The notes beneath the pieces are model-generated. The model was given only the letters and a program-made list of their open reading frames with translations. It did not search any database and had not been told where the DNA came from. A stretch of DNA of 64,000 nt from Cyanophyceae cyanobacterium (GTDB lineage: Bacteria; Cyanobacteriota; Cyanobacteriia; Cyanobacteriales; JBHJGN01). The DNA is taken from the NCBI GenBank assembly GCA_050331735.1, contig JBHJGN010000004.1, forward strand, positions 32,001 to 96,000, given 5' to 3'. The position numbers and the translations under genes are program-made. Below are positions 1 to 64,000 of the stretch, piece after piece (position 1 is the stretch's first letter; the number at the start of each line of letters is the position of its first letter).

Positions 1-58
1 GAACCCCAGGTAGTCAGAATAATTCGGCTCACGACTGACCTTTGGATACAAATTTACT

Positions 59-565
59 TCATCTTAACCAAGACGAGTAAACCGGATCTGCGTTCTTCAT
101 GTCTTCGTAAATCCAGACCATGCGATCACAAAACCATGCCTTTGGCAGGACAGCACCGATAATGCCTGCAACTACTGCCCAAACATTCAGAGCGTAGAGT
201 CCATAAAACCAGATCAATGCCCCCACAAGCGACATGATTGTTAAGATATTCGCCGCACGTAAGTGGTGCGAGGGAATTTCAACCTTTCTATCGAGAAAAA
301 TGCGTTCGCCGAAGGTGGCTTTAGAACCCCAGTTATTGGTTGACTTCGGCGGGGGAAAAGCTCTGGGGTTATACCAAGTCCAGAGAAAGGATAGGCCGAT
401 AGGCAAGAGCGAATACCAACCTAGCCAGACTCGGCTCCACACTGCCAAACTAATCAGTGGTGTCGTCGTCAAAAAACGTGTCCACACGCTCCAAGGACTA
501 GCATGACGCTTCCACGTCTTGTCGTTCATGGACATTAAATGTTCAGCCTGGGCGAAAATATTCAT
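59..565 (-). CDS. Small membrane protein, DUF6653-like
   Basis: 168 aa with several hydrophobic segments and an N-terminal W-x-R-H-A-S-P-W-S motif; lies downstream of the TetR gene. Confidence 0.6.
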   Translation of the reverse strand: MNIFAQAEHLMSMNDKTWKRHASPWSVWTRFLTTTPLISLAVWSRVWLGWYSLLPIGLSFLWTWYNPRAFPPPKSTNNWGSKATFGERIFLDRKVEIPSHHLRAANILTIMSLVGALIWFYGLYALNVWAVVAGIIGAVLPKAWFCDRMVWIYEDMKNADPVYSSWLR

Positions 566-611
566 GAGTCCTCCTCATTAGTATACTGCTCGGAAATCTG
601 TAGCTCAGGTA

Positions 612-1241
612 TCACACTGCGCTCTCGCTTTCGTTGGTACGTTGAAACAGCCCAGCAACAACACATTGAATCAGAAGCGCTTGCGTTTTACCCCACTCAG
701 CACCGCCGAGCTCTTCCTTGTGCAGCAGGAGATGTGGAATGGCGGTAATGGTATAGAGTACCGCCGCCGGATCTGCTGCTATCATCGCGCCCGAAGCCTG
801 TGCTTCTCTCACAAAGGCGAGGATAGGTTCGTAGCCCAACGCTCGTTTCACCTCCATTCTCTGGTTGCCAGCCTTGCGACGAACCGCCGCTAGCTCTTCA
901 GGAGCTTCAATCAGGCGACGGAGAATCGGATTCTCGGCATATTCCACCATCAGAGCCTTCAAAAAGCTTTCCAGCGCCACTGCGGGTGGCAGTGACCTAT
1001 TCTGTAGTGGGGTTAGGACACGCTCGGCGATGCCTGGTCCCTCCTGCATAATGAGTTCTAAGTAAAGCGCTTCTTTGGAGGAATAGAAAGAGTAAAAAGC
1101 CGCTTTGGAAATACCCGCTTCGCGGGTCAGCGAGTCAATAGACATCTTTCTCAGCCCAACTACAGGCAGCAGGCGACGAGCCGTATCCAGTAAACGAGCT
1201 CTAATCGAGTTGCGTTCTTCAGGAGTAAAGGCGACAGGCAT
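612..1241 (-). CDS. TetR/AcrR family transcriptional regulator
   Basis: N-terminal HTH: GLRKMSIDSLTREAGISKAAFYSFYSSKEAL. Confidence 0.9.
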   Translation of the reverse strand: MPVAFTPEERNSIRARLLDTARRLLPVVGLRKMSIDSLTREAGISKAAFYSFYSSKEALYLELIMQEGPGIAERVLTPLQNRSLPPAVALESFLKALMVEYAENPILRRLIEAPEELAAVRRKAGNQRMEVKRALGYEPILAFVREAQASGAMIAADPAAVLYTITAIPHLLLHKEELGGAEWGKTQALLIQCVVAGLFQRTNESESAV

Positions 1242-1446
1242 TGCAATAAATTGTCTGTGTCCATTTTTATGATTTGATTATACGGTTTTTGACTACTCTA
1301 TGCCACTGTGGCGGGGAGAGCACCAATGAATTAGACACTTAAGCAGAGCGAACGCGATGCTAGGTTGAGGGACGTAAAATCTTGCAAGAGGTGGCTCGAC
1401 ATGAACAAGCCTACTTCCTAAGCCCTCTAGAGGTGTTTCCTTAACC

Positions 1447-1454
1447 GCGATCGC
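1447..1454. repeat. HIP1 palindrome GCGATCGC (one example; many copies across the window)
   Basis: The octamer recurs throughout the window; HIP1 over-representation is a known cyanobacterial trait. Confidence 0.9.
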
Positions 1455-1456
1455 TC

Positions 1457-1876
1457 TTATTCAAACGACTCGTTAACCAGCCAAGTCCCAATGACTTGAC
1501 CTAAACCAACGGGTTGTTCAACAAATCCCAGCTTTTTATAAAAATCCACCGTATCGTCGGTAAATAAATAAACGTGCTGCCCCTTTAGTCGGTTCAGTAA
1601 TGTTTGCATCATTGTGCTTGCTATTCCTTGGTGACGAAAAGGGCTGAATGTCCAAACATCGACGATATAGGCATTGCACACACCATCAGACAAAGCGCGA
1701 GCAGTCCCAATAATGCGACCTTCACTATAAACAATACAGGTGGCATAGCTGTTTTCAAAAGAAGCTTTGAGTTGTTCTGGGCTACGTCCATTGTCAAATT
1801 GATCTTGACTCAGCGTATTTTTCATCTCCACCCAGTCAACCTGCTCTAAATTAGTTTTGTACATTACGTCAATCAT
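1457..1876 (-). CDS. GNAT family N-acetyltransferase
   Basis: IIGTARALSDG...AYIVDV...FRHQGIA (motif A)...FYKKLGF; ATG at 1876 preferred over the TTG at 1912. Confidence 0.85.
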   Translation of the reverse strand: MIDVMYKTNLEQVDWVEMKNTLSQDQFDNGRSPEQLKASFENSYATCIVYSEGRIIGTARALSDGVCNAYIVDVWTFSPFRHQGIASTMMQTLLNRLKGQHVYLFTDDTVDFYKKLGFVEQPVGLGQVIGTWLVNESFE

Positions 1877-1927
1877 TGGCAAGAAACTTGATATCTGTCT
1901 GCTCCAGCTCAAAAACGACAGTGTCTA

Positions 1928-2548
1928 TCAACGCATTATTTGAGTATCGCCATTTTTCTTAAAAACAAACATATTCCCCGTTGCTCCTCGTCCTATTCTG
2001 GTATCTTCATCCAGATAAGAGGTTATCCATAAAGCTTTATTTCTGAACAGCTCTAATATGGGAATGATAAGTGCGGGTAAACGACTACTAGGCAAACCCA
2101 AAAACTTTGTCGGTTGTAAACTAAAGGTATTAAAGCTTACTTGAGCCGTTCGTTCGTCTGGCTCAGGTTGCCAAATTCCCTTAGCACTCAGCCGATAGTC
2201 TCCTAGCAAAGGAAGCTCAATTAAGGCTTGATTATCAGCGGTAATTTGTCTGTCCTGGCTAGCTAAGGTTTGCCAGATTTGAACGGCGATCGCCGAGCCA
2301 AAAACGTTGGCAATCTCTGCCATAGAACGGGTAACAACTGTCCCATTGGCAGCATAGACAAGCCGCCAGTCACCGAGCAAAGCAGTAGAATTACTAGGAC
2401 GAAGCGGCTGTGGAATGGGATTGATGTTCTCTAGCCGTCTGATGTTGTCATCTATGGACGCTTCTGAAAAGGGCAGCAGCGATCGCTCTGGTCCCAACGT
2501 CTCTATTTGATAAAAAAGCTCGGTTTTTAACTGATTGGCTTCAGTCAT
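1928..2548 (-). CDS. PAP/fibrillin family protein
   Basis: LENINPIPQP...LLGDWRLVY and the C-terminal ITSYLDEDTRIGRG..GNMFVF fibrillin motifs. Confidence 0.85.
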   Translation of the reverse strand: MTEANQLKTELFYQIETLGPERSLLPFSEASIDDNIRRLENINPIPQPLRPSNSTALLGDWRLVYAANGTVVTRSMAEIANVFGSAIAVQIWQTLASQDRQITADNQALIELPLLGDYRLSAKGIWQPEPDERTAQVSFNTFSLQPTKFLGLPSSRLPALIIPILELFRNKALWITSYLDEDTRIGRGATGNMFVFKKNGDTQIMR

Positions 2549-2675
2549 CTTCTAGCTTTTCTATAACCACTGTTAGCTTTACAATACCAGCCGCAGGGTT
2601 GGGTTCACCAGCATGAAGATCAGAAACTCGAAGATGCGATAGATTCTTCTCAGAACAGTGCATTAAGCTGACTTG

Positions 2676-3878
2676 CTAACTCCTCACAAAATTAGCCGGG
2701 TCTTGATCTCGGCGATGATTGAGGGGAATGGCAGAACCTTGATTGTCTCCGACTAAAGCGGCGGTCTCCTCTAAAGCCGTCCGCAGCCTCTTGGCGGCGT
2801 AGATAGACATATCTCTAGGAACGTTAACTCTATCCCGGAGGTATCGGAGAGCCGCATCAGTTCCCGGCGAAGGGATACAATCTTCGTTAGTCATCATGTG
2901 TGTTAGAGCACAACGCAGAGCTTTATCAAACAAATCGTCATCAGCCGGGTTAACCCGAATAATGTTGTGGCGATGCTCAATCACTCGTTGGAGAGCTTCG
3001 GCACGAGATGTTTCTGGTTCTGGATAGCATACATCTGGCAGGTCAAACCACGGACCTCGATCGACCCGTTCCTGATTGAGCCGCGTTTGAGGCTCACCGT
3101 TCGACCAGCACCCTCCCATCTGAGGCGGAAGATCGTGGACGTGGGTGTGAAAGTCGCTTTGGGTGCCGCGGTAGGTCGGTCGGCTTTCCATCGCTTCAAA
3201 CCAGTCTGCTAAGCGAGGGTTTGACTCCCGCAGCGAGTACCCCTTGTAATAGTACAAGCTAGCGTTCATGCGTTCAACGTAAGGCGTAAAAATGACATCA
3301 ACGACGCCGAACTGATCGAGAAAATATGGACCTGGAGTGCTGGCGAGGGACTCTTCGACTTTGGCGACTACATCCGTAAACTGTTGGCGGTTACGCTGCT
3401 CTTCCTTGGCCGAGCGTACCGGGTAGCAAAGCCAGGCACACCAAGCTCTAAACAAGAGTCTCTCTAGCCGCCGTAGAGGAAGCACCGAGGCGTCTTCCAG
3501 GCTCCGCCCCAAGGGTCCAAACTGTTCTAAAGCGATTAAAATATCGTCGCTTTCGGTGATGATGCGACCATCTAGCTCGATAGCTGGCAACATTCCCGAC
3601 GGCACTTTGCGCCGATACCAACTTTCTTTTTTTCCATAGCAGAACATCGTTACTTTATCAATGCGATAAGGAATCTGCTTTTCCTCCAGCCACAGCCACA
3701 CTTTCTGGCAGTAGGGACACCAAGCGTGCTTATCGCGGTACAGTGTTAAGCGAACCTCAGTTTCATCCCGTCCAAACAGGCGCAGACAGGCTTGAGCATT
3801 AGTCGGTCCGTTGATACGGTCTAATTGGAAGTCAGTAAGCTTGGCTAATTCTGTCCAGGTTAAGGGAGCGACGGTCAT
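2676..3878 (-). CDS. Glutathione S-transferase family protein (long cyanobacterial/plant type)
   Basis: [21 protein letters not shown]; cis-Pro region [18 protein letters not shown]. Confidence 0.85.
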
Positions 3879-3924
3879 ATAGGTTTCCTTCTAGCGGCAA
3901 GACAAGACAATCTTTGCTCATTTT

Positions 3925-4863
3925 TCACTGGCCGAGATTATCGCTGCTCCGCGAGAGGCGGAGGTTGATCAGCGACGGAATCAAAATGGCCAAAAATAAA
4001 AATAAACCGATGGTGCAGGCGTAGCTAATATCTAGATCTTGAAAAGCTCGCTCGTAGATGTAGTAAACAACGGTTTTAGAACTGTTGAGAGGTCCACCTC
4101 CGGTCATAATGTAGATTTCTTCAAAAACCTTAGTCGCAGAAATGGCCGAAATGACGGCAACCAAGAGTAAATAGGGACGCATCAACGGCAGAGTAATATC
4201 CCAATGCTTGCTCAAGCCATCGGAACCATCAATGGCAGCCGCTTCGTACAGTTCCGGGGAAATGGTTTGCAAGCCAGCCAGATAAATCACCATGTAGTAG
4301 CCGAGTCCTTTCCAGATTGTCACCACCATGACGCTCCAAATTGCTAAATTAGGACTGGTTAACCAAGGAATCCCCTCAAAACCCAACTGTCTGAGCCACT
4401 GGTTAATCATGCCGTTATCAGCATACAGTGCTTTCCAAGCAATGCCGGCTACCACCATCGAAATCACCACCGGGGTATAGAACGACATCCGAAACCAGTG
4501 CATACCGCGCAGCTTTCGATTGACTAGAATAGCTAATCCTAAAGGGGCAACGACGAGAATCGGCACAACTCCAACCAGATACAGCAGGGTATTTCTGAGG
4601 GTTTGCCAAAACACCGGATCGGCCCACAGTCGGTGGAAGTTAGCCAAACCAACCCACTCGGGAGCGAGGGTGAGATCGTACTCGTAGCGCGTGAAGCTCA
4701 GAGAAAAAGCCTGAATAGCTGGTCCAAAAACAGCGATCGCCAACACCACAGCGGCAGGCAAAAGGAATAAATAGGGAGCCATCCCCCGCCACAGTCGCGA
4801 ATTGTGCCGTAGCCTATAGAGATTTTTGAGGACAGCGTTCCTAAACCGGGACCAGTGACTCAT
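3925..4863 (-). CDS. Carbohydrate ABC transporter permease
   Basis: Multiple TM helices and EAA loop ELYEAAAIDGS...ITLPL. Confidence 0.9.
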   Translation of the reverse strand: MSHWSRFRNAVLKNLYRLRHNSRLWRGMAPYLFLLPAAVVLAIAVFGPAIQAFSLSFTRYEYDLTLAPEWVGLANFHRLWADPVFWQTLRNTLLYLVGVVPILVVAPLGLAILVNRKLRGMHWFRMSFYTPVVISMVVAGIAWKALYADNGMINQWLRQLGFEGIPWLTSPNLAIWSVMVVTIWKGLGYYMVIYLAGLQTISPELYEAAAIDGSDGLSKHWDITLPLMRPYLLLVAVISAISATKVFEEIYIMTGGGPLNSSKTVVYYIYERAFQDLDISYACTIGLFLFLAILIPSLINLRLSRSSDNLGQ

Positions 4864-4926
4864 GCGATCGCCTACCCATCTTTGTGACTTCTGTTTCCAT
4901 TAGCTTACCGGGGGGAGTCGCTTACA

Positions 4927-5154
4927 TCAACGCCTGCGCTGGCGACTGACGTACTGCCCGTGAATATTGACGGCATACGGCACCAAATAAGTCAGTAGTC
5001 CAGAGAGCCAGCGCGATCGCGTCATCTTTCCCTGCGTCAGCGCCGCACCGTGATTTATGATAAACAGCACAGTCCCGACAATGGCAGCAACCTTCAGCGC
5101 CATTGGCATCAATTTCAGATCGAACAACGCTTGACAATATCCTTTAATACTCAT
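4927..5154 (-). CDS. nrtS: Small nitrate/nitrite transporter NrtS-like protein
   Basis: ALKVAAIVGTVLFIINHG...LTYLVPYAVNIHGQ matches my recollection of the NrtS family; ATG at 5154. Confidence 0.75.
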   Translation of the reverse strand: MSIKGYCQALFDLKLMPMALKVAAIVGTVLFIINHGAALTQGKMTRSRWLSGLLTYLVPYAVNIHGQYVSRQRRR

Positions 5155-5255
5155 GCGGTAGACAGGCAAAGAGGGAGCAGTACTTCCCCTGACTATTGCC
5201 AGAAATCAGCTATCCTCAACTGAGGTTAAAGAGAACAGCTAGGTTAGCAATCGAG

Positions 5256-5311
5256 CAGAAGTCAGAAGTTCACGGTCAAAAGTCAGTCCTTAACCGCCAG
5301 AAGTCAGAACT
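5256..5311. repeat. Short heptamer tandem repeats (CAGAAGT-like)
   Basis: cagaagtcagaagt...caaaagtcag...cagaagtcagaact. Confidence 0.55.
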
Positions 5312-5507
5312 ATTATTTCTTTCTCGACTGACGCTTAGGCTATCTATGCTGGGTCAAAACCTGACAGCTCTCGCTATAGAGGTCCAAAAAGCGCTAAACT
5401 GACTTAAAATTCTCGTTTTAGAGATATAGATTAAGACTGTATCATTAAATTTACCTGCTAATACCCAGTCTACAGAAAACATGCTCACTCTTGATTAATA
5501 AGAGCTA

Positions 5508-6716
5508 TTGTCGATGTCTATGAACTCCATGTTTTCCACCGACAGTTGTATTCTAGGGCTTAATCTTATCAACCTGTTGAAAAATTTGTCGGGCCGTCAA
5601 TTCTGCGGTTGCATAACAGGAGAAAGCAAGGCGTTGACGTGGCGACTTTACTTTCACCAGGGCAAGATTAGCTATGCTACAAATTCCATTGCCCCCTTTG
5701 AACGAGTTAAACGGTATCTCTATAGCTTAAGCAATCAAAATTTAAGATTAGTCAGTGTTGTTAGTACCCTACAGACTCACGGCCATTCAACAGATTTATT
5801 GGTAATTTGTTGGTTGTTAGAGCGTGGTTTAGTGCGTCCAGAGATAGCTAAAGTGCTCGTGAGAGAAATGGCCAGAGAAACACTAGAGAGCTTGCTGTTG
5901 TCTCCGATTGCGCCTGACATCCACTACAGTGATGCTCGCTGTCCTTTCGACTATCAAATAGAATTTTCCTCGCTCTTGGCAGAGTGTCAGGCGAGGCTCC
6001 AGCAGTGGACTGCGTTGCTTCCCACCATTGAGTCTCCTTTTCAGCGTCCTTTTCTCGTTCATCCCCAGTCGTTGGCGAGCGATCGCCGCCTCCAAAGACT
6101 GAGGAAAGTGCTGACGGGGTTCAGCTTTCGTCAGCTTGCCGTTCTCCTCAAGCAGGACGAATGCTTGATTGCTCAAAGAATGCAGCCGCTGATTGCCCAG
6201 AAGCTAATCGGATTGAAAGCACCTCAGCCTCCTTTCGATCGATTGCCGAGTCTAGCAACTCTACTCCAAGGTGGCGCTGGATCTCCCACACCACATCAAG
6301 AGCAAGCAGCACCTGTTGTGCAATGTTCTAGTGCCGATCAACAAAAACAGTGGCAAATTGTTTGCATTGATGATAGTCCAGCCGCCATCCGGCAAATTGA
6401 AGAGTTCCTCCAAGAGCTTGAGCTTTCACTCATTAAATTCAGCGAACCCGTTAAAGCGTTGCTAGAAATTTCTAAACTTCAACCCGACTTAATTTTACTA
6501 GATGTGGGAATGCCCAATATTGATGGCTATAGTTTATGCTCTCTGCTGAGGAAAAACTCATTGCTGAAAACAACGCCAATCGTCATGGTAACAGGTTACC
6601 AGGGGTTGATTAATCAAACCAAAGCCGATTTTGTCGGAGCCACCGATTATCTCACAAAACCGTTTACTCAATCAGAACTCGTCGCCGTGGTTTTAAAACA
6701 CATCAATAGCTCTTAA
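5508..6716 (+). CDS. PatA-type response regulator (PATAN/DUF4388 + REC)
   Basis: N-terminal PATAN-like WRLYFHQGKISYA; C-terminal REC CIDDS...LLDVGMP...YLTKPF; start codon uncertain. Confidence 0.85.
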   Translation: MSMSMNSMFSTDSCILGLNLINLLKNLSGRQFCGCITGESKALTWRLYFHQGKISYATNSIAPFERVKRYLYSLSNQNLRLVSVVSTLQTHGHSTDLLVICWLLERGLVRPEIAKVLVREMARETLESLLLSPIAPDIHYSDARCPFDYQIEFSSLLAECQARLQQWTALLPTIESPFQRPFLVHPQSLASDRRLQRLRKVLTGFSFRQLAVLLKQDECLIAQRMQPLIAQKLIGLKAPQPPFDRLPSLATLLQGGAGSPTPHQEQAAPVVQCSSADQQKQWQIVCIDDSPAAIRQIEEFLQELELSLIKFSEPVKALLEISKLQPDLILLDVGMPNIDGYSLCSLLRKNSLLKTTPIVMVTGYQGLINQTKADFVGATDYLTKPFTQSELVAVVLKHINSS

Positions 6717-6886
6717 CCGAAGCAATTCTGTTAGTGAGATATCCCTGAGCGTAACTATTAACCATCAACAAAGAATTTCAGATATCCTGCTAGCTAAAAG
6801 TATGACCCATAACTCTGATATTCGTGACTTTATTTGTGACTTTTGGTGCCTAAACTGTTAACCTTGCAATCTAGACTCAGCAAACA

Positions 6887-7258
6887 ATGAATAGTAAGCT
6901 AACTGTCTTAGTAGTTGAAGATAGTCCGTCTGAGATGTTATTGATTAGCGGCTATTTACGGGAGAGCGGCTATAACGTCATCAACGCCTACAGCGGCAAA
7001 GAAGCCATGGAAAAGGCGATGGAGCAGCGGCCCGATGTCGTGGTGACCGATGTAGTTATGCCAGGAATGAACGGATTTGAACTATGTCGCAGCTTAAAGA
7101 AGCATCCGTCTACTCAGAAAATTCCGGTGGTAGCCTGTACCTCCAAAGATCAGGAATTGGATCGCCTGTGGGGCATGAAACAGGGCATTGATATTTATCT
7201 CACCAAACCAGCGACGCAAGAAAAAATCGTGCGAGCCGTCAGAGCGGCGGTCATCTAA
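6887..7258 (+). CDS. CheY-like single-domain response regulator (PixH/PilH-like)
   Basis: VVEDS...TDVVMPGMNGFELCR...DRLWGMKQG. Confidence 0.9.
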   Translation: MNSKLTVLVVEDSPSEMLLISGYLRESGYNVINAYSGKEAMEKAMEQRPDVVVTDVVMPGMNGFELCRSLKKHPSTQKIPVVACTSKDQELDRLWGMKQGIDIYLTKPATQEKIVRAVRAAVI

Positions 7259-7264
7259 ACAGAT

Positions 7265-7768
7265 ATGAACTCCGCCACTTCCTACCCCACCCCGTTACCG
7301 TCTCAAACTGACGAGAGCTATCTTCAGCTACAGCTTGCTCGCCAAACGCGAGCAGTTCTTCCTCTCCAGGCGGCTCGAAAGGTTCTGGTGATTCCAAAAA
7401 CAAAAGTCACTCCAATTCCTAACATGCCGGAGTGCTTTCTAGGATTATTCAGTCAGCGCAGTCAGGTATTTTGGGCCGTAGATCTGCTCAAAATTCTGGA
7501 CCTACGGCCATCAGAAATGCCGCCTCGCGACTACAGCGTTGTCGTCATTAATAGCGGGGAAATCACTTTAGGATTAGTGGTTCAAGAAGTTCGAGGCGTA
7601 CTGCGGTTAGCCACAAACTCGATTCAATCGCCAAGCGGGATGGTGGCTCCCCGCTTAGGGCCTTATCTACAGGGATGTCTGCTAGAGCAGGGAGAAGTGC
7701 TGCTCGTTCTCAACGTGCAGGCGATCGCCCGCTCGCCAGCCCTCTACTCGGTGCCACCCCCGGTGTAA
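7265..7768 (+). CDS. cheW: CheW-like adaptor
   Basis: VTPIPNMPECFLGL...LGLVVQEVRGV; position within the taxis cluster. Confidence 0.85.
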   Translation: MNSATSYPTPLPSQTDESYLQLQLARQTRAVLPLQAARKVLVIPKTKVTPIPNMPECFLGLFSQRSQVFWAVDLLKILDLRPSEMPPRDYSVVVINSGEITLGLVVQEVRGVLRLATNSIQSPSGMVAPRLGPYLQGCLLEQGEVLLVLNVQAIARSPALYSVPPPV

Positions 7769-8010
7769 ACGGGACGGGGAAGGGGAAATCGCTTCGCGAT
7801 GGGGGAAATAGTTGCTCCGCAACGGGGAAGCAGTGCGACCCCGCGTCGGCGAAAGACGCAAGGGAACGCGCACCAAGACAGGGGGAAAGGGGAAGGGGGA
7901 AAGGAATCAAGATTTATGGGGAGGACTGTTCTCACATAGCTATGAGGGCGAGGGAAAATACAAATTAATCATTCCCTATTTCCCGTGCCGAAGGCACTAC
8001 TCCTTCCCGT
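7769..8010. repeat. Dispersed purine-rich/pyrimidine-rich hairpin repeat, copy 1
   Basis: gggacggggaaggggaaatcgcttcgcgatggggg resembles the left ends of the copies at ~13.1, ~16.0 and ~19.1 kb. Confidence 0.65.
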
Positions 8011-8052
8011 AGCTAACGCTGCCTTAAATAAAGTTGATTTAGAGGACTGACA

Positions 8053-10389
8053 ATGGCTATTTATTCTTCCGAGGATGTACGACAGGAGCACCTATCTCCT
8101 GAACCGACGCAGGTTGCAAATGGTAACACTCCGGGTAACGACACTCCGGATAACGGTAAGGCGACAGTTTTAGCAGCCCCCAAAAAACGTCGGCAGGGTC
8201 GGCGTCGGTTTGGATTAAGGCAAAAAGCGACTCTACTGGCGATCGCCGTTGGCACCATTCCGGTGGCGGTAGTCGGGGCGGTCGCCTATCGCCTCGCCAG
8301 CCAGTCGCTGACCGAAGAAATTGTCAGGGCGCAAGAAAGTATTACCCGCGAACTCGCCAGAGAAGTGGAACAATTTACCGAAGAAATCGTTAAGGATGTT
8401 CAGCTTCTCACTCAGTCTCCCCTCCTCGTCAATCCTGACCTGAATCAGGTTGCTACCCGGCAGCAGCAGGTTGCGCTACTGAATAACCTGGTGGAGGTAA
8501 GTGCCGGAATTGAAGAAAGCATCGCCGTGTACGATCTCCAAGGAAACTTCCTGTTTGGGTCTGAGGGAATACAAACATCAGCAGAAGAGAACGAGAGCGA
8601 AGAGGAGTACTTTCAGCGTGCGGTGGCAAGCCGCGCCCTAACGATTAGCGATCCGCAGGTCACTTCAGATGGCGAAATCAGCGTTCACATCGTGGCTCCC
8701 CTCGAAGAAATGACAACGGGGAGCCTGATCGGCCTGCTAGAGCTCCAGGTTGCTGCCGACCGCTATGCCGATGTCTTTGTTCTTGCCCGCGCTCAGAATC
8801 TGGAGTATAAGTTGGTCGATGCTAACGGAGCAATTTTTGTTGCCGATGAAACAGAGTGGATGGGGCAAGCCCTTTCGGCAGAATTTGGAGAATTCCCTCA
8901 GCTAGAGGAGGAAGTGTTAGCAGCACAAAACCGTTTCCCCGACACTGACGAACCGCCTCTCGAAGCAGTCGCGACAGGAGTTCTCTATGACGAAGCCGAG
9001 CAAGAAGATGCCTTAGTGACCTACATTAGGCTAGAAGACCCCACGGGAATGGGAGAACCATCCTGGAGTTTGGCGATTGCTCAAGATACCGGAGATGCCT
9101 TTGCGCCGATTAACCAGCTTCGTTTAACATTTCTCCTGGGTACCGGAGTGGCAGCTTTGCTCGTGGGGGCGATCGCGGCGATCATCGCTCGGCAAGCGGT
9201 GCGGCCCTTGGTGGCCTCAGCATCGGCAGTAGAACAGATCGGTCGGGGAGACTTAGAAACCCGCTTGCCCGTGCGCGGAAGCGATGAACTGGCGGTGCTG
9301 GGAGACAATATTAACCTCATGGCAGAGCAAATCCAGACGCTTGTAGCCAGCCAAACCGCCGAAACCGAACGTCAGAAGCAGCAGAATCAGGCTCTTCAGC
9401 AAGAGCTACTCGGGCTGATCGAGCAGGTGGACCAAGCGTCTAAAGGGGATCTGACGGTGCGGGCCGAAATCACGTCTGGAGAAATTGGCGTGATCGCCGA
9501 CGTGTTTAACGTGATTGTCGAGAGTTTGCGGGAGCTGGTGGGACGAGTCAAGCAAACTGCCATTCAGGTGAGTAGTTCGGTCGGCACGAACGAAGAGTCG
9601 ATGCGTCAGTTAGCAGAGCAGGCAGCGATGCAGGCTTCCCAAGTAGAGCAAATTCGGCAGTCGGTCGAGGAAATGTCTGGCTCGATTCAATCGGTGGCGC
9701 AAAATACCCGGCAAGCGGCTACCGTAGCCCGCTCCGCCTCGACGACGGCTGAAACTGGCGGCGTGGCGATGGAGCGCACCGTTCGCAGTATTGTGCAGCT
9801 CCGCGAGACAATATCAGAAACGGGGAAAAAAGTCAAGAGACTGGGAGAGGCTTCGCAGCAGATTTCGCGGGTCGTAGCGCTCATCAACCAAATTGCCCTT
9901 AAGACCAACCTCCTCGCGGTAAATGCCTCGATTGAGGCAGCGCGGGCCGGAGAAGAAGGACTTGGATTTGCGGTGGTCGCCGAGGAAGTGGGAGAGCTGG
10001 CAGCCCAATCTGCCACCGCTACGACAGAAATTGAGCAAATCGTGGAAAACATCCAGCGAGAAACCGAAGAAGTCGTGAAAGCGATGAACCTGGGGACTAC
10101 TCAGGTGGCCCAAGGAACGCGGCAGGTAGCCGAAACCCGGCAAAGCCTCACGCAGATTGTGGAGGTATCCCGTCAGATCGACGAACTGCTTCAGTCCATC
10201 GTGCAGACCACCATCTCCCAAGCCCAAACCTCTCGCTCCATCAACGATTTGATGGAAAATATCGCCCACAATTCTACCCAAACGTCCAATGCCTCCAGCC
10301 AGGTGTCTCGCTCGCTCCAGGAAACCGTCCAGATGGCTCAGGAACTCGAGAACTCGGTGGCAACCTTTACAGTAGAGGAGCGGGCATAG
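8053..10389 (+). CDS. Methyl-accepting chemotaxis protein (2 TM, Cache-like sensor, HAMP, MCP signalling domain)
   Basis: Two TM helices; HAMP GDLETRLPVRGSDELAVLG; hairpin IALKTNLLAVNASIEAARAGEEGLGFAVVAEEV. Confidence 0.95.
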   Translation: MAIYSSEDVRQEHLSPEPTQVANGNTPGNDTPDNGKATVLAAPKKRRQGRRRFGLRQKATLLAIAVGTIPVAVVGAVAYRLASQSLTEEIVRAQESITRELAREVEQFTEEIVKDVQLLTQSPLLVNPDLNQVATRQQQVALLNNLVEVSAGIEESIAVYDLQGNFLFGSEGIQTSAEENESEEEYFQRAVASRALTISDPQVTSDGEISVHIVAPLEEMTTGSLIGLLELQVAADRYADVFVLARAQNLEYKLVDANGAIFVADETEWMGQALSAEFGEFPQLEEEVLAAQNRFPDTDEPPLEAVATGVLYDEAEQEDALVTYIRLEDPTGMGEPSWSLAIAQDTGDAFAPINQLRLTFLLGTGVAALLVGAIAAIIARQAVRPLVASASAVEQIGRGDLETRLPVRGSDELAVLGDNINLMAEQIQTLVASQTAETERQKQQNQALQQELLGLIEQVDQASKGDLTVRAEITSGEIGVIADVFNVIVESLRELVGRVKQTAIQVSSSVGTNEESMRQLAEQAAMQASQVEQIRQSVEEMSGSIQSVAQNTRQAATVARSASTTAETGGVAMERTVRSIVQLRETISETGKKVKRLGEASQQISRVVALINQIALKTNLLAVNASIEAARAGEEGLGFAVVAEEVGELAAQSATATTEIEQIVENIQRETEEVVKAMNLGTTQVAQGTRQVAETRQSLTQIVEVSRQIDELLQSIVQTTISQAQTSRSINDLMENIAHNSTQTSNASSQVSRSLQETVQMAQELENSVATFTVEERA

Positions 10390-13182
10390 GTGGCAAACTG
10401 GCAACACGACCTGCGATCGCAGTTTCTCGTCGAAGCCCGCGAGCACATCGAGCAGCTCGAAGCGGGTTTGCTCGGGATTGGCACCTCCGGCCTCACCCGA
10501 GAAGGACTGGATGCGCTATTGCGCGCTGCCCACTCCCTCAAAGGCGGAGCGGCCATGATGGAGCTGCTGCCCCTCAGTCATCTGGCTCATCGCCTCGAAG
10601 AAGTGCTCAACGGATTGCGCTCCGCTGCCCCTCTCGATATTGCCATCGAGGAAAAGCTGCTGCGGAGCATCGATGCCCTACGCCGCGTGGTCTCTCTCTA
10701 TCAGCAAGGAACAGCGGTGACAGAGACGTGGCTCCAGTCAGAGGCAGAGCCGCTGTTTGACGAACTCCAGCAGCATCTCGGCCCCCCGCCCCCGGAGGAG
10801 CCGCTTGTCCCAGAGACCGAGGGAAACCTCCAGCAGACTTTGTTTGAAACCGAAGTCGCTGCCTGTCTCCAGCGGCTAGAAACGGTGCTAGCCACTCCCG
10901 ACCAGCCCTGCCTGCGGGAAGAAATTTTGCTGGCGGCTCAGGAGCTCGGCGGTTTAGGGGAGATGCTAGAGCTAGATTCCTGGCATCAGCTCTGCCTGTC
11001 GATTCAGCAGCAGCTCGAAGACAGCACGACAGAGCAGACTGAGGCGATCGCTCGGTCGGCTTTGGAGCAGTGGTGGCGCGGACGAACGCTAATTCTCAAC
11101 GGTCAAGGAGAGGCTGTTCCCACGGCTGTCCGGGGAAGTGTCCCAGAGCAGTCAGCGCTAGTGGTAGACGTTAGCACAGACCTCGCAGCCACTTCACCAG
11201 CCGTCCCTGCTGAAATTGAGATTGCGTCAGGGCTGCTCCCTCCTTCCGCTCAGGAGACCGTGCGCGTGGCGGTAGAGCAGCTTGACCAGTTCAGCAATCT
11301 GTTTGGCGTACAGACCATCGAGCGCAATGGGTTAGAGCAGCAGCTTCAGGCCCTGCGTCGCTTAGTCGGTTTGCTGCACCAGAAAGGGCGGGTTCTCCAA
11401 GATGCCAATGCTCGCGTTCAAACCGCCTGCGACCAGATGGCCGCCACACCTTCCCGAATGCCCGCTTTCGTTTCTTCGAGCGGGAACGATGGACTAGACA
11501 TGGACCGCTACAGCGAGCTTCACCTACTGTCTCAGGAGGTTACGGAAGTAACGGTCCAGATTCAGGAAATTGCCGACGACCTTCAGTTGGGGCTAGAGGA
11601 CTCCGAACGCACGGTGCGAGAACTGGGGCGCAACTCTAAGCTGATGCAGAAGGGATTGACCCAGATGCGGATGCGCCCACTCTCTGAACTCCTAGACCGT
11701 TTCCCCCGGGCTCTGCGAGAGATGGAGCTGCACTACGGCAAAACAGTGCGTCTCCAGGTCAGCGGGGAAGCCACCCTCATCGATCGCACCATCCTCGATG
11801 TTCTCAACGAACCGCTGCTGCATCTGCTCCGCAATGCCTTTGCCCACGGCATCGAGGAGCCAGACCAGCGCCGCGCCTGCGGTAAACCAGCCCAGGGCAG
11901 CATCACCATTCGCGCTCGCTATCGCGGGCATCAGGTGGCAATTGCCGTTAGTGACGATGGGGGCGGTATTCCCTTTAACAAAATTCGGTTCCAAGCCCGC
12001 AAGAGAGGCTATGAGGGGCCTCTATCCCAGCGAGAACTGCTCAACCTGATTTTTGAGCCAGGATTTAGCACCGCTGAGCGAGTCACCAATCTAGCCGGAC
12101 GAGGCGTAGGCATGGACGTTGTTCGCACTAATCTTCGCCAGATTCGCGGCGATATTCAGGTCGAGACTCGTCCCGGGGCCGGAACCACCTTCACCCTCAC
12201 CGTTCCTCTCTCCCTTTCGGTTCTCAAGGTGATGCTGGTAGAGGTTAATCACCTGCTCCTCGCCTTTCCGACCAATACCGTCGAAGAAGTCTTGCTGCTC
12301 AAGCCCGAGATGCTGCTTCAGTCGGCGGGGAAAGAGTTCATCAACGTCGCCGGAGTCGTCATTCCCCTAGTCGAGCTCCGTCAGTGGCTTCAGCATCCCC
12401 AGGTCGAGCGCGGCACCATCGAAGCCGCTCCGGCGATCGATGCTTCTGTTGCGCTAATTTCAACGCGCGGCACTCATTTTTCCGCCCTGACCGCCGACCG
12501 TTACTGGGGCGAGCAGGAAGTCACCATTCGCCAGGTAGAAGGAAATCTGCCTCTGCCTCCCGGCTTTTCCGGCTGTACAATTCTCGGCGATGGACGTGTC
12601 GTCCCGTTAGTCGATGCGATCGCCCTCCTCAACTGGATTGAACAGGAACAGCGTCGCCCAGAACCAGCCGGTTTCCCCTCAGTTCCGAACGCGCTTCCTC
12701 AAGCAGAGCCGAATCTTCCGCCCACCGTTATGGTCGTCGATGATTCCGCGACCGTTCGCCGCTTTTTGGCGCTTGCCTTAGAGCGAGCGGGATATCGCGT
12801 CGAGCAGGCCAAAAACGGTCAGGACGGACTAGAAAAACTGCAACGACAGCCCGTACAGGCTGTCGTTTGTGACCTAGAGATGCCAGGAGTAGACGGCTAT
12901 AGTTTCCTCAGCCAGGTCAGAGCCAGTCCCGACTATCAGACCCTCCCCGTGATTATCCTCACCTCCCGCAGTAGCGACCAGCATCGCTCTAGGGCTATGG
13001 AGCTAGGCGCGAACGCCTACGTGGTCAAACCCTACAAAGAGCCGGAGCTTCTGCAACTCATTGAGCAAGTCCTCCAAGAGGAGGAAAGGGAATATCGCTA
13101 TGCGATGGGGAAAGGGGAAAGGGAAAAGGGAAATCTGTCCCTCCGGGACGGGAAAGAAAAAACAGTGAACAGTGAGCAGTGA
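10390..13182 (+). CDS. cheA: CheA-like hybrid kinase (Hpt-HATPase-CheW-REC)
   Basis: Hpt RAAHSLKGGA; HLLRNAFAHGIE; DDGGGI; GFSTA..GRGVGMDVV; C-terminal REC domain. Confidence 0.95.
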   Translation: MANWQHDLRSQFLVEAREHIEQLEAGLLGIGTSGLTREGLDALLRAAHSLKGGAAMMELLPLSHLAHRLEEVLNGLRSAAPLDIAIEEKLLRSIDALRRVVSLYQQGTAVTETWLQSEAEPLFDELQQHLGPPPPEEPLVPETEGNLQQTLFETEVAACLQRLETVLATPDQPCLREEILLAAQELGGLGEMLELDSWHQLCLSIQQQLEDSTTEQTEAIARSALEQWWRGRTLILNGQGEAVPTAVRGSVPEQSALVVDVSTDLAATSPAVPAEIEIASGLLPPSAQETVRVAVEQLDQFSNLFGVQTIERNGLEQQLQALRRLVGLLHQKGRVLQDANARVQTACDQMAATPSRMPAFVSSSGNDGLDMDRYSELHLLSQEVTEVTVQIQEIADDLQLGLEDSERTVRELGRNSKLMQKGLTQMRMRPLSELLDRFPRALREMELHYGKTVRLQVSGEATLIDRTILDVLNEPLLHLLRNAFAHGIEEPDQRRACGKPAQGSITIRARYRGHQVAIAVSDDGGGIPFNKIRFQARKRGYEGPLSQRELLNLIFEPGFSTAERVTNLAGRGVGMDVVRTNLRQIRGDIQVETRPGAGTTFTLTVPLSLSVLKVMLVEVNHLLLAFPTNTVEEVLLLKPEMLLQSAGKEFINVAGVVIPLVELRQWLQHPQVERGTIEAAPAIDASVALISTRGTHFSALTADRYWGEQEVTIRQVEGNLPLPPGFSGCTILGDGRVVPLVDAIALLNWIEQEQRRPEPAGFPSVPNALPQAEPNLPPTVMVVDDSATVRRFLALALERAGYRVEQAKNGQDGLEKLQRQPVQAVVCDLEMPGVDGYSFLSQVRASPDYQTLPVIILTSRSSDQHRSRAMELGANAYVVKPYKEPELLQLIEQVLQEEEREYRYAMGKGEREKGNLSLRDGKEKTVNSEQ

Positions 13183-13258
13183 CCAGGCTGGTTCATTTAA
13201 CTGCTCACTGTCAAGTCCCTCCCTTTCCCCCTGACCCTTTTCCCGCGCCAGCGGCGCA
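13081..13258. repeat. Dispersed hairpin repeat, copy 2 (overlaps the cheA 3' end)
   Basis: GGGAAA runs, gtccctccgggac, CAGTGA heptamers, and ccttttcccgcgccagcggcgc. Confidence 0.7.
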
Positions 13259-13278
13259 GCAAGTAACGGATACAAAGT

Positions 13279-13773
13279 ATGTCATTATCTCCCCTGCGGC
13301 TCCAACGATTAACGGCTCGTCAAACAGAAGCAACGCATCAGTTGATTACTTTTCGACTGCGAGAGGACTGGTTTGCTTTGCCAATTCGAGCCGTGCAAAA
13401 AGTAGTGGCTGGTGAAGAGGTTTGCGATCGCTCAGGAGCGGCTGGACGAGTGGCCACGTACCAAAACCAAGGATTGCTGATTATTGATGTCGCGCGTCAG
13501 ATCTTTAAGACTCCAGCCCTTCCAGGAACTGCCGCCACTTTACCTTCCCAGCGCGAACCCTACTTCGCGATCCTGCAAATCTCTGATGGAGGCATTGCCC
13601 TGCCTCTAGATTCCGCTCCGGTTCTTCGTCGCGTTCCTCTGTCTGCTCTATCTCCCGTCTCCGCTTCCTATCGGGCACAAGGAAATTTTTCCTGCGTTAG
13701 TGCTATGGTGATTGAAGAACGCGATCGCCCACCGCTCCTGCTCCTCGATCCAGAAAAATTGATGACAGCGTAA
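13279..13773 (+). CDS. Second CheW-like protein
   Basis: QLITFRLREDWFALPIRAVQKV...LLLLDPEKL; directly follows cheA. Confidence 0.75.
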   Translation: MSLSPLRLQRLTARQTEATHQLITFRLREDWFALPIRAVQKVVAGEEVCDRSGAAGRVATYQNQGLLIIDVARQIFKTPALPGTAATLPSQREPYFAILQISDGGIALPLDSAPVLRRVPLSALSPVSASYRAQGNFSCVSAMVIEERDRPPLLLLDPEKLMTA

Positions 13774-14125
13774 TTGTGAACTATTGATCGTTGGGTGTTG
13801 ATCGGGTCAGGGTTAAAGACGAGCTGGATTTGTTGGTAAGCATTCAACCTCTTCGATAAAATCCTAATCTTCTCTGGTCAGAACCCTGAGTCACTCAGTT
13901 TAATTAAGACGAATAGGAGCGGTTAAGAATCGCTGCGATTACACCCAAACCGGAATTCTTGTTTGGAGCTTGCGCTAGTAGACTTAGTTTGAGTAGCCGC
14001 ACATTTGCCAGGATAGCAGTGTAGCTGTCTGCCCCAAAAATTTTTTTCTGCGGAGAAGCTTTTATCGTCGGAGTGGGAAAGCTTAGTATTAGTGCATACG
14101 GCTCTCAACCAAATACGGCAAGATA

Positions 14126-14677
14126 ATGAAGATTGAAGAAATCGTTAAACAAGCCCTCAAAGAAGGCTATTTGTCTCCGACGATGGAATCCGAAGTCAGT
14201 AAAATTTGCGATCGCGCCTCGGAATTATCGGTTGAAGAATGCACTGCGTTAGAGGAGCTCATGGGGGCGCTACTCTCGGGAGAGGTGAAAACAACGCCTC
14301 GTAAAGAATTTATTAACGTCATGGAAGAATTAGTGCTGAGCGAGGCCATTGCTCGCGTTGCTCAAATTGAGGCCACGAGCGAACATACGCTCGATGTCGG
14401 CGATATTACCGCTTACGCCCTAAACCGACTCCCGCCTCTCTATGCTACGACAGAAGAAGGAGCCAGCTACCAGCGTCAAAGAGCTAAAGAAGAACTGCGG
14501 AATCTCATTCCGCAGCAGGTTGAGGCGGCGATCGCCCGATATTTGGATCGCCCGTCGTTTTTTCCAGAGCGGCAATCGCTCAGCAAAAATACGAGCGGAG
14601 ATGCGATCGCGCAAATTAGTCATCTCCTCCAGGGCTATGCCCCTGACTATGAAACGAAAACAGAAATCAGCGTCTGA
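14126..14677 (+). CDS. ComFB-domain protein (cyclic-dinucleotide receptor CdgR-like)
   Basis: NVMEELV...AYALNRLPPLYATTEEG ComFB motif; lies upstream of sigG. Confidence 0.8.
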   Translation: MKIEEIVKQALKEGYLSPTMESEVSKICDRASELSVEECTALEELMGALLSGEVKTTPRKEFINVMEELVLSEAIARVAQIEATSEHTLDVGDITAYALNRLPPLYATTEEGASYQRQRAKEELRNLIPQQVEAAIARYLDRPSFFPERQSLSKNTSGDAIAQISHLLQGYAPDYETKTEISV

Positions 14678-14761
14678 TTTGCTCGTTGAAGAATGTGGAA
14701 CCTTCATCAGAAAATAGCGGTCTAAGAGGAGAAGGATGGTGTAGTGTTAATAAATAAGTTA

Positions 14762-15418
14762 ATGAATCAATCTATTCCGCTCTCTTGGTCTAGTGTTGAG
14801 GTTAACTCTCCTCAAAGCTTGGTGCCCCCGGATAAACTCTCTAACTACGATTTGATTGTTCGCTGTCAGGAAGGCAACTCTCCTGATCGCATTGCCTTTG
14901 CTGAACTGCTGCGCCGCTACCAGTCTCACGTAGAGAAAGTTTTGTATCATCTGGCCCCAGACTGGAACGACCGCTCGGATTTAGCCCAAGAAGTGTGGAT
15001 TCGAGTCTACCGCAATCTGAAGCGTCTCCATGAGCCAGGTAAGTTTCAGGGCTGGCTGAGCCGCATTGCTACTAACTTGTTTTATGATGAGCTCCGCAAG
15101 CGCAAGCGCAAGAAGCCTCTTTCTCTAGACGCTCCTCGCCGAGTTAATGACGGAGAGATGGACTGGGAAATTGCCGATTTTGCCCCGGGTCCAGAAGAGC
15201 GCTTGACGACCCACGAATTTTACGAGCAGCTCCAGCAGGCGGTCGCCGATCTCCCAGAATCTTTTAGAACCACCATCGTGCTTCGAGAGATTGAGGGCAT
15301 GGCCTACGAGGAAATTGCCCAAATCACCGGAGTGTCTCTAGGAACCGTCAAATCCAGAATTGCGAGAGCTCGAGTCAAGCTGCAAGCCATCCTGCAAAAC
15401 TACCTAGAGGAAAGCTAA
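14762..15418 (+). CDS. sigG: ECF sigma factor SigG
   Basis: DLAQEVWIRVYR, WLSRIATNLFYDELRKR, YEEIA..GTVKSRIARAR; ATG at 14762. Confidence 0.9.
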   Translation: MNQSIPLSWSSVEVNSPQSLVPPDKLSNYDLIVRCQEGNSPDRIAFAELLRRYQSHVEKVLYHLAPDWNDRSDLAQEVWIRVYRNLKRLHEPGKFQGWLSRIATNLFYDELRKRKRKKPLSLDAPRRVNDGEMDWEIADFAPGPEERLTTHEFYEQLQQAVADLPESFRTTIVLREIEGMAYEEIAQITGVSLGTVKSRIARARVKLQAILQNYLEES

Positions 15419-15522
15419 TCGGTGTTAGGCAGGAGTGCGTGTCAGTCGGATAAATATTTTTTCTAGATTTTTACTTTTGCTGAAAGAGAACGGATAATAG
15501 AAGTAGCGCCGTCCGCATCACC

Positions 15523-15996
15523 TTGAACTTTGAGCCTCACACAACAAAAGCAATGGACAATTCTGAACGAGATCGCTTTGAACTATTAAGTGCTTATTTA
15601 GACGGGGAAGTAACGCCAGCGGAACGCCGTCAGGTGCAGCAGTGGTTAGACAACGACCCGTCAATGCAGCAGCTATATGCTCGGCTGCTGCGGTTACGGC
15701 AGGGGATACAGCATCTTCCCTGTCCTGATGTTCAGCAGCCGTCTAAGCAGTTAACCGAGGCCGTCTTTCAACAAATCGACAGACAGCGAAATCGGCGGAG
15801 AGCGCTTTGGGGAGGAGGAATTGCTGCACTGGTTATTGGCGCACTCTCGGGCTTACTGGCAGAAAGACCGCTCCCTCGTTTTGCTCAAGCACCAGAAAGT
15901 AGCTCCGAGCAATTAGTGATTGCTCTTAACAAACCTGCCGTTGCCATTCCCGCCGCCGCCACCCCTGCCGTCCTTCCATTAGAAACGCAAAAGTAA
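15523..15996 (+). CDS. Membrane-anchored anti-sigma factor
   Basis: RFELLSAYLDGEVT anti-sigma N-terminus plus one TM helix; downstream of sigG. Confidence 0.85.
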   Translation: MNFEPHTTKAMDNSERDRFELLSAYLDGEVTPAERRQVQQWLDNDPSMQQLYARLLRLRQGIQHLPCPDVQQPSKQLTEAVFQQIDRQRNRRRALWGGGIAALVIGALSGLLAERPLPRFAQAPESSSEQLVIALNKPAVAIPAAATPAVLPLETQK

Positions 15997-16000
15997 GGGG

Positions 16001-16162
16001 CAGTCCCTACAGGATGGGGAAAGGGAAAATCGCTCCGCGACGGGAATAGAACGCAAGAATAAGGAACATGCTGATTTATTCTGCCTTTCCCCCGCGCCTA
16101 GGAGCGCTTTCCCCTGACCCTTGTCCCGCAGCTTTGCTGCTCTCCCCGCGCCGGTGGCGCTT
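16001..16162. repeat. Dispersed hairpin repeat, copy 3 (overlaps the GGCT gene 3' end)
   Basis: gtccctacaggatggggaaagggaaaatcgctccgcgacgggaatagaac...cccgcgccggtggcgc. Confidence 0.7.
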
Positions 16163-16549
16163 TCCCGTCCACCATCCAGATGGCAGCAATACGCCGCCAA
16201 GCTGCTGGACCATCTCCCACGCCATCAGGTAAGCCCACGCGGTGCCAAGAGGCTCTCCAGCAGGAGTATAAATCGCTCTTTTCTGACGATAGTATTCGTT
16301 TTCTTGGGGCGGTCTGTTGGGCTGGTAATCTTCTAACTCGTCTAAGACCGTTAAAATTGACGGGTCGGGGAAAACTAGTAAAAAACCCTCCACTCGACTG
16401 TTGCCAGGAATCATCGCCGGGTAACCCAAAGGAAGAGTGAATAGTTCCCCCCAGGTATAGCTTCTGACCGCTTCTAGGACTTGCCCCGCACACAATCGAT
16501 GATTGATTTCTCCTGGCTTCAGAGTTCCGTAAGTAAACACCTTCTCCAC
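16076..16549 (-). CDS. Gamma-glutamylcyclotransferase (AIG2-like) family protein
   Basis: VFTYGTLKPGE...GYPAM...LDELEDY...YYR. Confidence 0.85.
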   Translation of the reverse strand: MEKVFTYGTLKPGEINHRLCAGQVLEAVRSYTWGELFTLPLGYPAMIPGNSRVEGFLLVFPDPSILTVLDELEDYQPNRPPQENEYYRQKRAIYTPAGEPLGTAWAYLMAWEMVQQLGGVLLPSGWWTGKRHRRGESSKAAGQGSGESAPRRGGKAE

Positions 16550-16581
16550 AACAAATCTTTGGTCATCCCCCTATGTTCTCT

Positions 16582-17520
16582 CTACTGATATAAATTAGAA
16601 GCTTTGAGCATGTGGTAGGTGATCAACAACTGCGTCAGCGCCAACGGGTAGCTTTGAATCGTTTCTCCGGTCGTGCCGACGACTTTACCGATGGTGATTT
16701 CGCTTTCTATCCGACAGACATGCGCTAGTTCAGGAACTTCAGAGCAAATCGTTTTTTCTAGGTCCGTTACTTGTTCTTTGGTAGCATGCCCATCAATTTC
16801 CAATACGTCAACGGGCTTGCCCATATCGCGGTCCAAACCTAAACGAATTGGAGACGGAGAGTGCAGGTGATGGGAATCAAGAATTTCGATTAAGTCTGGA
16901 TGGGGAATTGTTGGTCTGAGAACCAGCCGCACATTGAGACGACTATTACTTTCGTGGGATTCTGATTCCGGCGGATAGAAACTAACGATTAGATCCGCCC
17001 ACTGACGCTGAGGACGGATAAACTGCTCAGAATCGGGTTCGCGCTTTTTTAGCGCTCCAATCACTTGTTCTTCGGTGTAGCCGCGCTTGCGAGTGTCCCG
17101 CTTAACTTTCCAGGTTGTGCGTAGCGACTCTGGAGGAGCTAAATAGACCTTGACATCATACGCATCTCGAGCCCCGCGCGTATAGTATCCTAGTAAACCT
17201 TCAACAATGACAAACTGAGTCGGCTTAATGTATTCAGGCGGATCGAAGTCTCCGGTATCGTGGTTGTAAATTGGCTTGAGAATCGGCTGTCCGCTTCGCA
17301 ACAGAGTCAAATGCTGCTGCATAATATCAACATAGTTACAGTCAGGATTAAGGGCGGTAATGCCTAATTCGGAACGCTGCTTGCGGTTGTAGCGATGATA
17401 ATCATCGGTACAGATTACTGTTACTTTGTCTTCTCCGAGTATTTTTGCGATCCCTTTTGTTAAAGTCGTTTTCCCGGCGGCACTGTCACCCACAATACCG
17501 AGAATAATCCGTCGAGCCAT
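16582..17520 (-). CDS. prk: Phosphoribulokinase/uridine kinase family protein (PRK paralog)
   Basis: GIVGDSAAGKTT P-loop, CTDDYH, KPIYNH, IVEGL, WKVKRD..RGY; ATG at 17520. Confidence 0.8.
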   Translation of the reverse strand: MARRIILGIVGDSAAGKTTLTKGIAKILGEDKVTVICTDDYHRYNRKQRSELGITALNPDCNYVDIMQQHLTLLRSGQPILKPIYNHDTGDFDPPEYIKPTQFVIVEGLLGYYTRGARDAYDVKVYLAPPESLRTTWKVKRDTRKRGYTEEQVIGALKKREPDSEQFIRPQRQWADLIVSFYPPESESHESNSRLNVRLVLRPTIPHPDLIEILDSHHLHSPSPIRLGLDRDMGKPVDVLEIDGHATKEQVTDLEKTICSEVPELAHVCRIESEITIGKVVGTTGETIQSYPLALTQLLITYHMLKASNLYQ

Positions 17521-18014
17521 AAATTTCCCCTCAGCAGAAGTAAATGGTGCTTGCAACTCTCAATGGGATTAATTGTATAGGGAGAAGCAATCTCCTCGCA
17601 AAGCAAGCTGTCACAAATTGCGTAGCGGCAGCAAGACTTGAGCGGAAAACCGTCTGTCCTGGCGTAGAAGCAGACGCAATTGTTAGCAAAGCAAAACAAG
17701 AATGAGCTGAGAACATAGAGCATTAAAAATGTAGAAACAACCAACGCTCGCCGGAATTATCTAGAGTACTTCCGTGGAAAATCGACAATGCTCTACCGAT
17801 AAAGCGCTAAGTTTGTTATAAAAGTGTTGCTTTGACCCATAAAGATGGTTGAGCTTGAGCTGATGCTCATTTACTTTATTAGGAGCTTTAAAGCTCAAGT
17901 AAAAGCAGTCTGATCGAGTAAATTTCTGGTTCTAGCAAATCTAACCAACAAGGTTATACAAACATTGTTGAGCTGGGAAGATTAGAGTAAATTGCTTATT
18001 GGATTGCTATATCA

Positions 18015-19040
18015 ATGTGCAGATCGATTCAAAACACTCATATGAACATCTACTTTCATCAAAACATGCTGCGGTATTTAGGAATTTTGGCTGGTGCAGG
18101 GGCGCTGCTGATTGGGGTAGCGACTGCTGACGCACAGGCCCAAACAAATGATTCTGATTCAGCGATCCAGCTTGCCCAAAATCAGGAGAGGCGACGGGTT
18201 GCAGTGCTTGATTTCGACTTTAGCAGCATTAGTTCTCCCGATCTGCTGGCAGCCTTTCCGGGAATTGCGAGAGGAACGAGCGAGCTTTTAACCAATCAGT
18301 TGGTTAATGAAGGCTCGTTCTCTGTCGTGGAGCGCAGCCGCATTCAAAAGATTTTAGACGAACAGGATTTAGGCGAAGCGGGCAGACTAGATGCCAGTAC
18401 GGCTGCTCAAATTGGGCGAGTATTGGGAGTCGATGCCGTTATTGTGGGTAGCGTCACTCAGTTTGACGTGCAGGAGGAAAGATCTGGATTTAGCATTGGT
18501 GGCTTGTTTGGTGAGAGAAAGCGTACCATGACCGCTGATGTTCAGCTCAATGCTCGCATGATTAACACTAACACCGGAGAAATCATCTCAACAGCGGAAG
18601 GAACTGGCCAAGCCGAACAGCGCGACGGTTCTACTCAAGTTCTAGGAGTCGGTGGCGGTAGCGAAACAGATAATCGGCAGCAGCTTCTCAGCGAGGCGAC
18701 GAGACAAGCCGTGGCCGCCATTACCAACCAGCTAACCAATTCATCGGGGGATGTCGCTGCTGTCGGCAGTGGTCCTGAAGCAGCTCTCATTGCTGATATT
18801 ACTGGCGATACGGTAGTCCTGAATCGAGGCACTGCCAACGGCTATCGTCAAGGAATGCAGGTAGCGGTTGAGCGAGTTGCCAGAGAAATTAAAGACCCCG
18901 AAACCGGAGAAGTAATTCGCCAGGTAACTGAGCAAATTGGTTTGATTGAGCTCACAGACGTTGATCAATCCTCCAGCTTAGGGAGAATTCTATCGGGCTC
19001 TAACTTTCAAGTTGGAGACACAGCGAAACCCGTTCAGTAA
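18015..19040 (+). CDS. CsgG/HfaB family secreted protein with FlgT-like C-terminal domain
   Basis: Signal peptide; RVAVLDFDF; FSVVERSRIQKILDEQ; AAQIGRVLGVDAVIVGSVTQF; true start may be downstream. Confidence 0.8.
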   Translation: MCRSIQNTHMNIYFHQNMLRYLGILAGAGALLIGVATADAQAQTNDSDSAIQLAQNQERRRVAVLDFDFSSISSPDLLAAFPGIARGTSELLTNQLVNEGSFSVVERSRIQKILDEQDLGEAGRLDASTAAQIGRVLGVDAVIVGSVTQFDVQEERSGFSIGGLFGERKRTMTADVQLNARMINTNTGEIISTAEGTGQAEQRDGSTQVLGVGGGSETDNRQQLLSEATRQAVAAITNQLTNSSGDVAAVGSGPEAALIADITGDTVVLNRGTANGYRQGMQVAVERVAREIKDPETGEVIRQVTEQIGLIELTDVDQSSSLGRILSGSNFQVGDTAKPVQ

Positions 19041-19168
19041 AGCGCCTGCGGCGCGGGAAAAGGGCAAGGGGTAAAGGGAAAAGGGAATTATTCTTAAGCT
19101 TGTTCCTCAATCCTGTGTTCTTTTCCCGTCCTGGAGGGACGATTTCCCCATTCCCCGTCCCGAAGGGA
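19041..19168. repeat. Dispersed hairpin repeat, copy 4 (inverted relative to copies 2 and 3)
   Basis: Reverse complement gtcccttcgggacggggaatggggaaatcgtccctccaggacgggaaaagaac...cccttttcccgcgccgcaggcgc aligns with copies 2 and 3. Confidence 0.75.
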
Positions 19169-19191
19169 CATATAATAATCGAGTTCGATTA

Positions 19192-20661
19192 TTGTCTATG
19201 ATGAGCAGCGATCGCCTCCCGGATTGGCAAAATTCAACCATTTTGATTCTTGGCGATGCCATGCTAGACTGCTATCTTCGCGGCACATCGACTCGTCTTT
19301 GTCAAGAGGCTCCAGTGCCTGTGGTAGCTGTTGCTGAGCGCCGGGATGTCCCTGGAGGAGCGGCTAATACAGCAGCCAACGTCAGCAGTCTTGGCGGCAG
19401 AGCGATTCTGCTGGCGGTGATTGGGGATGACGATGAAGGTTGTCGGCTTCAGCAAAGCCTTCAGCAGCAGGGAGTCAGGACCGATCGCCTTTTGGTGGAT
19501 GCCTCCCGCACAACGCTCACGAAGCAGAGAACAATTGCCGCTTCTCAACTGCTAGTGCGGGCCGACTGGGGCAGTACGGCGGCGCTCTCGCACTCTACTG
19601 AGCAAAAGCTGCTCGCTAGTCTCCAGGAGCTGTTCCCCACCTGCGATGGAGTGATCGTTTCTGATTACGGCTACGGCATCCTCACGCCACGAGTCATTCG
19701 AGCCCTGTCCGAGCTTCAGCGCCAGCATCCGCGCGTGGTTGCGGTGGACTCTAAGCAGCTAGCTGCCTATCGCGAGGTGGGCGTGACCGCCGCTAAACCA
19801 AACTATGCGGAAGCCATACAGTTGCTCAACTTACCTGTAGTGGAAGAGGAGCGGGTGTCCCAGCTCAAAACCCAGGGAGAGCCACTGCTGACGCGGACAG
19901 GAGCCAAGCTGGTTGCCGTGACGCTAGATAGAGAGGGAGCGCTGGTGTTCGAGCGCGATCGCTCTCCGATTCAAACCAGTGCAACTCCCACCTCAAACTT
20001 GCAGGCAACGGGAGCTGGCGATACCTACATCAGTGCGTTAACCCTAGCGTTAACAGCTAACGCTCCCGCTGCTGTTGCCGCGTCTTTAGCAGCAGCGGCA
20101 ACAGCAGTTGTCGTCACCGCAGCAGGCACGACCACTTGTCGAGCTGACCAACTACTTGCCATAGCTAATCCAAAAATCAGCCGTGAGCGATCGCACTTAG
20201 CCGCGTCAGTCCAGCAATACCGCGCCGCTGGCAAACAGATTGTGTTTACCAACGGCTGTTTTGATATTCTTCATCCCGGACACGTTACTTATTTGCAGCA
20301 GGCCAAGGCCCTGGGAGATATTCTGATTCTCGGCGTTAATTCTGATGAAAGCGTCAAAGGTTTAAAGGGCCCCTCCCGCCCCATCAATCCTTTGGCAGAT
20401 CGTCTGACTGTCCTCGCGGGGTTAGCTAGCGTCGATTATGTAATCGCCTTTGATGAGGCAACTCCCATTGAGCTGCTCAAAATTCTTCGTCCTGATATTT
20501 ACGTTAAAGGCGGCGACTATACGCCAGAGACTTTGCCAGAAGCCCCAGTCGTGAAAGAATTAGGAGGGATTGTCAAGATTCTCCCCTTTGTAGAGAACCG
20601 CTCGACAACGGCAATTATTGAGCGAATCATGAGTCCCTCTGAGACGAGAAAAGCGCCGTAG
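19192..20661 (+). CDS. hldE: Bifunctional heptose-7-phosphate kinase / heptose-1-phosphate adenylyltransferase
   Basis: PfkB domain (GDAMLD..EAPVPV..PGGAAN..GAGD) plus cytidylyltransferase domain FTNGCFDILHPGH...KGGDY. Confidence 0.9.
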   Translation: MSMMSSDRLPDWQNSTILILGDAMLDCYLRGTSTRLCQEAPVPVVAVAERRDVPGGAANTAANVSSLGGRAILLAVIGDDDEGCRLQQSLQQQGVRTDRLLVDASRTTLTKQRTIAASQLLVRADWGSTAALSHSTEQKLLASLQELFPTCDGVIVSDYGYGILTPRVIRALSELQRQHPRVVAVDSKQLAAYREVGVTAAKPNYAEAIQLLNLPVVEEERVSQLKTQGEPLLTRTGAKLVAVTLDREGALVFERDRSPIQTSATPTSNLQATGAGDTYISALTLALTANAPAAVAASLAAAATAVVVTAAGTTTCRADQLLAIANPKISRERSHLAASVQQYRAAGKQIVFTNGCFDILHPGHVTYLQQAKALGDILILGVNSDESVKGLKGPSRPINPLADRLTVLAGLASVDYVIAFDEATPIELLKILRPDIYVKGGDYTPETLPEAPVVKELGGIVKILPFVENRSTTAIIERIMSPSETRKAP

Positions 20662-20893
20662 GCGCGAAGGGTAGGTAGGTGGCGACAGAAACAGCTAAAA
20701 GGGAATCAGTGTTCGGTAGTTGTTTCCAATAGAGGGATTCATGAATTGGCGGTTATAAATTGAAGCCTCTCTCTCATTAGTAATCAGAAGAATGTTTCAA
20801 CTTAGAACAATCAGAAAATAACTATTACTTCCTTTTCCCTTCCCCTTTTCCCATAGCTAAGGTGCTTGCATAACACTATCAAGTTAAATTTGT

Positions 20894-22003
20894 ATGGCGA
20901 AAGATTGGCAAAACGCAAGAAACGTTCTTTGTGTGAGGCTAGATACGATTGGCGATGTGATTATGACCACGCCTGCCATGCGGGCGTTGAAATTAGCTCA
21001 TCCCGAGCGTCGCCTGACGCTGATGACTTCTTCGGCGGGAGCGGTGGTTGCACCACAAATACCGGAACTGGACGACCTGATCGTATACGACTCGCCCTGG
21101 CTGAAAGCCACGGTCCCGCGAGTCGATAGTCGCCCAGAATTTGAGATGATTGAACGGCTCCGAGAGTACCGCTTTGACGCTGCCGCGATCTTGACAGTTT
21201 ATAGTCAAAATCCCCTGCCCTCGGCGTTTCTACTCTACATGGCCGGGGTTCCCCTCCGCTTAGCTCACTGTCACGAAAACCCTTACCAACTGCTGACCCA
21301 CTGGATCAAAGACCCAGAACCGAACCAGTTTACCCGCCACGAAGTCCAGCGTCAGCTCGATTTAGTGGCGAGCGTCGGCTGTCACCATGATGACAAGCAC
21401 ATGAGGCTCTACGTCCCCGAAGCCGCTCGAAGACGCATTCAGCAGCTTCTCCACCCCCTTAAGCTGAAGGAGCGATGGGTTGTCATCCATCCCGGCGCGA
21501 CGGCTCTTTCCCGGCGCTACCCCCCAGAAAGCTTTGCCGCTGTGGCCCGTCAGCTTGTTTTAGAACACCACCTTCAGGTTATTTTTACGGGAACTCAACC
21601 AGAGCAGGAACTGGTTGAATCGATTCGCACTCAGATGCAGGCTCCGTCTCATTCTTTAGTTGGCTGCTTGAACTTGAGTGAACTAACAGCATTACTGGCG
21701 ATCGCCCCGCTGCTCATCTCCAACAATACTGGACCGGTCCACGTAGCGGCGGCTGTCGGCACTCCCGTCGTCGATCTGTACGCTCTCACCAATCCGCAGC
21801 ATACTCCCTGGGGAGTCCCCAGCCGCGTTCTCTTCCACGATGTTCCCTGCCGCATCTGTTACAAAAGTATTTGCCCAGAAGGACACTACCGCTGTCTGCG
21901 CCTAGTTGAACCGGAAACCGTTGTTCAGGCGACCCTGGAGCTGCTGACAGAAGCTGACACTGCTCCTGACTTTACTCCCCCCGTACTCATTCCAACTGCT
22001 TAA
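20894..22003 (+). CDS. GT9 heptosyltransferase-like glycosyltransferase (WaaF/RfaF-like)
   Basis: RLDTIGDVIMTTPA; VIHPGA; ISNNTGPVHVAAAVGTP. Confidence 0.85.
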   Translation: MAKDWQNARNVLCVRLDTIGDVIMTTPAMRALKLAHPERRLTLMTSSAGAVVAPQIPELDDLIVYDSPWLKATVPRVDSRPEFEMIERLREYRFDAAAILTVYSQNPLPSAFLLYMAGVPLRLAHCHENPYQLLTHWIKDPEPNQFTRHEVQRQLDLVASVGCHHDDKHMRLYVPEAARRRIQQLLHPLKLKERWVVIHPGATALSRRYPPESFAAVARQLVLEHHLQVIFTGTQPEQELVESIRTQMQAPSHSLVGCLNLSELTALLAIAPLLISNNTGPVHVAAAVGTPVVDLYALTNPQHTPWGVPSRVLFHDVPCRICYKSICPEGHYRCLRLVEPETVVQATLELLTEADTAPDFTPPVLIPTA

Positions 22004-22030
22004 AGACAATTGAGGGATAAGAGTCAGCCA

Positions 22031-22357
22031 TCACATGCGTGAGAGAGCCGCTATTTTAACGCGCTTGTCCTTATCGAGAGCCTCTAGTTCATTGAGATGC
22101 AGCCATCCCTGTTTCAGTAACTTGGCGAAGACAAACAGAAGAGCAGAGTAGCTATAGTCGTACTTTCCATCAATTTCGTGTCTTCTAGCACTTAAGTAGT
22201 CATGCAAACGCCACACATCGTCAAGTTCTGCAATTACACTGGCTTTCTCGTTAATTTCCTGAATTAAAGCAGTTATTTCTCTGCTGTATGCTTTTTCAAA
22301 GACTTCCTGGGCAGCCCGCTTCTCAGCTTCGGACCACCTAATTTCGCTCTCTTGCAT
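22031..22357 (-). CDS. frp: Fluorescence recovery protein
   Basis: WSEAEK..AYSREI..WRLHDYLSARRHEIDGKYD; directly downstream of ocp. Confidence 0.9.
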   Translation of the reverse strand: MQESEIRWSEAEKRAAQEVFEKAYSREITALIQEINEKASVIAELDDVWRLHDYLSARRHEIDGKYDYSYSALLFVFAKLLKQGWLHLNELEALDKDKRVKIAALSRM

Positions 22358-22617
22358 TACTAAACTAGAATTATGTATTGAATATTATCTATAGTTTAGC
22401 GCGATCGTTACCATCCTATCTCTCGTCTCAGAATAATCTAAATCGCTTACCTTAGCAGGTTCAGGCCGCTGAGCGCGTCGCATTGCCTGAAAAAAGCTTA
22501 AACATCTTTTTATTTCCTCCGCTCCTGCCGTGTGTCTCTATAAACACGAAGCGCCCCTATTCAAAGAGCGCTCCGCAACCATCAGTCAGTTTTACCTCAC
22601 TGGCGCTAAACTTTTCT

Positions 22618-23577
22618 CTAGCGAGCGAAGTTTAATAGTTCTTTGGGAGAGGCTAGCAAATCGATGGCGACAAAGAAAATCTTGTTCTGAGGATTCAGCA
22701 AAAATCTCCAGGCAATATTCATACCCACCTGAGCACCAAACCAAGGAGACTGTACTTTACCCGTGACCTTTACCTGAGTGTAATCGTCTTCAGCCGGTTC
22801 AGACACTCCTTGTTCAGGCGCGACCTTGAGTCTTTGGCATTCTTCTCGAAAGAATTTCATAATGGCGTCTTTGCCAACAATCGGTTTTTGAAAAGGAGGT
22901 TGTAGAGCCCCGTCTGGTGCAAAGAGGTCAATGAGTGCTTCAAAGTCATTCGCATTGAGGTTGTTCATATAGCCCAGTATCGTCGGGTTTGTAATACCCT
23001 CAATACTAACTTTGGTCCGCTGTGATATTTCTTCAGGAGGAACAACAGGTTCGCTCACTCTAGTGTAATTCTCTAGCTTACTGGGGTCGAATCCCATGTC
23101 CAGAACAGAATTGCGGAGAACCGTAATTTGCTGACCGGACTCTAAACTTCTAATGGTCTGCAAGATGGCTGATGCATTAGCAGAAAGTTGATAGCCTTTA
23201 GGAATCGGAGCCACCAGTCCCTGTTCCATCAACTGCCCTAGCTGATACCAAAAACCGAGCTTGATGTTTGGAGTCCAGGTCGCATAGGTTCTGCTAACGG
23301 GAGTATCAGCGCGGTTAGCCAAGTCACACATGACCTGCGATTGCTCCAGAGGAGACATTTGCTGAATTTGTTTAAGAGTCTCCTGGGCAAACTGCATACT
23401 TGCTGCCCCAGGAGCAGCAACGGTGATGGTTTTCCCCATTTCGAGATAGGCAAACCAAATGAGGGCGAGCTGATCTTCGGCACTAAGCTGGCTGAATCTA
23501 GCGATTGTAGCTGGCACTGCATCGGCGGATAAAGTATTTGGAAAAATGCTGCGAGCTGAATCGATTGAGAATGGCAT
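22618..23577 (-). CDS. ocp: Orange carotenoid protein (OCP1 type, paired with frp)
   Basis: MPFSIDSARSIFP..LALIWFAYLEMG..NIKLGFWY; NTF2-like C-terminal domain ending VAIDLLASPKELL. Confidence 0.95.
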   Translation of the reverse strand: MPFSIDSARSIFPNTLSADAVPATIARFSQLSAEDQLALIWFAYLEMGKTITVAAPGAASMQFAQETLKQIQQMSPLEQSQVMCDLANRADTPVSRTYATWTPNIKLGFWYQLGQLMEQGLVAPIPKGYQLSANASAILQTIRSLESGQQITVLRNSVLDMGFDPSKLENYTRVSEPVVPPEEISQRTKVSIEGITNPTILGYMNNLNANDFEALIDLFAPDGALQPPFQKPIVGKDAIMKFFREECQRLKVAPEQGVSEPAEDDYTQVKVTGKVQSPWFGAQVGMNIAWRFLLNPQNKIFFVAIDLLASPKELLNFAR

Positions 23578-23761
23578 GATATCTACCTTTAGCTAAATTC
23601 ACAGTGGGAACCAGTTAAACGGCTTGGCTTTTGTCGCAACGCCTAACTAGCTCAAAATCACTATAGATCATTAGGGCGTATTAAAACGGGAACTTCTCCT
23701 CAAAGAGGCAAAGATCAGCTAGAACGGACCCAGTTGTGCCGCAGACCTTACCTGAGTCAGT

Positions 23762-25516
23762 CTACTCAGGTTGCTCGCTAATCCACGCGCCGAAAGCATC
23801 GACAGCAATCTTGTTGTCTACAGAGTGACTGGCATAGGGAGGATACAGGGCAACAACATGCGGAACGGGACGCGGAACGTACCCAACTAAAGATTCTCCG
23901 GCATAAGTCAGGGAGGTACTCGCCCCGGAATCGAGCATCACAGCATCGCGAAAGCCGAGCTGATACAGCACTTCCCCGAGCGTTACCGAATCAACCATGT
24001 TTTTCGAGACCCCAATAACCGGCTGTCCGGCTTGATTAATGCCCCAGAAAGCCCGGTGCCGATACGCATCGAAATCAAATAGGCTACCAAAAGTAGCAGC
24101 GGGTTGAGGCTGACTATTTTTCACGAGCCATGCTGCCCCGACAAAAGCATCCGTGACGGATGCCATTTCTGAGAGCACCCCGGCTAAATCATTGTGTTCC
24201 TCATAGTCGAAGGGAACGAACTTGACTGCCTCGGGTCCGATTAGAACGAGCGGTCGCCCTTGGAGCTTCGGAATCTCTCCGCGATAGCCTGGAATAAACT
24301 GCTGATGGTTGGCGCTTAGAACCGGTCCAATCATCACGTTGGAGTCTAAATACTTTAAGGAGAAGAAACCACCATCAACAGCGGCGACGGCATCGGTTCC
24401 CTCTAATATTTCTGGCACTTGGTAACGACTATCGGCATGAATGGTGTTCGGTCTACCACCGGTAATGAGGATGACACTAATATCGTCTACCGTGTGTTCT
24501 TGCTTACGAATCGCGGTTGTAAAGTTAAATCCGCCATCTTTTCTGGGCAGAGGATGGCCGCCCCAAGCTTCGGAGACCACCGCCTCTAAGCGAGACTGCC
24601 CGAAGCGACCGATAGTGAGTAAATCTTGCGAGTCTCCGGCAAAATGTTCGTCGAGATCGTCCATAGACAAAGCGGCTTTATATCCGGCAGCAGCGACAAC
24701 CTCTTCTACCCGTTCGTCTGAGCGACCCACTGGATAGGTGAAGTAGTCAATAGTAACAGCTAATTTCTCTTCAAGCAGTCGTTTGGATTCAAAAACTTCC
24801 GCCTCTAGCTCCTCATCAGACAAGGTTCTGAGATCGTCAGGATGAGTAATACTGTGGGAGGCAATCGTCACGAGGGGATCGGCGGCCATTTCTTGAAGCT
24901 GCTTCCAGGTAACGCTCGTTCTGCCTCCGGTTAGCTCCATTTTTTGGGTATAGATGGAAAAAACCGCCGGGTAGCCGTATTTTTTCAGGAGGGGGTAGAC
25001 ATGCTGATAATGCCCCCCATACCCATCGTCGAACGTCAGCAGAATGGGCTTTTCGGGAAGAGGAACTCCGGTGCGGAGGTGATTAACAAGCCAGTCCAGA
25101 GAGATAGGCGTTAGTCCCTCTGATTCGATCAGTTCAAAATCTGCCTCGAGTTCTTCAGGAGTGACATCAAAAAACACCTCTTTTTCCGGGAGGATGTCGT
25201 GATACATCATGATTGGCACCCGAGCCAGTCGGGCATGGTCGTGGATTTCTGGCCAGGGACTCGGTTGCGGAAACCCAAGCGCAATAAACTTTGTTTGAGC
25301 GCTCAGGGGCAATTCTAGCTCTTGAACCAAAGGGTCTGTCCAGGATGTTGAAGGGTCAGTGAAGCTGCTAGCAGGGGCATTGGCAGCAGTATCGAGGGTG
25401 CGAAGGCTTCTGATGGTTAGGAACAGGCAGGCGGCGATAAACAGGAAACCGCCACAGATAGCAAAGGGCTTGAAGGAAAAGGAGCGGCTCGCTGCTTCCT
25501 GAGTTGGGGGAGTCAT
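23762..25516 (-). CDS. Polysaccharide deacetylase with C-terminal phosphodiester-glycosidase (NAGPA-like) domain
   Basis: N-terminal TM; IMMYHD, LTFDDGY, ASHSITH, FTYPVG; C-terminal DGGFF...MLDSGASTS. Confidence 0.8.
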   Translation of the reverse strand: MTPPTQEAASRSFSFKPFAICGGFLFIAACLFLTIRSLRTLDTAANAPASSFTDPSTSWTDPLVQELELPLSAQTKFIALGFPQPSPWPEIHDHARLARVPIMMYHDILPEKEVFFDVTPEELEADFELIESEGLTPISLDWLVNHLRTGVPLPEKPILLTFDDGYGGHYQHVYPLLKKYGYPAVFSIYTQKMELTGGRTSVTWKQLQEMAADPLVTIASHSITHPDDLRTLSDEELEAEVFESKRLLEEKLAVTIDYFTYPVGRSDERVEEVVAAAGYKAALSMDDLDEHFAGDSQDLLTIGRFGQSRLEAVVSEAWGGHPLPRKDGGFNFTTAIRKQEHTVDDISVILITGGRPNTIHADSRYQVPEILEGTDAVAAVDGGFFSLKYLDSNVMIGPVLSANHQQFIPGYRGEIPKLQGRPLVLIGPEAVKFVPFDYEEHNDLAGVLSEMASVTDAFVGAAWLVKNSQPQPAATFGSLFDFDAYRHRAFWGINQAGQPVIGVSKNMVDSVTLGEVLYQLGFRDAVMLDSGASTSLTYAGESLVGYVPRPVPHVVALYPPYASHSVDNKIAVDAFGAWISEQPE

Positions 25517-25794
25517 ATTCCTCGGTTAGGCGAACGGTCAATTCGTCTGATATTGTAAGCGATCGCATCCAGTTTACTGTGCAGTTATCAAGGAAGCACT
25601 GTTGCTGTCTCAATCAATCCATTTTTTGTAGAAATAGTTTTAACCAAAGCGCCTATTGGGGGTCAGAATAGAACCTTTCTTTCGACTGAGGAAGACGAAT
25701 AGTCAATTGGTGTACAACTAGAAGTAGCGCTCTGCACTCGTCCTAGTAAGAGTTTCAACGCAGACAAAATTATTTCGTTAAGTTCAGTCAAATT

Positions 25795-26421
25795 ATGCAA
25801 GTACCAGTCGAAATCTCTTATCAAAACGTCGAGAAAACCGAGGCCATAGATTCGTTAATTCATGAGAAAATCAGCAAGCTCGAACAATTCTGCGACCATA
25901 TCACCAGTTGTCGGGTAGCGGTTGAGAAAGCTCACGATCATCCGAGCAGTGGTTCTCCGTTTCGAGTCCGTCTAGATATCACGATTCCGCCCGGTCACGA
26001 ACTAGCCGTCAACCGCAACCCCGGAGAAGGCAATCAGTACGACTCACTGCCAACCGTCATTCGAGATGCCTTTGAGGCAGCACGTCGTCAGGTAGTGGAG
26101 CTCAATAGAAGACAGCAGGATCAGGTCAAGCACCATCCCCAGCAGGAAATGGTGGCCGTCGTTACTAAACTATTTAAAGAGCAGGGATACGGCTTTATTA
26201 AAACCCTAGATACCGGACGAGAAATCTACTTTCATCAGAACAGCGTGATTCATGGCGACTTCGACCGCATCGAGGTCGGGACTGGGGTTCAGTTCACGGA
26301 AACGATGGGAGAAATGGGACCGCAAGCAACAACGGTACACATTGTCGATAAAAAAGGGGTCAGCGCGTCAAATAGCGATACAGAAGCCACCGAAGCTGAG
26401 CCGCCTGTAAGCTGGCAATAG
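25795..26421 (+). CDS. HPF/RaiA ribosome-associated domain fused to a cold-shock domain
   Basis: N-terminal HPF-like (ITSCRVAVE..IRDAFEAARRQ); C-terminal CSD GYGFIKT..EIYFHQNSV. Confidence 0.85.
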   Translation: MQVPVEISYQNVEKTEAIDSLIHEKISKLEQFCDHITSCRVAVEKAHDHPSSGSPFRVRLDITIPPGHELAVNRNPGEGNQYDSLPTVIRDAFEAARRQVVELNRRQQDQVKHHPQQEMVAVVTKLFKEQGYGFIKTLDTGREIYFHQNSVIHGDFDRIEVGTGVQFTETMGEMGPQATTVHIVDKKGVSASNSDTEATEAEPPVSWQ

Positions 26422-26465
26422 TTAGCACAGCGTCGCGTAGTTCTCTTCTAAGAGGATCTAGATTT

Positions 26466-26485
26466 AGTTAGTGGTTAGTCGTTAC
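26466..26485. repeat. 20-bp heptamer-based repeat, identical to 35716-35735
   Basis: agttagtggttagtcgttac at both loci. Confidence 0.7.
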
Positions 26486-26572
26486 TAGCAAAGACTAAGC
26501 TTCACTGACCGCTAACTTGCTAACTCTTCGCTTCTAGCAACTCCACTTTTACGGTCTAACTTTCTGGCAAAA

Positions 26573-27499
26573 TTAAGCTTTCGCCCTTTTTGCTTCTCTC
26601 CACCAGGCTAGTAAAGTACTGGCAACGAAAATACTAGAATAAGCTCCCAAAACGAAGCCGATAATTAAGGCTAAAGCAAAATATTTCAAGGTTTCTCCCC
26701 CAAATAGAAAGATAGCCACCAGGGGAAGTAGGGTAGTGAGCGTGGTATTAATAGAGCGAGTTAAGGTTTGATTAACGGCGCTATCGACAATTTCATTCAT
26801 CGATTCGGTGGAGGACTCGGCGGTAGTTTCGCGAATGCGGTCATAAATGACGACAGTATCGTTGACCGAAAAACCAATGATCGTCAATAGTGCTACCAAA
26901 AATAAGCTATCGACTTCTACGCCAGCGACTAATCCGAGTACGGCAAAAACGCCAGCCGTCACCAAAGCATCGTGAAATAGAGCCAGGATAGCAAAGAAAG
27001 CATAGTCGAACTGAAAGCGAATGCTGAGATAAACAATAATGCCGAAAAAAGAAACAATCAGCGCTAGCAAACCAGCAATAAATAGTTCTCGACCGATGGC
27101 GGGACCAACGGTATCAATCTGAGTTCTCTGCGGATCGAAGGAACCAACAACGGTACTGAGAGCTTCCTGAAGTCGGGTGCGTTCGTCAACATCAAGAGTG
27201 TTAGTCCGAATCGATAACCCTTGCGCGTTCTCTCCGACTACTTGCAGACTGCTGTTTCCTAAGTTTTGCTCTACTAAGACGTCTCGTACTTGAGCAATAT
27301 CAATGGGGTCGTCACAGTTACCTGCCACTGCACAATCACGTTCTAGCTGGAGGCGGGTTCCGCCGACAAAATCTAAGCCGGGACGTAAAGGAGCGTTAAA
27401 ATTGGCAAAGGCAATCGCCATAGCGATAAAACTGCCAATTACAGCAATGGCAGAAACGCTCCACCAAAGATTTCGCTGTTTGATAACGCTAAATTTCAT
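26573..27499 (-). CDS. secF: Protein translocase subunit SecF
   Basis: [30 protein letters not shown]. Confidence 0.95.
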
Positions 27500-27559
27500 G
27501 TTTTCTTCTCGTAGGTGGCAATTGGTAAGCGAGCGATTGAAGCGACTGTCGCTGCCTCT

Positions 27560-28966
27560 CTATGACTTGGCGGAAGCGGGTAGATTAGGACAAAACAATT
27601 CCGGTTTTTGTCGCACTCCCGGAACTCCTAAAACCGTTAGCAGCAGAAAGGTGCGGCTACAGGTAAGTGCCGTAAACATACTGACCGCAACTCCAATTCC
27701 GAGGGTGAGGGCAAACCCTTTTACTAAACCGGACCCGAGCCAGAACAGAGCTGCACAGGCGATTAAAGTTGTCACGTTACTATCTAAAATACTAGAAAAC
27801 GCCCGATAGAAACCAGACTCGACGGAACGATACAGGGTTTTTCCAGAGCGCAGCTCTTCCCTGGTACGCTCAAAAATTAATACATTCGCGTCCACCGCCA
27901 TGCCAATGCTGAGAATAAATCCGGCAATCCCTGGGAGAGTGAGCGTTACGCCGATTAAGGAATAGCAGGCTAGAGTCAGCAAAGTATAAACAACGAGAGC
28001 CACATCCGCAAGCAATCCCGGTAGGCGATAGTAGACAGCAACAAAAATGAGGACCAATACTAAACCAGCGATCGCTGCATAAATGCTGCGCCGAATACTG
28101 TCTTGCCCGAGAGTCGCGCCTACGGTGCGATTTTCAACGACTTCTACCGGAAACGGCAGAGAGCCGCCGCGAATCTGAACCGCTAAAGCGTTGGCGCTTT
28201 CAGCATCAAAGTTACCCGTAATGACGGCACTCCCCCCAGTAATGCCGGTGGCGGCAAATTCCGGTCCTACCACGGGAGCGCTAATTAAAACACTGTCCAA
28301 AAAAATGCCGATGCTGCGCCCGGTTCCGGCTAAATTTTTAGTCAGTTCGGCAAACTTTTCGCCTCCCTCACTGTCGAAACGAATCGCCACTTCCCAGCGA
28401 TTGCCTGCCTGGGTTGGCTGCGGTCGAGCATCTCTAAGATTAGTTCCGACTAGCCCTACCGGAGCAAAGAGTTCGGCTAACGTCTCATTGGTTTGCTGTA
28501 AAGACTGAGTTAGTTGAGCAAGTTCTTCGGGGTTAGACTCGTCTTGCCGCAGGAGCTGAAGCTGCGCTTGAAGCTGCTGCTGAACTCTAAATGCAGCCGC
28601 TAACTGCCCTTCGGTTCCCGGTTGCTGTTCTTTAAACTCTAGCTGGGCCGTTCCGCCCAAAACTCGTTCGGCTTGCGTCGGGTCAGTGATACCGGGTAGC
28701 TGGACGAGAATCTGATCGTCCCCAACGGTTTGCACAACAGGTTCTGCCACTCCGAGGGCATTGATGCGGTTTTCGATCACGCTTTTAACGGCATCAAGGT
28801 CTTCTGCCGATACGTTGGTGACCTCTGCCGTTGGCTGAACAGCCAGAGTCAACTGCGAGCCTCCCCGCAGGTCGAGTCCAAGCTGCAAGGGGATGTATAC
28901 TAAAATGGCGATCGCCGCCGCCACCAAAGCGAGAATAAAGGCAGTCAGTAGTCGCTGTTTTTGCAT
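27560..28966 (-). CDS. secD: Protein translocase subunit SecD
   Basis: [29 protein letters not shown]. Confidence 0.95.
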
Positions 28967-29155
28967 AGCCAGTCGGAAAATTAAAAATTCACAGTAAAAA
29001 ATTCAAACTTGCTCTGTCTATTAATTCTAAATTTAAGGCTTGCAGTGAGCTGTTCGACCTGTTCAATCAATTAAAAAGTCAAAACTCCTGTTTAAACCTG
29101 GCCTATTGAATTTTTGATCTCAGTGTACTCGCCATCGCTAACAATTCACCAGTGG

Positions 29156-30133
29156 CTAGATTTGCAGCGCCAGCATTTTTTGCACGGCTTCGGCAATTTG
29201 TGGGGGCTGAACAATCGTATGTCTTTCAAGCATGCCGTTATAGGGTGTAGGAATGTCTTGAGACGACAGCCGCAGCACCGGGGCATCTAGCTCATCAAAA
29301 AGCTGCTCGTTGATCAGCGCCGCTAATTCTGCGCCAATTCCCCCGGTTTTCATGCATTCTTCTACAATAATCACGCGATGGGTTTTCCGCACCGACTCAC
29401 CAATCGTATTCATATCAAACGGCTTGAGGGAAACGAGGTCAATAATCTCTGGATCGCTGCCGTCTAGCTGTTTCAATGCCTGTAAACAGTGATGCCGCAT
29501 TCGCGAGTAGGTGAGAATTGTGATATCTTTGCCTTGGCGAACGACTTCAGCGCGGTCCAGCGGCAGAAGATATTCTTCCTCCGGCAGATTTTCTTTGAGG
29601 TTGTAGAGCAAAACGTGCTCAAAAAACAAAATTGGATTGTCGTCTCGAATGGCAGACTTGAGTAAACCTTTAGCATTATAAGGAGTCGAGCAGGCCACAA
29701 TTTTAAGGCCCGGAACGCCATGAAAGTACGCTTCCAGTCGCTGGGAATGTTCGGCTCCAAGCTGCCGTCCGACTCCGCCCGGTCCCCGAATCACCAGCGG
29801 AATTTTGAAATTGCCGCCAGAGGTGTAGCGCAGCATCCCGGCGTTATTAGCAATTTGGTTGAAAGCCAGCAGCAAAAAGCCCATATTCATGCCTTCGATG
29901 ATTGGTCTCAACCCCGTCATCGCTGCACCTACCGCCATGCCTGTAAAGCTATTCTCGGCGATTGGGGTATCTAAAACCCGCAGTTCGCCATACTTTTTAT
30001 AGAGGTCTTTGGTAACTTTGTAAGAGCCGCCGTAGTGACCGACATCTTCGCCCATCACGCACACGGTTTCATCGCGCGACATCTCTTCATCGACGGCTTC
30101 GCGCAGAGCGTTGAAAAAAAGAGTTTCTGCCAT
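29156..30133 (-). CDS. pdhB: Pyruvate dehydrogenase E1 beta subunit
   Basis: [41 protein letters not shown] at 30133. Confidence 0.95.
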
Positions 30134-30231
30134 ATCTTCACCAGTGACTGCATCTGTCATCCTATCATTAGGCTCAAGGAGATGATGCTCTTTGTCGCAC
30201 AATCACCAAAATAACTGTAGTGCAGTTCGCC

Positions 30232-30891
30232 ATGACTAAACAACCGATTGCCCTGACTAGTCAGCTTTATCGCTACCTCCAAGCGGTTTCTGTCCGCGAA
30301 CCAGAAGTGTTAGCTCAGTTGAGGCAGGAAACAGAAAAGCAACCACTCAGCCAGATGCAGATTCCCCCAGAACAGGCTCAGCTCATGGCGTTACTGGTCC
30401 AGCTCATGGGAGCAAAGAAAACCTTAGAAGTCGGCGTGTTCACGGGCTATAGTACCCTGGCGGTGGCGCTCGCGCTGCCCCCAGACGGTAAAGTGATTGC
30501 CTGCGACGTGAGCGAAGAGTATACGGCGATCGCCCGTCGCTACTGGCAGCAGGCGGGAGTCGCCCACAAAATTGAGCTGCACCTCGCTCCTGCCTTGGCA
30601 ACTTTAGATAAATTCATTCAAGAACAGGCAGAAACTTTTGATTTTGCCTTTATTGATGCCGATAAAAGTAACTACGATTGCTACTACGAACAAGCCCTGA
30701 AGCTGATACGTCCCGGCGGCCTAATTGCTATTGATAATGTCCTTTGGTCAGGAAAGGTAGCCGATCCTGAAGTACAGGATAACCGCACCAAAACTATTCG
30801 GGCTTTGAATCAAAAGCTGTATCAAGATCGGCGGATCGCCCTGAGTTTAGTTCCCGTGGCTGATGGCTTAACTCTGGCCATGAAGCAGTAA
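30232..30891 (+). CDS. SAM-dependent O-methyltransferase (CCoAOMT-like)
   Basis: [24 protein letters not shown]. Confidence 0.9.
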
Positions 30892-31011
30892 TCATTTGGT
30901 TCAGCGTTAGCCAACATTGACTGTCCCTTCAATTTTATCAAAGCTGATGATTCTGTGAGACAATACAAGAATAGTTAAACTTCTCCTTGTCCATCTCGCT
31001 TGTGGAAAAAA

Positions 31012-31311
31012 ATGACTAACGGTGTTTCTGAACCCGATAGACTAGAGCGAATAGAAACATTACTAGAAGGATTAACGACAGGTTTTAGTAAGCTAGACTC
31101 TGATGTACGAGACTTGCGTTCTAATGTTGAAGATTTGCGTACCAATGTTGAAGACTTGCGTACCAATGTTGAAACTTTAAACTCAGCCGTTTCTCGCACA
31201 AACGACAAGGTAGAGATCTATCAAAAAGCATCGCAACAAGTAGTTAACCTTGCTTTTGGCTTAATTATTACCTCCGCTTTAGCTATCATTATTCCCGCTG
31301 TCTTAAAGTAA
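31012..31311 (+). CDS. Small coiled-coil protein with C-terminal TM helix
   Basis: Heptad repeats VEDLRTN; ends [26 protein letters not shown]. Confidence 0.65.
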
Positions 31312-31414
31312 ACCTGTAAATAGAAAAATACTTGAGAAATAGAGAGGCTGAGGAGACAGTTAGTAGGGGAGTTTCCGGGGTTAAGAAACCTAATTATCTA
31401 TCAGCAATCAACAA

Positions 31415-32233
31415 TTAACCATTATCGAAACAATAAGGACAAGAAACTCCCTCTTGATACTGCGGTAAAGATTTATCAGCTTCAGAAATGGGATGTCCAC
31501 AGCCTAGACACAGATCGTGACTTCCGGCTTCTAAACCCTCCTTAACGGCCACTCGCTGATCGAAAACGAAACACTCTCCCTGCCATAAACTGTCTTCTGC
31601 CGGAATTTCCCTTAAATAGTTGAGAATACCGCCTTTAAGATGATAAACTTCCGGAAAACCTTGAGACAAAAGGAAAGAGGTCGCTTTCTCACAGCGAATT
31701 CCTCCGGTACAAAATAAGGCAACCTTGCGATGTTTTGCCGGATCGAGATGGGTGCGAACGTAATCGGGAAAGTCTCTAAATGAAGCAGTTTGCGGATCTT
31801 GAGCGTTTTTAAAAGTGCCAATTTTGACTTCATATTGGTTTCGGGTATCAATCACCGTTACTTCTGGATCGCTGATAACGTGATTCCATTCTTGAGGACT
31901 AAGGTATTGACCAACCCGTTGACTTGGATCGATGGCTGGCAAACCGGAAGTGACAATTTCTGGCTTGATGCGTACCTTCAAACGGTCAAACGGTACGCTT
32001 TCAGCAACGCTTTCTTGATGCTCTAAGTCGGCGAGACGTTCGTTTGAACGGAGAAAGGCAAGCACTGAAGCAATTGCCTCACCAGATCCAGCGATGGTGC
32101 CGTTGATGCCCTCGGTGGCAAGCAGAATTGTTCCTTTAATCTGCTGTTTGTGGCCATAGGCGATTAAGGCAGCTTGAAACTCAGTTAAGTCTGGTAGCCG
32201 AACAAACTTATAGAACGTAGCAACAACGATCAT
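31415..32233 (-). CDS. trhO: Rhodanese-domain tRNA uridine(34) hydroxylase TrhO
   Basis: ATFYKF, GTILLATEGINGT, IDTRNQYE, FCTGGIRCEKA, GECFVFDQR; ATG at 32233 (the longer ORF overlaps the tRNA). Confidence 0.85.
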   Translation of the reverse strand: MIVVATFYKFVRLPDLTEFQAALIAYGHKQQIKGTILLATEGINGTIAGSGEAIASVLAFLRSNERLADLEHQESVAESVPFDRLKVRIKPEIVTSGLPAIDPSQRVGQYLSPQEWNHVISDPEVTVIDTRNQYEVKIGTFKNAQDPQTASFRDFPDYVRTHLDPAKHRKVALFCTGGIRCEKATSFLLSQGFPEVYHLKGGILNYLREIPAEDSLWQGECFVFDQRVAVKEGLEAGSHDLCLGCGHPISEADKSLPQYQEGVSCPYCFDNG

Positions 32234-32290
32234 GCAACTTTGCAACTTATAGCTGAGCGCGATTTCTTTCCCAACTTTATTGTAATCGGC

Positions 32291-32296
32291 TATAAT
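32291..32296 (+). promoter_or_regulatory. Putative -10 box (TATAAT) for tRNA-Ala
   Basis: Perfect TATAAT 14 nt upstream of the tRNA 5' end. Confidence 0.5.
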
Positions 32297-32310
32297 AGCT
32301 AAGTGCCTAT

Positions 32311-32384
32311 GGGGGTATAGCTCAGTTGGTAGTAGCACCTGCTTTGCAAGCAGGATGTCAGCGGTTCGAGTCCGCTTACCTCCA
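32311..32384 (+). tRNA. trnA: tRNA-Ala (anticodon TGC)
   Basis: Acceptor stem GGGGGTA/TACCTCC+A; anticodon arm CCTGC-TT-TGC-AA-GCAGG; T-arm AGCGG-TTCGAGT-CCGCT; CCA not encoded. Confidence 0.92.
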
Positions 32385-32516
32385 CTCAATCTAACTCTTT
32401 AATCAATGCTTAAGGTCTGCCTTTGAGCAGGCGAAGTTATCTCATCAGAAAGATGTCCCAAGGCGAAAGCTAACCGTACCTTTAAGAAGTTCTGATAGTG
32501 AAGGTTAGCAACAAAC

Positions 32517-32711
32517 ATGGCTAAAGCGAATCCGATTGAGATGCAAAAGTATTTAAAGGGAATGGACTACCCTGCCAGTCAGCAAGATTTGGTGGACCAC
32601 GCCAAGAAAAATGGGGCTGACGACGATACAGTTTCCGTTCTTGAACAGTTGCCTGACAAGCACTATGAAACAGCCGCTGATGTTAGTAAAGCAGTCGGTC
32701 AGGTCGAATAA
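32517..32711 (+). CDS. DUF2795 family small protein
   Basis: QKYLKGMDYPASQQDLVDHAKKNGA...LEQLPDKHY. Confidence 0.85.
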   Translation: MAKANPIEMQKYLKGMDYPASQQDLVDHAKKNGADDDTVSVLEQLPDKHYETAADVSKAVGQVE

Positions 32712-32900
32712 AAAAGTGGCAAAATACGATAGTGCAGGGGCCAGAAGACAACTCGGGGGAAGGGAGACAGGGACATTTCTTTTCAGGATTGGTTCTGCTT
32801 ACTTTGCCTCATCTCACTTCTTTTGTGCTGAAAGCAAATCGTGAATTAATTTACCAGGCGGGATGTTTAGCTCTAAGAACAAGAGACTAACCATAAAAAC

Positions 32901-33666
32901 ATGGGAAAACAGCACTCTAGGGCCAAAAAAATCCGTCAATTGGTTTGCTCTCAGTTTGGCTATGAATCTCTCCGCCCGGGGCAAGAGGAAGCCCTGAATG
33001 CTCTACTGGATAGACGTGATACGTTAGTGGTCATGCCAACGGGGTCAGGTAAATCAGCCATTTATCAAATGGCGGCGCTGTTATACCATTTACCGAAAGT
33101 AGTCAGATAGTTCCCAAACTAACCAACAACTGGAGGTTCAAGGGCAAAGAGCTGCTGTGCTTCCCTTTCCCCTTTACCCTTTCCCCCAACTCATCAAGTC
33201 TCCTATTACTTTTTCTAATTGGTATTAATTCCTGGTGTGACGGTCGTGATTTCGCCGCTGATTGCCCTCCAGCAAGATCAGGTTGAGTCTATCAATGAGG
33301 AGTTGACGAGCGAGGCGGCAATTGTGAATTCAACAATTACCAAAAGCGATCGCCTGTCTATTCTATTGCCCCGACGACCTCAACATCCGTCGCTTTTTAG
33401 CCAGTAGCGGACAGATTGACGTTGAGCAAGTGGAAGCGGTAGCGGGAACCGTTGAAGAACACAATCAACCACCGGGTCGCGTGGTAGAAGATACAGACAA
33501 GTCCTTCTGGGGACAAACAAAGATTCTCCGGTACGAAGGCAACAAAGTTGTCGTGCTATTTAACGAGGTTGGTTACAAAACCCTCAGCGTTAAGCTAGCG
33601 GTACAAAGAAAGTTACTCAAGCGCCTCAGCGATCGCACAAGACAAGAAAAGCCTATTCAAGCTTAG
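32901..33666 (+). pseudogene. recQ: RecQ family helicase pseudogene
   Basis: Fragments FGYESLRPGQEE..VMPTGSGKSAIYQ (motif I) and TVVISPLIALQQDQV (motif Ia), then AIACLFYCPDDL and a C-terminal RYEGNKVVVLFNEVGYKTL; interrupted by an insertion and lacking motifs II-VI. Confidence 0.85.
33084..33224. mobile_element. 141-bp MITE-like insertion in recQ
   Basis: TTA duplicated at 33081-83 and 33225-27; imperfect TIRs (TACCATTTACCGAAAGTAGT vs reverse complement TACCAATTAGAAAAAGTAAT); excision restores QMAALLIPGVTVVISP in frame. Confidence 0.8.
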
Positions 33667-33715
33667 CTCTTAATCCCTTTCCCTTTTCCCAACTCAACCA
33701 ATTTCTCTAACAAGA

Positions 33716-34750
33716 TCAACTAGAATCATCCTGAGTATATTGCTTGAGCCAAGTCAGGGCCGGTCTTTCTGTACCGTCTTTCCGTAATAAATAGGCATCT
33801 TTTTGCCAAATTTCTCCTTCTCGATAGCCCCACAGCGTAATGCCCTTAACGTGGGGATTCTCCCAAAAAAGCGGAAAGATGGCCTGATAGCTTTCTAATT
33901 GAGCTTGTTCTGAAGGGCCACGAATATCTAACTCTGTGATGTAAACGTCTAAGCCTATGTCGGTAATTCTGTCTAAATTCGTGCTGACTCTCTCGCGGTC
34001 GTTTTTTGTCAAAAAATGGCCCTGCACTCCCACCCCGTCAACTAATCCTCTCTCTTTCAACAGTTCGATCAGGGCAATATATTTTGTGGTTCGCTGGTTG
34101 CTCTTTAACACATTAATCTCGTTGATCAGTAGCTGGGCGTGAGGAGCCTGTTTTCTGGCAATCCGAAACGCTTCGATCACCCAATCAAATCCAGTTTCTC
34201 CCGACCCTCCTAAAGCCTCTGCGTAAAAGGGCGGTTCTACTAAAGCTTCATTGACAACCTCGATAATCGCTGTATCGGGATAGCGCGTCATAAAAGCTTG
34301 AATCCACTCTTCAAATTCTGCCTTCTGTTCCGACGGCGGCAAATCTTTCAGCCACTTAGGGGGATTGTGCCACCAGATTGGCGTATGCCACTTGAAAATG
34401 ACATTATTGCTCAACGAGAACTCATAGAAGATATCGAGCTTCGTCCAGTCCATGCGATCACGTTCTGGCTCGACCAATTGCCACTTGCCGTTGTTCTCGG
34501 GTGTTAACTGATTCCAATACTGAGTAAATTCCTCTGGAACCGTATCTCGAATCCCAACGACATTACCCAGAAATTTTTCGTTCGTCCGGGAAACAGAGCG
34601 TTCCGACCGCGGCTCGGCCCGATAGCTATTGCTCAAGCTCATGCTGCCAATTGCTAGCATACTGATGACGACAATCTTTTTGAGGCTGGGCACAATTAGT
34701 CTCTTGAACAACGACTTGGAGCGGCCAATAGCACAGAGTATCCGCGCCAA
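33716..34750 (-). CDS. Glycoside hydrolase family 10 (endo-1,4-beta-xylanase-like), probably secreted
   Basis: WNQLTPENNGKW, FKWHT, VVNEA (acid/base), GVQGH, ITELD (nucleophile), GITLWGY; true start probably downstream. Confidence 0.9.
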   Translation of the reverse strand: MARILCAIGRSKSLFKRLIVPSLKKIVVISMLAIGSMSLSNSYRAEPRSERSVSRTNEKFLGNVVGIRDTVPEEFTQYWNQLTPENNGKWQLVEPERDRMDWTKLDIFYEFSLSNNVIFKWHTPIWWHNPPKWLKDLPPSEQKAEFEEWIQAFMTRYPDTAIIEVVNEALVEPPFYAEALGGSGETGFDWVIEAFRIARKQAPHAQLLINEINVLKSNQRTTKYIALIELLKERGLVDGVGVQGHFLTKNDRERVSTNLDRITDIGLDVYITELDIRGPSEQAQLESYQAIFPLFWENPHVKGITLWGYREGEIWQKDAYLLRKDGTERPALTWLKQYTQDDSS

Positions 34751-34908
34751 CTAGCTGTCATTATGGTAGCTGCTTCCCCCAAATCGGAGGCAACAAGATC
34801 GGGCGGTGGATAAACGCGGAAATAGTCCTTCTCCGCTCTTGATGGTTGATAGACCCCAATCAACTATCAACAATGGACCGACCTCCGTTATCTCTGCCCG
34901 GAACGAGT

Positions 34909-35640
34909 TCAACGAATATCTTCGTAAAACTGCTTGAGATAGGTAGCAGAGACCCCCACGCCCCAGAGAAACCCAATGGAGAGGTAAATAGCATGAGCCT
35001 TCAGCGCTCCCCATTTTGCCACCCGACGGTCGGATGTTTGGACAATCCGATTAACTTGGCAAATCCGTCCAGATTTAAACAGCCTGCGACATAAATCCGC
35101 ATCTTCCATAATCGGTAAAGTGCCATCGAAACCGCCACACTGCCAGAAGTCGGCACGACGACAGAATATCACCTGATCGCCGAACAGAATACGTAACCCT
35201 CTAAAAAACAGATGCGGACGAAACAGCAAAGGAGCATAATAGGTTTTTAAAAAATGATGCAGCACCACCCCCCAGCGAGTGGTTTGCGGTCCTGCCATCA
35301 CTGAAACAAAACCGCCACAGGCTACAGTGCGATCGCTTAAAGTGTTCGCGATCACTTTTACCAAATCGTCAGGAACAATCGTATCCGCATGCAGAAAACA
35401 CAGTGTCTCACCCGAGGCTACCTTTGCTCCGTCATTCATTTGAACAGCACGTCCTCGTTGCTCAGAGAAGACCACGGTCACTCCAGCCGCTTTAGCAATT
35501 TCAACGGTGTCATCTCGACTACCGCCATCGACTACGATTACTTCCCACGGAGCCGGAGACAAAACCTGGAGATGACACAAAGTTTGGCCAAGAGAGGCAG
35601 ATTCATTTAAAGTCGGAATAATAATCGAAACGCGAGACAT
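34909..35640 (-). CDS. GT2 glycosyltransferase (TIGR04283-like)
   Basis: IIIPTLNE, VVDGGSRD, GRAVQMN, FLHADT, FGDQ, MEDADL. Confidence 0.85.
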   Translation of the reverse strand: MSRVSIIIPTLNESASLGQTLCHLQVLSPAPWEVIVVDGGSRDDTVEIAKAAGVTVVFSEQRGRAVQMNDGAKVASGETLCFLHADTIVPDDLVKVIANTLSDRTVACGGFVSVMAGPQTTRWGVVLHHFLKTYYAPLLFRPHLFFRGLRILFGDQVIFCRRADFWQCGGFDGTLPIMEDADLCRRLFKSGRICQVNRIVQTSDRRVAKWGALKAHAIYLSIGFLWGVGVSATYLKQFYEDIR

Positions 35641-35851
35641 ACAGAAGTCGTCAGCAGTGAGGAGTAATATTACATCTGGGCGAAAAGTGAGATAATTAGA
35701 ACCTAAGTGTTTTCAAGTTAGTGGTTAGTCGTTACAGATCAGGCTTTTCTGCTACTAACTACTCCCCAAATCCCACTCCACCTTTTAGTATTGCGATCGC
35801 CACACCCGAGAACAACGACTCAAAGGATGAGATGCTAGCAACCGACTGCTC

Positions 35852-36826
35852 TCAAAGCGGCAGGTCGTCGAGGAGATTTTGGGTTGAGTTAAGTAAAGAA
35901 CGCTGCGCCGATTGTTGCTGCTGAACGCTGGCAAAAGATTTAATCAATGGTTCTAAACAGCGCTGAGCGTCTTCGTAACCCCGCTGTCTCAGTAAGTTGA
36001 TGCGTACGGTGCTAAAGTCGAAAAAAGCCTTAGCTAAACCGACTGCTGGAGTAGCCGACTCCTGAATTGGGAGTTCTGGTCTAATTTCAATGACGATTTG
36101 GCCCGGAAAGTTGTGACGATTCCAGGTAGCTCCGTTGCCCAAATGAATCACGATCGCATGAGTACAGCCGCGAGCCGCAAGTGCGCCGAGAGGAACGTTA
36201 TCAGCCAGACCGCCATCTGCATAGCATTGACCGTTAATTTCCCGGCTCGGAAAGGCGAGGGGAATGGCTGCACTCGCGAGCAGTACCTCAAACATCTGAT
36301 CGTCGGCAAAATCTCGAACGCAGAGCCAGTGAGCTTTCGTTCCGGTACGGGCGCGAACAATCTCGACTAGCCAATCGGATGCTCCCAGGTTCAGAGACGG
36401 GAAAACCGCTACCCAAAATTCAGTTCCCCTTCTCAACCTGTTGGGTTTTATCGCTGCTCTCAGCACCTGTTCAATTGGTTTCGGGTCAAAAATGGCTGAC
36501 TGCAAGTGCTCTTGTCTAGAGGTGAGCTGCTGACCCCCCTTGAAGTAAGTAGCAGGCTGATTCCGACGAATAATGCCAATGCTGCCAAGTCGATCCCAAA
36601 CTTCATTGACTCTCTGAACTCCATTTTCAAAGGAACCATTAGCGGCTAGAACCCCGCCATTAAGAGCGCCAATGCTCGTGCCAGCAATAATTTGTGGCTG
36701 GATGCCGAGTTCTGCTAAGTAGGTCAGTGCTCCAACCTGATAAGCCCCTTTTGCCCCGCCACCAGCAAGGACTAAACCAAAATGAGGAGTTGCTTTCTGA
36801 TTCACCTGATTACTGAGTAGATTCAA
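35852..36826 (-). CDS. Patatin-like phospholipase
   Basis: LAGGGAKG oxyanion loop, GTSIG (catalytic Ser), ASAAIP, ADGG (catalytic Asp); start uncertain. Confidence 0.9.
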   Translation of the reverse strand: MNLLSNQVNQKATPHFGLVLAGGGAKGAYQVGALTYLAELGIQPQIIAGTSIGALNGGVLAANGSFENGVQRVNEVWDRLGSIGIIRRNQPATYFKGGQQLTSRQEHLQSAIFDPKPIEQVLRAAIKPNRLRRGTEFWVAVFPSLNLGASDWLVEIVRARTGTKAHWLCVRDFADDQMFEVLLASAAIPLAFPSREINGQCYADGGLADNVPLGALAARGCTHAIVIHLGNGATWNRHNFPGQIVIEIRPELPIQESATPAVGLAKAFFDFSTVRINLLRQRGYEDAQRCLEPLIKSFASVQQQQSAQRSLLNSTQNLLDDLPL

Positions 36827-37010
36827 TAGCGTTAAACACCTGTTTAATAATTTTGGGGTGTAAGATTTTGCCAGCGTGAAAAGGAATGATTACTCTGACT
36901 TAATTCTTGAGGTAGATACGATGACTACCCTTGCTTCTAATGAGTTCAAAGCCATCATTTACCAGCAATTTCTCTGCTTCGGAAGCTGTCAGTCTGGATA
37001 GTTTAGGCAA
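36810..37010 (-). pseudogene. hicA: HicA toxin with an in-frame nonsense codon
   Basis: TTG start; reads MPKLSRLTASEAEKLLVNDGFELIRSKGSHRIYLKN*VRVIIPFHAGKILHPKIIKQVFNAIESTQ; TAA at 36900-36902; absent from the ORF track. Confidence 0.85.
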
Positions 37011-37227
37011 CCTGCACCTCTAATGTCGTAATCATCACTTCTTTGGTTAAAAGAGCCAATTTTTCTTCTTTTGATAAAGTTTCCAGGTAGAGTTCGACGG
37101 CTTCTGTAATGTTGACTTTGACCTCTTCTAAAGAATCTCCTTGACTTTGACAGCCTGCTAATTCAGGACAGTAAGCATAATACCCCTGTTCATCTTTCTC
37201 AATGACGATGTGAAGTTTGTCAGACAT
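37003..37227 (-). CDS. hicB: HicB family antitoxin (short form)
   Basis: IVIEKDEQGYYAYCPELAGCQSQGDSLEE..NITEAVELYLE. Confidence 0.9.
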   Translation of the reverse strand: MSDKLHIVIEKDEQGYYAYCPELAGCQSQGDSLEEVKVNITEAVELYLETLSKEEKLALLTKEVMITTLEVQVA

Positions 37228-37240
37228 CTTCAGTTTGCTC

Positions 37241-38275
37241 CTAGTGCCACCGCAGCAGGTTTAAGCAATCGTTGGCGGTTTCCTCAACAATAGCAGTCAC
37301 AAATTCGCGGGCATCGGTGGTGCGGCAGATTGAATCGACCTGAGTCCGACACAGAGCGATCGCACTCTGACCCGGTTTTGAGGGTCTGGAGGATTCGGGA
37401 AGCGTTGCCAGCTCTAGCGTGGTCCCAATTGTAAACAGCATCGGAGCGTTGAGGAGTCGCTGTGGGGGCAGGGAGCGAATTTCGAGGAGGGCAGCCGTCA
37501 GAGCGCGATCGCTCTTTGACATGGCTGACCAAGCATGGTCTAGTAAATCGGCTAGGCTAAAAAAGCTCTGGGGAAGCTGTTGGCTCATCGAGAGCAGCTT
37601 GTTAATCAGCAGCGATCGAAACCGGTGAGTATCGCCGGTTTCCAGCTCATAAACAGCCACCGCACTGCTAAACACCTCTCTCGCCAGCAGCACCACCTGA
37701 ACGGCCCACGGCAGGTTAGTATAGCTTTGTCCGGCAGTCCATGCCGTCACAATCTGAGCCAAATCTTCGTTGGCCGCCACGCGCACTTCCAACTGTCTCA
37801 CTCGCGCTTCTAGCTGATTGAGGCGATCGCCCACCTGCTGCGCGAGACAATTGAGCTGTTGAGCGAGCAAACTAACGGCCTCCTGGTGGTCTTGAGAGAG
37901 CTGCCGATACCGCCGGATGGCGTTGCGCGCTTCGAGCAAGGATTGTTGCGTCACTTCTAGCGCCACTTGGCTAATGCGCAGTGAATCGCTCAGTTCTAAA
38001 ACCCATTGTCTGAGGGCTTCTTGACCAGCAATTAAATTCCCGTTGAGCAGCAGTTGGCGAGAGCGATCGCTTCCGTCTAGGCTGGACATCAATTGACCAA
38101 AATAGCCCAAACTTTTCCGATAGCGAATCACGTCGTTGCTGACCTGAATGCCGTTGACAATATTGACCAGTGCCCGATCGCCAACAATCGGAATCCGCTG
38201 CTGTAATTCTGCTAAATATCCCGTCGAATGGCTAACAACGTTGATCGGACTGCTGTGACTGAATTCTAAATTCAT
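37241..38275 (-). CDS. YjcZ/RdcB-like protein
   Basis: Coiled coil plus LAQIVTAWTAGQSY, recalling E. coli YjcZ; directly downstream of a CrfC-like dynamin as in E. coli. Confidence 0.6.
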   Translation of the reverse strand: MNLEFSHSSPINVVSHSTGYLAELQQRIPIVGDRALVNIVNGIQVSNDVIRYRKSLGYFGQLMSSLDGSDRSRQLLLNGNLIAGQEALRQWVLELSDSLRISQVALEVTQQSLLEARNAIRRYRQLSQDHQEAVSLLAQQLNCLAQQVGDRLNQLEARVRQLEVRVAANEDLAQIVTAWTAGQSYTNLPWAVQVVLLAREVFSSAVAVYELETGDTHRFRSLLINKLLSMSQQLPQSFFSLADLLDHAWSAMSKSDRALTAALLEIRSLPPQRLLNAPMLFTIGTTLELATLPESSRPSKPGQSAIALCRTQVDSICRTTDAREFVTAIVEETANDCLNLLRWH

Positions 38276-38278
38276 GGC

Positions 38279-40624
38279 TTAGCGAGCATTTAGTAGAGCG
38301 TTAGTACGCTCAAGATAGATTTCTGATTTTTTGAGCTTTGCTGCTGTCTCCGAAACGAGAGATTTGAAGGTTCCCGCTAATTGACTCTCGGCGGCCAGGG
38401 ATTGCTGTTTGGCCTGCTGAGCTTGCCTGAGGCTGTCCTGGTAACAGTACAGGTAGTGATTGAGTTCGCCAAAGTAAGCCTCAACGTGCTGCTGCCATTC
38501 TTCCTGGACGTACTGAGCAATCTGTTGATTAAGCTGAGCGATGCTGTCGGTGATCGCCTGATTAATCTGCTTAGCTAATTCTTCTAAAGAAACAGTATAG
38601 TAAGTCTTTATTTTGGTAATGGGAATCTTCTGCTCTACCTTAAGCAAAAACAAAAAATAGAAAGGTCTTTTGACTTTAATTTCGACATTTTTGATCGGTT
38701 TGTCGATCTGCTCGACAACGGTTTGCCGACAGTTAAGCTGACGACTAGCAAGGGCAGGCCGCGAGAAAGTTAGCTCTCGCTTAAAATTTTGGGGGAGACA
38801 AGACTGAGCTTCTTCGAGCGCGGCTAATTCTTGAGTAAGCACTAATTGTAGCTGAGCTTGTGCTCTCTCAATTTGTTGTTCTATAGCGTTACCAACGTTT
38901 TCTAGCAGCTTGTTGGCGGCTTGTTGAATCCAAGTCACCGCTTGCTCAGCAAAGTTTCGCGCTTCTTGCTCAGTGGTAAACTCGAAGATGCCAAAGGATT
39001 TGTATTGAAAGCTCAAGTCTGAGTGTTTGAGCCAGGTGGAGAAAGTTTCGGTCTCATCTAGGGAGCTAACACTCTGTCCAGGGCTGAGCTGCTGTAGAAG
39101 CTGATGCCAGTCGTTGCTATCCTCGATCAAAAAATCCTCAACGCGAACCTGGAGCTTCTGATGAAGCAACTTAATGATATTATCTAGGCTCTGCTTCAGA
39201 TGGTGACTGACGGGCTCGACTGCTTGCAGGCGATCGCGGCATTGCTCAACGCCAAGTAGTTCCGCTGCTAACGCCTCCACCTCTAATCGCCATGTCTCTT
39301 CCTCTTGTTTCCACGCATTCTGGCGCAGATTGAGGTCGTTTTTGAGTTCCAGCAACAGATTGCGACCCAACTGGAGCGCCGACACCATACAGCGGGGAGC
39401 GGCACTTTCTAGCAGGGCTTGAATGGCTCCTCCTAAGAAGGGTTGCATTCCAGAGTCTTCCCACAAATACAGGGCCTCCTCCTGGAGTTCGGCTACCCTC
39501 GAGCGGGCCAGTTTGCTCGCCCATCGCGGACCTAATGCTTCTTGCGCTAAGGCTGATGCAGACTCTAGATCGGCTAAATTCGCGTCTGGATACTGCTGTC
39601 GCTCCCGGAGAAATTTGGCCGCCGAGAACGCCCGAATCGCTGAGACTTCAAATATCCGCTTGCTGTAGCGATGGTCAAATGACAAATCGGCACAGACGAA
39701 TTCCCGAACTTCTTGAGGAGACAAATCGCCTTGTCGTCGCTGGTCTATTTTGTTCACGAGAATGTAAAGATTTTCTGGCCCCAGTAATTCAATCACTGGC
39801 TGGACGTGTTGTTTCACTTCCGCAGCAGCCTGAGTGTTGAGCTGAGTAAAGTCTAGAACCAACAAGACGAGGGAGCTGCGACGCAGTTGTTCTTCCACCA
39901 CCGACATTAATTTCAGACTGTCCTCCGCTTCGTTCGGTCCTGGGGTATCCACAATCACCAAATTGCCAAGTTCCGGGGGCTGAGTTGGCGAGTGCCAAAA
40001 CGGAGTTTCGAGATGCGGTAACTCCATCAGGTGAGCCAGCGGATCTTGGGCAGGATTGACGATGCTGCAAAGGCGGATCACATCATTGAGAGTCGTGAGG
40101 GTATTCTCGATCTCCTCGCGTCCGCAGGCTTTTGCTAGCAGGGGGACTTCGGCGGGAATTGCCTCGAGTAGCTCCATCAAGTGAGGATACTGACCCACCT
40201 TTGTACGCATCTGTTCGATGCCTAATGCCTTAGTTTGCCACCGCAGTACCGTCAGAGCCGCCTGAAACACCGAGAGAATTTTGGGGCTGAGGGTGAGCAC
40301 TGGCTCTGCAATGGCCCCGTTGAACACAATTTCGGTGGGCAGCATCGTCATCGCGGTGTTGCGACTAGGCAGCAGCTCCTGTCCGACAATCGAGTTGACA
40401 ATAGTGGATTTTCCGGCCTTCATCGGGGCAACGACGGCCATTCTCAGCTCTAAATCTGCGACATTCCGCGCTGCTTGAGCAATTTCTTGTCGATAAAGGA
40501 CGTATGGGGGAGAGTGTTCGGTACTGAGCGCCGCAGCACGCTCCATAAGTTCGCCAATTTGCTTGAGTAGTTCAAGAACGTCTTGCTGTAGTTCCTGGAC
40601 GTTAGGCTTGAGAGTCATAATCAT
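38279..40624 (-). CDS. Dynamin-like GTPase, CrfC/RdcA (YjdA)-like
   Basis: VVAPMKAGKST (G1), LPSRNTAMTMLPT (G2), DTPGPNE (G3), VNKID (G4); long helical C-terminus. Confidence 0.85.
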   Translation of the reverse strand: MIMTLKPNVQELQQDVLELLKQIGELMERAAALSTEHSPPYVLYRQEIAQAARNVADLELRMAVVAPMKAGKSTIVNSIVGQELLPSRNTAMTMLPTEIVFNGAIAEPVLTLSPKILSVFQAALTVLRWQTKALGIEQMRTKVGQYPHLMELLEAIPAEVPLLAKACGREEIENTLTTLNDVIRLCSIVNPAQDPLAHLMELPHLETPFWHSPTQPPELGNLVIVDTPGPNEAEDSLKLMSVVEEQLRRSSLVLLVLDFTQLNTQAAAEVKQHVQPVIELLGPENLYILVNKIDQRRQGDLSPQEVREFVCADLSFDHRYSKRIFEVSAIRAFSAAKFLRERQQYPDANLADLESASALAQEALGPRWASKLARSRVAELQEEALYLWEDSGMQPFLGGAIQALLESAAPRCMVSALQLGRNLLLELKNDLNLRQNAWKQEEETWRLEVEALAAELLGVEQCRDRLQAVEPVSHHLKQSLDNIIKLLHQKLQVRVEDFLIEDSNDWHQLLQQLSPGQSVSSLDETETFSTWLKHSDLSFQYKSFGIFEFTTEQEARNFAEQAVTWIQQAANKLLENVGNAIEQQIERAQAQLQLVLTQELAALEEAQSCLPQNFKRELTFSRPALASRQLNCRQTVVEQIDKPIKNVEIKVKRPFYFLFLLKVEQKIPITKIKTYYTVSLEELAKQINQAITDSIAQLNQQIAQYVQEEWQQHVEAYFGELNHYLYCYQDSLRQAQQAKQQSLAAESQLAGTFKSLVSETAAKLKKSEIYLERTNALLNAR

Positions 40625-41076
40625 GACGCAGATCCCAAGTTGTCAGCTCCAGTGTGGCATTTCTCCGAGAACCGAGTCATCGGTGAAAACCGAGGAGGCG
40701 ATCTTTGAGCTTACTGAGTGAATGCCGGGAACTTTGGGAGATGGGCTGCGTCTTTCGAGGCAGCCCTTTCTCCAGCAGTAAGGTTTCTGTACTAACAACT
40801 ACTGCCTGAGTTGCTCGCCCAAATTTTTCAGTGCATTGTCTGAGGCCCAATACTGCACAGAAGCGCTAGGGTGTTGTCTACCTAGCTTGAGCAACAACGG
40901 TCAGAAATTCGGTCATAAATTCCTTAGAAACGACCAGAAGGTACTGACATTCGCCAAGGACCGTGCCAAGATTGCTGTTAGGTAAAGTAATATAAAGCTA
41001 ACTTTTTCGTCGTTCTCTAGAGCCTTAGCTCCGGGAACCTCGTCTCCAGCAGACAACCGGACCACTACTTCCCGAG

Positions 41077-42909
41077 ATGAAGATGACTCAAAGCCGCGAG
41101 CCGTTATCGGCAGACGTTCAATACTCTACCTTGGTAGAGCTGCTGCGTGGAAGGGCGCGGCACCAGAGCGAGCGTCATGCCTATACCTTTTTAATCGACG
41201 GTAAAAAAGCGAGCGCTCCGCTGACCTACGGAGAACTCGACCGTCAAGCCCGAGCGATCGCTGCTCACCTCCAGCAGCATCAAGCTCAAGGAGAACGGGC
41301 GCTGCTGCTGTATCCGCAAGGCTTAGAAATGGTGGCGGCGTTTTGTGGCTGTCTCTATACTGGAGCGATCGCCATTCCCGTTCCGCCCCCGGAGTCCGGC
41401 AGACTGAAGCGGACGCTCCCGCGGCTGCGCTCGATCGTCAAAGATGCCCAAGCCACCTTTGCGCTGACGACAGGGCGAATTCTCTCTCTCGTCGAGAATG
41501 TCCGCGACGAATTTCCCGAATTTGACCAGATGCGCTGGCTAGATACCGAGCAGCTCGACCTCACGCTAGCCGAGCAGTGGCAGGAGCCGCCCTTAGACAA
41601 AGACACGCTCGCTTACCTGCAATACACCTCTGGCTCCACCTCGACGCCGAAAGGAGTGATGCTCAGCCACTTCAATTTGATGCATCACGCGGCCTATCTC
41701 CAAAAAGCCTGTGGCTACGAACCAGAGAGCGTCACGACCTGCTGGATGCCCTACTTCCACGATTATGGACTGGTAGAAGGAATAATGGTGCCGCTCTACA
41801 ACGGGACTCCGTGCTATTTGATGTCTCCTTTCTCCTTTATCAAGCGTCCGGTACAGTGGCTCCGCAATATTACCCACTTTGGAGTCACCCACTCTCAAGC
41901 CCCCAACTTTGCCTACGACCAGTGCGTACGACGAGTTAAGCCCAAGCAGCTAGCCGAACTCAACCTGAGCGGCTGGCAAGCGGCGGGTAACGCGGCTGAG
42001 CCGATTAATCCGAAGGTGATGGAGCAATTTGTCGAAACCTTTGCTCCCTGCGGCTTTTCGTGGTCAGCCTTTGCTCCAGCCTATGGACTGGCTGAATTTA
42101 CTCTGCTGGTGTCCTCTAAGCCGAAAGGACAAACGCCAGTCCTGCTCAACGTTGATGCCGCCGCCATCGAACGCGACAAAATTGTTTCGGTGTCTGCCGA
42201 GGAGGGGCGCACGATTGCTGGCTGCGGTCATCTGGTGGGCAATACGCAAGTGGCAATTGTTCATCCTGACTCCCACCGACGCTGTGCTGAAGATGAAGTG
42301 GGAGAAATTTGGGTGTCAGACCCGAGCGTTACCCAGGGTTACTGGCAGCGCCCCGAAGAAACGGCCCGGACTTTCCAGGCCATGATTAAAGATACTGGGG
42401 AAGGACCGTTTCTGCGTACTGGCGACCTCGGATTTCTTAAAGATGGAGAACTGTTTATTACCGGACGCATCAAAGACCTGATTATTATTCGGGGAACGAA
42501 CCATTACCCCCAAGATATTGAGTGGACGGTTCAGAATCTCCATTCTGCCCTGCGTCCGGATTACGGAGCCGCCTTTTCTATTCAGGACCGCGGCGCAGAA
42601 CAGCTAGTTGTGGTCCAGGAAGTAGAGCGCCGCGCCGAAAACATTGAGGCCGATCAGCTCATTGCCGATATTCGCCAAGAAATTGCCGAACAGCACGAAC
42701 TCCAGGTATACGCCGTGGTGTTAGCTAAACCGGGCAATATCCTCAAAACGGCGAGCGGCAAAATTCAGCGTCGGGCCTGTCGTCACAATTTTCTCACCGG
42801 ACAGCTCACGGCGATCGCCGACTGGTGCGAAAATCCGCAGCTAAGCGCTAAATTTCGGACTCTACAAGGAGAAGTCGAGTCTTTGGCGCAACAAGTTATC
42901 GGCACATAG
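41077..42909 (+). CDS. Fatty acyl-AMP ligase (FAAL)
   Basis: YLQYTSGSTSTPKG, FHDYGL, YGLAE, FLRTGDLGF, NHYPQDIE, KTASGKIQR. Confidence 0.9.
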   Translation: MKMTQSREPLSADVQYSTLVELLRGRARHQSERHAYTFLIDGKKASAPLTYGELDRQARAIAAHLQQHQAQGERALLLYPQGLEMVAAFCGCLYTGAIAIPVPPPESGRLKRTLPRLRSIVKDAQATFALTTGRILSLVENVRDEFPEFDQMRWLDTEQLDLTLAEQWQEPPLDKDTLAYLQYTSGSTSTPKGVMLSHFNLMHHAAYLQKACGYEPESVTTCWMPYFHDYGLVEGIMVPLYNGTPCYLMSPFSFIKRPVQWLRNITHFGVTHSQAPNFAYDQCVRRVKPKQLAELNLSGWQAAGNAAEPINPKVMEQFVETFAPCGFSWSAFAPAYGLAEFTLLVSSKPKGQTPVLLNVDAAAIERDKIVSVSAEEGRTIAGCGHLVGNTQVAIVHPDSHRRCAEDEVGEIWVSDPSVTQGYWQRPEETARTFQAMIKDTGEGPFLRTGDLGFLKDGELFITGRIKDLIIIRGTNHYPQDIEWTVQNLHSALRPDYGAAFSIQDRGAEQLVVVQEVERRAENIEADQLIADIRQEIAEQHELQVYAVVLAKPGNILKTASGKIQRRACRHNFLTGQLTAIADWCENPQLSAKFRTLQGEVESLAQQVIGT

Positions 42910-43042
42910 GTGTCCGACGACGAGACTGCCGCTGACTCCTAGGAAAACTGCTAAGATAGTGGCTAATTTAAGGGAATTTTCTCCTTCCAAAATCTGCTTG
43001 CTCTAGGGGTCACTCATCCAGACGTTTGTTGAAGAAATCATT

Positions 43043-44836
43043 ATGCATAAACTGAAGCAATACTGGGTAGCCGAAACGCTCGAAAAAGATTTAGGCAGCC
43101 CCAACAATCCAGACAGCGTCATGTCTTTTAAAAGAGTCGTCGAACTCGACGAGCGCGAGGAGTTTCCCGAACAAGAAATCAACTGGCTCTACAACTGGAA
43201 ACTGCACCACTACTACATCCCGACCAACTGTGGTGGTGAGTTTACCTCGTTTGAGGAATTTGTGGCGTTTGTGCGCGTCCTCTGTCGCCGGGATCAAAAC
43301 ATTGGCATTGCCTTTACCACCATGTTTTGGTCGTTCTTAACCTGGATGGGAGGAACCGACGAACAGAAGCAGCAGCTTGCTCAGTATCTGAAGGACCACA
43401 ACGGGACTCTCTGCTTGGGGTATTCCGAAAGAGAACACGGCAGCGATTTAGTCGGAGGAAGCGTCACGGCCACTCCTGTTGCTGGCGGCTATCTGCTCAA
43501 CGGAGAAAAATGGCCCATCAACCGCGCTACCCTTTCTGGTGTTTCTTACGTCCTGGCTCGTACCGGCAATCTAGGAGAAGCAAAGAGCCTATCGCTTTTT
43601 GCTGTGGATAAAAGCAAGATTAATGCTTCCCAATACTATAATCTTCCCAAAATTAAGACTCACGGAATTCGCGGGGCCGATATGAGCGGCATCGGCTTCA
43701 AAAATTGTTTCGTCCCCGAATCGATGCGCCTGCAAAAAGAAGGAGACGGGTTAGAGCTAGCCCTCAAAGGATTCCAAATTACTCGCACTCTTTGCGCGGC
43801 GTTCTCCCTAGGGGCTGCCGATACCGCGCTCAGGACCACGCTCAACTTTGCCCGACACCGCATCGTCTACAACAAGACAGTATTTGAGCTACCGCAGCCT
43901 CGTCAAACTCTGGTAAACGCCTTTCTCGATATTCTCATTGGAGATTGTGAAACGATCGGGGCAGCGCGGGGATTTCATGTGGTTCCTGAACAGTTTAGCG
44001 TCTGGGCATCGGTTGTCAAATACCTGGTAACTACCCGATTAGAAACGGCCATCAACGACGTATACCCGGTGTTAGGCTCGCGTTTCTACATGCGGGAAGA
44101 ACATAACTGGGGAATTTTCCAAAAGGTCTTGCGCGATAACTCCATCATCAGTATGTTTGACGGCAGTACCGTGGTCAATCTACACGCTCTGATTCTACAG
44201 TTCCGCCAAATCACTAAGTACCGCTCCCGCCGCAAAGCCAACACCCTCGCTGAAATTGGTTCTCGCTTGGAGACCATCTTCTCGCTGGAGCAGTCAGTGC
44301 CCTCCTTTGCGCCTGAGAAGCTAGCGCTTTTCGGTCGCGGTGCTGACGATCCGCTTCAGGGACTAGAAATTGCCCTAGAACAGCTACAGGCTCTTGAATC
44401 CAAGGTTGATAGCGGAGTGTTAGAGAAGCTCCTGTCTCTGGGTAATCTAGTGCTGGAAGAATTGAACGCTCACGATGACCGAATTGCCAACTCCAAGTTT
44501 GAGTTTGGTCACGCTCAGTCTCCAGAATTGTTTGAAATTGCGAAGCAGTACTGTACGCTGCATGCAGCGGCCTGCTGTCTGCATATGTGGCTTTACAACC
44601 GCCACATCTTGGGAGACTTTTTTGCTCAAGGAGAATGGCTCGTCCTCAGTCTACACAGGCTGCTGCGCACCGTAAGACCTCTACCCTATGTGATCGCTCA
44701 AGCCTACGTAGAGAATGTCGCTCAAGAGCTACTCAAGCTGCACCGCGAGGAACGAGCGTTTTCGATTGTTCCTTTTCAACTGGCCTCGTCGTCAGCTCAG
44801 GAATCCCCCGTTTCAGAGCTACAGCTCCAAGCCTAA
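43043..44836 (+). CDS. Acyl-CoA/acyl-ACP dehydrogenase
   Basis: GYSEREHGSD, LNGEKWPIN, THGIRGAD, MFDGSTVVN. Confidence 0.85.
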   Translation: MHKLKQYWVAETLEKDLGSPNNPDSVMSFKRVVELDEREEFPEQEINWLYNWKLHHYYIPTNCGGEFTSFEEFVAFVRVLCRRDQNIGIAFTTMFWSFLTWMGGTDEQKQQLAQYLKDHNGTLCLGYSEREHGSDLVGGSVTATPVAGGYLLNGEKWPINRATLSGVSYVLARTGNLGEAKSLSLFAVDKSKINASQYYNLPKIKTHGIRGADMSGIGFKNCFVPESMRLQKEGDGLELALKGFQITRTLCAAFSLGAADTALRTTLNFARHRIVYNKTVFELPQPRQTLVNAFLDILIGDCETIGAARGFHVVPEQFSVWASVVKYLVTTRLETAINDVYPVLGSRFYMREEHNWGIFQKVLRDNSIISMFDGSTVVNLHALILQFRQITKYRSRRKANTLAEIGSRLETIFSLEQSVPSFAPEKLALFGRGADDPLQGLEIALEQLQALESKVDSGVLEKLLSLGNLVLEELNAHDDRIANSKFEFGHAQSPELFEIAKQYCTLHAAACCLHMWLYNRHILGDFFAQGEWLVLSLHRLLRTVRPLPYVIAQAYVENVAQELLKLHREERAFSIVPFQLASSSAQESPVSELQLQA

Positions 44837-44864
44837 TTTGTTCACCCTACCAGACCAGCTTATA

Positions 44865-45209
44865 ATGACTCCTGTAGAAACTATTCAGAATTGGCTCGTC
44901 AATCAGCTTGCCGAGCAGCTTTCTTTGGACGCTAATGCGATTAGCACCACAGAGCCGCTGACTCGCTATGGACTCGACTCCATTGACGCTGTCACTATCG
45001 TCGGCGACTTAGAAGACTGGCTAGATATGGAGCTTCCCTCAACTTTATTTTGGGATCATCCAACGATTGCTCAATCCTCTCAGTTTCTAGCCGATAATTA
45101 CGATGTTGCCGGAGCACTAAACAGTGAGCCCCAAAGCGACGCAGCAGACCCCGAACCAGTGACCAGCGGCAAGGGTTGGGGTGGATTATTTGGTCGCTTC
45201 GGCTCTTAA
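44865..45209 (+). CDS. Acyl carrier protein with C-terminal extension
   Basis: YGLDSIDAV phosphopantetheine site, LFWDHPTI; ATG at 44865. Confidence 0.9.
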   Translation: MTPVETIQNWLVNQLAEQLSLDANAISTTEPLTRYGLDSIDAVTIVGDLEDWLDMELPSTLFWDHPTIAQSSQFLADNYDVAGALNSEPQSDAADPEPVTSGKGWGGLFGRFGS

Positions 45210-45275
45210 AAAACAGCCAGTCGTTGGGGGAGAATCGCTCCCCAACCAAACAGTACTCCCTCCTCAGTTCAGACC

Positions 45276-46736
45276 TTGAATTACTCGGACTTTTCTTTTT
45301 GGTGGATACTGCTCCTCTTTTGCGTTCCGTTCTTTACGGTACGCACCGTTGCTAGATCGGTTAATCTGTGGCCGGGGTTTTTCGATGCCTTGGGGCTGAT
45401 GGCTCTGTCGCTGCTCCTCTTCTTCAACGCCAGCCGTGCTAGCTTCGTTGTTTTTATTTTCGAGGTGGTTTTTAACTACGTAATGGTGGCGCTGATGCAG
45501 CGCACTCGCGGTTGGCAAGCCAAGCTGTTTGCGGGGGTCATCATTACGATTGACATTGCTATTCTGGCGTACTTTAAGTATCTAGCCTTCTTTGTTGAAG
45601 ATGTTTTTGGGATACTAGCGGGGGGGGTTGCCGACAACTGGGATCGCAGTTTGCCGATTCCGGTCTATAGCCATATTCCTCCAGGGGTGTCTTTCTACAC
45701 CTTTCAGATGGTGGCCTTTGTCGTTGATTCTCTCACAGCCCGCAAGAAACGCCCGATCGGCTTTGTTGACTATATCAACTTTGTCGCCTTCTTCCCCCAA
45801 ATTGTGGCCGGACCCATTGAGCGGCGCACGAACTTGTTTCCCCAAATTGAATCGTTTCGCTTCAAAGCCACTTTGGAAAATTTCGATGTTGGCCTGCGGT
45901 GGCTGTCTTTGGGGTTATTTATGAAGTTTGTGCTGGCCGACAATCTGTTTCCCTACATTGATTTAACCACTGTCGAAAATGCTTGGGGAGTCTGGTTCAA
46001 CGCGTTTATCTTTACTCTCAGAATTTATTTCGACTTTGCTGGCTATAGCTTTATTGCCCTGGGAATCGCTCGCTTTCTGGGTGTACGCCTGACAGTCAAC
46101 TTTTTAGCACCCTATACCAGCCCGAGCATTAACGAATTTTGGCGGCGATGGCACATTACCCTGAGCACCTGGTTTAGGGATTACGTGTTTCTCCCGCTGA
46201 TGGGATCTCGGAAAAAACTAGCGCCTTTCTTCCTCTTTATTACGTTCACGCTGTCGGGTTTTTGGCACGGAGCTGCCTGGAACTTTATCATCTGGGGAGC
46301 CTATCATGGCGCTCTGCTGCTCGTGCTGCGCTATCTAGGCAGACCCTTCCATAAAGTGGTGGGTCAACACATTGCCCGACCTCAGTTTATCTCTTGGGGA
46401 TTGACCTTTGGCTCTGTCGTACTCGGCTGCCTGTTCTTTATGGATACCGATATCGGTCGTTTACTCCTCAAGCTGAGAACGTTAGTGACTCCCTGGGCTT
46501 ATTCTCTGTCTAATTTAGGAGAATTTTTCGGCTCCTACAGCGTCAACGAAGGAGCGGCTCTGCTACTGATTTTGGCCCTCTCCGGTCTCGTGCTGCTGAT
46601 GGAACATATTGCCGTTTGGCAGCGGAAGTTTGAATACGAACTCTTGCTTTCCCCTTGGGTATCGCCCGTGCTGCTAGGGCTAACACTACTATTAGCGGCC
46701 AATACTCCTTCTGAATTTATCTACTTCGAGTTCTGA
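45276..46736 (+). CDS. MBOAT O-acyltransferase (AlgI/DltB-like)
   Basis: GVSFYTFQ, FFPQIVAGPIER, YFDFAGYS, EFWRRWHITLS, GFWHGA; ends FIYFEF. Confidence 0.92.
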   Translation: MNYSDFSFWWILLLFCVPFFTVRTVARSVNLWPGFFDALGLMALSLLLFFNASRASFVVFIFEVVFNYVMVALMQRTRGWQAKLFAGVIITIDIAILAYFKYLAFFVEDVFGILAGGVADNWDRSLPIPVYSHIPPGVSFYTFQMVAFVVDSLTARKKRPIGFVDYINFVAFFPQIVAGPIERRTNLFPQIESFRFKATLENFDVGLRWLSLGLFMKFVLADNLFPYIDLTTVENAWGVWFNAFIFTLRIYFDFAGYSFIALGIARFLGVRLTVNFLAPYTSPSINEFWRRWHITLSTWFRDYVFLPLMGSRKKLAPFFLFITFTLSGFWHGAAWNFIIWGAYHGALLLVLRYLGRPFHKVVGQHIARPQFISWGLTFGSVVLGCLFFMDTDIGRLLLKLRTLVTPWAYSLSNLGEFFGSYSVNEGAALLLILALSGLVLLMEHIAVWQRKFEYELLLSPWVSPVLLGLTLLLAANTPSEFIYFEF

Positions 46737-47668
46737 TGAAATTTAAGTTAGTTCCTTGGTTTGTAGCGGCAGGGGTAGCCTGGTCGTTGGGCTACGCCTA
46801 TAACGTCTACTACGGCGGCGAACTGAGCTGGCTGCGGGCGATGTACGAGCAGAAACTGGCGATCGCCGCCGCCACCGAAGCTCCCCAACGACTGCTGATT
46901 ACTGGCGGTTCGGGAGCCCACTATACCCTCGACTCCGAACTGATTGAGCAGCAGTTGGGCATTCCCGTAATTAATTTGGGCATCGACGGTCCTGTGGGGC
47001 TGAACGTGATTCTGCCCAGCGTTCTCGACCAGGTGCGTCCGGGTGACGTGGTGCTGCTGATTCCGGAGTATTTAATTTTGCTGGATGAGGACGGTTTAGG
47101 CGATCGCTCTGGTCCCTTTAGCTTGGCCATTCATCGACCCGGCTTAGGGGGCGTTCCTCCGAAGCAGTTAGCCCAGGACATTATGCTGCTGGGAGTGCCG
47201 ACGCTGCGCTCTGTCGCAAAATCTGCCATGGATTTGGTTCGGGATGGTGAATTATCCGGGTACTATTCCGATCCCCTCACCGAACGAGGCGATCCGACGA
47301 CCGTCAATACTCGTACGGGAGAGTGGTGGCAATTGCAGATTAGTCAATCCATTTCCCCACACGCCGCGAACAGAATCGCTCAATTTCAGGAAGAAGTCGC
47401 GGCACGGGGCGGAACCCTGGTGCTGTCTTTGCCCTGGGTTTACGCTCAGGCCGACCAAGAAACCCTCACCAACGTACAGAAGACCGCCGAACAGCTAGAG
47501 GGAATTGCGCCCACCATCTACGATCCCTCCTCACTCAACATCAAGACAGACTCTAGCCTGTTTGCCGATACTCACTATCACCTCCTCCCAGAAGCTCGCC
47601 GAATTCGTGCTCGGGAATTAGCAGCTCAGCTACAGCCCGTCCTAAAAACAATTAACAATGACCAGTGA
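46736..47668 (+). CDS. Membrane-anchored SGNH-like protein (DltD/AlgJ-like MBOAT partner)
   Basis: N-terminal anchor, ITGGS, INLG, C-terminal DTHYHL; TGA/ATG overlap with the MBOAT gene. Confidence 0.6.
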   Translation: MKFKLVPWFVAAGVAWSLGYAYNVYYGGELSWLRAMYEQKLAIAAATEAPQRLLITGGSGAHYTLDSELIEQQLGIPVINLGIDGPVGLNVILPSVLDQVRPGDVVLLIPEYLILLDEDGLGDRSGPFSLAIHRPGLGGVPPKQLAQDIMLLGVPTLRSVAKSAMDLVRDGELSGYYSDPLTERGDPTTVNTRTGEWWQLQISQSISPHAANRIAQFQEEVAARGGTLVLSLPWVYAQADQETLTNVQKTAEQLEGIAPTIYDPSSLNIKTDSSLFADTHYHLLPEARRIRARELAAQLQPVLKTINNDQ

Positions 47669-48815
47669 ACGATGTCATATCTGTGTTCTTGGTGGCGGCT
47701 TCGGTGGTCTCTACACGGCTCTCTATTTCAGCCACTTTTCTCGGGTAAAATCGGGAAAATGCCAAGTTACCCTGGTTGAAAAAAACGATCGCTTTCTGTT
47801 TACGCCTCTCCTGTATGAGCTGCTCACGCAAGAACTACAGCGCTGGGAAATTGCTCCTTCCTACTACAAGCTGCTGGCCCGGACCAAAATTAAGCTCTGT
47901 CAACAGACGATTGAGGACGTAGATCTCAAAGCTCGTCGGGTTCGACTAGCAGAGGGGCACCTAACTTACGACTATCTGGTTCTGGCCGTCGGCAACCAAA
48001 CTCAGTATGCTCAGATTCCCGGTGTCGTTGAACATACCCTGCCATTTCGGACTCTCGCGGATGCCGAACTTTTAGATCAGCGGCTTCAGCTTTTAGAAGC
48101 TACCCAACGACAGCGCCTGCGCGTTGCCATCGTTGGCGGTGGCCCCAGCGGAGTGGAACTGGCCTGCAAGCTCGCTGACCGTCTTCACAAACGGGGTCAA
48201 ATCTCTCTGCTCGACCGGGGGGAGCAGTTGCTCAAGCCCTATAACCAAGCCATTCGAGCAGCGGCAGAGCGATCGCTTCATCAGCGCCGGGTGCAGGTGA
48301 GTCTCAATACCACCGTCAAAACCATTACAGCAGAGCACATTACTCTTGTTCAAGATGAACAAATCCAAACCGTTCCGGTAGACCTGGTGCTGTGGACGGC
48401 AGGAACGAAGATTAGAGACTGGGTGCAGAAACTCGAGTGTCAGCACAACGAGCGCGGCCAGGTTCTAACGAGGCCAACTCTACAGCTAGTAGATTACCCG
48501 GAAGTGCTAGCGCTGGGAGATCTGGCCGAGTGCCAGAGCAAACAAGCACCGACGACGGCTCAAGTCGCGTATCAGCAGGCCAGCCGCGCTGCTAAAAACC
48601 TCAAAGCAATTGTGAAAGGGCAACGTTTGCGTACTTTTCACTATCTTCACTTAGGAGATATGTTAACTCTAGGCAAGGGGGCGGCCATTGTTTCTAGTTT
48701 TTCGATTAATATTACTGGCTCTTTCGGTGCTCTGCTCAGACGATTAATTTACGTTCAGCGCCTCCCGACGTGGCGACATCGATTACAGGTGTTGAAACGT
48801 TTGTTGGTCGGTTAA
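47658..48815 (+). CDS. NAD(P)/FAD-dependent oxidoreductase, type II NADH dehydrogenase (NdbB-like)
   Basis: GGGFGGL, FTPLLYE, GGGPSGVELA, GD...TAQVAYQQ. Confidence 0.85.
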   Translation: MTSERCHICVLGGGFGGLYTALYFSHFSRVKSGKCQVTLVEKNDRFLFTPLLYELLTQELQRWEIAPSYYKLLARTKIKLCQQTIEDVDLKARRVRLAEGHLTYDYLVLAVGNQTQYAQIPGVVEHTLPFRTLADAELLDQRLQLLEATQRQRLRVAIVGGGPSGVELACKLADRLHKRGQISLLDRGEQLLKPYNQAIRAAAERSLHQRRVQVSLNTTVKTITAEHITLVQDEQIQTVPVDLVLWTAGTKIRDWVQKLECQHNERGQVLTRPTLQLVDYPEVLALGDLAECQSKQAPTTAQVAYQQASRAAKNLKAIVKGQRLRTFHYLHLGDMLTLGKGAAIVSSFSINITGSFGALLRRLIYVQRLPTWRHRLQVLKRLLVG

Positions 48816-48913
48816 CCGGACGCTGCGTTTCGACGGCAGGCTGGGTAAACTAGTTGGCAAGGCAGAATTGCCCAGGCTTCAGTAAAGAGCATAAAATTAA
48901 GGACCACAGAGCA

Positions 48914-50731
48914 ATGTTATTGAAGGAAAACAAGCTAGAGGAGGTTTTCGGCCTAGATTTACGGTCTTTGGGTCTATTTCGTATCGGTCTCGCCTTAGTG
49001 GTAATAGCAGATTTGAGTATCCGAGCTGGAGAGCTAACGGCTCACTATTCAGATGCAGGTGTGCTGCCTCGCGCCACGCTCATTAACGAAATTTTACCCT
49101 CTGGCTACTGGTCAATTAACTTAATTAGTGGCTCACCGCTGGTTCAGGCCCTGCTGTTTGGTATCGCGCTTTTGGTCGCGGTCGTGCTGCTGGTAGGCTA
49201 TCGGACTCGACTGGCGACGATCGCCACTTGGGCAATGCTTGTTTCGATTCACAACCGGAACCCGGCTCTCATTTTCGCTGCCGACGACGTGCTGCGAGCG
49301 ATGCTGTTTTGGTCGATGTTTTTGCCGTTAGGAGCGAGCTACTCGCTCGACAGTGCCCTCAACTCTTCTACCAAGCCGCTGCCTAAACGGGTGCTTTCCG
49401 TGGCGACGGTGGCTTTTATTGTCCAAATTTGCTACATTTACATATTTTCTGCCGCCTTTAAAACCCACAGCCCGCTGTGGTCTGGTGGAGAAGCAGTTTA
49501 CTATTCGTTTCAGTTTGACCAATACGGAACGCCTTTAGGGCAATTTCTGCTCAACTTTCCGGGGTTACTGAAGCTGTTTACATTCTTCGCTTTGTGGTTG
49601 GAATGGCTCGGCCCGCTGCTGCTGTTTATTCCCTTCCGCACGAGCCTTTGGCGCTGCGTGACAATTGTGTTGTTTGTCCTGCTTCACGTCAGCTTTGGAC
49701 TCTGCTTTCGATTAGGCATTTTCCCGTTTCTCAGCACTTTTAGCTGGCTCGCCTTGATTCCGAGTTCGGTCTGGGACGGGCTCAGAGCGCGAATTGCTGA
49801 CTCCCGCCGTAGCGGACTGAGAATTTACTACGATGCCGAGTGTGGCTTCTGTAAAAAGGTAGTTTATCTGATTCGGACGTTTCTAATCCTGCCCGGAACT
49901 CCGCTATTGCTGGCACAGAGCGAGCCGTCGATCTATGCCGATATGCAGGAGAAAAATTCCTGGGTCGTGGTGGACTGGCAAGAACACCGACACTATAAAT
50001 GGGAGGCGATCGCCTACGTGTGTAGTTTGTCTCCTCTCCTCTGGTTTCTCTCTCCGATCCTGCGGTGGAAACCACTAATGGCTATAGGCACCAAAATCTA
50101 TGAAACCATCGCCTCTAACCGCCGATTCATGGGCAAGTTTACCGCGCCGCTCAAGTGGAAACCGCTCGAAGTCCGTCCTCGCCTCTGGTTCAACCTCATT
50201 ACTTTCGCTCTGCTGCTCTACGTAACGATTTGGAACTTTAGAAGCCTAGCTCTTAGCATTCTCCCGCGCGACCATCTGGTGCATCAAACTTTCAGAAGAA
50301 GAACCTTTAATACCCTTAACTGGTTTGGGAAAGTGACTCGCCTCGATCAGTCCTGGAGTATTTTTGCGCCTAACCCTCCCCGAGATGATGGCTGGTATGT
50401 CGTGCGCGGTATCCTCGATAACGGTCGTGAAGTTGATATTCTCAGCGGGGAATCTCCTAACTACGATAAGCCAACCCTGCGCCAGCGTAACGCGCTCTAT
50501 CGCAACATGCAGTGGCGCACGTACTTCATTAACTTGAATCGAGCGATTGGGCAGAAACTATATGCTGACTATGGCGCTTACCTTTGCCGTCACTGGAACA
50601 GTCAGCATAGCGAACAGCTTAACACCATAGAAGTTTATTTTATGGATGAAACAACGGTACCGCCCGGTGAAACCCAAACGGTTACCAAACGAACAACCTG
50701 GGAGCAAACTTGCCCAAGTAGCGAGGAGTAG
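48914..50731 (+). CDS. HTTM-domain membrane protein with an inserted DCC1-like thiol-disulfide domain
   Basis: DLRSLGLFRI..HNRNP..LPLG..SLD HTTM features; YDAECGFC; LDQSWSIFAP. Confidence 0.75.
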   Translation: MLLKENKLEEVFGLDLRSLGLFRIGLALVVIADLSIRAGELTAHYSDAGVLPRATLINEILPSGYWSINLISGSPLVQALLFGIALLVAVVLLVGYRTRLATIATWAMLVSIHNRNPALIFAADDVLRAMLFWSMFLPLGASYSLDSALNSSTKPLPKRVLSVATVAFIVQICYIYIFSAAFKTHSPLWSGGEAVYYSFQFDQYGTPLGQFLLNFPGLLKLFTFFALWLEWLGPLLLFIPFRTSLWRCVTIVLFVLLHVSFGLCFRLGIFPFLSTFSWLALIPSSVWDGLRARIADSRRSGLRIYYDAECGFCKKVVYLIRTFLILPGTPLLLAQSEPSIYADMQEKNSWVVVDWQEHRHYKWEAIAYVCSLSPLLWFLSPILRWKPLMAIGTKIYETIASNRRFMGKFTAPLKWKPLEVRPRLWFNLITFALLLYVTIWNFRSLALSILPRDHLVHQTFRRRTFNTLNWFGKVTRLDQSWSIFAPNPPRDDGWYVVRGILDNGREVDILSGESPNYDKPTLRQRNALYRNMQWRTYFINLNRAIGQKLYADYGAYLCRHWNSQHSEQLNTIEVYFMDETTVPPGETQTVTKRTTWEQTCPSSEE

Positions 50732-50802
50732 AAGCCTGCGCGTCACCGTCATTTTCTGACCTTCATCAAGCCACAATAACGCTCGGCTGAACCGATATCA
50801 AA

Positions 50803-52494
50803 ATGAGCCGCCCCCCACTCGAGACCCCCCCCACTCGCCGTCATCAACGACTGATAGTTAAGGCGGCTTTCTGGCTAATAGCAATAGCCCTCGGGTTTCT
50901 ACAGGCTTGGAATAGCCGCTATAGCTTGTCCACAGGAGATGCCGTTTCTTACCTCGATCTTGGCAAAGCGTATCTTCAAGGAGATTGGGATGCGGCGGTG
51001 ACTTCCTATTTTGCTCCTCTGTACCCAATCTTTTTGGCTAGCTTTCAGGCGCTCCTCAGTCCTTCGAGCTTCTGGGAATTTTTTGTTGTCAAACTGACTA
51101 ACCTATTTATTTTGGCACTTAGTCTTGTTTGTTTTGATAGATTTCTCCACGAATTTATTATTTACTACAACAGTCACCGAACAACTGACAAAGAGCGTTG
51201 GCTCATTCCATCGTGGCTTTGGATAGTCGCTGGCTACATTTTATTTATTTGGTCAGCGACTCAATGGATAGGCGTTGATACCGATAGTCCCGATTTGTTG
51301 ATGTCGGCAACAATCTATCTAGCGATGGCCATTGTGCTCAGGATTAGCCGCTCTGAGCAGTGGACCAGTTTTATTTTGTTAGGGGTCGTGTTAGGACTTG
51401 GGTACTTAACTAAATCCTTTATGTTTCCAATGGCGTTTATTTTTTTGGGAGTTTCCTTCTTTTCAACTCAGAAAAATTTCCGGTCAGCGGCTAAAATTGC
51501 CGTGGCTTTTTTGGCTTTTGTCACGATCTCGTGCCCCTATATTTACGCCATTTCCTCTTTTGAAGGCGAGTTCACTTTTGGATCAAGTGGGCAGTTGAAC
51601 TACGCTTGGAACGTCAGTCCTGGAGGAATACACAATCATTATTGGCAAGGAGAACCGGCAGGAAGTGGGATACCAAAGCATCCAATTAGACAGGTTTTCG
51701 ATCAGCCGACGGTTTACGAATTTGGAGAACCGATTGGGGGAACGTATCCACCTTGGCACAATCCTGCTTACTGGAACGCTGGTTTGCAGACCACGTTTAA
51801 CTTGAGGAAGCAAATACACGTTCTCTGGGTCCACGCGCTAGAGTATTACCGCATCTTTTTTGGGGTTTTACTGTTTGGGTATTTGATTTTTGTGGCGGTA
51901 ACCGATAGTTGGAACGTTGCCGTCAAAAACTTGCTCAGAAACTGGATACTGCTTATTCCAGCTTGTGCTGGCTTAGGAAGCTTTATGTTAGTGCACGTCA
52001 GGGCAAGATACAGTGCTGCCCTCATTGTTATTTTGTTTGCGGCATTTTTTGGCAGCGTTTATCCTCCTAACGTCAAAGCCGTAAAACGCTTTACTGTTAC
52101 TGCTGTGCTGAGCATGACGCTACTGATTTGGCCTCAATTTGCTACCGCAGCAAAGAGTGCAGGAGAACCGCTTCAGTGGAAAATTGCCAACGGACTAAAT
52201 CAGCTAGGAATCGAGTCTGGAGAGCGAGTCGCTATTCTCGGTGGCTATAAGGTTGGCAGCAATTACTACTGGGCAAAACTAGCAGATCTCAAAATTGTGG
52301 CGGAAATTCCTAGCATCGAGGAGTTTTGGGAGGCGGATGACGCTACTCGCCAGAGAGTTTACGATACGTTAACAAGGACTGGAGCAAAAATTCTTGTTCA
52401 AGAACCCGGACAAGATTCCCCTCTCAAGTATTTGGAGACAGATGACTGGCAGAAAATTGACAATACGAAGTCCTATGTCCGTTTTTTACGGTGA
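50803..52494 (+). CDS. Polytopic membrane protein, probable GT-C (ArnT/PMT-like) glycosyltransferase
   Basis: GDAVSYLD after TM1, PLYP, LGLGYLTK, many TM helices. Confidence 0.55.
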   Translation: MSRPPLETPPTRRHQRLIVKAAFWLIAIALGFLQAWNSRYSLSTGDAVSYLDLGKAYLQGDWDAAVTSYFAPLYPIFLASFQALLSPSSFWEFFVVKLTNLFILALSLVCFDRFLHEFIIYYNSHRTTDKERWLIPSWLWIVAGYILFIWSATQWIGVDTDSPDLLMSATIYLAMAIVLRISRSEQWTSFILLGVVLGLGYLTKSFMFPMAFIFLGVSFFSTQKNFRSAAKIAVAFLAFVTISCPYIYAISSFEGEFTFGSSGQLNYAWNVSPGGIHNHYWQGEPAGSGIPKHPIRQVFDQPTVYEFGEPIGGTYPPWHNPAYWNAGLQTTFNLRKQIHVLWVHALEYYRIFFGVLLFGYLIFVAVTDSWNVAVKNLLRNWILLIPACAGLGSFMLVHVRARYSAALIVILFAAFFGSVYPPNVKAVKRFTVTAVLSMTLLIWPQFATAAKSAGEPLQWKIANGLNQLGIESGERVAILGGYKVGSNYYWAKLADLKIVAEIPSIEEFWEADDATRQRVYDTLTRTGAKILVQEPGQDSPLKYLETDDWQKIDNTKSYVRFLR

Positions 52495-52509
52495 GCTGAA
52501 ATTGAGCTT

Positions 52510-52552
52510 GCTCAAAGCAGCCGCCGGAAGAGGTTACGGCGGAACTTTGAGC
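52510..52552. other. Intergenic stem-loop
   Basis: gctcaaag..ccgccg / cggcgg..ctttgagc. Confidence 0.45.
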
Positions 52553-52704
52553 GACAAGACAAATTAAAAAAGTAACAAGTTGCAGGTGATTGCTTACTCC
52601 ACGGTCAACAATTATTCTCTACAGAATATATCAGGAAAACCACTTAAGACTAAATTGGCGCATACTTTACCTCAATTAGTTAAAGCTAGGAAATGGAAAC
52701 TTAG

Positions 52705-54186
52705 ATGCTATTTAACTCCTACATATTTATTTTCTGCTTTTTGCCAATTACGTTAACCATCTTTTTTTGTCTAGCTCGATTTCGCCAGCTTCAGGCTGCT
52801 AAAGTGTGGTTAACTATAAGTTCCTTATTCTTCTACGGCTATTGGAATATTAGCTATTTACCGCTGCTAGTAGGATCGATTATTTTTAATCATCAAATCG
52901 GTCACAGAATTGCTTTGACTAAACCAGAAAGTCGTCAAGCAAAAGCATTGCTGTGGATAGGAATTTGCGTTAATTTAGCCGCGATCGCCTACTACAAATA
53001 CGCTAACTTTTTTCTCACTTCCGTCAACGTCGTTGCGAACACTCGCCTAGCTTTACCAACAATTATTCTCCCGCTGGCAATTTCCTTCTACACCTTTACT
53101 CAAATTGCTTATTTGGTAGATGCCTATCGAGGCGAAACCAAAACGGCCAACTACGACCTCCTTACCTATAGCTTATTTGTGGTCTTTTTCCCTCAGCTAA
53201 TTGCGGGGCCGATTCTGCGCCATGACGAACTCATCCCGCAGTTTCGTCAACTACGAAATTTTATTTTTTCCCATAAAAATTTTGCTCTCGGACTCACTTT
53301 ATTTAGCTTGGGCCTAGCTAAAAAAGTACTGATCGCCGATATTCTATCGCCTTGGGTAGCTCTCGTTTTCGATCATGCAGAAGCCGTGACTTTTATTGAA
53401 GCCTGGGTAGGCGCTTTTAGCTATACTTTTCAGCTTTATTTTGACTTTTCTGGCTACTCAGACATGGCAATCGGCTTAGGGTTAATCTTTAATATTCATC
53501 TGCCGATCAATTTCGATTCTCCCTACAAAGCCAGCTCAATTATCGATTTTTGGCGACGCTGGCATATTACGCTCTCCAATTTTTTGCGAGATTACCTGTA
53601 CATTCCTCTTGGAGGAAGTCGCCAAGGAGAACTACGGCGCTACCTCAACCTCTTGACCACCATGCTACTAGGAGGACTTTGGCACGGTGCTGGCTGGACG
53701 TTTGTTATTTGGGGAGGACTGCATGGCGTTTATCTCTCGCTCAATCACTGGTGGCGCAAGCAAAAGATTCCGCTCCCGAACCTGCTCGGATGGGCGATTA
53801 CATTTGGGGCTGTTATGGTGAGCTGGGTATTATTTCGCGCGTACAGTCTGCAAGAGGGGGTAGCAATTTTACTGGCAATGTTTGGAGCGAAGGGAGTTGT
53901 GTTGCCTGGAGAACCTAGCGGGAAGCTTGCCTTTCTGACCCTATTTGGCGTTCGGCTTCAGCGATGGGCAGAACTAAACTATCTGCCCACGTTATATGAT
54001 AGTAAAGCTTTGGGTATGCTAGCCCTAGCCACGTTGACGGGGTGCGTAACGCTATTGCCCAATACTCAGCAAATTCTGCAAAAGCTGAAGCCAACATGGT
54101 GGTGGGCGTTAGGAATTGGAGCGATCGCTGGGTGTAGCTTACTCTCTCTCAACCGCGTGTCTGAGTTTCTCTATTTCCAGTTTTAA
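52705..54186 (+). CDS. MBOAT O-acyltransferase (AlgI-like)
   Basis: MLFNSYIFIFCFLP, ISFYTFTQIAY, FPQLIAGPI, DFSGYSDMA, FWRRWHITLS, GGLWHGA; ends FLYFQF. Confidence 0.93.
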   Translation: MLFNSYIFIFCFLPITLTIFFCLARFRQLQAAKVWLTISSLFFYGYWNISYLPLLVGSIIFNHQIGHRIALTKPESRQAKALLWIGICVNLAAIAYYKYANFFLTSVNVVANTRLALPTIILPLAISFYTFTQIAYLVDAYRGETKTANYDLLTYSLFVVFFPQLIAGPILRHDELIPQFRQLRNFIFSHKNFALGLTLFSLGLAKKVLIADILSPWVALVFDHAEAVTFIEAWVGAFSYTFQLYFDFSGYSDMAIGLGLIFNIHLPINFDSPYKASSIIDFWRRWHITLSNFLRDYLYIPLGGSRQGELRRYLNLLTTMLLGGLWHGAGWTFVIWGGLHGVYLSLNHWWRKQKIPLPNLLGWAITFGAVMVSWVLFRAYSLQEGVAILLAMFGAKGVVLPGEPSGKLAFLTLFGVRLQRWAELNYLPTLYDSKALGMLALATLTGCVTLLPNTQQILQKLKPTWWWALGIGAIAGCSLLSLNRVSEFLYFQF

Positions 54187-54358
54187 GCTCTTTGAAGTAG
54201 CCAGAGGATTTTTCCGGTCGTATCAAAAGGTTACTACCTGACGAGCAATTTTCCCTAGAATATATTTAGTAACTCACGTAAACAGCCTACAAACAGACTA
54301 AAAACTAATATTGGTTATCTTGTTCGCTCCCCAAACAGCAATCGCAATGTAGAAGACG

Positions 54359-54560
54359 GCTATTTGACCACTTTCGATGGCAGCAAAACCTTGACTGTAA
54401 TTGCCCTAGCTACGAAGGCATCACGCAGTTGGCTAACATCCATTAAAGTCTGCCAAGGTTGAAGCTAACCTAGGGTGGACCTGGGCAGATGAAGCGAGCG
54501 CTTGCGGTCAGTAATTCTCTCTCAACCGCGCGTCTAATCTGTCCTTTTAGTTTTCAATCC
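54359..54560 (+). pseudogene. Degenerate relic of an MBOAT gene 3' end
   Basis: Translates YLTTFDGSKTLTVIALAT versus YLPTLYDSKALGMLALAT in the preceding MBOAT; ctctctcaaccgcg.gtct is shared. Confidence 0.7.
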
Positions 54561-54571
54561 TCTTAAGCAGC

Positions 54572-55744
54572 ATGAGTACATTCTCTAATTCGTTTCGTTC
54601 TCATCAAGCTCCCGTTACTAAAAGGCAGTACCAAAAATTTAATCTTTGGCTGCTGGGAGCTGTGTCTGCTCCCATCGTGTCTATCGGCTTTTTCAATTTT
54701 GTTGTCGATCCCTACGATATTTTTCCCACTCCTGAACTCGGTATTAATCACGCTAAGCCCAAAAAAGGCAACAACGACCGCGTTCATAAAGCCGTTGACG
54801 TTATCCGTCTGCGACCAACAGTTGTCTTCGTTGGCTCATCAAGAACTAAACTCGGCTTAGATCCGAGTCATGCTGTCTGGGAAAACGCTGAAGAAGTTTA
54901 CAATTTGGGACTCAATGGGCCTAATTTTTACGAACAGCTTCGCTACTTAGAGCATGCGATCGCTAATCAAGAGAACCTAGAAGCCGTTGTCGTTGGGCTA
55001 GATTTTTTTGCTTTTAACCAGCACTTAGACAATCAGCCCACTTTCTCCGAGCATCGGTTGGAGAAGCAGCATCTCACCATCCGAGACTTTGTTAACTTTA
55101 CCGCTTCCCTCGATGTCCTGTCTGCGAGCTATGCTACTCTTCAAGAGAGTTTAAAGACTCCTAAGCGAGACGACTACGGCCAGGACGGCTTTACTCCAGA
55201 CCGCTACGAAGGCGACCCGGGATGGAAATTTAGAGAAGGATTAAAGCTATATTTTCAACTGCATGGCAACTATGAGCTATCCGAGAAGTACATGGATAGC
55301 CTCAGAACCCTGGTAGCAATCTGTCAGCAAAAAGAAATTCCGCTCTACCTGTTTATTTCTCCGGCCCATGCAACGCAGTGGGAGGCCATTCGAGCGACCG
55401 GACGCTGGCAGACTTTTGAGCAGTGGAAACGAGAAGTGGCCGCCATTGCTCCGGTTTGGGATTTCTCTGGGTACAGTAGCGTCACGACGGAACCAGTCAA
55501 TAGCCAGAGCAAAAACTATACAGATAACTCCCACTATACGCCTCTTGTTGGAGATTTAGTGCTTAATCGAATGTTTTCGGTAAACGAGCAGTCAGTTCCC
55601 CAAGATTTTGGAGTGTTGCTAACTTCAGAAAATCTTGAGTCTCAGTTAGCACAAATCCGTCAAAACCGCCAAGAATGGGCCAAACAAAATCCTGAAGTCG
55701 TTGAACTCGTCCAGAAACTACAGCAGGAAATTAAACAAGAGTAG
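54572..55744 (+). CDS. Membrane-anchored SGNH-like protein (MBOAT partner)
   Basis: N-terminal TM then NFVVDPY; VGSSR, YNLG, DNSHY. Confidence 0.65.
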   Translation: MSTFSNSFRSHQAPVTKRQYQKFNLWLLGAVSAPIVSIGFFNFVVDPYDIFPTPELGINHAKPKKGNNDRVHKAVDVIRLRPTVVFVGSSRTKLGLDPSHAVWENAEEVYNLGLNGPNFYEQLRYLEHAIANQENLEAVVVGLDFFAFNQHLDNQPTFSEHRLEKQHLTIRDFVNFTASLDVLSASYATLQESLKTPKRDDYGQDGFTPDRYEGDPGWKFREGLKLYFQLHGNYELSEKYMDSLRTLVAICQQKEIPLYLFISPAHATQWEAIRATGRWQTFEQWKREVAAIAPVWDFSGYSSVTTEPVNSQSKNYTDNSHYTPLVGDLVLNRMFSVNEQSVPQDFGVLLTSENLESQLAQIRQNRQEWAKQNPEVVELVQKLQQEIKQE

Positions 55745-55937
55745 TGGTTGTGAACTCAATGAGGCGAAAAATAACATCCTAGATTTCTGTTGATTGTTGA
55801 TAGTTCATGGTTAAAGGCGTACCTGACGCTTTTTAAAAAAAACCATTCCTCTTGCCGCCTGGTTTCCCTCAATGTGATGAACGCTGGTTACTGCCCAAGA
55901 GACATATTATAGAAAAGAAAGAGCTTCCTCATTCAAC

Positions 55938-56816
55938 ATGGGAACTATTTGGGAACTAGATTTTTATTCGCGCCCGATTCTCGACGAGAATAACAAAAAA
56001 GTGTGGGAAGTCGCGATTTGTGAAAGTCCGCTAGAGATTGGGCGATCGCCCGATTCTTTGTTTCGGTACTCTCAATTTTGCTCCAATAAGACCGTCAATT
56101 CTCTCTGGCTGCGGGAGGCCCTAGAAAAGGCGATGGCGGAAGCTCCCACCCCACCGAAGAAAGTCCGCTTTTTCCGCCGCTCGATGAAGAATATGATTAC
56201 CAAAGCCTGTGAGGATGCTGGCATTGCCGCTGTCCCAAGCCGCCGGACCTATGCCCTGAACCAGTGGCTAGCCCAACGGCAGGAATTTTATGCTCAGCAG
56301 CCGGGATACGACCCGACCGCCGCCACTGCCGCTTCGGTGCAGTACCCCACCGCGAACGCCGTTCCCCTTCCCGATGCAATTCGCGGAGACAAACAAGATC
56401 AATGGGCCTTCGTCAGCTTAGAAGCGGCTGCCTTCTCGGAGATGCCTGAATGGAATATTGCCTTTGGCGAAGCCTTTCCGTTAGCAATGATGGGCGTAAC
56501 AAACGAAACCCGCATTCCCGGACTGATTATCTTTTCCGCGAGAGCTATTCCGCTGGCTGGCTGGATGTCGGGATTAGAAATGGGGTTTATGCGCTTAGAA
56601 GGCGGTTCTCGACCGCAAGTGATTCTAGAAACTGGAGATAGCGATAGCTGGATTTTAGCAAGCGTTACTAATGCTCAAACTCGGGCAGAAGCTGAAGGGT
56701 TTGAACGAGCCAAACGGGGACACGGCGTTCATTTTTTAGCCGTTCAGCAAAGCCCCAACTCCGAAGACTTCGCTGGATTCTGGCTGCTTAAGGGCGAGGG
56801 ACGCGATGAGTGCTGA
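55938..56816 (+). CDS. Tab2/Atab2 family RNA-binding protein
   Basis: WELDFYSRPILDENNKKVWE..VNSLWL..HFLAVQ..FAGFWLL. Confidence 0.9.
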   Translation: MGTIWELDFYSRPILDENNKKVWEVAICESPLEIGRSPDSLFRYSQFCSNKTVNSLWLREALEKAMAEAPTPPKKVRFFRRSMKNMITKACEDAGIAAVPSRRTYALNQWLAQRQEFYAQQPGYDPTAATAASVQYPTANAVPLPDAIRGDKQDQWAFVSLEAAAFSEMPEWNIAFGEAFPLAMMGVTNETRIPGLIIFSARAIPLAGWMSGLEMGFMRLEGGSRPQVILETGDSDSWILASVTNAQTRAEAEGFERAKRGHGVHFLAVQQSPNSEDFAGFWLLKGEGRDEC

Positions 56817-58092
56817 TTTAGAACAGTTGCTGGAACTGGCCTTCAAAGCCGGGGCAGAGTATGCCGAAGTGTATCAAGTGCGATCACACTCTCGTCCGGT
56901 CTTTTTTGAGTCTAATCGCCTCAAGCAGCTAGAGAGTTCTCGCTCAGAAGGGGTAGCACTGCGGGTGTGGCGCGAGGGCTGTCCTGGGCTAGCGGTGGCC
57001 TATGGGTTGGTAGAACCACGGGCGATCGTTGAAAAAGCGATCGCCCTTTCCGCCCTCAATGCCCCTGAAACCGTTGAGATTGACTCAGGGCGAACTGAAA
57101 TTTATCCAGATACGGGAGAGACAGTTCCCGTGGAAGAGCTGGTCGCTGTGGGCAGTAGTGCGATCGAGCAAATCCGCGATGTCTATCCAGAGAGCGTGTG
57201 TAGTGCCGAACTAGAGTGCGAACAAGAGACAACCATTTTGCTTAACTCTCAGGGACTGCACTGCCAATACACCACCACCTCTCTCAGCTACTTTATCGGG
57301 GCTGAGTGGATAAGAGGAGAGGATTTTCTGGGTGTCTATGATGGAGATTCCGTTCGCGGCCAGCCCGACCCGACTCCAGTGATTCAACATATTTTGCAAC
57401 GCCTCGACTGGGCCAACTCTCAGGCGACTCCTCCAGCAGGACACATTCCGGTGCTTTGGACGACAAATGCCGCTACCATGCTGTGGGAAACGGTTGCTGA
57501 AGCCTTAAGCGGCAAAAGGGTCGGCGAAGGCTCTTCTCCGTGGAGCAACAAACAGGGGCAATTGGTGCTGGATAGTTCTTTAACTCTCTCGCAGCAGCCT
57601 CAACAAGGTTTCGCTCCCTGTCCTTTCGATGATGAAGGCACCCCGACTCACTATTTGACGTTGATTAACCAGGGAAAGCTCGAGCAATTTTATACAGACC
57701 GAACGACAGCCAAGTTCCTCAACACTCACAGTACTGGGAATGGCTTTCGCTCCAGCTTGACGTGCTATCCTACCCCGGAGTTAGTGAATCTCCTCGTTGA
57801 ACCAGGGCAAGGAATGTTGTTGGAGCTAGTCGCCCAGCTCGATGAAGGATTAATTGTCGATCAAATTCTGGGCGGCGGGGCTGATATTTCCGGCAACTTT
57901 TCAGTGAACGTCGATCTTGGCTATCGAGTTCAAAACGGGGAAATTGTTGGCCGCGTTAAAGATACCATGGTGGATGGAAACGTGTACACCGCGCTGAAGC
58001 AGGTAGCACTCTTGGGGAGCGATCGCCGCTGGCAAGGTTCTACCTGCACTCCCTCTGTGCTGGTAGAGGGACTATCGGTAATCAGCGCTTAG
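56806..58092 (+). CDS. TldD/PmbA family protein (PmbA/TldE-like)
   Basis: PFDDEGTP, STGNGFR, ISGNFS, VKDTMVDGN; no HExxH seen. Confidence 0.85.
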   Translation: MSADLEQLLELAFKAGAEYAEVYQVRSHSRPVFFESNRLKQLESSRSEGVALRVWREGCPGLAVAYGLVEPRAIVEKAIALSALNAPETVEIDSGRTEIYPDTGETVPVEELVAVGSSAIEQIRDVYPESVCSAELECEQETTILLNSQGLHCQYTTTSLSYFIGAEWIRGEDFLGVYDGDSVRGQPDPTPVIQHILQRLDWANSQATPPAGHIPVLWTTNAATMLWETVAEALSGKRVGEGSSPWSNKQGQLVLDSSLTLSQQPQQGFAPCPFDDEGTPTHYLTLINQGKLEQFYTDRTTAKFLNTHSTGNGFRSSLTCYPTPELVNLLVEPGQGMLLELVAQLDEGLIVDQILGGGADISGNFSVNVDLGYRVQNGEIVGRVKDTMVDGNVYTALKQVALLGSDRRWQGSTCTPSVLVEGLSVISA

Positions 58093-58300
58093 GCTAAAGT
58101 CATCTAGTGAATTGTCACCAGTAACTCCCCTGAAAGAAACAACCGCTGTTACAATCAGTAACAGAGCCGTTAATCTCAAGCTCAGCTTATCCTTGTTCAA
58201 ATGCTAGTGCTCGCGGAGCATAAGCTTTGTCAATGAGCGAGAAGGCAACAGTCTCTATCTACTTTACCTATTAGTTGAACTGAGGGGTGTAAATTAAAGC

Positions 58301-58663
58301 GTGTTTGTCCTCAGCGGTTATGAATATCTACTCGGCTTTTTACTGGTTACTAGCTTAGTCCCCATTCTAGCTTTGACCGCCTCTAAGCTACTGCGACCGA
58401 GCGGCGGAGGTCCAGAACGAAAAACAACCTATGAATCCGGCATGGAACCCGTTGGCGGTGCTTGGATTCAGTTCAACATCCGCTACTATATGTTCGCTTT
58501 GGTATTTGTGGTTTTTGATGTTGAAACCGTCTTTTTATATCCCTGGGCGGTGGCTTTTAATCAGCTAGGGCTTCTGGCTTTTGTAGAAGCCCTGATCTTC
58601 ATTGCCATTCTGGTCGTTGCCCTGGTATATGCATGGCGTAAGGGCGCTTTGGAATGGTCGTAG
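58301..58663 (+). CDS. ndhC: NDH-1 subunit 3
   Basis: [40 protein letters not shown]. Confidence 0.97.
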
Positions 58664-58774
58664 GTAGCCGGATCACGGCAACAAACCTTGCCCTGTAGGG
58701 CGTTAATAACAGCAACATTGCCCGGCCTATAGGCTGAACAATTAAGGAATCCTGAAACTGAAACTCTATTAAGT

Positions 58775-59521
58775 ATGAACACCAATACAGCCAATCCTGC
58801 TGACCTTGAGCAGCAAGAGAAAATTCTTAATCCCATCAGTCGGACCCAAGTTACTCAAGACTTATCAGAAAACGTTATTCTCACTACGGTTGACGATCTG
58901 TACAACTGGGCCAGGTTATCGAGTCTCTGGCCGATGCTGTACGGAACAGCCTGCTGCTTTATCGAATTTGCCGCCCTGATCGGTTCTCGCTTTGATTTCG
59001 ACCGCTTTGGGTTACTGCCTCGTTCTAGCCCCAGACAGGCTGATTTAATCATCACTGCCGGGACAATCACGATGAAGATGGCTCCAGCGCTGGTGCGGCT
59101 GTATGAAGAAATGCCCGAACCCAAGTACGCGATCGCTATGGGAGCCTGCACCATCACCGGAGGCATGTTCAGCACCGACTCCCCGACGGCAGTGCGAGGC
59201 GTGGATAAGCTTATTCCGGTAGATGTCTACATCCCCGGTTGCCCCCCGCGACCGGAAGCGATTATTGATGCCATTATCAAGCTGCGGAAGAAAATGGCCA
59301 ACGAATCCATTCAGGAACGCACAGCCACCAGACAGCAGACTCACCGCTATTACAGCACGACCCACAATATGAAAGCGGTTCCCGTCATCCACGATGGCAA
59401 GTACCTCCAGGCACAATCGCGGCAGCAGCCTCCCCAGGAACTCAGCGAAGCGATGGGAACACCGATTCCCCCCGCTCTCCAGTCGGCGCAGCAGGAAAAG
59501 GAGGCCGTAAACCGTGGCTGA
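58775..59521 (+). CDS. ndhK: NDH-1 subunit K
   Basis: [33 protein letters not shown]. Confidence 0.97.
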
Positions 59522-60050
59522 AGAAACCAAACCAGCATCGCAAGAAGAGCAAGAGCAGGCTTCTGAAATTGTCGAGGCTGGCCCCACTTCCCGCTGGCTG
59601 TCAGAAAATGGCTTTGAAAACGAAGCCATTGAGCCCGACCATCGACAGGTGGAAATGATCAAGGTGGAGCCAGAGTACCTGATTCCCATCGCTACGGCGC
59701 TTTATGCCTACGGCTTCAACTATCTTCAGTGTCAAGGAGCTTTCGATTTAGGACCGGGGAAAGAACTGGTTAGCTTTTATCACCTGACTAAGGTCAGTGA
59801 TGATGCCGACCGTCCTCAAGAAGTCCGGCTGAAGGTATTTTTGCCGCGAGACCATCCAAAAGTTCCGTCCGTATACTGGATTTGGAAATCGGCTGACTGG
59901 CAAGAGCGAGAAAGCTACGATATGTTCGGCATCGTTTACGAAGGTCATCCTAACCTCAAGCGGATTTTGATGCCGGAAGATTGGACGGGCTGGCCGCTGC
60001 GAAAAGATTATGTATCGCCAGACTTTTACGAGATTCAGGATGCTTACTAA
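59514..60050 (+). CDS. ndhJ: NDH-1 subunit J
   Basis: [30 protein letters not shown]. Confidence 0.97.
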
Positions 60051-60091
60051 ACGTTTGGCCAGCTAAATTAGGTTAAACACTGAAAGTCTGC

Positions 60092-60124
60092 ACCCGCTTG
60101 GTAACTGAGCGGGTCATTTTATTT
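60092..60124 (+). terminator. Putative intrinsic terminator after ndhJ
   Basis: acccgct...agcgggt stem followed by catttttattt-like T-rich tail. Confidence 0.6.
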
Positions 60125-60209
60125 GTCCTCTTCCACGAGTAACGGTGCTTGTTGAAGACGCTTGAGGACGAAAGCTGAGGCTAATTCAAGAAAAGCGGGA
60201 GAAGAAGAC

Positions 60210-60683
60210 ATGGCATCAGAGCAGCGGATGCTAACTCATTTGGAATACCAGGAACAAATTCGGCAAAATATCGCCACCCTAGAAGAAGATTTGCCCACGT
60301 TGTTTGAAAAAGATATCTCGTATGAAATTTACACCCGAGATATCTACTTCAACGACCCGGTTAATACCTTCAAGGGTCAATTTAATTACCGCATTATCTT
60401 CTGGACGTTGAGATTTCACGCCGGGTTGTTTTTTACAGAAATCTATTTCGATCTGCATCGAGTGTATCAGTCCGCTCAGGACACGATTGAAGCTGAATGG
60501 ACGGTGCGCGGTACATTGCGAGTTCCTTGGAAAGCCAAAATCTACTTCGACGGTCACTCAACCTACAAGCTAAACAAAGAGGGGCTCATTTATCAGCATC
60601 TTGATGCGTGGGACCGCAAGCCGGCGGAAATTTTGCGGCAGTTTTTCCGCCCAGGTGCGAGAACAGGGAGCAGTGACCAGTAA
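60210..60683 (+). CDS. DUF2358 (NTF2-like) protein
   Basis: IYTRDIYFNDPVNTFKG..WTVRG..DGHSTYKL..HLDAW. Confidence 0.8.
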   Translation: MASEQRMLTHLEYQEQIRQNIATLEEDLPTLFEKDISYEIYTRDIYFNDPVNTFKGQFNYRIIFWTLRFHAGLFFTEIYFDLHRVYQSAQDTIEAEWTVRGTLRVPWKAKIYFDGHSTYKLNKEGLIYQHLDAWDRKPAEILRQFFRPGARTGSSDQ

Positions 60684-60786
60684 TCAGTGAGCCAGCCAGG
60701 GAGATTCGTCGGTGATGCTTAGCACTCTATATTGATACGGCGAGCGGCAACTTATTAGAGATAGCTCTTGTCCTGACTAGCAATGA

Positions 60787-62586
60787 ATGGTTAAATTTTC
60801 AGTGACTAAGCGTGTGAGGAGCAAGGTGTTAAATCAGTATTCAACGATTGTCGAGCTGGTCCGCGATCGCGCGCGTTCTCAGCCAGGGCAAACAGTTTAC
60901 ACGTTTCTAGCAGACGGAGAAACGGAGTCCGGTACTCTTACCTATCAGGAGCTAGATCGCCAAGCCCAGGCGATCGCGGCTCGGCTTCAGACAGTGGTGC
61001 GTCCGGGCGATCGCGTTCTGGTGGTGTATCCCTACTCGGCGGGGTTAGAGTTTATCGCCGCCTTCTTTGGCTGTCTCTACGCGGGGGCGATCGCGGTGAC
61101 GAGTCATCCTCCCCGACACCAAAAAGCGGTGGCTGGACTACAGGAGCGGGCGATTTCTTCTGGAGCCGCTGCTGTCCTGACGACAACACCGCTCCTCAAC
61201 GGCATCCAAACGTCGCTAGCCTCAACCGCCTCCCCCTTAAGTCAATTGCCCTGGATTGCTACTGACGCGCCCAGTGCGAGCCCGGACTGGGTAGAACCAA
61301 CTCTAAGCAGCGATATCGCGTTCCTACAATACACTTCCGGCTCTACGGGAACGCCTAAAGGGGTAATGGTGACTCACAGCAACATTCTGCATAATTCGGC
61401 AGTGATCCAGCAGTGTTTTGAGCACACGCCGGAAAGCCACGTGTTAATGTGGCTGCCTCTGTTTCACGACATGGGGCTGATTGGCGGAGTGATCCAGCCT
61501 CTCTACGTCGGGTTCCCGATGGTGCTGATGTCTCCAATTGCTCTGACTCAAAAGCCCTGGCGCTGGGTGCAGGCCATTTCTCGCTACCGGATCACCACTA
61601 GCGGTGGACCGAATTTTGCCTACGATCTCTCCTGGCGCAGTTCAACTCCGGAACAGCGGGAGCAGCTTGACCTGAGCTGTTGGGAGCTGGCTTTTTCGGG
61701 AGCTGAGCCAGTCCGGGCTGAAACCTTGGAGCAGTTTGCCGCCACTTTTGCCCCCTGCGGCTTCCGCTCCCAAGCCCTGTATCCCTGTTACGGCATGGCT
61801 GAGTCTACCTTATTTATTACCGGAGGACGGAAACAAGCGGCTCCCGTGATTCGCCATCTAGACCGCAAAGCGTTAGAGCGCAATCAAATTATGATTGCCT
61901 CTCCTGGGCCTAAAGCGCGGGCAGTGGTAGGCTGCGGTCGAAGCTGGTTGGGGGATCGGGTTATCATCGTTGATCCCGACTCTGGCACTCGGTGCTCGTC
62001 CGATCGAGTTGGGGAAATCTGGGTATCCGGTCCTGGAGTCGGACAAGGGTACTGGAATCAGCCCCAGGAAACGGCCCACACTTTCTCTGCCTACACCGCT
62101 GATGGTGCTGGACCTTTCTTGCGGACAGGGGATCTCGGGTTTTTCGACGATGAAGAGCTATTTATCACCGGTCGGCTCAAAGAGGTGATGATCTTCTGGG
62201 GCAATATGCGGTATCCCCAGCATATTGAACTAACCGCGCAAGCATCTCATCCTGCTCTTCGTCCTAACCATGGGGCTGCTTTTTCGATCGAGGTAGCTGG
62301 AGAAGAGCGGTTAGTGATTGCTCAAGAAGTAGAGCGGACGTCGCTAAGGCAGCTCAACGTCGAGGAAGTTGTCGGCGCCATTCGTCAGGCCGTCGCCGAG
62401 GAACACACGGTTGATCCCTATGCCGTCCTGCTGCTCAAGCCAGGAAGCTTACCTAAAACCTCTAGTGGAAAAGTTCAGCGTCGAGCTTGTCGTGCCCAAT
62501 TTTTGGACGGAACTCTACCAGCCGTTGCTCACTGGCAGGAGCAGCAAGACCATTACGACAATATTTTAGAAATGTTCAGTCGCTAA
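60787..62586 (+). CDS. Fatty acyl-AMP ligase (stand-alone FAAL)
   Basis: FLQYTSGSTGTPKG, WLPLFHDMGLIG, CYGMAE, RTGDLG, PKTSSGKVQR. Confidence 0.9.
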   Translation: MVKFSVTKRVRSKVLNQYSTIVELVRDRARSQPGQTVYTFLADGETESGTLTYQELDRQAQAIAARLQTVVRPGDRVLVVYPYSAGLEFIAAFFGCLYAGAIAVTSHPPRHQKAVAGLQERAISSGAAAVLTTTPLLNGIQTSLASTASPLSQLPWIATDAPSASPDWVEPTLSSDIAFLQYTSGSTGTPKGVMVTHSNILHNSAVIQQCFEHTPESHVLMWLPLFHDMGLIGGVIQPLYVGFPMVLMSPIALTQKPWRWVQAISRYRITTSGGPNFAYDLSWRSSTPEQREQLDLSCWELAFSGAEPVRAETLEQFAATFAPCGFRSQALYPCYGMAESTLFITGGRKQAAPVIRHLDRKALERNQIMIASPGPKARAVVGCGRSWLGDRVIIVDPDSGTRCSSDRVGEIWVSGPGVGQGYWNQPQETAHTFSAYTADGAGPFLRTGDLGFFDDEELFITGRLKEVMIFWGNMRYPQHIELTAQASHPALRPNHGAAFSIEVAGEERLVIAQEVERTSLRQLNVEEVVGAIRQAVAEEHTVDPYAVLLLKPGSLPKTSSGKVQRRACRAQFLDGTLPAVAHWQEQQDHYDNILEMFSR

Positions 62587-62657
62587 GGGCTTGACAATCG
62601 ATGAATGAGAGAGCAAAATCTTTCCCCTACGCCGCAGCGATAATTACTCGTCGAAAG

Positions 62658-62689
62658 AGCAACAGCAGTGCCTAAGCACTGCTGTTGCT
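62658..62689. other. Perfect 14-bp inverted repeat (hairpin)
   Basis: agcaacagcagtgc-ctaa-gcactgctgttgct. Confidence 0.75.
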
Positions 62690-62963
62690 AGGACATGGAG
62701 CGACGAGCGAGCAGGCAACACGAGGACTCCCTTCGTTAGCTAAATCAGCACGACCGGGTTCCCGCAAATTTTTTCAAGCAAACGCGGAACGGTTAGACCT
62801 AAAAATGACGTGCTATCAAAGCTGTTCAACCTGACTCATTTGGCAACCTACCAAGCACACGCTGAGTTTGGTGTGGCAGAGGTAGCGCGGGGAGATTATG
62901 ATTTACTCTGTCCCAAAAAATGGAAAATGATATAAATTTAATAAAAAATCACGCTATTAGTGA

Positions 62964-64000
62964 ATGATTGGTTTAAACACCTTTACAGCAACTACTTTAA
63001 TAGACCTGCTCCAGTTTAGAGCAGATTCTCAACCGGAGCAATCTGTCTATACTTTTCTAGTCGATGGAGAAACAGAAGCCGTCAGCCTTACTTATCGAGA
63101 ACTCGATCGTCAGGCCAAAAGAATCGCGGTTTATTTACGGTCTTACTGTCAGCCAGGAGAACGAGCGTTGTTGCTCTATCCGCCAGGATTAGAGTACATC
63201 GCTGCCTTTTATGGCTGTCTTTATGCTGGGATCGTGGCAGTTCCGGCCTACCCTCCGCGACCCAACCGTTCGCTGTTGCGCTTGCAGTCAATTATCAAAG
63301 ATGCTCAAGCGAAGGTGGCGCTGACGACAAGAGCTGAGTTTGACCGCTTAGAACGGCGTTTTGCCCAGGCTCCAGAACTGAGAAATTTGTACTGGCTGTC
63401 TACAGAGGTTGACTCCTGTTCAGCTAACCAGTGGCGCGCACCAGATATTGCTAGCGATACGCTCGCTTTTCTTCAATATACTTCTGGCTCAACGGCAGCT
63501 CCGAAAGGAGTCATGATTACTCACAGAAATCTGCTGCACAATTTAGAGGCCATTCGACAATATTTTGAATCGAGAACTAGCAGTAGAGGAGTCATTTGGC
63601 TGCCGCCCTATCACGATATGGGTCTTATTGGCGGAATTTTGCAGCCTTTATACAGTGGTAGTCCAGTGGTGCTGATGTCACCGCTGATGTTCCTGCAAAG
63701 TCCGATTCGCTGGCTCCAGGCCATCTCTCGCTACCGGGCATCAGTCAGTGGCGGTCCTAACTTTGCCTACGAACTGTGTATCCGGAAGGTAACTGACCAA
63801 CAGGTATTGACCCTTGACCTGAGCAGATGGGATGTTGCTTTTAATGGCGCAGAACCAATTAACTACAGCACCATAGAGCGCTTTGCCGAAAAATTTGCGC
63901 CCGGCGGCTTCCGACGAGAGGCATTCTATCCCTGCTACGGCATGGCTGAAGCCACTTTAATTGTTTCTGGCGGAACCAAAACAGCGCCCCCCGTTGCGCA
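62964..64000 (+). CDS. FAAL-domain protein, partial (runs off the window; possible PKS/NRPS loading module)
   Basis: Manual translation MIGLNTFTATTLIDLLQFRA...YTFLVDGE..LTYRELDR..FLQYTSGSTAAPKG..WLPPYHDMGLIGG..CYGMAE; absent from the ORF track. Confidence 0.88.
   Translation, partial: MIGLNTFTATTLIDLLQFRADSQPEQSVYTFLVDGETEAVSLTYRELDRQAKRIAVYLRSYCQPGERALLLYPPGLEYIAAFYGCLYAGIVAVPAYPPRPNRSLLRLQSIIKDAQAKVALTTRAEFDRLERRFAQAPELRNLYWLSTEVDSCSANQWRAPDIASDTLAFLQYTSGSTAAPKGVMITHRNLLHNLEAIRQYFESRTSSRGVIWLPPYHDMGLIGGILQPLYSGSPVVLMSPLMFLQSPIRWLQAISRYRASVSGGPNFAYELCIRKVTDQQVLTLDLSRWDVAFNGAEPINYSTIERFAEKFAPGGFRREAFYPCYGMAEATLIVSGGTKTAPPVA

Follow-up and report, generated by a model that had tools for sequence, protein, structure and literature searches.

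A dynamin, an RdcB protein and a phospholipase encoded together on an island of E. coli have already been published as a putative phage defence (PMC12922286). According to the available part of that study, these island operons are strongly up-regulated in lysogens of phage Kapi1, the islands that contain them also carry EcoKI or Druantia, and RdcB and the phospholipase are suggested to regulate the dynamin, the data given there being expression data only (PMC12922286). The up-regulation comes from one study, whose authors flag multi-mapping for some genes, and this counts against a defence function (PMC12922286). In addition, a dynamin of this family and its adjacent RdcB were predicted to be novel defence genes, with log-odds of 10.1 and 5.4 (PMC13092281 Table S4); these DefensePredictor scores may in part arise because the G domain resembles Eleos proteins, with a query coverage of 26-29%, which again counts against defence (PMC13092281). 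The only characterised relative, as far as the accessible portion of the source goes, is the RdcA-RdcB pair, in which RdcA binds RdcB in two-hybrid assays and the pair activates DgcE depending on GTP hydrolysis; its role in c-di-GMP signalling also weighs against defence (PMC6510439). Two further systems offer points of comparison: DynA of B. subtilis, in which a Lys/Phe membrane site is reported, in the part of the source at hand, to be needed for phage protection (PMC12998192), and DS-2, which consists of a phospholipase, a cGAS and a DAC (PMC13092281).

In the window, by which we mean the whole 64-kb stretch of DNA analysed here, the three minus-strand ORFs (dynamin, yjcZ and patatin) that an earlier note had read as an operon are present where it placed them (Table 1). 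The packing is as tight as described, with 3 bp between dynamin and yjcZ, 13 bp between yjcZ and hicB, an 8-bp overlap of hicB and hicA, and either 4 bp or a 17-bp overlap between hicA and patatin, depending on whether patatin starts at GTG 36805 or TTG 36826. However, patatin does not adjoin yjcZ, since 415 bp holding hicB and hicA, a pair that went unmentioned in the earlier note, lie between them. Promoter-like sites occur at chance level (4 seen, 4.2 expected), and no RNA data set was listed as containing the sequence. The contigs of run X1 match the stretch with zero differences, and X1 is possibly the source of the same DNA, hence not independent. On the whole, the earlier observations were mostly borne out, with corrections: the link among the three components holds, whereas the association with defence islands does not hold in cyanobacteria.

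Table 1. Features of the dynamin-yjcZ-patatin locus, in window coordinates.
Feature	Position	Strand	Remarks
Dynamin-like GTPase, RdcA/CrfC-related	38279..40624	-	781 aa; G domain, bundle, long helical stalk
Predicted beta-hairpin, dynamin stalk residues 638-679	38588..38713	-	tip KRPFYFLFLLK; putative membrane anchor
YjcZ/RdcB-family protein, putative adaptor	37241..38275	-	344 aa; PF13990 over cut-off
hicB-like antitoxin gene, passenger insert	37003..37227	-	74 aa; PF15919 38.1 bits, over cut-off
hicA-like toxin pseudogene	36810..37010	-	in-frame stop 36900-36902; PF07927
Patatin-like lipid acyl hydrolase, putative effector	35852..36826	-	PF01734 127 bits; conserved C-terminal tail

The first gene product scores 53 bits against PF00350 (cut-off 27), and the CrfC model NF007368 matches it with an E of 5e-53 at a score of 180.5, far short of its cut-off of 1146. 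All of G1-G4 were located: APMKAGKS at 66-73 (G1), RNTAMT at 88-93, DTPG at 226-229 and NKID at 291-294. The letters of G1 had thus been read correctly, but calling them atypical does not stand, because the first Gly is replaced by Ala throughout the cyanobacterial clade, where this form is the norm (E. coli has GTMKAGKS). Nor is G1 a sign of inactivation, as the change is clade-wide and the Lys, the Ser and the G2 Thr are invariant. The AlphaFold2 model (pLDDT 78.6) has an intact G domain, a helical bundle and a full stalk. Its best fold match is SynDLP (7zw6; Z 20.3, 610 residues aligned, rmsd 14.2), and mitofusin matches with a Z of 19.8 over 394 residues at an rmsd of 4.6; overall, the fold is closest to SynDLP, mitofusins, BDLP and IniA, with LeoA a lower-ranked match. 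By its G domain, bundle and stalk, as read from sequence and model, the protein is a member of the bacterial dynamin-like proteins, and its own membrane binding and GTP hydrolysis are predictions. The model also places a hairpin in the stalk, with strands at 638-652 and 663-679 and a local pLDDT of about 51-68, and 110 of 114 aligned homologues have at least two aromatic residues at positions 647-662. This conserved basic/aromatic tip, newly described here, is a putative membrane anchor. Against PADLOC families the dynamin gave no match at E<=0.1, which was counted against defence.

The second protein had been called YjcZ from remembered similarity, and the HMM agrees: PF13990 scores 32.1 bits, over the Pfam gathering cut-off of 27. 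Its model (pLDDT 86.1) is a 112-residue helix (69-180) followed by a C-terminal helical domain. With the whole model as query, Foldseek returned no match at E<=0.001, and a fold search returned coiled-coil rows alone, all with Z <8, the C-terminal domain being barely tested in this way. In the ESM Atlas, YjcZ-type clusters alone lie above a TM of 0.5, with feature scores <0.9. A complex prediction of YjcZ with patatin scored 0.00 and had no folded controls, so it counts neither way for binding.

The third protein is a patatin of 317 aa from the likelier GTG or 324 aa from the TTG. It is over the Pfam cut-off for PF01734, and its catalytic motifs are intact, as had been claimed (GGGAKG, GTSIG, DGG); across its relatives the last takes the form DG[G/A/F/W]. 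The closest solved sequence is PlpD (E 1e-15), and PADLOC models of CBASS phospholipases match weakly (E 2e-11). In one locus (L044) an intact patatin stands beside a broken dynamin and a broken yjcZ, and in five others (L011, L018, L033, L051, L136) beside a broken dynamin. Since patatin is kept intact next to broken partners, it does not look acutely toxic on its own.

The hicBA pair has a GC content of 38.8%, compared with about 50% for the dynamin, yjcZ and patatin genes and 49.5% for the genome. An in-frame TAA interrupts hicA, and the two halves both match PF07927, with the first of them above the cut-off; the X1 contigs have the identical stop, which makes an assembly error improbable. 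A hicB with 77% DNA identity lies at the same junction in two other loci (L021 and L024), the only others to have it there, and it is truncated in both. Thus, hicBA was rejected as a core part and is a passenger, not a component of the module. Of 41 loci, 6 have toxin-antitoxin-type genes at the point where yjcZ meets patatin, as does the window. Such genes, together with carriage on plasmids and islands, would fit a selfish addiction module in which a patatin toxin is restrained by YjcZ or the dynamin and stabilises the island or plasmid. We consider this very unlikely, because patatin persists intact beside both broken partners in L044, YjcZ and patatin exist as a single chain in some homologues, and the module is frequently lost.

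The three genes are genuinely linked. Among 44 cyanobacteria-type loci found through yjcZ, patatin follows yjcZ in 41, so the loss of co-conservation that would have refuted the earlier note was not observed. A search from the patatin side found yjcZ in 29 of 40 loci, a set that overlaps the former; of the others, 7 are cut by contig ends and 4 have broken patatin remnants. Across 25 loci, kin among which are not independent, the three proteins have pairwise identities that correlate at 0.85-0.94. Synteny across phyla, which the earlier note had proposed to check, was found, as the trio also occurs in Enterobacter, E. coli and Aliarcobacter. Moreover, two plasmid hits in cyanobacteria both carry it, in one case at 24% identity, and in E. 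coli it follows a GTPase-family gene within a yeeS/yeeT/cbeA-type island. It is patchily distributed, being present in 18 of 401 cyanobacterial genomes and in 47 of 389 genomes of one family; of 5426 complete E. coli genomes, 2483 have the rdcB-patatin pair. Flanking genes differ among most loci, and 13 of 44 loci are broken or remnant. No relative was found among viral contigs (two single-protein queries), GenBank phages or metagenome contigs (queried with the fusion protein P0128), in scans sensitive to close relatives alone. When 401 genomes of the phylum to which genome G419 belongs were scanned with a profile, the only hits were G419's own fragment and four weak partial ones; the names Streptomyces and Streptacidiphilus are to be taken as database labels. 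By these computational comparisons, dynamin, yjcZ and patatin descend together as one unit across phyla, and the cassette is mobile.

YjcZ and patatin are, in addition, joined in single proteins. A C-terminal patatin is present on 11 of 152 YjcZ homologues, and one such fusion (L096) stands intact behind a dynamin. A single origin of the fusions is rejected (AU p=2.5e-6), and together these two results rule out a one-off artefact. YjcZ and patatin have therefore been fused more than once. The fusions are newly described here; the part of PMC12922286 available to us does not mention them for the wider family.

The surroundings tell a different story from that expected of a defence island. In cyanobacteria, PADLOC revealed no enrichment of defence genes around the trio, a further point against defence: hits were found in 24 of 284 flank ORFs and in 8 of 126 ORFs from fixed control positions (p=0.55, Fisher test), and by locus in 16 of 36 trio loci and 8 of 20 control loci (p=0.79), in a small sample of cyanobacterial loci with 3.5-kb flanks. 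The description of the region as accessory applies to the operon itself and not to its surroundings: neither an integrase nor a transposase nor a defence gene turned up in Pfam searches of the 46 other window ORFs (E<=1e-12) and of 4 flanking ORFs. The window copy lies among housekeeping genes with no GC step, which counts against defence, and a defence island around it was rejected on these grounds. The literature found contains no functional test and no phage-protection phenotype although nearly half of E. coli genomes contain the module, also counted against defence, and no entry for a dynamin, CrfC, RdcB or YjcZ turned up when the DefensePredictor table of cloned units was searched by name. 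These neighbourhoods, a fold nearest to SynDLP, mitofusins, BDLP and IniA, and the intact patatins beside broken partners (the six loci named above) would all suit membrane repair or remodelling under envelope or thylakoid stress, in which the dynamin would tether and fuse damaged bilayers and patatin would edit lipids locally, through lysolipid curvature or by removing damaged acyl chains, and the cell would survive. An effect on phage, if there is one, would then be indirect, as for DynA. Nevertheless, core stress genes are not usually so patchy or so often decayed, and the module is carried on plasmids and islands; we regard repair as rather unlikely.

Patchiness, decay, plasmid carriage and the two papers (PMC12922286, PMC13092281) make defence the single best reading. 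We propose, with a probability of roughly one half, that this mobile three-protein module limits phage infection by hydrolysing the membrane lipids of its own host in a controlled manner, as a GTPase-gated lipase. The dynamin would bind and assemble on a stressed or punctured membrane via its basic/aromatic hairpin tip. YjcZ would bind the dynamin in the way RdcB binds RdcA and would serve as a long coiled-coil adaptor carrying patatin, and the GTPase cycle would draw patatin, quiet until then, to the bilayer or turn it on. Lipid hydrolysis by patatin might then abort or blunt the infection. Activation of patatin, its binding by YjcZ and its lipase activity are predictions for the module, and we infer that control runs from the GTPase pair to the lipase; the available part of PMC12922286 proposes the reverse.

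The core E. coli rdcAB genes bear on a further alternative. The tree places core RdcB, which has a long branch, together with island RdcB, and core rdcAB looks derived from the patatin-bearing family. The grouping, the GTPase-family gene preceding the E. coli island trio and the GTP-dependent activation of DgcE, as given in the accessible part of PMC6510439, agree with a signalling switch in which the GTPase pair senses the GTP level and patatin is the output, as a lipid signal or surface change in biofilm formation, aggregation or phase variation. Core rdcAB, however, lacks patatin and seems the derived form, and the ORF lists of cyanobacterial loci contain no conserved cyclase or signalling neighbour, so we judge such a switch distinctly unlikely. 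A broader form of the defence reading is doubtful: a widespread, cross-phylum immunity in which the dynamin would sense membrane damage done by phage and arm patatin directly via the RdcB adaptor, without a second messenger. The RdcA-RdcB biofilm switch of E. coli would in that case be a domesticated descendant that has lost the lipase and been rewired to DgcE.

The trio is already known as a kind from the E. coli island, as a hypothesis only; what is new are the fusions and the hairpin tip. A system known only as a hypothesis is nonetheless present in the E. coli genomes counted above and patchily across cyanobacteria. The repeated fusions point to a concrete candidate role of RdcB-family proteins as GTPase-lipase adaptors. 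L096 provides a natural two-gene version, and the hairpin tip, the G2 threonine and the catalytic serine are three clean sites for mutants. If the defence reading is true, the module would be a GTPase-gated membrane effector working without a cyclic nucleotide, and the origin of the RdcAB-DgcE biofilm switch would be explained. Should it prove wrong, a lipase coupled to a dynamin and acting in membrane repair would still be new to the literature searched.

Among known systems, CBASS patatin effectors of the CapV type, DS-2 among them, have the same catalytic motifs as the window patatin, but no nucleotide cyclase is found among the operon or flank ORFs in the window, and the CBASS lipase model NF041079 scores 42.8 against a cut-off of 200. 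Eleos (cited in PMC12922286), which we take to be the LeoABC ('Dynamins') anti-phage system and for which PADLOC presumably contains Leo models, likewise combines a dynamin-like GTPase with other genes in an accessory operon; in contrast, the window dynamin is without a PADLOC match, its partners are YjcZ and patatin, and LeoA ranks lower among its fold matches. Membership in CBASS, DS-2 or Eleos was rejected, given the missing cyclase, the lipase score below the model cut-off and the unmatched dynamin. As in E. coli K-12, where RdcA (CrfC/YjdA) precedes RdcB (YjcZ), a dynamin-like GTPase is followed by a YjcZ-family partner; the window dynamin falls short of the CrfC/RdcA equivalog (180.5 vs 1146), direct similarity of the window YjcZ to K-12 RdcB is marginal (E 0.004), and core rdcAB is followed by proP and not by the patatin found in the window. 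The E. coli island operon matches the window in its three families and in their order (PMC12922286). The window dynamin is 33% identical to an enterobacterial island dynamin over 287 aa (E 1e-37), the YjcZ profile recovers island RdcB at E 1e-54, and the two patatins are 29% identical. Unlike that operon, the window trio belongs to a distant cyanobacterial clade with G1 APMKAGKS, a chromosomal housekeeping context and the hicBA insert. Finally, the window dynamin has the dynamin-like fold of DynA, SynDLP and BDLP, at a structural-alignment identity of just 12-20% to SynDLP/BDLP, and its Lys/aromatic cluster resembles, by analogy, the membrane site of DynA. It is single-headed, with YjcZ and a lipase as partners in place of a second GTPase head.

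The dynamin-like GTPase, YjcZ and patatin genes of the window form an operon of a type that the literature has already put forward, and this copy is a new, distant member of it. On the minus strand the order is dynamin, yjcZ, hicB, hicA and patatin. The earlier note's YjcZ assignment is confirmed by a match passing the PF13990 cut-off of Pfam, and the patatin catalytic motifs are intact, as it had claimed. Each operon gene is single-copy in the genome (tblastn), and the named relatives of the window genes are cyanobacterial. The GC content of the three large genes is 50-54%, against 49.5% for the genome, and that of hicBA is 38.8%; no GC step is seen across the window. The remainder of the window carries metabolic and housekeeping genes, and no integrase, transposase or defence family was found among 46 ORFs there (Pfam, E<=1e-12). 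Contigs from sequencing run X1 match the sequence exactly, an agreement that is possibly not independent, since X1 may be the source sample.

Genes of the window operon
Feature	Position	Strand	Pfam evidence
Dynamin-like GTPase, 781 aa	38279-40624	minus	PF00350 above cut-off
YjcZ-family protein, 344 aa	37241-38275	minus	PF13990 above cut-off
hicB	37003-37227	minus	PF15919 above cut-off
hicA with in-frame stop	36810-37010	minus	first half passes PF07927 cut-off
Patatin	35852-36805 or 35852-36826	minus	PF01734 above cut-off

Directly downstream of the operon, on the same strand, are a TIGR04283 arsenosugar-type glycosyltransferase and a GH10 hydrolase (33716-35640). Past tRNA-Ala, the stretch 32517-33666 holds a DUF2795 gene and short ORFs like pieces of a helicase gene, which we take to be of the RecQ type and which gave no Pfam match at E<=1e-12. 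A cluster divergent from the operon (41077-55744) encodes an AMP-binding enzyme, an acyl-CoA dehydrogenase, an acyl carrier protein and two MBOAT acyltransferases; beyond it, at 60787-62586, lies another AMP-binding gene. In the ORF lists examined, no such cluster appears beside related operons.

The three genes are inherited as a unit. With YjcZ as query, 44 loci of the cyanobacterial type were left once duplicates had been removed, and a patatin follows yjcZ in 41 of them, so that the patatin is indeed co-conserved with the pair, as the earlier note supposed. No patatin follows at three loci: at L008 the contig stops 24 bp past yjcZ, L024 is a short contig carrying part of yjcZ together with hicB, and L025, in genome G420, is a 62-codon remnant that is counted again among the remnants below. 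An upstream dynamin match is present at 37 of the 44 loci, and four of the other seven (L002, L010, L019, L048) start inside yjcZ at a contig edge. From the patatin side, the YjcZ-patatin fusion P0197 served as query and gave matches in 47 of the 389 genomes in family f7 (E<=1e-30), and 40 places were taken from the 39 of these 47 genomes not sampled before, a set that overlaps the 44 loci and is not independent of them: yjcZ is present at 29, contig ends cut seven (among them L101, whose 3.2 kb lack yjcZ), and four hold truncated patatins only, three of them beside dynamin scraps. When 25 loci are compared in pairs, the identities of the three proteins vary together (correlations 0.85-0.94), as shared host ancestry would also produce, but one genome (G092) has two module copies, L032 and L045, widely divergent in all three genes. 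Both cyanobacterial plasmid matches carry the complete trio.

The expected synteny across phyla was also found. An Enterobacter plasmid has the same gene order, with the patatin split by an insertion, and so does an Aliarcobacter plasmid, where two upstream ORFs annotated as hypothetical only are candidates for the dynamin. Of 12 E. coli rows sampled along the match ranking, 10 list all three genes, which lie in islands, and the rdcB-patatin pair is found in 2483 of 5426 complete E. coli genomes (coverage at least 80%); the core rdcA-rdcB pair is followed by proP. At one E. coli locus (L137:4174-17619), a GTPase-family gene precedes the trio, and DUF932, antirestriction, yeeS, yeeT and cbeA genes come after it; the trio presumably occupies the slot of flu/agn43 in K-12 CP4-44. 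Two-dynamin operons also occur, ordered dynamin-yjcZ-dynamin-inserts-patatin (L037:6318-12098) or dynamin-short dynamin-yjcZ-patatin (L042:9202-13684).

Counting the source genome, 5 of 41 relatives have YjcZ, as do 18 of 401 genomes across the phylum, and among the ORFs listed the flanking genes are unlike one another at most loci. A frameshifted, truncated or deleted gene is seen at 11 of the 44 loci, besides two remnants, some possibly being assembly errors. At the yjcZ-patatin junction, 7 of 41 loci carry additional genes: hicB, XisH/XisI, nucleotidyltransferase-HEPN pairs, HigB, DUF29, DUF1232 and a transposase. Because the junction collects such extras, and because L021 and L024 have at this same place a truncated hicB with 77% DNA identity to that of the window, the window hicBA is a passenger in decay at a site prone to insertions. 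At another locus, a deletion (L132:5444-6868) joins the yjcZ start in frame to the patatin end, with loss of the catalytic serine region.

The strongest sign in this analysis that YjcZ and patatin act together, a sign of joint action rather than proof of binding, comes from proteins in which they form one chain. Searching 50%-identity representatives with YjcZ (phmmer) gave 262 matches, 150 of them listed, and 11 of 152 YjcZ homologues checked bear a C-terminal patatin, one truncated (Pfam concurs for all 10 scanned); the database labels two of them Nostoc sp. and Streptomyces sp. In one genome, which is 100% complete, an intact fusion (L096) follows a dynamin frame of 845 codons. Fusions require five changes on a 134-row FastTree, of which strongly supported branches force only one. 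A single fusion clade is rejected by an AU test on 35 rows (p=2.5e-6; 10 fusions with P0150 omitted, 24 hand-picked unfused proteins and the window), and fusion or fission thus took place more than once. Among other YjcZ homologues, P0137 has an extra N-terminal Clp_N domain, and P0101 has about 125 additional N-terminal residues that, to our eye, recall a ubiquitin-conjugating-like fold.

In the 134-row tree, core E. coli RdcB (L054:5575-6453) groups on a long branch with island RdcB (support 96), and the midpoint root has loci with a patatin on either side. These placements suggest that the DgcE-activating RdcAB may be a domesticated form that lost its lipase. According to the accessible part of PMC6510439, RdcA binds RdcB and activates DgcE in a GTPase-dependent manner; that the module as a whole serves RdcAB-like signalling seems distinctly unlikely.

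Some loci keep an intact patatin although the dynamin is broken (L011, L018, L033, L051, L136) or, at L044, both the dynamin and yjcZ are, and for this reason we favour activation of the patatin by its partners over restraint, judging from loci known by their genes alone. The patatin of L044 speaks against an addiction module, which would call for restraint and which we consider very improbable.

We put the probability that the module acts in anti-phage defence by lipid hydrolysis at about 0.5. In the accessible text of PMC12922286, two islands of E. coli MP1 carry dynamin/RdcB-family/phospholipase operons whose expression rises strongly in Kapi1 lysogens; the authors name these operons putative dynamin phage defence systems and suggest that the dynamin is regulated by its two partners. 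In the portions seen of PMC13092281, predicted novel defence genes include a family dynamin (log-odds 10.1) with adjacent RdcB (5.4), and an E. coli 798-aa dynamin (6.7) in an operon spanning 4366 bp, presumably the E. coli trio because gene length and span are identical to those at L137; when its table of cloned units was searched by name, the trio families did not appear there. A literature search that covered few subscription papers turned up neither a functional test of the trio nor any account of members in cyanobacteria or of YjcZ-patatin fusions; these fusions and the dynamin hairpin are what the present analysis adds.

The defence-gene enrichment anticipated by the earlier note was not borne out in the cyanobacterial sample. 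With PADLOC (E<=1e-20) applied to ORFs inside the module or within 3.5 kb at 36 loci, and to 20 control stretches taken from nine of those genomes at positions set in advance of any match, matches were found for 24 of 284 ORFs at cyanobacterial loci versus 8 of 126 control ORFs (Fisher p=0.55), and at 16 of 36 loci versus 8 of 20 stretches (p=0.79); many matches on both sides are generic domains. Module copies are adjoined by an RmrA-like gene with a partner ORF (L003:11205-12852) and a strong DRT8-type reverse transcriptase (L009:3189-4823), a type IIG enzyme and AbiEii neighbour L033, and a Shedu gene is near L053; control stretches also have retron-type reverse transcriptases and an AriA-like gene. 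One control has a 757-aa retron-type reverse transcriptase fusion (L074:3138-5408), and another a fragment of a similar gene (L078:5443-6267).

The predicted model of the window GTPase (pLDDT 78.6, pTM 0.55) shows a dynamin fold, with a G domain, bundle and long stalk, and its best fold matches are SynDLP, mitofusins, BDLP and IniA. The G1 motif is APMKAGKS in most cyanobacterial members, APTSAGKS in a subclade and GTMKAGKS in enterobacterial members; G1 Lys, G1 Ser and G2 Thr are invariant (114 sequences). YjcZ is modelled as a 112-residue helix with a helical domain, and the patatin, whose nearest solved sequence is PlpD, has a tail at its C-terminus that is conserved. The top 19-residue hydropathy averages of the three proteins are 1.6, 1.5 and 1.3, so a clear transmembrane helix in any of them is unlikely. 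Membrane contact may involve a predicted long beta-hairpin of the dynamin (residues 638-679, lower model confidence) with a basic/aromatic tip, whose commonest residues are K-K-R-x-W-W-H-W-L-W-L-V-P and which retains at least two aromatics in 110 of 114 homologues. In alignment A3, the dynamins of L003, L005 and L014 have a shorter segment around NFF in place of the long aromatic hairpin, and thus the putative membrane anchor is variable. That the module repairs membranes is conceivable, if rather unlikely. For defence by lipid hydrolysis, phage would be the trigger, the dynamin would dock on the membrane via its hairpin, YjcZ would serve as adaptor, and the lipase would be armed in a GTP-dependent way. 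Galactolipids are abundant in cyanobacterial membranes and can be hydrolysed by patatins. The hairpin tip resembles, by analogy only, the membrane site of DynA, which the accessible part of PMC12998192 describes as a Lys/Phe cluster required for phage protection.

Follow-up and report, generated by a model that had tools for sequence, protein, structure and literature searches.

What becomes of the fatty acyl group that the enzymes encoded at positions 41077 to 47668 of this cyanobacterial DNA would activate? A sequence-only reading had described this part of the window (the whole stretch analysed, 64,000 nucleotides) as a five-gene, Dlt-like module. The five open reading frames (FAAL, ACAD-like flavoprotein, ACP, MBOAT and partner) were found in that order, all on the plus strand. 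However, the conserved unit extends past 47668: in most loci it is accompanied by genes for an NDH-2-like flavoprotein and for a membrane protein with a predicted GGCX fold and a CxxC domain, and the GGCX-like gene is often followed by those for a GT-C glycosyltransferase and for another MBOAT with its partner. The features are as follows.

41077..42909, plus strand: FAAL, 610 aa (Pfam AMP-binding and NCBIfam fatty-acyl-AMP-ligase subfamilies)
43043..44836, plus strand: ACAD-superfamily flavoprotein, 597 aa (Pfam Acyl-CoA_dh M, C and N domains)
44865..45209, plus strand: dedicated ACP, 114 aa from the ATG at 44865 (PP-binding domain)
45276..46736, plus strand: MBOAT1, 486 aa, TTG start (Pfam MBOAT)
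46716..46733, plus strand: FIYFEF hexapeptide at the MBOAT1 C-terminus, acyl-shuttle motif F-x-Y-x-x-F (read from sequence)
46736..47668, plus strand: SGNH1, predicted SGNH-fold partner, 310 aa, N-terminal membrane helix (AF2 model, Foldseek)
47658..48815, plus strand: NDH-2-like flavoprotein (type II NAD(P)H:quinone oxidoreductase family), 385 aa (Pyr_redox_2)
48914..50731, plus strand: membrane protein of predicted GGCX fold (HTTM) with an inserted DCC1/thioredoxin-like CxxC domain, 605 aa (DCC1-like match and fold)
50803..52494, plus strand: GT-C-type membrane glycosyltransferase-like protein, 563 aa (weak PMT_2 match)
52705..54186, plus strand: MBOAT2, 493 aa, FLYFQF end (MBOAT E 4e-34)
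54572..55744, plus strand: PART2, partner of MBOAT2, 390 aa, GSS and D-N-S-H motifs (position)

We think that the cassette is probably a carrier-protein-fed MBOAT-SGNH acyl relay, in which a cytoplasmic fatty acyl group would be passed to an acceptor outside the inner membrane; all steps given below were deduced from family membership and gene linkage. We found no published description of a FAAL-ACAD-ACP-MBOAT-SGNH cassette. The stop of MBOAT1 and the start of SGNH1 overlap, as had been reported (TTC TGATG AAA in the DNA, with one base common to TGA and ATG), and the NDH-2-like gene overlaps the 3' end of SGNH1 by 11 bases; both overlaps point to translational coupling.

In the first step, the FAAL would adenylate a free fatty acid and load it onto the dedicated ACP. 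The FAAL matched Pfam AMP-binding (E 5e-65), and its best NCBIfam matches were fatty-acyl-AMP-ligase subfamilies, with a fatty-acid--AMP ligase subfamily at E 4e-137, below its cut-off. Its closest solved relative was 7r7e-g, a 572-aa 'polyketide synthase' chain (E 2e-166), followed by 3kxw, FadD32 and FadD28, and where the flank was long enough (62 loci), the gene preceded the MBOAT in 41 cases. The ATG at 44865 is likely the true start of the ACP, because the PP-binding domain (E 4e-15) begins there and a longer open reading frame (44715-45209) overlaps the ACAD gene. The best NCBIfam match of the ACP was the N-terminal ACP region of Pks13 (E 2.7e-12), and its serine motif GLDSI was invariant (55/55). 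By family matches, this FAAL and FAAL-type ACP are the only adenylating enzyme and carrier within the cassette, which agrees with the roles first assigned to them.

The ACAD-like flavoprotein would then modify the ACP-bound chain. Its core (residues ~30-380) is followed by a C-terminal extension of ~200 aa, its closest solved relative was 5ol2_C (E 1.5e-21), and no second ACAD of this kind was found in the window's own genome. The assignment to the ACAD family held. However, the canonical Glu of the YEGT motif of ACADs aligns to FDGS in the window protein, and because an invariant Asp (Asp373, 54/54) thus replaces the catalytic Glu, the proposed alpha,beta-desaturation of the acyl-ACP is likely but uncertain.

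A similar set of enzymes lipidates mycobactin, namely MbtM (FadD33, a FAAL), MbtL (an ACP), MbtN (an acyl-ACP dehydrogenase) and MbtK (an acyltransferase). As in the cassette, a FAAL, an ACP and an ACAD-family enzyme acting on the carrier-bound chain are combined with an acyltransferase for offloading, and one of the NCBIfam models matched by the window FAAL is that of MbtM (E 1e-59). In mycobactin lipidation, however, a soluble acyltransferase offloads the chain onto a cytoplasmic siderophore intermediate, whereas the candidate here is a membrane MBOAT with a putatively periplasmic SGNH protein; moreover, the window ACAD has 597 aa and an Asp at the Glu position. Between 41077 and 55744, in open reading frames with 60 aa or more, we found no PKS, NRPS or family-assigned thioesterase or acyltransferase (PART2 has no family match and hence no assignment in this search), which leaves the MBOAT as the one apparent way out for the acyl group on the ACP.

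The acyl-ACP would dock on the cytoplasmic face of MBOAT1, whose His293 would relay the acyl group to the outer face, where the Tyr of the terminal FIYFEF would receive it. MBOAT1 matched Pfam MBOAT (E 5.6e-25), and His293 in the motif RWH(I/V)(T/S)L was invariant (61/61). The protein ends in SEFIYFEF, with Tyr483 as the Tyr of the hexapeptide. The function of F-x-Y-x-x-F is known from PatA and DltX, according to PMC12148441. All 60 MBOAT1 orthologues carry it at the C-terminus (FIYFEF in 56 and FIYFDF in 4), all 23 MBOAT2 orthologues end in FLYFQF, and the motif is present in all 54 MBOATs upstream of distant SGNH1 relatives. Such conservation indicates that the fused acyl-shuttle motif, already recognized in the sequence-only reading, is more than a chance ending. 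The genome has no MBOATs other than the two in the window. MBOAT2 occurred downstream in 22 of 57 loci and PART2 in 20 of 55, often in two copies; PART2 had no Pfam match at E<=10 and matched the SGNH1 profile weakly, around the nucleophile block only (hhalign probability 22%).

Membrane-anchored SGNH1, with Ser59 as the receiving residue and His282 and Asp278 alongside it, would take over the acyl group from the Tyr and pass it to the acceptor. Neither Pfam nor NCBIfam had a match for SGNH1, even with the limit at E<=10. The previously noted G-x-S and D-x-x-x-H motifs were read as GGSGAH (Ser59) and FADTHYHL (Asp278, His282), and across 44 family representatives down to 22% identity G58, S59 and H282 were invariant and D278 was conserved in at least 90%. 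The AF2 model of 46736-47668 (pLDDT 90) clearly adopts an SGNH fold, as had been predicted: SGNH esterases were on top in Foldseek (E 6e-5), DltD and PatB matched at E 4-5e-3, and VIA gave Z 13.2-13.3 to the GDSL lipase 3p94 and TesA 1u8u. An N-terminal helix preceded by Lys2/Lys4, together with the likeness to DltD and PatB, suggests that the domain lies outside the membrane. The closest solved folds were TesA, PAF acetylhydrolase and carbohydrate esterases, with DltD and PatB lower by Foldseek, which would suit a periplasmic esterase or lipase that reverses or edits MBOAT-linked acylation instead of a transferase. We consider such a hydrolase highly improbable, since SGNH1 stands directly behind an FxYxxF MBOAT with overlapping stop and start, as do transferases of the PatB, AlgJ and DltD type, and the fold alone cannot separate SGNH transferases from hydrolases.

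The wider family points in the same direction. Of 80 metagenome loci with distant SGNH1 relatives, 65 had an FxYxxF-tailed MBOAT directly upstream; among the remaining 15, the contig ends within ~850 bases in 14, and one locus (L137) is truly without it. SGNH1 proteins thus appear to be general MBOAT companions. In this respect the transfer steps of the favored relay resemble PatA/PatB and AlgI/AlgJ-type pairs, which likewise combine an MBOAT (invariant His, F-x-Y-x-x-F at the C-terminus) with a membrane-anchored partner of SGNH fold whose gene lies directly downstream, and which have relatives in polysaccharide loci. Those pairs, however, use acetyl-CoA and no carrier protein in the account of PMC12148441, whereas a FAAL, an ACAD-like flavoprotein and an ACP are encoded upstream here; in addition, none of the Pfam families described for SGNH, DltD or AlgJ proteins matched SGNH1, and the cassette adds a putative GGCX-fold protein and an NDH-2-like flavoprotein.

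That source describes fused-motif MBOATs as acyl-CoA users with carrier proteins absent, and an ACP donor for such an enzyme, here argued from linkage only, would be unprecedented. Two independent systems might instead lie side by side, MBOAT1-SGNH1 being an ordinary acetyl-CoA-dependent glycan O-acetyltransferase and FAAL-ACAD-ACP making or activating a lipid for another purpose, e.g. a natural product finished elsewhere. Carrier and adenylating genes were indeed found in none of the 80 loci of distant SGNH1 relatives by phmmer and in none of 13 such loci (67 proteins) by Pfam. The triad was absent within 6-10 kb upstream in 4 of 48 MBOAT1 loci (L008, L073, L076 and one more), and the cassette is split in two genomes: in G150, ACAD-ACP lies 160 kb away from MBOAT1-SGNH1-NDH2, and in G228, ACAD-ACP-MBOAT1-NDH2 and GGCX-like-SGNH1 are 52 kb apart, neither genome having a FAAL next to ACAD-ACP. 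Nevertheless, among the 48 cyanobacterial loci in which MBOAT1 has 6.1 kb or more of upstream sequence, the triad preceded MBOAT1 in 41 and three more had ACAD and ACP with a split or truncated FAAL, whereas none of the three genes was found in 14 cyanobacterial loci without MBOAT1. Gene order and orientation were kept across more than 10 cyanobacterial families, and all six neighbors stood in the same order in 32 of 53 full-flank loci, the NDH-2-like gene alone being missing in 5. In 401 sampled cyanobacterial genomes, the partner and the ACAD occurred in 21 each and together in 20. Broken cassettes also keep their genes within the same genome (G150 and G228), and in L071 the genes are still together after an inversion. 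The genes thus proved co-conserved in the synteny search. Besides the lack of another offloading enzyme, the MBOAT1 clade has 13 changes of its own at positions that other MBOATs conserve; residues conserved in MBOAT2 and the 54 carrier-less MBOATs are replaced, including two basic ones (K to M216 and R to M389). Since the acyl-CoA pocket of PatA is lined by conserved Arg residues, according to PMC12148441, these substitutions would fit a changed acyl donor. Taking both sides together, we regard two unconnected systems as unlikely.

A different center of the cassette is suggested by the genes behind SGNH1. The NDH-2-like flavoprotein (Pyr_redox_2 E 2.5e-46) has NDH-2 4nwz (E 1.9e-30), S. aureus NDH-2 and FSP1 (E 2e-11) as solved relatives, and its gene occurred in 51 of 76 loci. 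The GGCX-like protein, for which an alternative TTG start exists at 48854, gave a DCC1-like match (E 4e-8) with the motif YDAECGFC; DCC1 was matched in 25 of 25 orthologues and the HTTM Pfam in 4 of 25. In its AF2 model (pLDDT 85), the membrane domain gave a strong and specific match to the fold of vitamin K-dependent carboxylase (GGCX): Foldseek ranks 1-15 were all human GGCX (E 8e-6 to 1e-3) and then a gap followed, VIA gave Z 22.7 (rmsd 6.2, 383 aligned) against 7.1 for the next unrelated chain, and residues ~295-380 were Trx/Grx-like (Z 5-6.6). This likeness concerns the fold of the membrane domain, and no match to GGCX was found at the sequence level. The protein shares HTTM with an inserted DCC1-like CxxC domain, and a neighbor with a single N-terminal helix, with the bacterial proteins of the preprint 10.64898/2026.08.19.745780, although the neighbor there is DUF5819 and here an SGNH protein.

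SGNH1 and the GGCX-like protein could therefore form the core of a quinone-dependent, carboxylase- or oxidoreductase-type periplasmic machine, to which MBOAT1 and FAAL-ACAD-ACP merely supply one substrate out of several potential ones, and the product would be a modified (e.g. carboxylated or oxidised) lipid or glycolipid and no simple ester. Behind SGNH1 comes the GGCX-like gene in 60 of 66 loci, and the same holds for 8 of 9 loci without an MBOAT. A second, MBOAT-less SGNH1 copy with a GGCX-like gene is present in the window's own genome, beside GT-C-like, DegT aminotransferase and GT2 genes, and the quinone reductase gene is seemingly coupled to SGNH1. Because a paralogous SGNH1 lineage adjoins a GGCX-like gene without an MBOAT nearby (16 of 19 such copies in one clade of a quick tree with SH-aLRT support only), a lineage that includes the second copy in the window's genome, SGNH1 may have a role independent of an adjacent MBOAT. 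On the other hand, the wider partner family accompanies MBOATs with no HTTM gene nearby, and the NDH-2-like gene is found in only 2 of 14 MBOAT-less loci and is missing from the 5 otherwise complete cassettes above; a common fold shows no chemistry, and the GGCX-like family profile found no solved relative by sequence. We find such a core doubtful. Within the preferred acyl relay, the NDH-2-like and GGCX-fold/CxxC proteins might act on the same acceptor or acyl group in a redox or carboxylase-like reaction that depends on quinol, which is the weakest part of the model.

Gene context suggests that the acceptor is probably an envelope glycan. Glycosyltransferase or sugar-nucleotide genes were found in 7 of 13 loci of distant SGNH1 relatives, and the GT-C-like, DegT and GT2 neighbors of the paralogous locus fit a glycan as well. 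The GT-C-like protein matched PMT_2 just below its cut-off (E 2.3e-5); L005, L022 and L040 have homologues inside the cassette or next to it, a PMT_2 protein is encoded upstream in L008, and we tentatively include the gene in the conserved unit. In our model, the acceptor would most probably be a glycan or glycolipid whose periplasmic synthesis or decoration falls to the GT-C glycosyltransferase together with MBOAT2 and PART2.

The predicted order of transfer, from adenylating enzyme to carrier, MBOAT, FXYXXF Tyr, SGNH Ser and extracytoplasmic acceptor, is that of the Dlt pathway (DltA, DltC, DltB, DltX and DltD), which D-alanylates teichoic acids as described in PMC12148441. The Dlt-like logic of the original description was therefore retained, whereas membership in Dlt was rejected: a FAAL takes the place of the D-Ala ligase, the motif forms part of the MBOAT itself and a separate DltX microprotein is absent, MBOAT1 scored 180 bits against the DltB model TIGR04091 (cut-off 375), and DltD families were unmatched. 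An extra flavoprotein would also act on the carrier-bound group, and the host is a Gram-negative-type cyanobacterium.

Porcupine, Hedgehog acyltransferase and ghrelin O-acyltransferase are eukaryotic lipid-transferring MBOATs acting on secreted proteins. Like the proposed cassette, they bring a fatty acyl group, not an acetyl or D-alanyl group, to a far-side acceptor. However, they use acyl-CoA and acylate the acceptor directly, without the SGNH partner, FXYXXF relay and carrier protein that the cassette has. The cyanobacterial cassette joins fatty-acid activation to a type of membrane enzyme pair that usually acetylates sugars of the cell surface, and the probable outcome is a modified fatty acid attached to something beyond the cell membrane.

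Ten tightly spaced genes lie on the + strand at 41077-55744. ORF, Pfam, and NCBIfam assignments confirmed the five genes at 41077-47668 described in the sequence-only reading, which had interpreted them as a Dlt-like module using a fatty acid, and these five are followed by two further genes that figure in the analysis below.

Genes of the cassette at 41077-50731.
41077-42909, + strand: fatty acyl-AMP ligase (FAAL), by family match
43043-44836, + strand: acyl-CoA-dehydrogenase-superfamily protein (ACAD), 597 aa, by domain matches
44865-45209 (longer ORF, 44715-45209), + strand: carrier protein (ACP), by PP-binding domain
45276-46736, + strand: MBOAT1, by MBOAT family match; ends in FIYFEF
46736-47668, + strand: SGNH1, 310 aa, without a Pfam or NCBIfam match; SGNH fold in the model
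47658-48815, + strand: NDH-2-type flavoprotein, by solved NDH-2 relatives
48914-50731, + strand: GGCX-fold protein with a DCC1-like domain, by DCC1-like match and AlphaFold model

Because the PP-binding domain starts directly after the ATG at 44865, the carrier gene is likely 44865-45209 and not the longer ORF. The details read earlier at the junction of MBOAT1 and its partner SGNH1 also held: MBOAT1 ends in FIYFEF, the two genes overlap in TGATG, with TGA and ATG sharing one base, and the G-x-S and D-x-x-x-H motifs of the partner were found as GGSGAH and FADTHYHL. The 3' end of SGNH1 in turn overlaps the 5' end of the NDH-2-like gene by 11 bases. Since promoter and terminator scans of 40400-56200 returned sites no more numerous than in shuffled sequence, operon limits were drawn from spacing and overlaps only. 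A look-up of sequence data sets listed no RNA set for 41077-50731 and a single DNA set, which may be the source itself.

We examined the conservation of this arrangement in 80 cyanobacterial genome loci with close SGNH1 relatives (55-71% identity), which span Xenococcaceae, Pleurocapsaceae, Hydrococcaceae, Coleofasciculaceae, Leptolyngbyaceae, Aphanothecaceae, and other families and were annotated by phmmer with the window proteins. Neighbors were counted only in loci with sufficient flank.

Neighbors of SGNH1 in cyanobacterial loci with sufficient flank.
MBOAT1, upstream: 58/76 loci
ACP, upstream: 53/74 loci
ACAD, upstream: 52/72 loci
FAAL, upstream: 41/62 loci
NDH-2-like gene, downstream: 51/76 loci
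GGCX-like gene, downstream: 60/66 loci
MBOAT2, downstream: 22/57 loci
PART2 (partner of MBOAT2), downstream: 20/55 loci

The order FAAL-ACAD-ACP-MBOAT1-SGNH1-NDH2-GGCX-like was intact in 32 of the 53 full-flank loci, and 5 more lacked the NDH-2-like gene only. When MBOAT1 loci with at least 6.1 kb of upstream sequence were considered, the full FAAL-ACAD-ACP triad was present in 41 of 48, while in 3 more ACAD-ACP was accompanied by a FAAL that was split or truncated; of the loci without MBOAT1, none had FAAL, ACAD, or ACP (0/14). The five genes of the proposed module are thus co-conserved. Exceptions were four MBOAT1 loci without the triad within reach, two loci (L048 and L076) without either downstream gene, and one (L034) with SGNH1 alone. 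Rearranged cassettes point the same way as the linkage: in genome G150, ACAD-ACP lies 160 kb from MBOAT1-SGNH1-NDH2; in genome G228, an ACAD-ACP-MBOAT1-NDH2 block and a GGCX-like-SGNH1 block are 52 kb apart; and in locus L071 an inversion has left the genes together. Among 401 cyanobacterial genomes, SGNH1 occurred in 21 (15 of 156 genera), the window-type ACAD in 21, and both in 20, a co-occurrence that serves as description rather than as a test, related genomes being non-independent. In two Phormidesmis loci (L060 and L062, ~3760-6140), FAAL was divided into two or three ORFs in an otherwise complete cassette, possibly through frameshifts or assembly errors.

The adenylating enzyme matched FAAL models and solved FAALs and not the D-alanine-specific DltA. 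Fatty-acid--AMP ligase models were the best in NCBIfam (E 4e-137), with all NCBIfam scores below the curated cut-offs, and the nearest solved chain was 7r7e-g, a 572-aa 'polyketide synthase' (E 2e-166), followed by the FAALs 3kxw, FadD32, FadD23, and FadD28. The NCBIfam and PDB matches cover the whole length of the protein, and the ACP is encoded two genes downstream. The ACP is a small carrier of the DltC type (PP-binding, E 4e-15) with the phosphopantetheine serine in a GLDSI motif, whose D-S is invariant in 55/55; its top NCBIfam match was the Pks13 N-terminal ACP, so that it is of FAAL/PKS type by best match and DltC orthology is not implied. In the ACAD, all three ACAD domains are present and residues 32-378 align to butyryl-CoA dehydrogenase, followed by a conserved C-terminal extension of ~200 aa; no other ACAD of this type was found in the own genome. 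Residue 373 is Asp (FDGS) where the catalytic Glu of YEGT sits in acyl-CoA and acyl-ACP dehydrogenases, and this Asp is invariant in 54/54 orthologues. The alpha,beta-desaturation that the sequence-only reading had ascribed to an acyl-ACP dehydrogenase is therefore an assumption. Nitroalkane oxidase is an ACAD-fold enzyme that uses Asp at the catalytic-Glu position, and the putative enzyme with Asp373 may well be active. The nearest known logic for the FAAL-ACP-ACAD half is mycobactin lipidation, which employs MbtM (FAAL), MbtL (ACP), and MbtN (acyl-ACP dehydrogenase) plus an acyltransferase.

MBOAT1 is an MBOAT of the fused-motif kind, with the catalytic His293 kept in 61/61 orthologues and a C-terminal F.Y..F in 60/60. 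Although MBOAT superfamily membership and the catalytic His are present, its score against the DltB equivalog TIGR04091 was 180.2 bits, below the cut-off of 375. No separate DltX microprotein with FXYXXF was found among the scanned ORFs, which were those of 60 aa or more.

The structure of SGNH1 was predicted by AlphaFold2 from 26 orthologues (mean pLDDT 90) and has an SGNH fold, as the earlier reading had expected. In Foldseek searches of the PDB, SGNH esterases came on top (rhamnogalacturonan acetylesterase, E 6e-5), and DltD and PatB followed lower (E 4-5e-3), with DltD chains at ranks 20 and 26 (E 4-6e-3); the protein is thus of SGNH fold and, with DltD behind generic SGNH esterases, was not placed in the DltD family. 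A second structural aligner gave Z values of 13.2-13.3 between residues ~50-305 and natural SGNH hydrolases, including the GDSL lipase 3p94 (rmsd 3.6, 178 aligned) and TesA 1u8u (rmsd 3.2, 160 aligned). A whole-library HMMER search found relatives in 2208 representative clusters at E<=0.001, and a cluster look-up for ten distant relatives yielded hardly any names or taxa. In 44 representatives of the family, down to 22% identity, no variation was seen at G58, S59, D104, G185, and H282, while D278 is kept in at least 90%, and from this conservation the triad is likely Ser59/His282/Asp278, with D-x-x-x-H spacing. A single hydrophobic helix (residues 6-26 of the model) forms the N-terminus and is preceded by two lysines; together with the analogy to DltD and PatB, it suggests that the catalytic domain faces outward. 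The predicted fold, the putative triad, and the adjacency to an MBOAT are those of an SGNH partner.

Neither SGNH1 nor PART2 matched anything in Pfam or NCBIfam even at E<=10, and sequence-level searches of solved structures returned nothing for the SGNH1 profile, the PART2 profile, or the GGCX-like protein. Common descent of SGNH1 and PART2 was considered and is unsupported, because their profile-profile comparison aligned no more than 43 columns, near the nucleophile block, at a probability of 22%. An extra domain was sought in Pfam among longer SGNH1 relatives (566-728 aa), and none was found except in P0132, a 624-aa protein of the representative library. In P0132, an SGNH1-like protein reduced to its C-terminal two thirds shares one frame with an NDH-2-like flavoprotein; the fusion either is natural or comes from gene calling across the 11-base overlap, and may be an artefact.

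In PMC12148441, PatA is described as auto-acetylated from acetyl-CoA on the Tyr of its own C-terminal FXYXXF, from which the SGNH protein PatB accepts the acetyl group, and the Dlt system as running the same relay with the help of DltX, a microprotein, and of a carrier protein; on the view given there, acyl-CoA feeds fused-motif MBOATs and a carrier protein serves in Dlt only (PMC12148441). The cassette resembles the PatA/PatB type in the catalytic His and FxYxxF tail of MBOAT1 and in its adjacent SGNH-fold partner, but while the PatA/PatB type takes acyl-CoA without a carrier protein (PMC12148441), ACP, FAAL, and ACAD are conserved upstream of MBOAT1 here (41 + 3 of 48). With Dlt it shares the carrier protein with a phosphopantetheine serine, whereas a DltA-type ligase, a DltB above the cut-off, a separate DltX, and a DltD-family protein were not found in the cassette. 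A Dlt-like module using a fatty acid stands as the best-supported reading, but the system is not a member of Dlt itself, four of whose five defining features fail. It fits better among the fused-motif MBOAT-SGNH pairs, as a variant of them. What sets it apart is a putative donor in the form of a carrier protein, the Asp-type ACAD, and two additional conserved proteins of predicted redox and membrane character. No published account of FAAL/ACP joined to an MBOAT was found in the open literature searched; the main text of PMC12820801 contains 'O-acyltransferase', 'acyl-CoA dehydrogenase', and 'membrane' 0 times.

The same pair was found without loading genes in more distant relatives. We fetched 80 metagenome loci with SGNH1 relatives of 22-40% identity to the seed, and in 65 of them an MBOAT lies immediately upstream on the same strand. 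A contig end within ~850 bases accounts for 14 of the 15 MBOAT-less loci; the other, L137, has room yet lacks an MBOAT. All full-length MBOATs of these loci end in F-x-Y-x-x-F (54/54). Homologues of the FAAL, ACAD, ACP, and GGCX-like protein of the window were found in none of the 80 loci, and no PP-binding or AMP-binding protein was found among 67 flanking proteins of 13 Pfam-scanned loci, 7 of which contain glycosyltransferase or sugar-nucleotide genes. From the MBOAT adjacency, the FxYxxF tails, the lack of loading genes, and the sugar-gene context, the MBOAT-SGNH1 pair would thus ancestrally represent familiar polysaccharide acylation.

We then aligned the 54 metagenome MBOATs with orthologues of MBOAT1 (61 sequences) and of MBOAT2 (24 sequences). 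The core common to all three groups includes R291-W-H293 and F481/Y483/F484/F486, and 13 columns carry an MBOAT1-specific invariant residue where the MBOAT2 and metagenome groups agree, with changes that include K to M216, R to M389, W to C385, D to F259, and Q to R249. Since the acyl-CoA pocket of PatA is lined by conserved Arg residues (PMC12148441), the replacement in MBOAT1 of two basic residues that are otherwise conserved would fit a different donor, and we regard these residue changes as a lead toward altered donor use. MBOAT2, which ends in FLYFQF, lies at 50803-55744 of the window together with PART2, a 390-aa protein with GSS and DNSH motifs and of no known family, and a GT-C-like protein with a weak PMT_2 match; in related loci, MBOAT2 is often trailed by two PART2-family copies.

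Of the two proteins encoded downstream of SGNH1, the flavoprotein at 47658-48815 matched NDH-2 4nwz over residues 7-367 (E 1.9e-30), as well as S. aureus NDH-2 and FSP1 (E 2e-11), and has two GxGxxG motifs, as predicted for a two-dinucleotide fold. Its gene is not strictly tied to the GGCX-like gene: it occurs in 2 of the 14 MBOAT-less loci and is absent from 5 otherwise full cassettes. The protein at 48914-50731 has a DCC1-like domain with the motif YDAECGFC. The PDB matches of its AlphaFold model (pLDDT 85) were to human vitamin K-dependent carboxylase (GGCX) only: Foldseek ranks 1-15 were all GGCX (E 8e-6 to 1e-3), the next match having E 0.035 and low probability, and structural alignment gave Z 22.7 (rmsd 6.2, 383 aligned) against Z 7.1 for the top unrelated chain. 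The model thus predicts a GGCX-type membrane fold, in which residues ~295-380 are thioredoxin/glutaredoxin-like (Z 5-6.6). An invariant Lys of the family, K183 in 605-aa numbering, lies in SAAFK. Of 25 orthologues, 4 match the HTTM Pfam family, and a language-model atlas puts the protein beside HTTM/DCC1 and LMF1 clusters, which occur commonly in several phyla. LMF1 matures lipases via disulfide formation; a corresponding role for the GGCX-like protein as disulfide maturation factor of SGNH1 was dropped because SGNH1 has zero cysteines. Complex prediction of the two proteins scored 0.00 in two runs without controls and is uninformative either way. We propose that the GGCX-like protein may catalyze a quinol-dependent step, with the shared acceptor or the acyl group as its target.

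On another contig, the own genome encodes a second SGNH1 (63% identity) adjoining a second GGCX-like gene (62%) without an MBOAT; its only MBOATs are MBOAT1 and MBOAT2 of the window. This paralogous pair (locus L003, G000:C64:11000-30000, ~2700-12500) adjoins genes for a PART2-like protein, a GT2, a DegT aminotransferase, and proteins of 151 aa and 634 aa, the last of which the atlas groups with GT-C glycosyltransferases (LA_3751/RgtA/GT39-like). The block was found again in Crocosphaera and Coleofasciculus loci, and in a quick tree of SGNH1 with SH-aLRT support only, 16 of the 19 MBOAT-less copies fell in one clade of 18 rows (support 95). We take the block to resemble Arn-type polyprenyl-phosphate aminosugar pathways; this paralogous context, together with the GT-C-like gene at 50803-52494, suggests that the system acts on a glycan or glycolipid in the periplasm. 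A sulfotransferase is encoded farther along L003.

Several other genes of the window were noted. At 35852-40624 on the minus strand, divergent from FAAL, are genes for a patatin-like phospholipase, a 344-aa protein with YjcZ-like/perilipin-like matches, and a 781-aa dynamin-family GTPase, possibly a membrane-remodelling trio; it is not conserved beside the cassette in other loci, as far as queries with window proteins reached. A CsgG-like lipoprotein, a bifunctional sugar kinase/cytidylyltransferase with HldE-like domains, and a heptosyltransferase-like family 9 glycosyltransferase are encoded at 18015-22000, which suggests LPS inner-core genes ~20 kb upstream of the cassette. A second FAAL-like gene with AMP-binding and DIP2-like C-terminal domains (60787-62586) is followed by an AMP-binding gene running off the window end (62964-63998), and the two may start a separate lipid or natural-product cluster.

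A wider reading, which we consider rather improbable, would join the cassette proteins in a three-part envelope machine of a kind described in no organism so far. FAAL would activate a fatty acid to be carried by the ACP and edited by the Asp-type ACAD; the acyl group would be passed via the fused-motif MBOAT to a new SGNH transferase family; and at the outer face, the GGCX-like protein would act as a quinol-dependent enzyme that modifies the acyl group or the glycan acceptor and is recharged by the NDH-2-like reductase, in a host that makes phylloquinone. If true, the machine would yield a lipidated, possibly carboxylated, surface glycan. A fused-motif MBOAT would then for the first time be supplied by a carrier protein, a long acyl chain would for the first time be handled by a bacterial MBOAT-SGNH relay, and the HTTM-DCC1 proteins, widespread in bacteria, would be assigned a role.

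MBOAT-SGNH relays are known to decorate the surface polymers of bacteria with acetyl or D-alanyl groups. If a FAAL-loaded ACP feeds a fused-motif MBOAT, the repertoire of these relays would grow to include the fatty acylation of a target outside the cytoplasm, the lipid-transferring MBOATs known from animals would have an equivalent in bacteria, and the hydrophobic, lipid-bearing exopolymers that mat-forming cyanobacteria produce would be explained. The constant association of the new SGNH family with a GGCX-fold/CxxC protein also offers a genetic handle on bacterial HTTM-DCC1 proteins.
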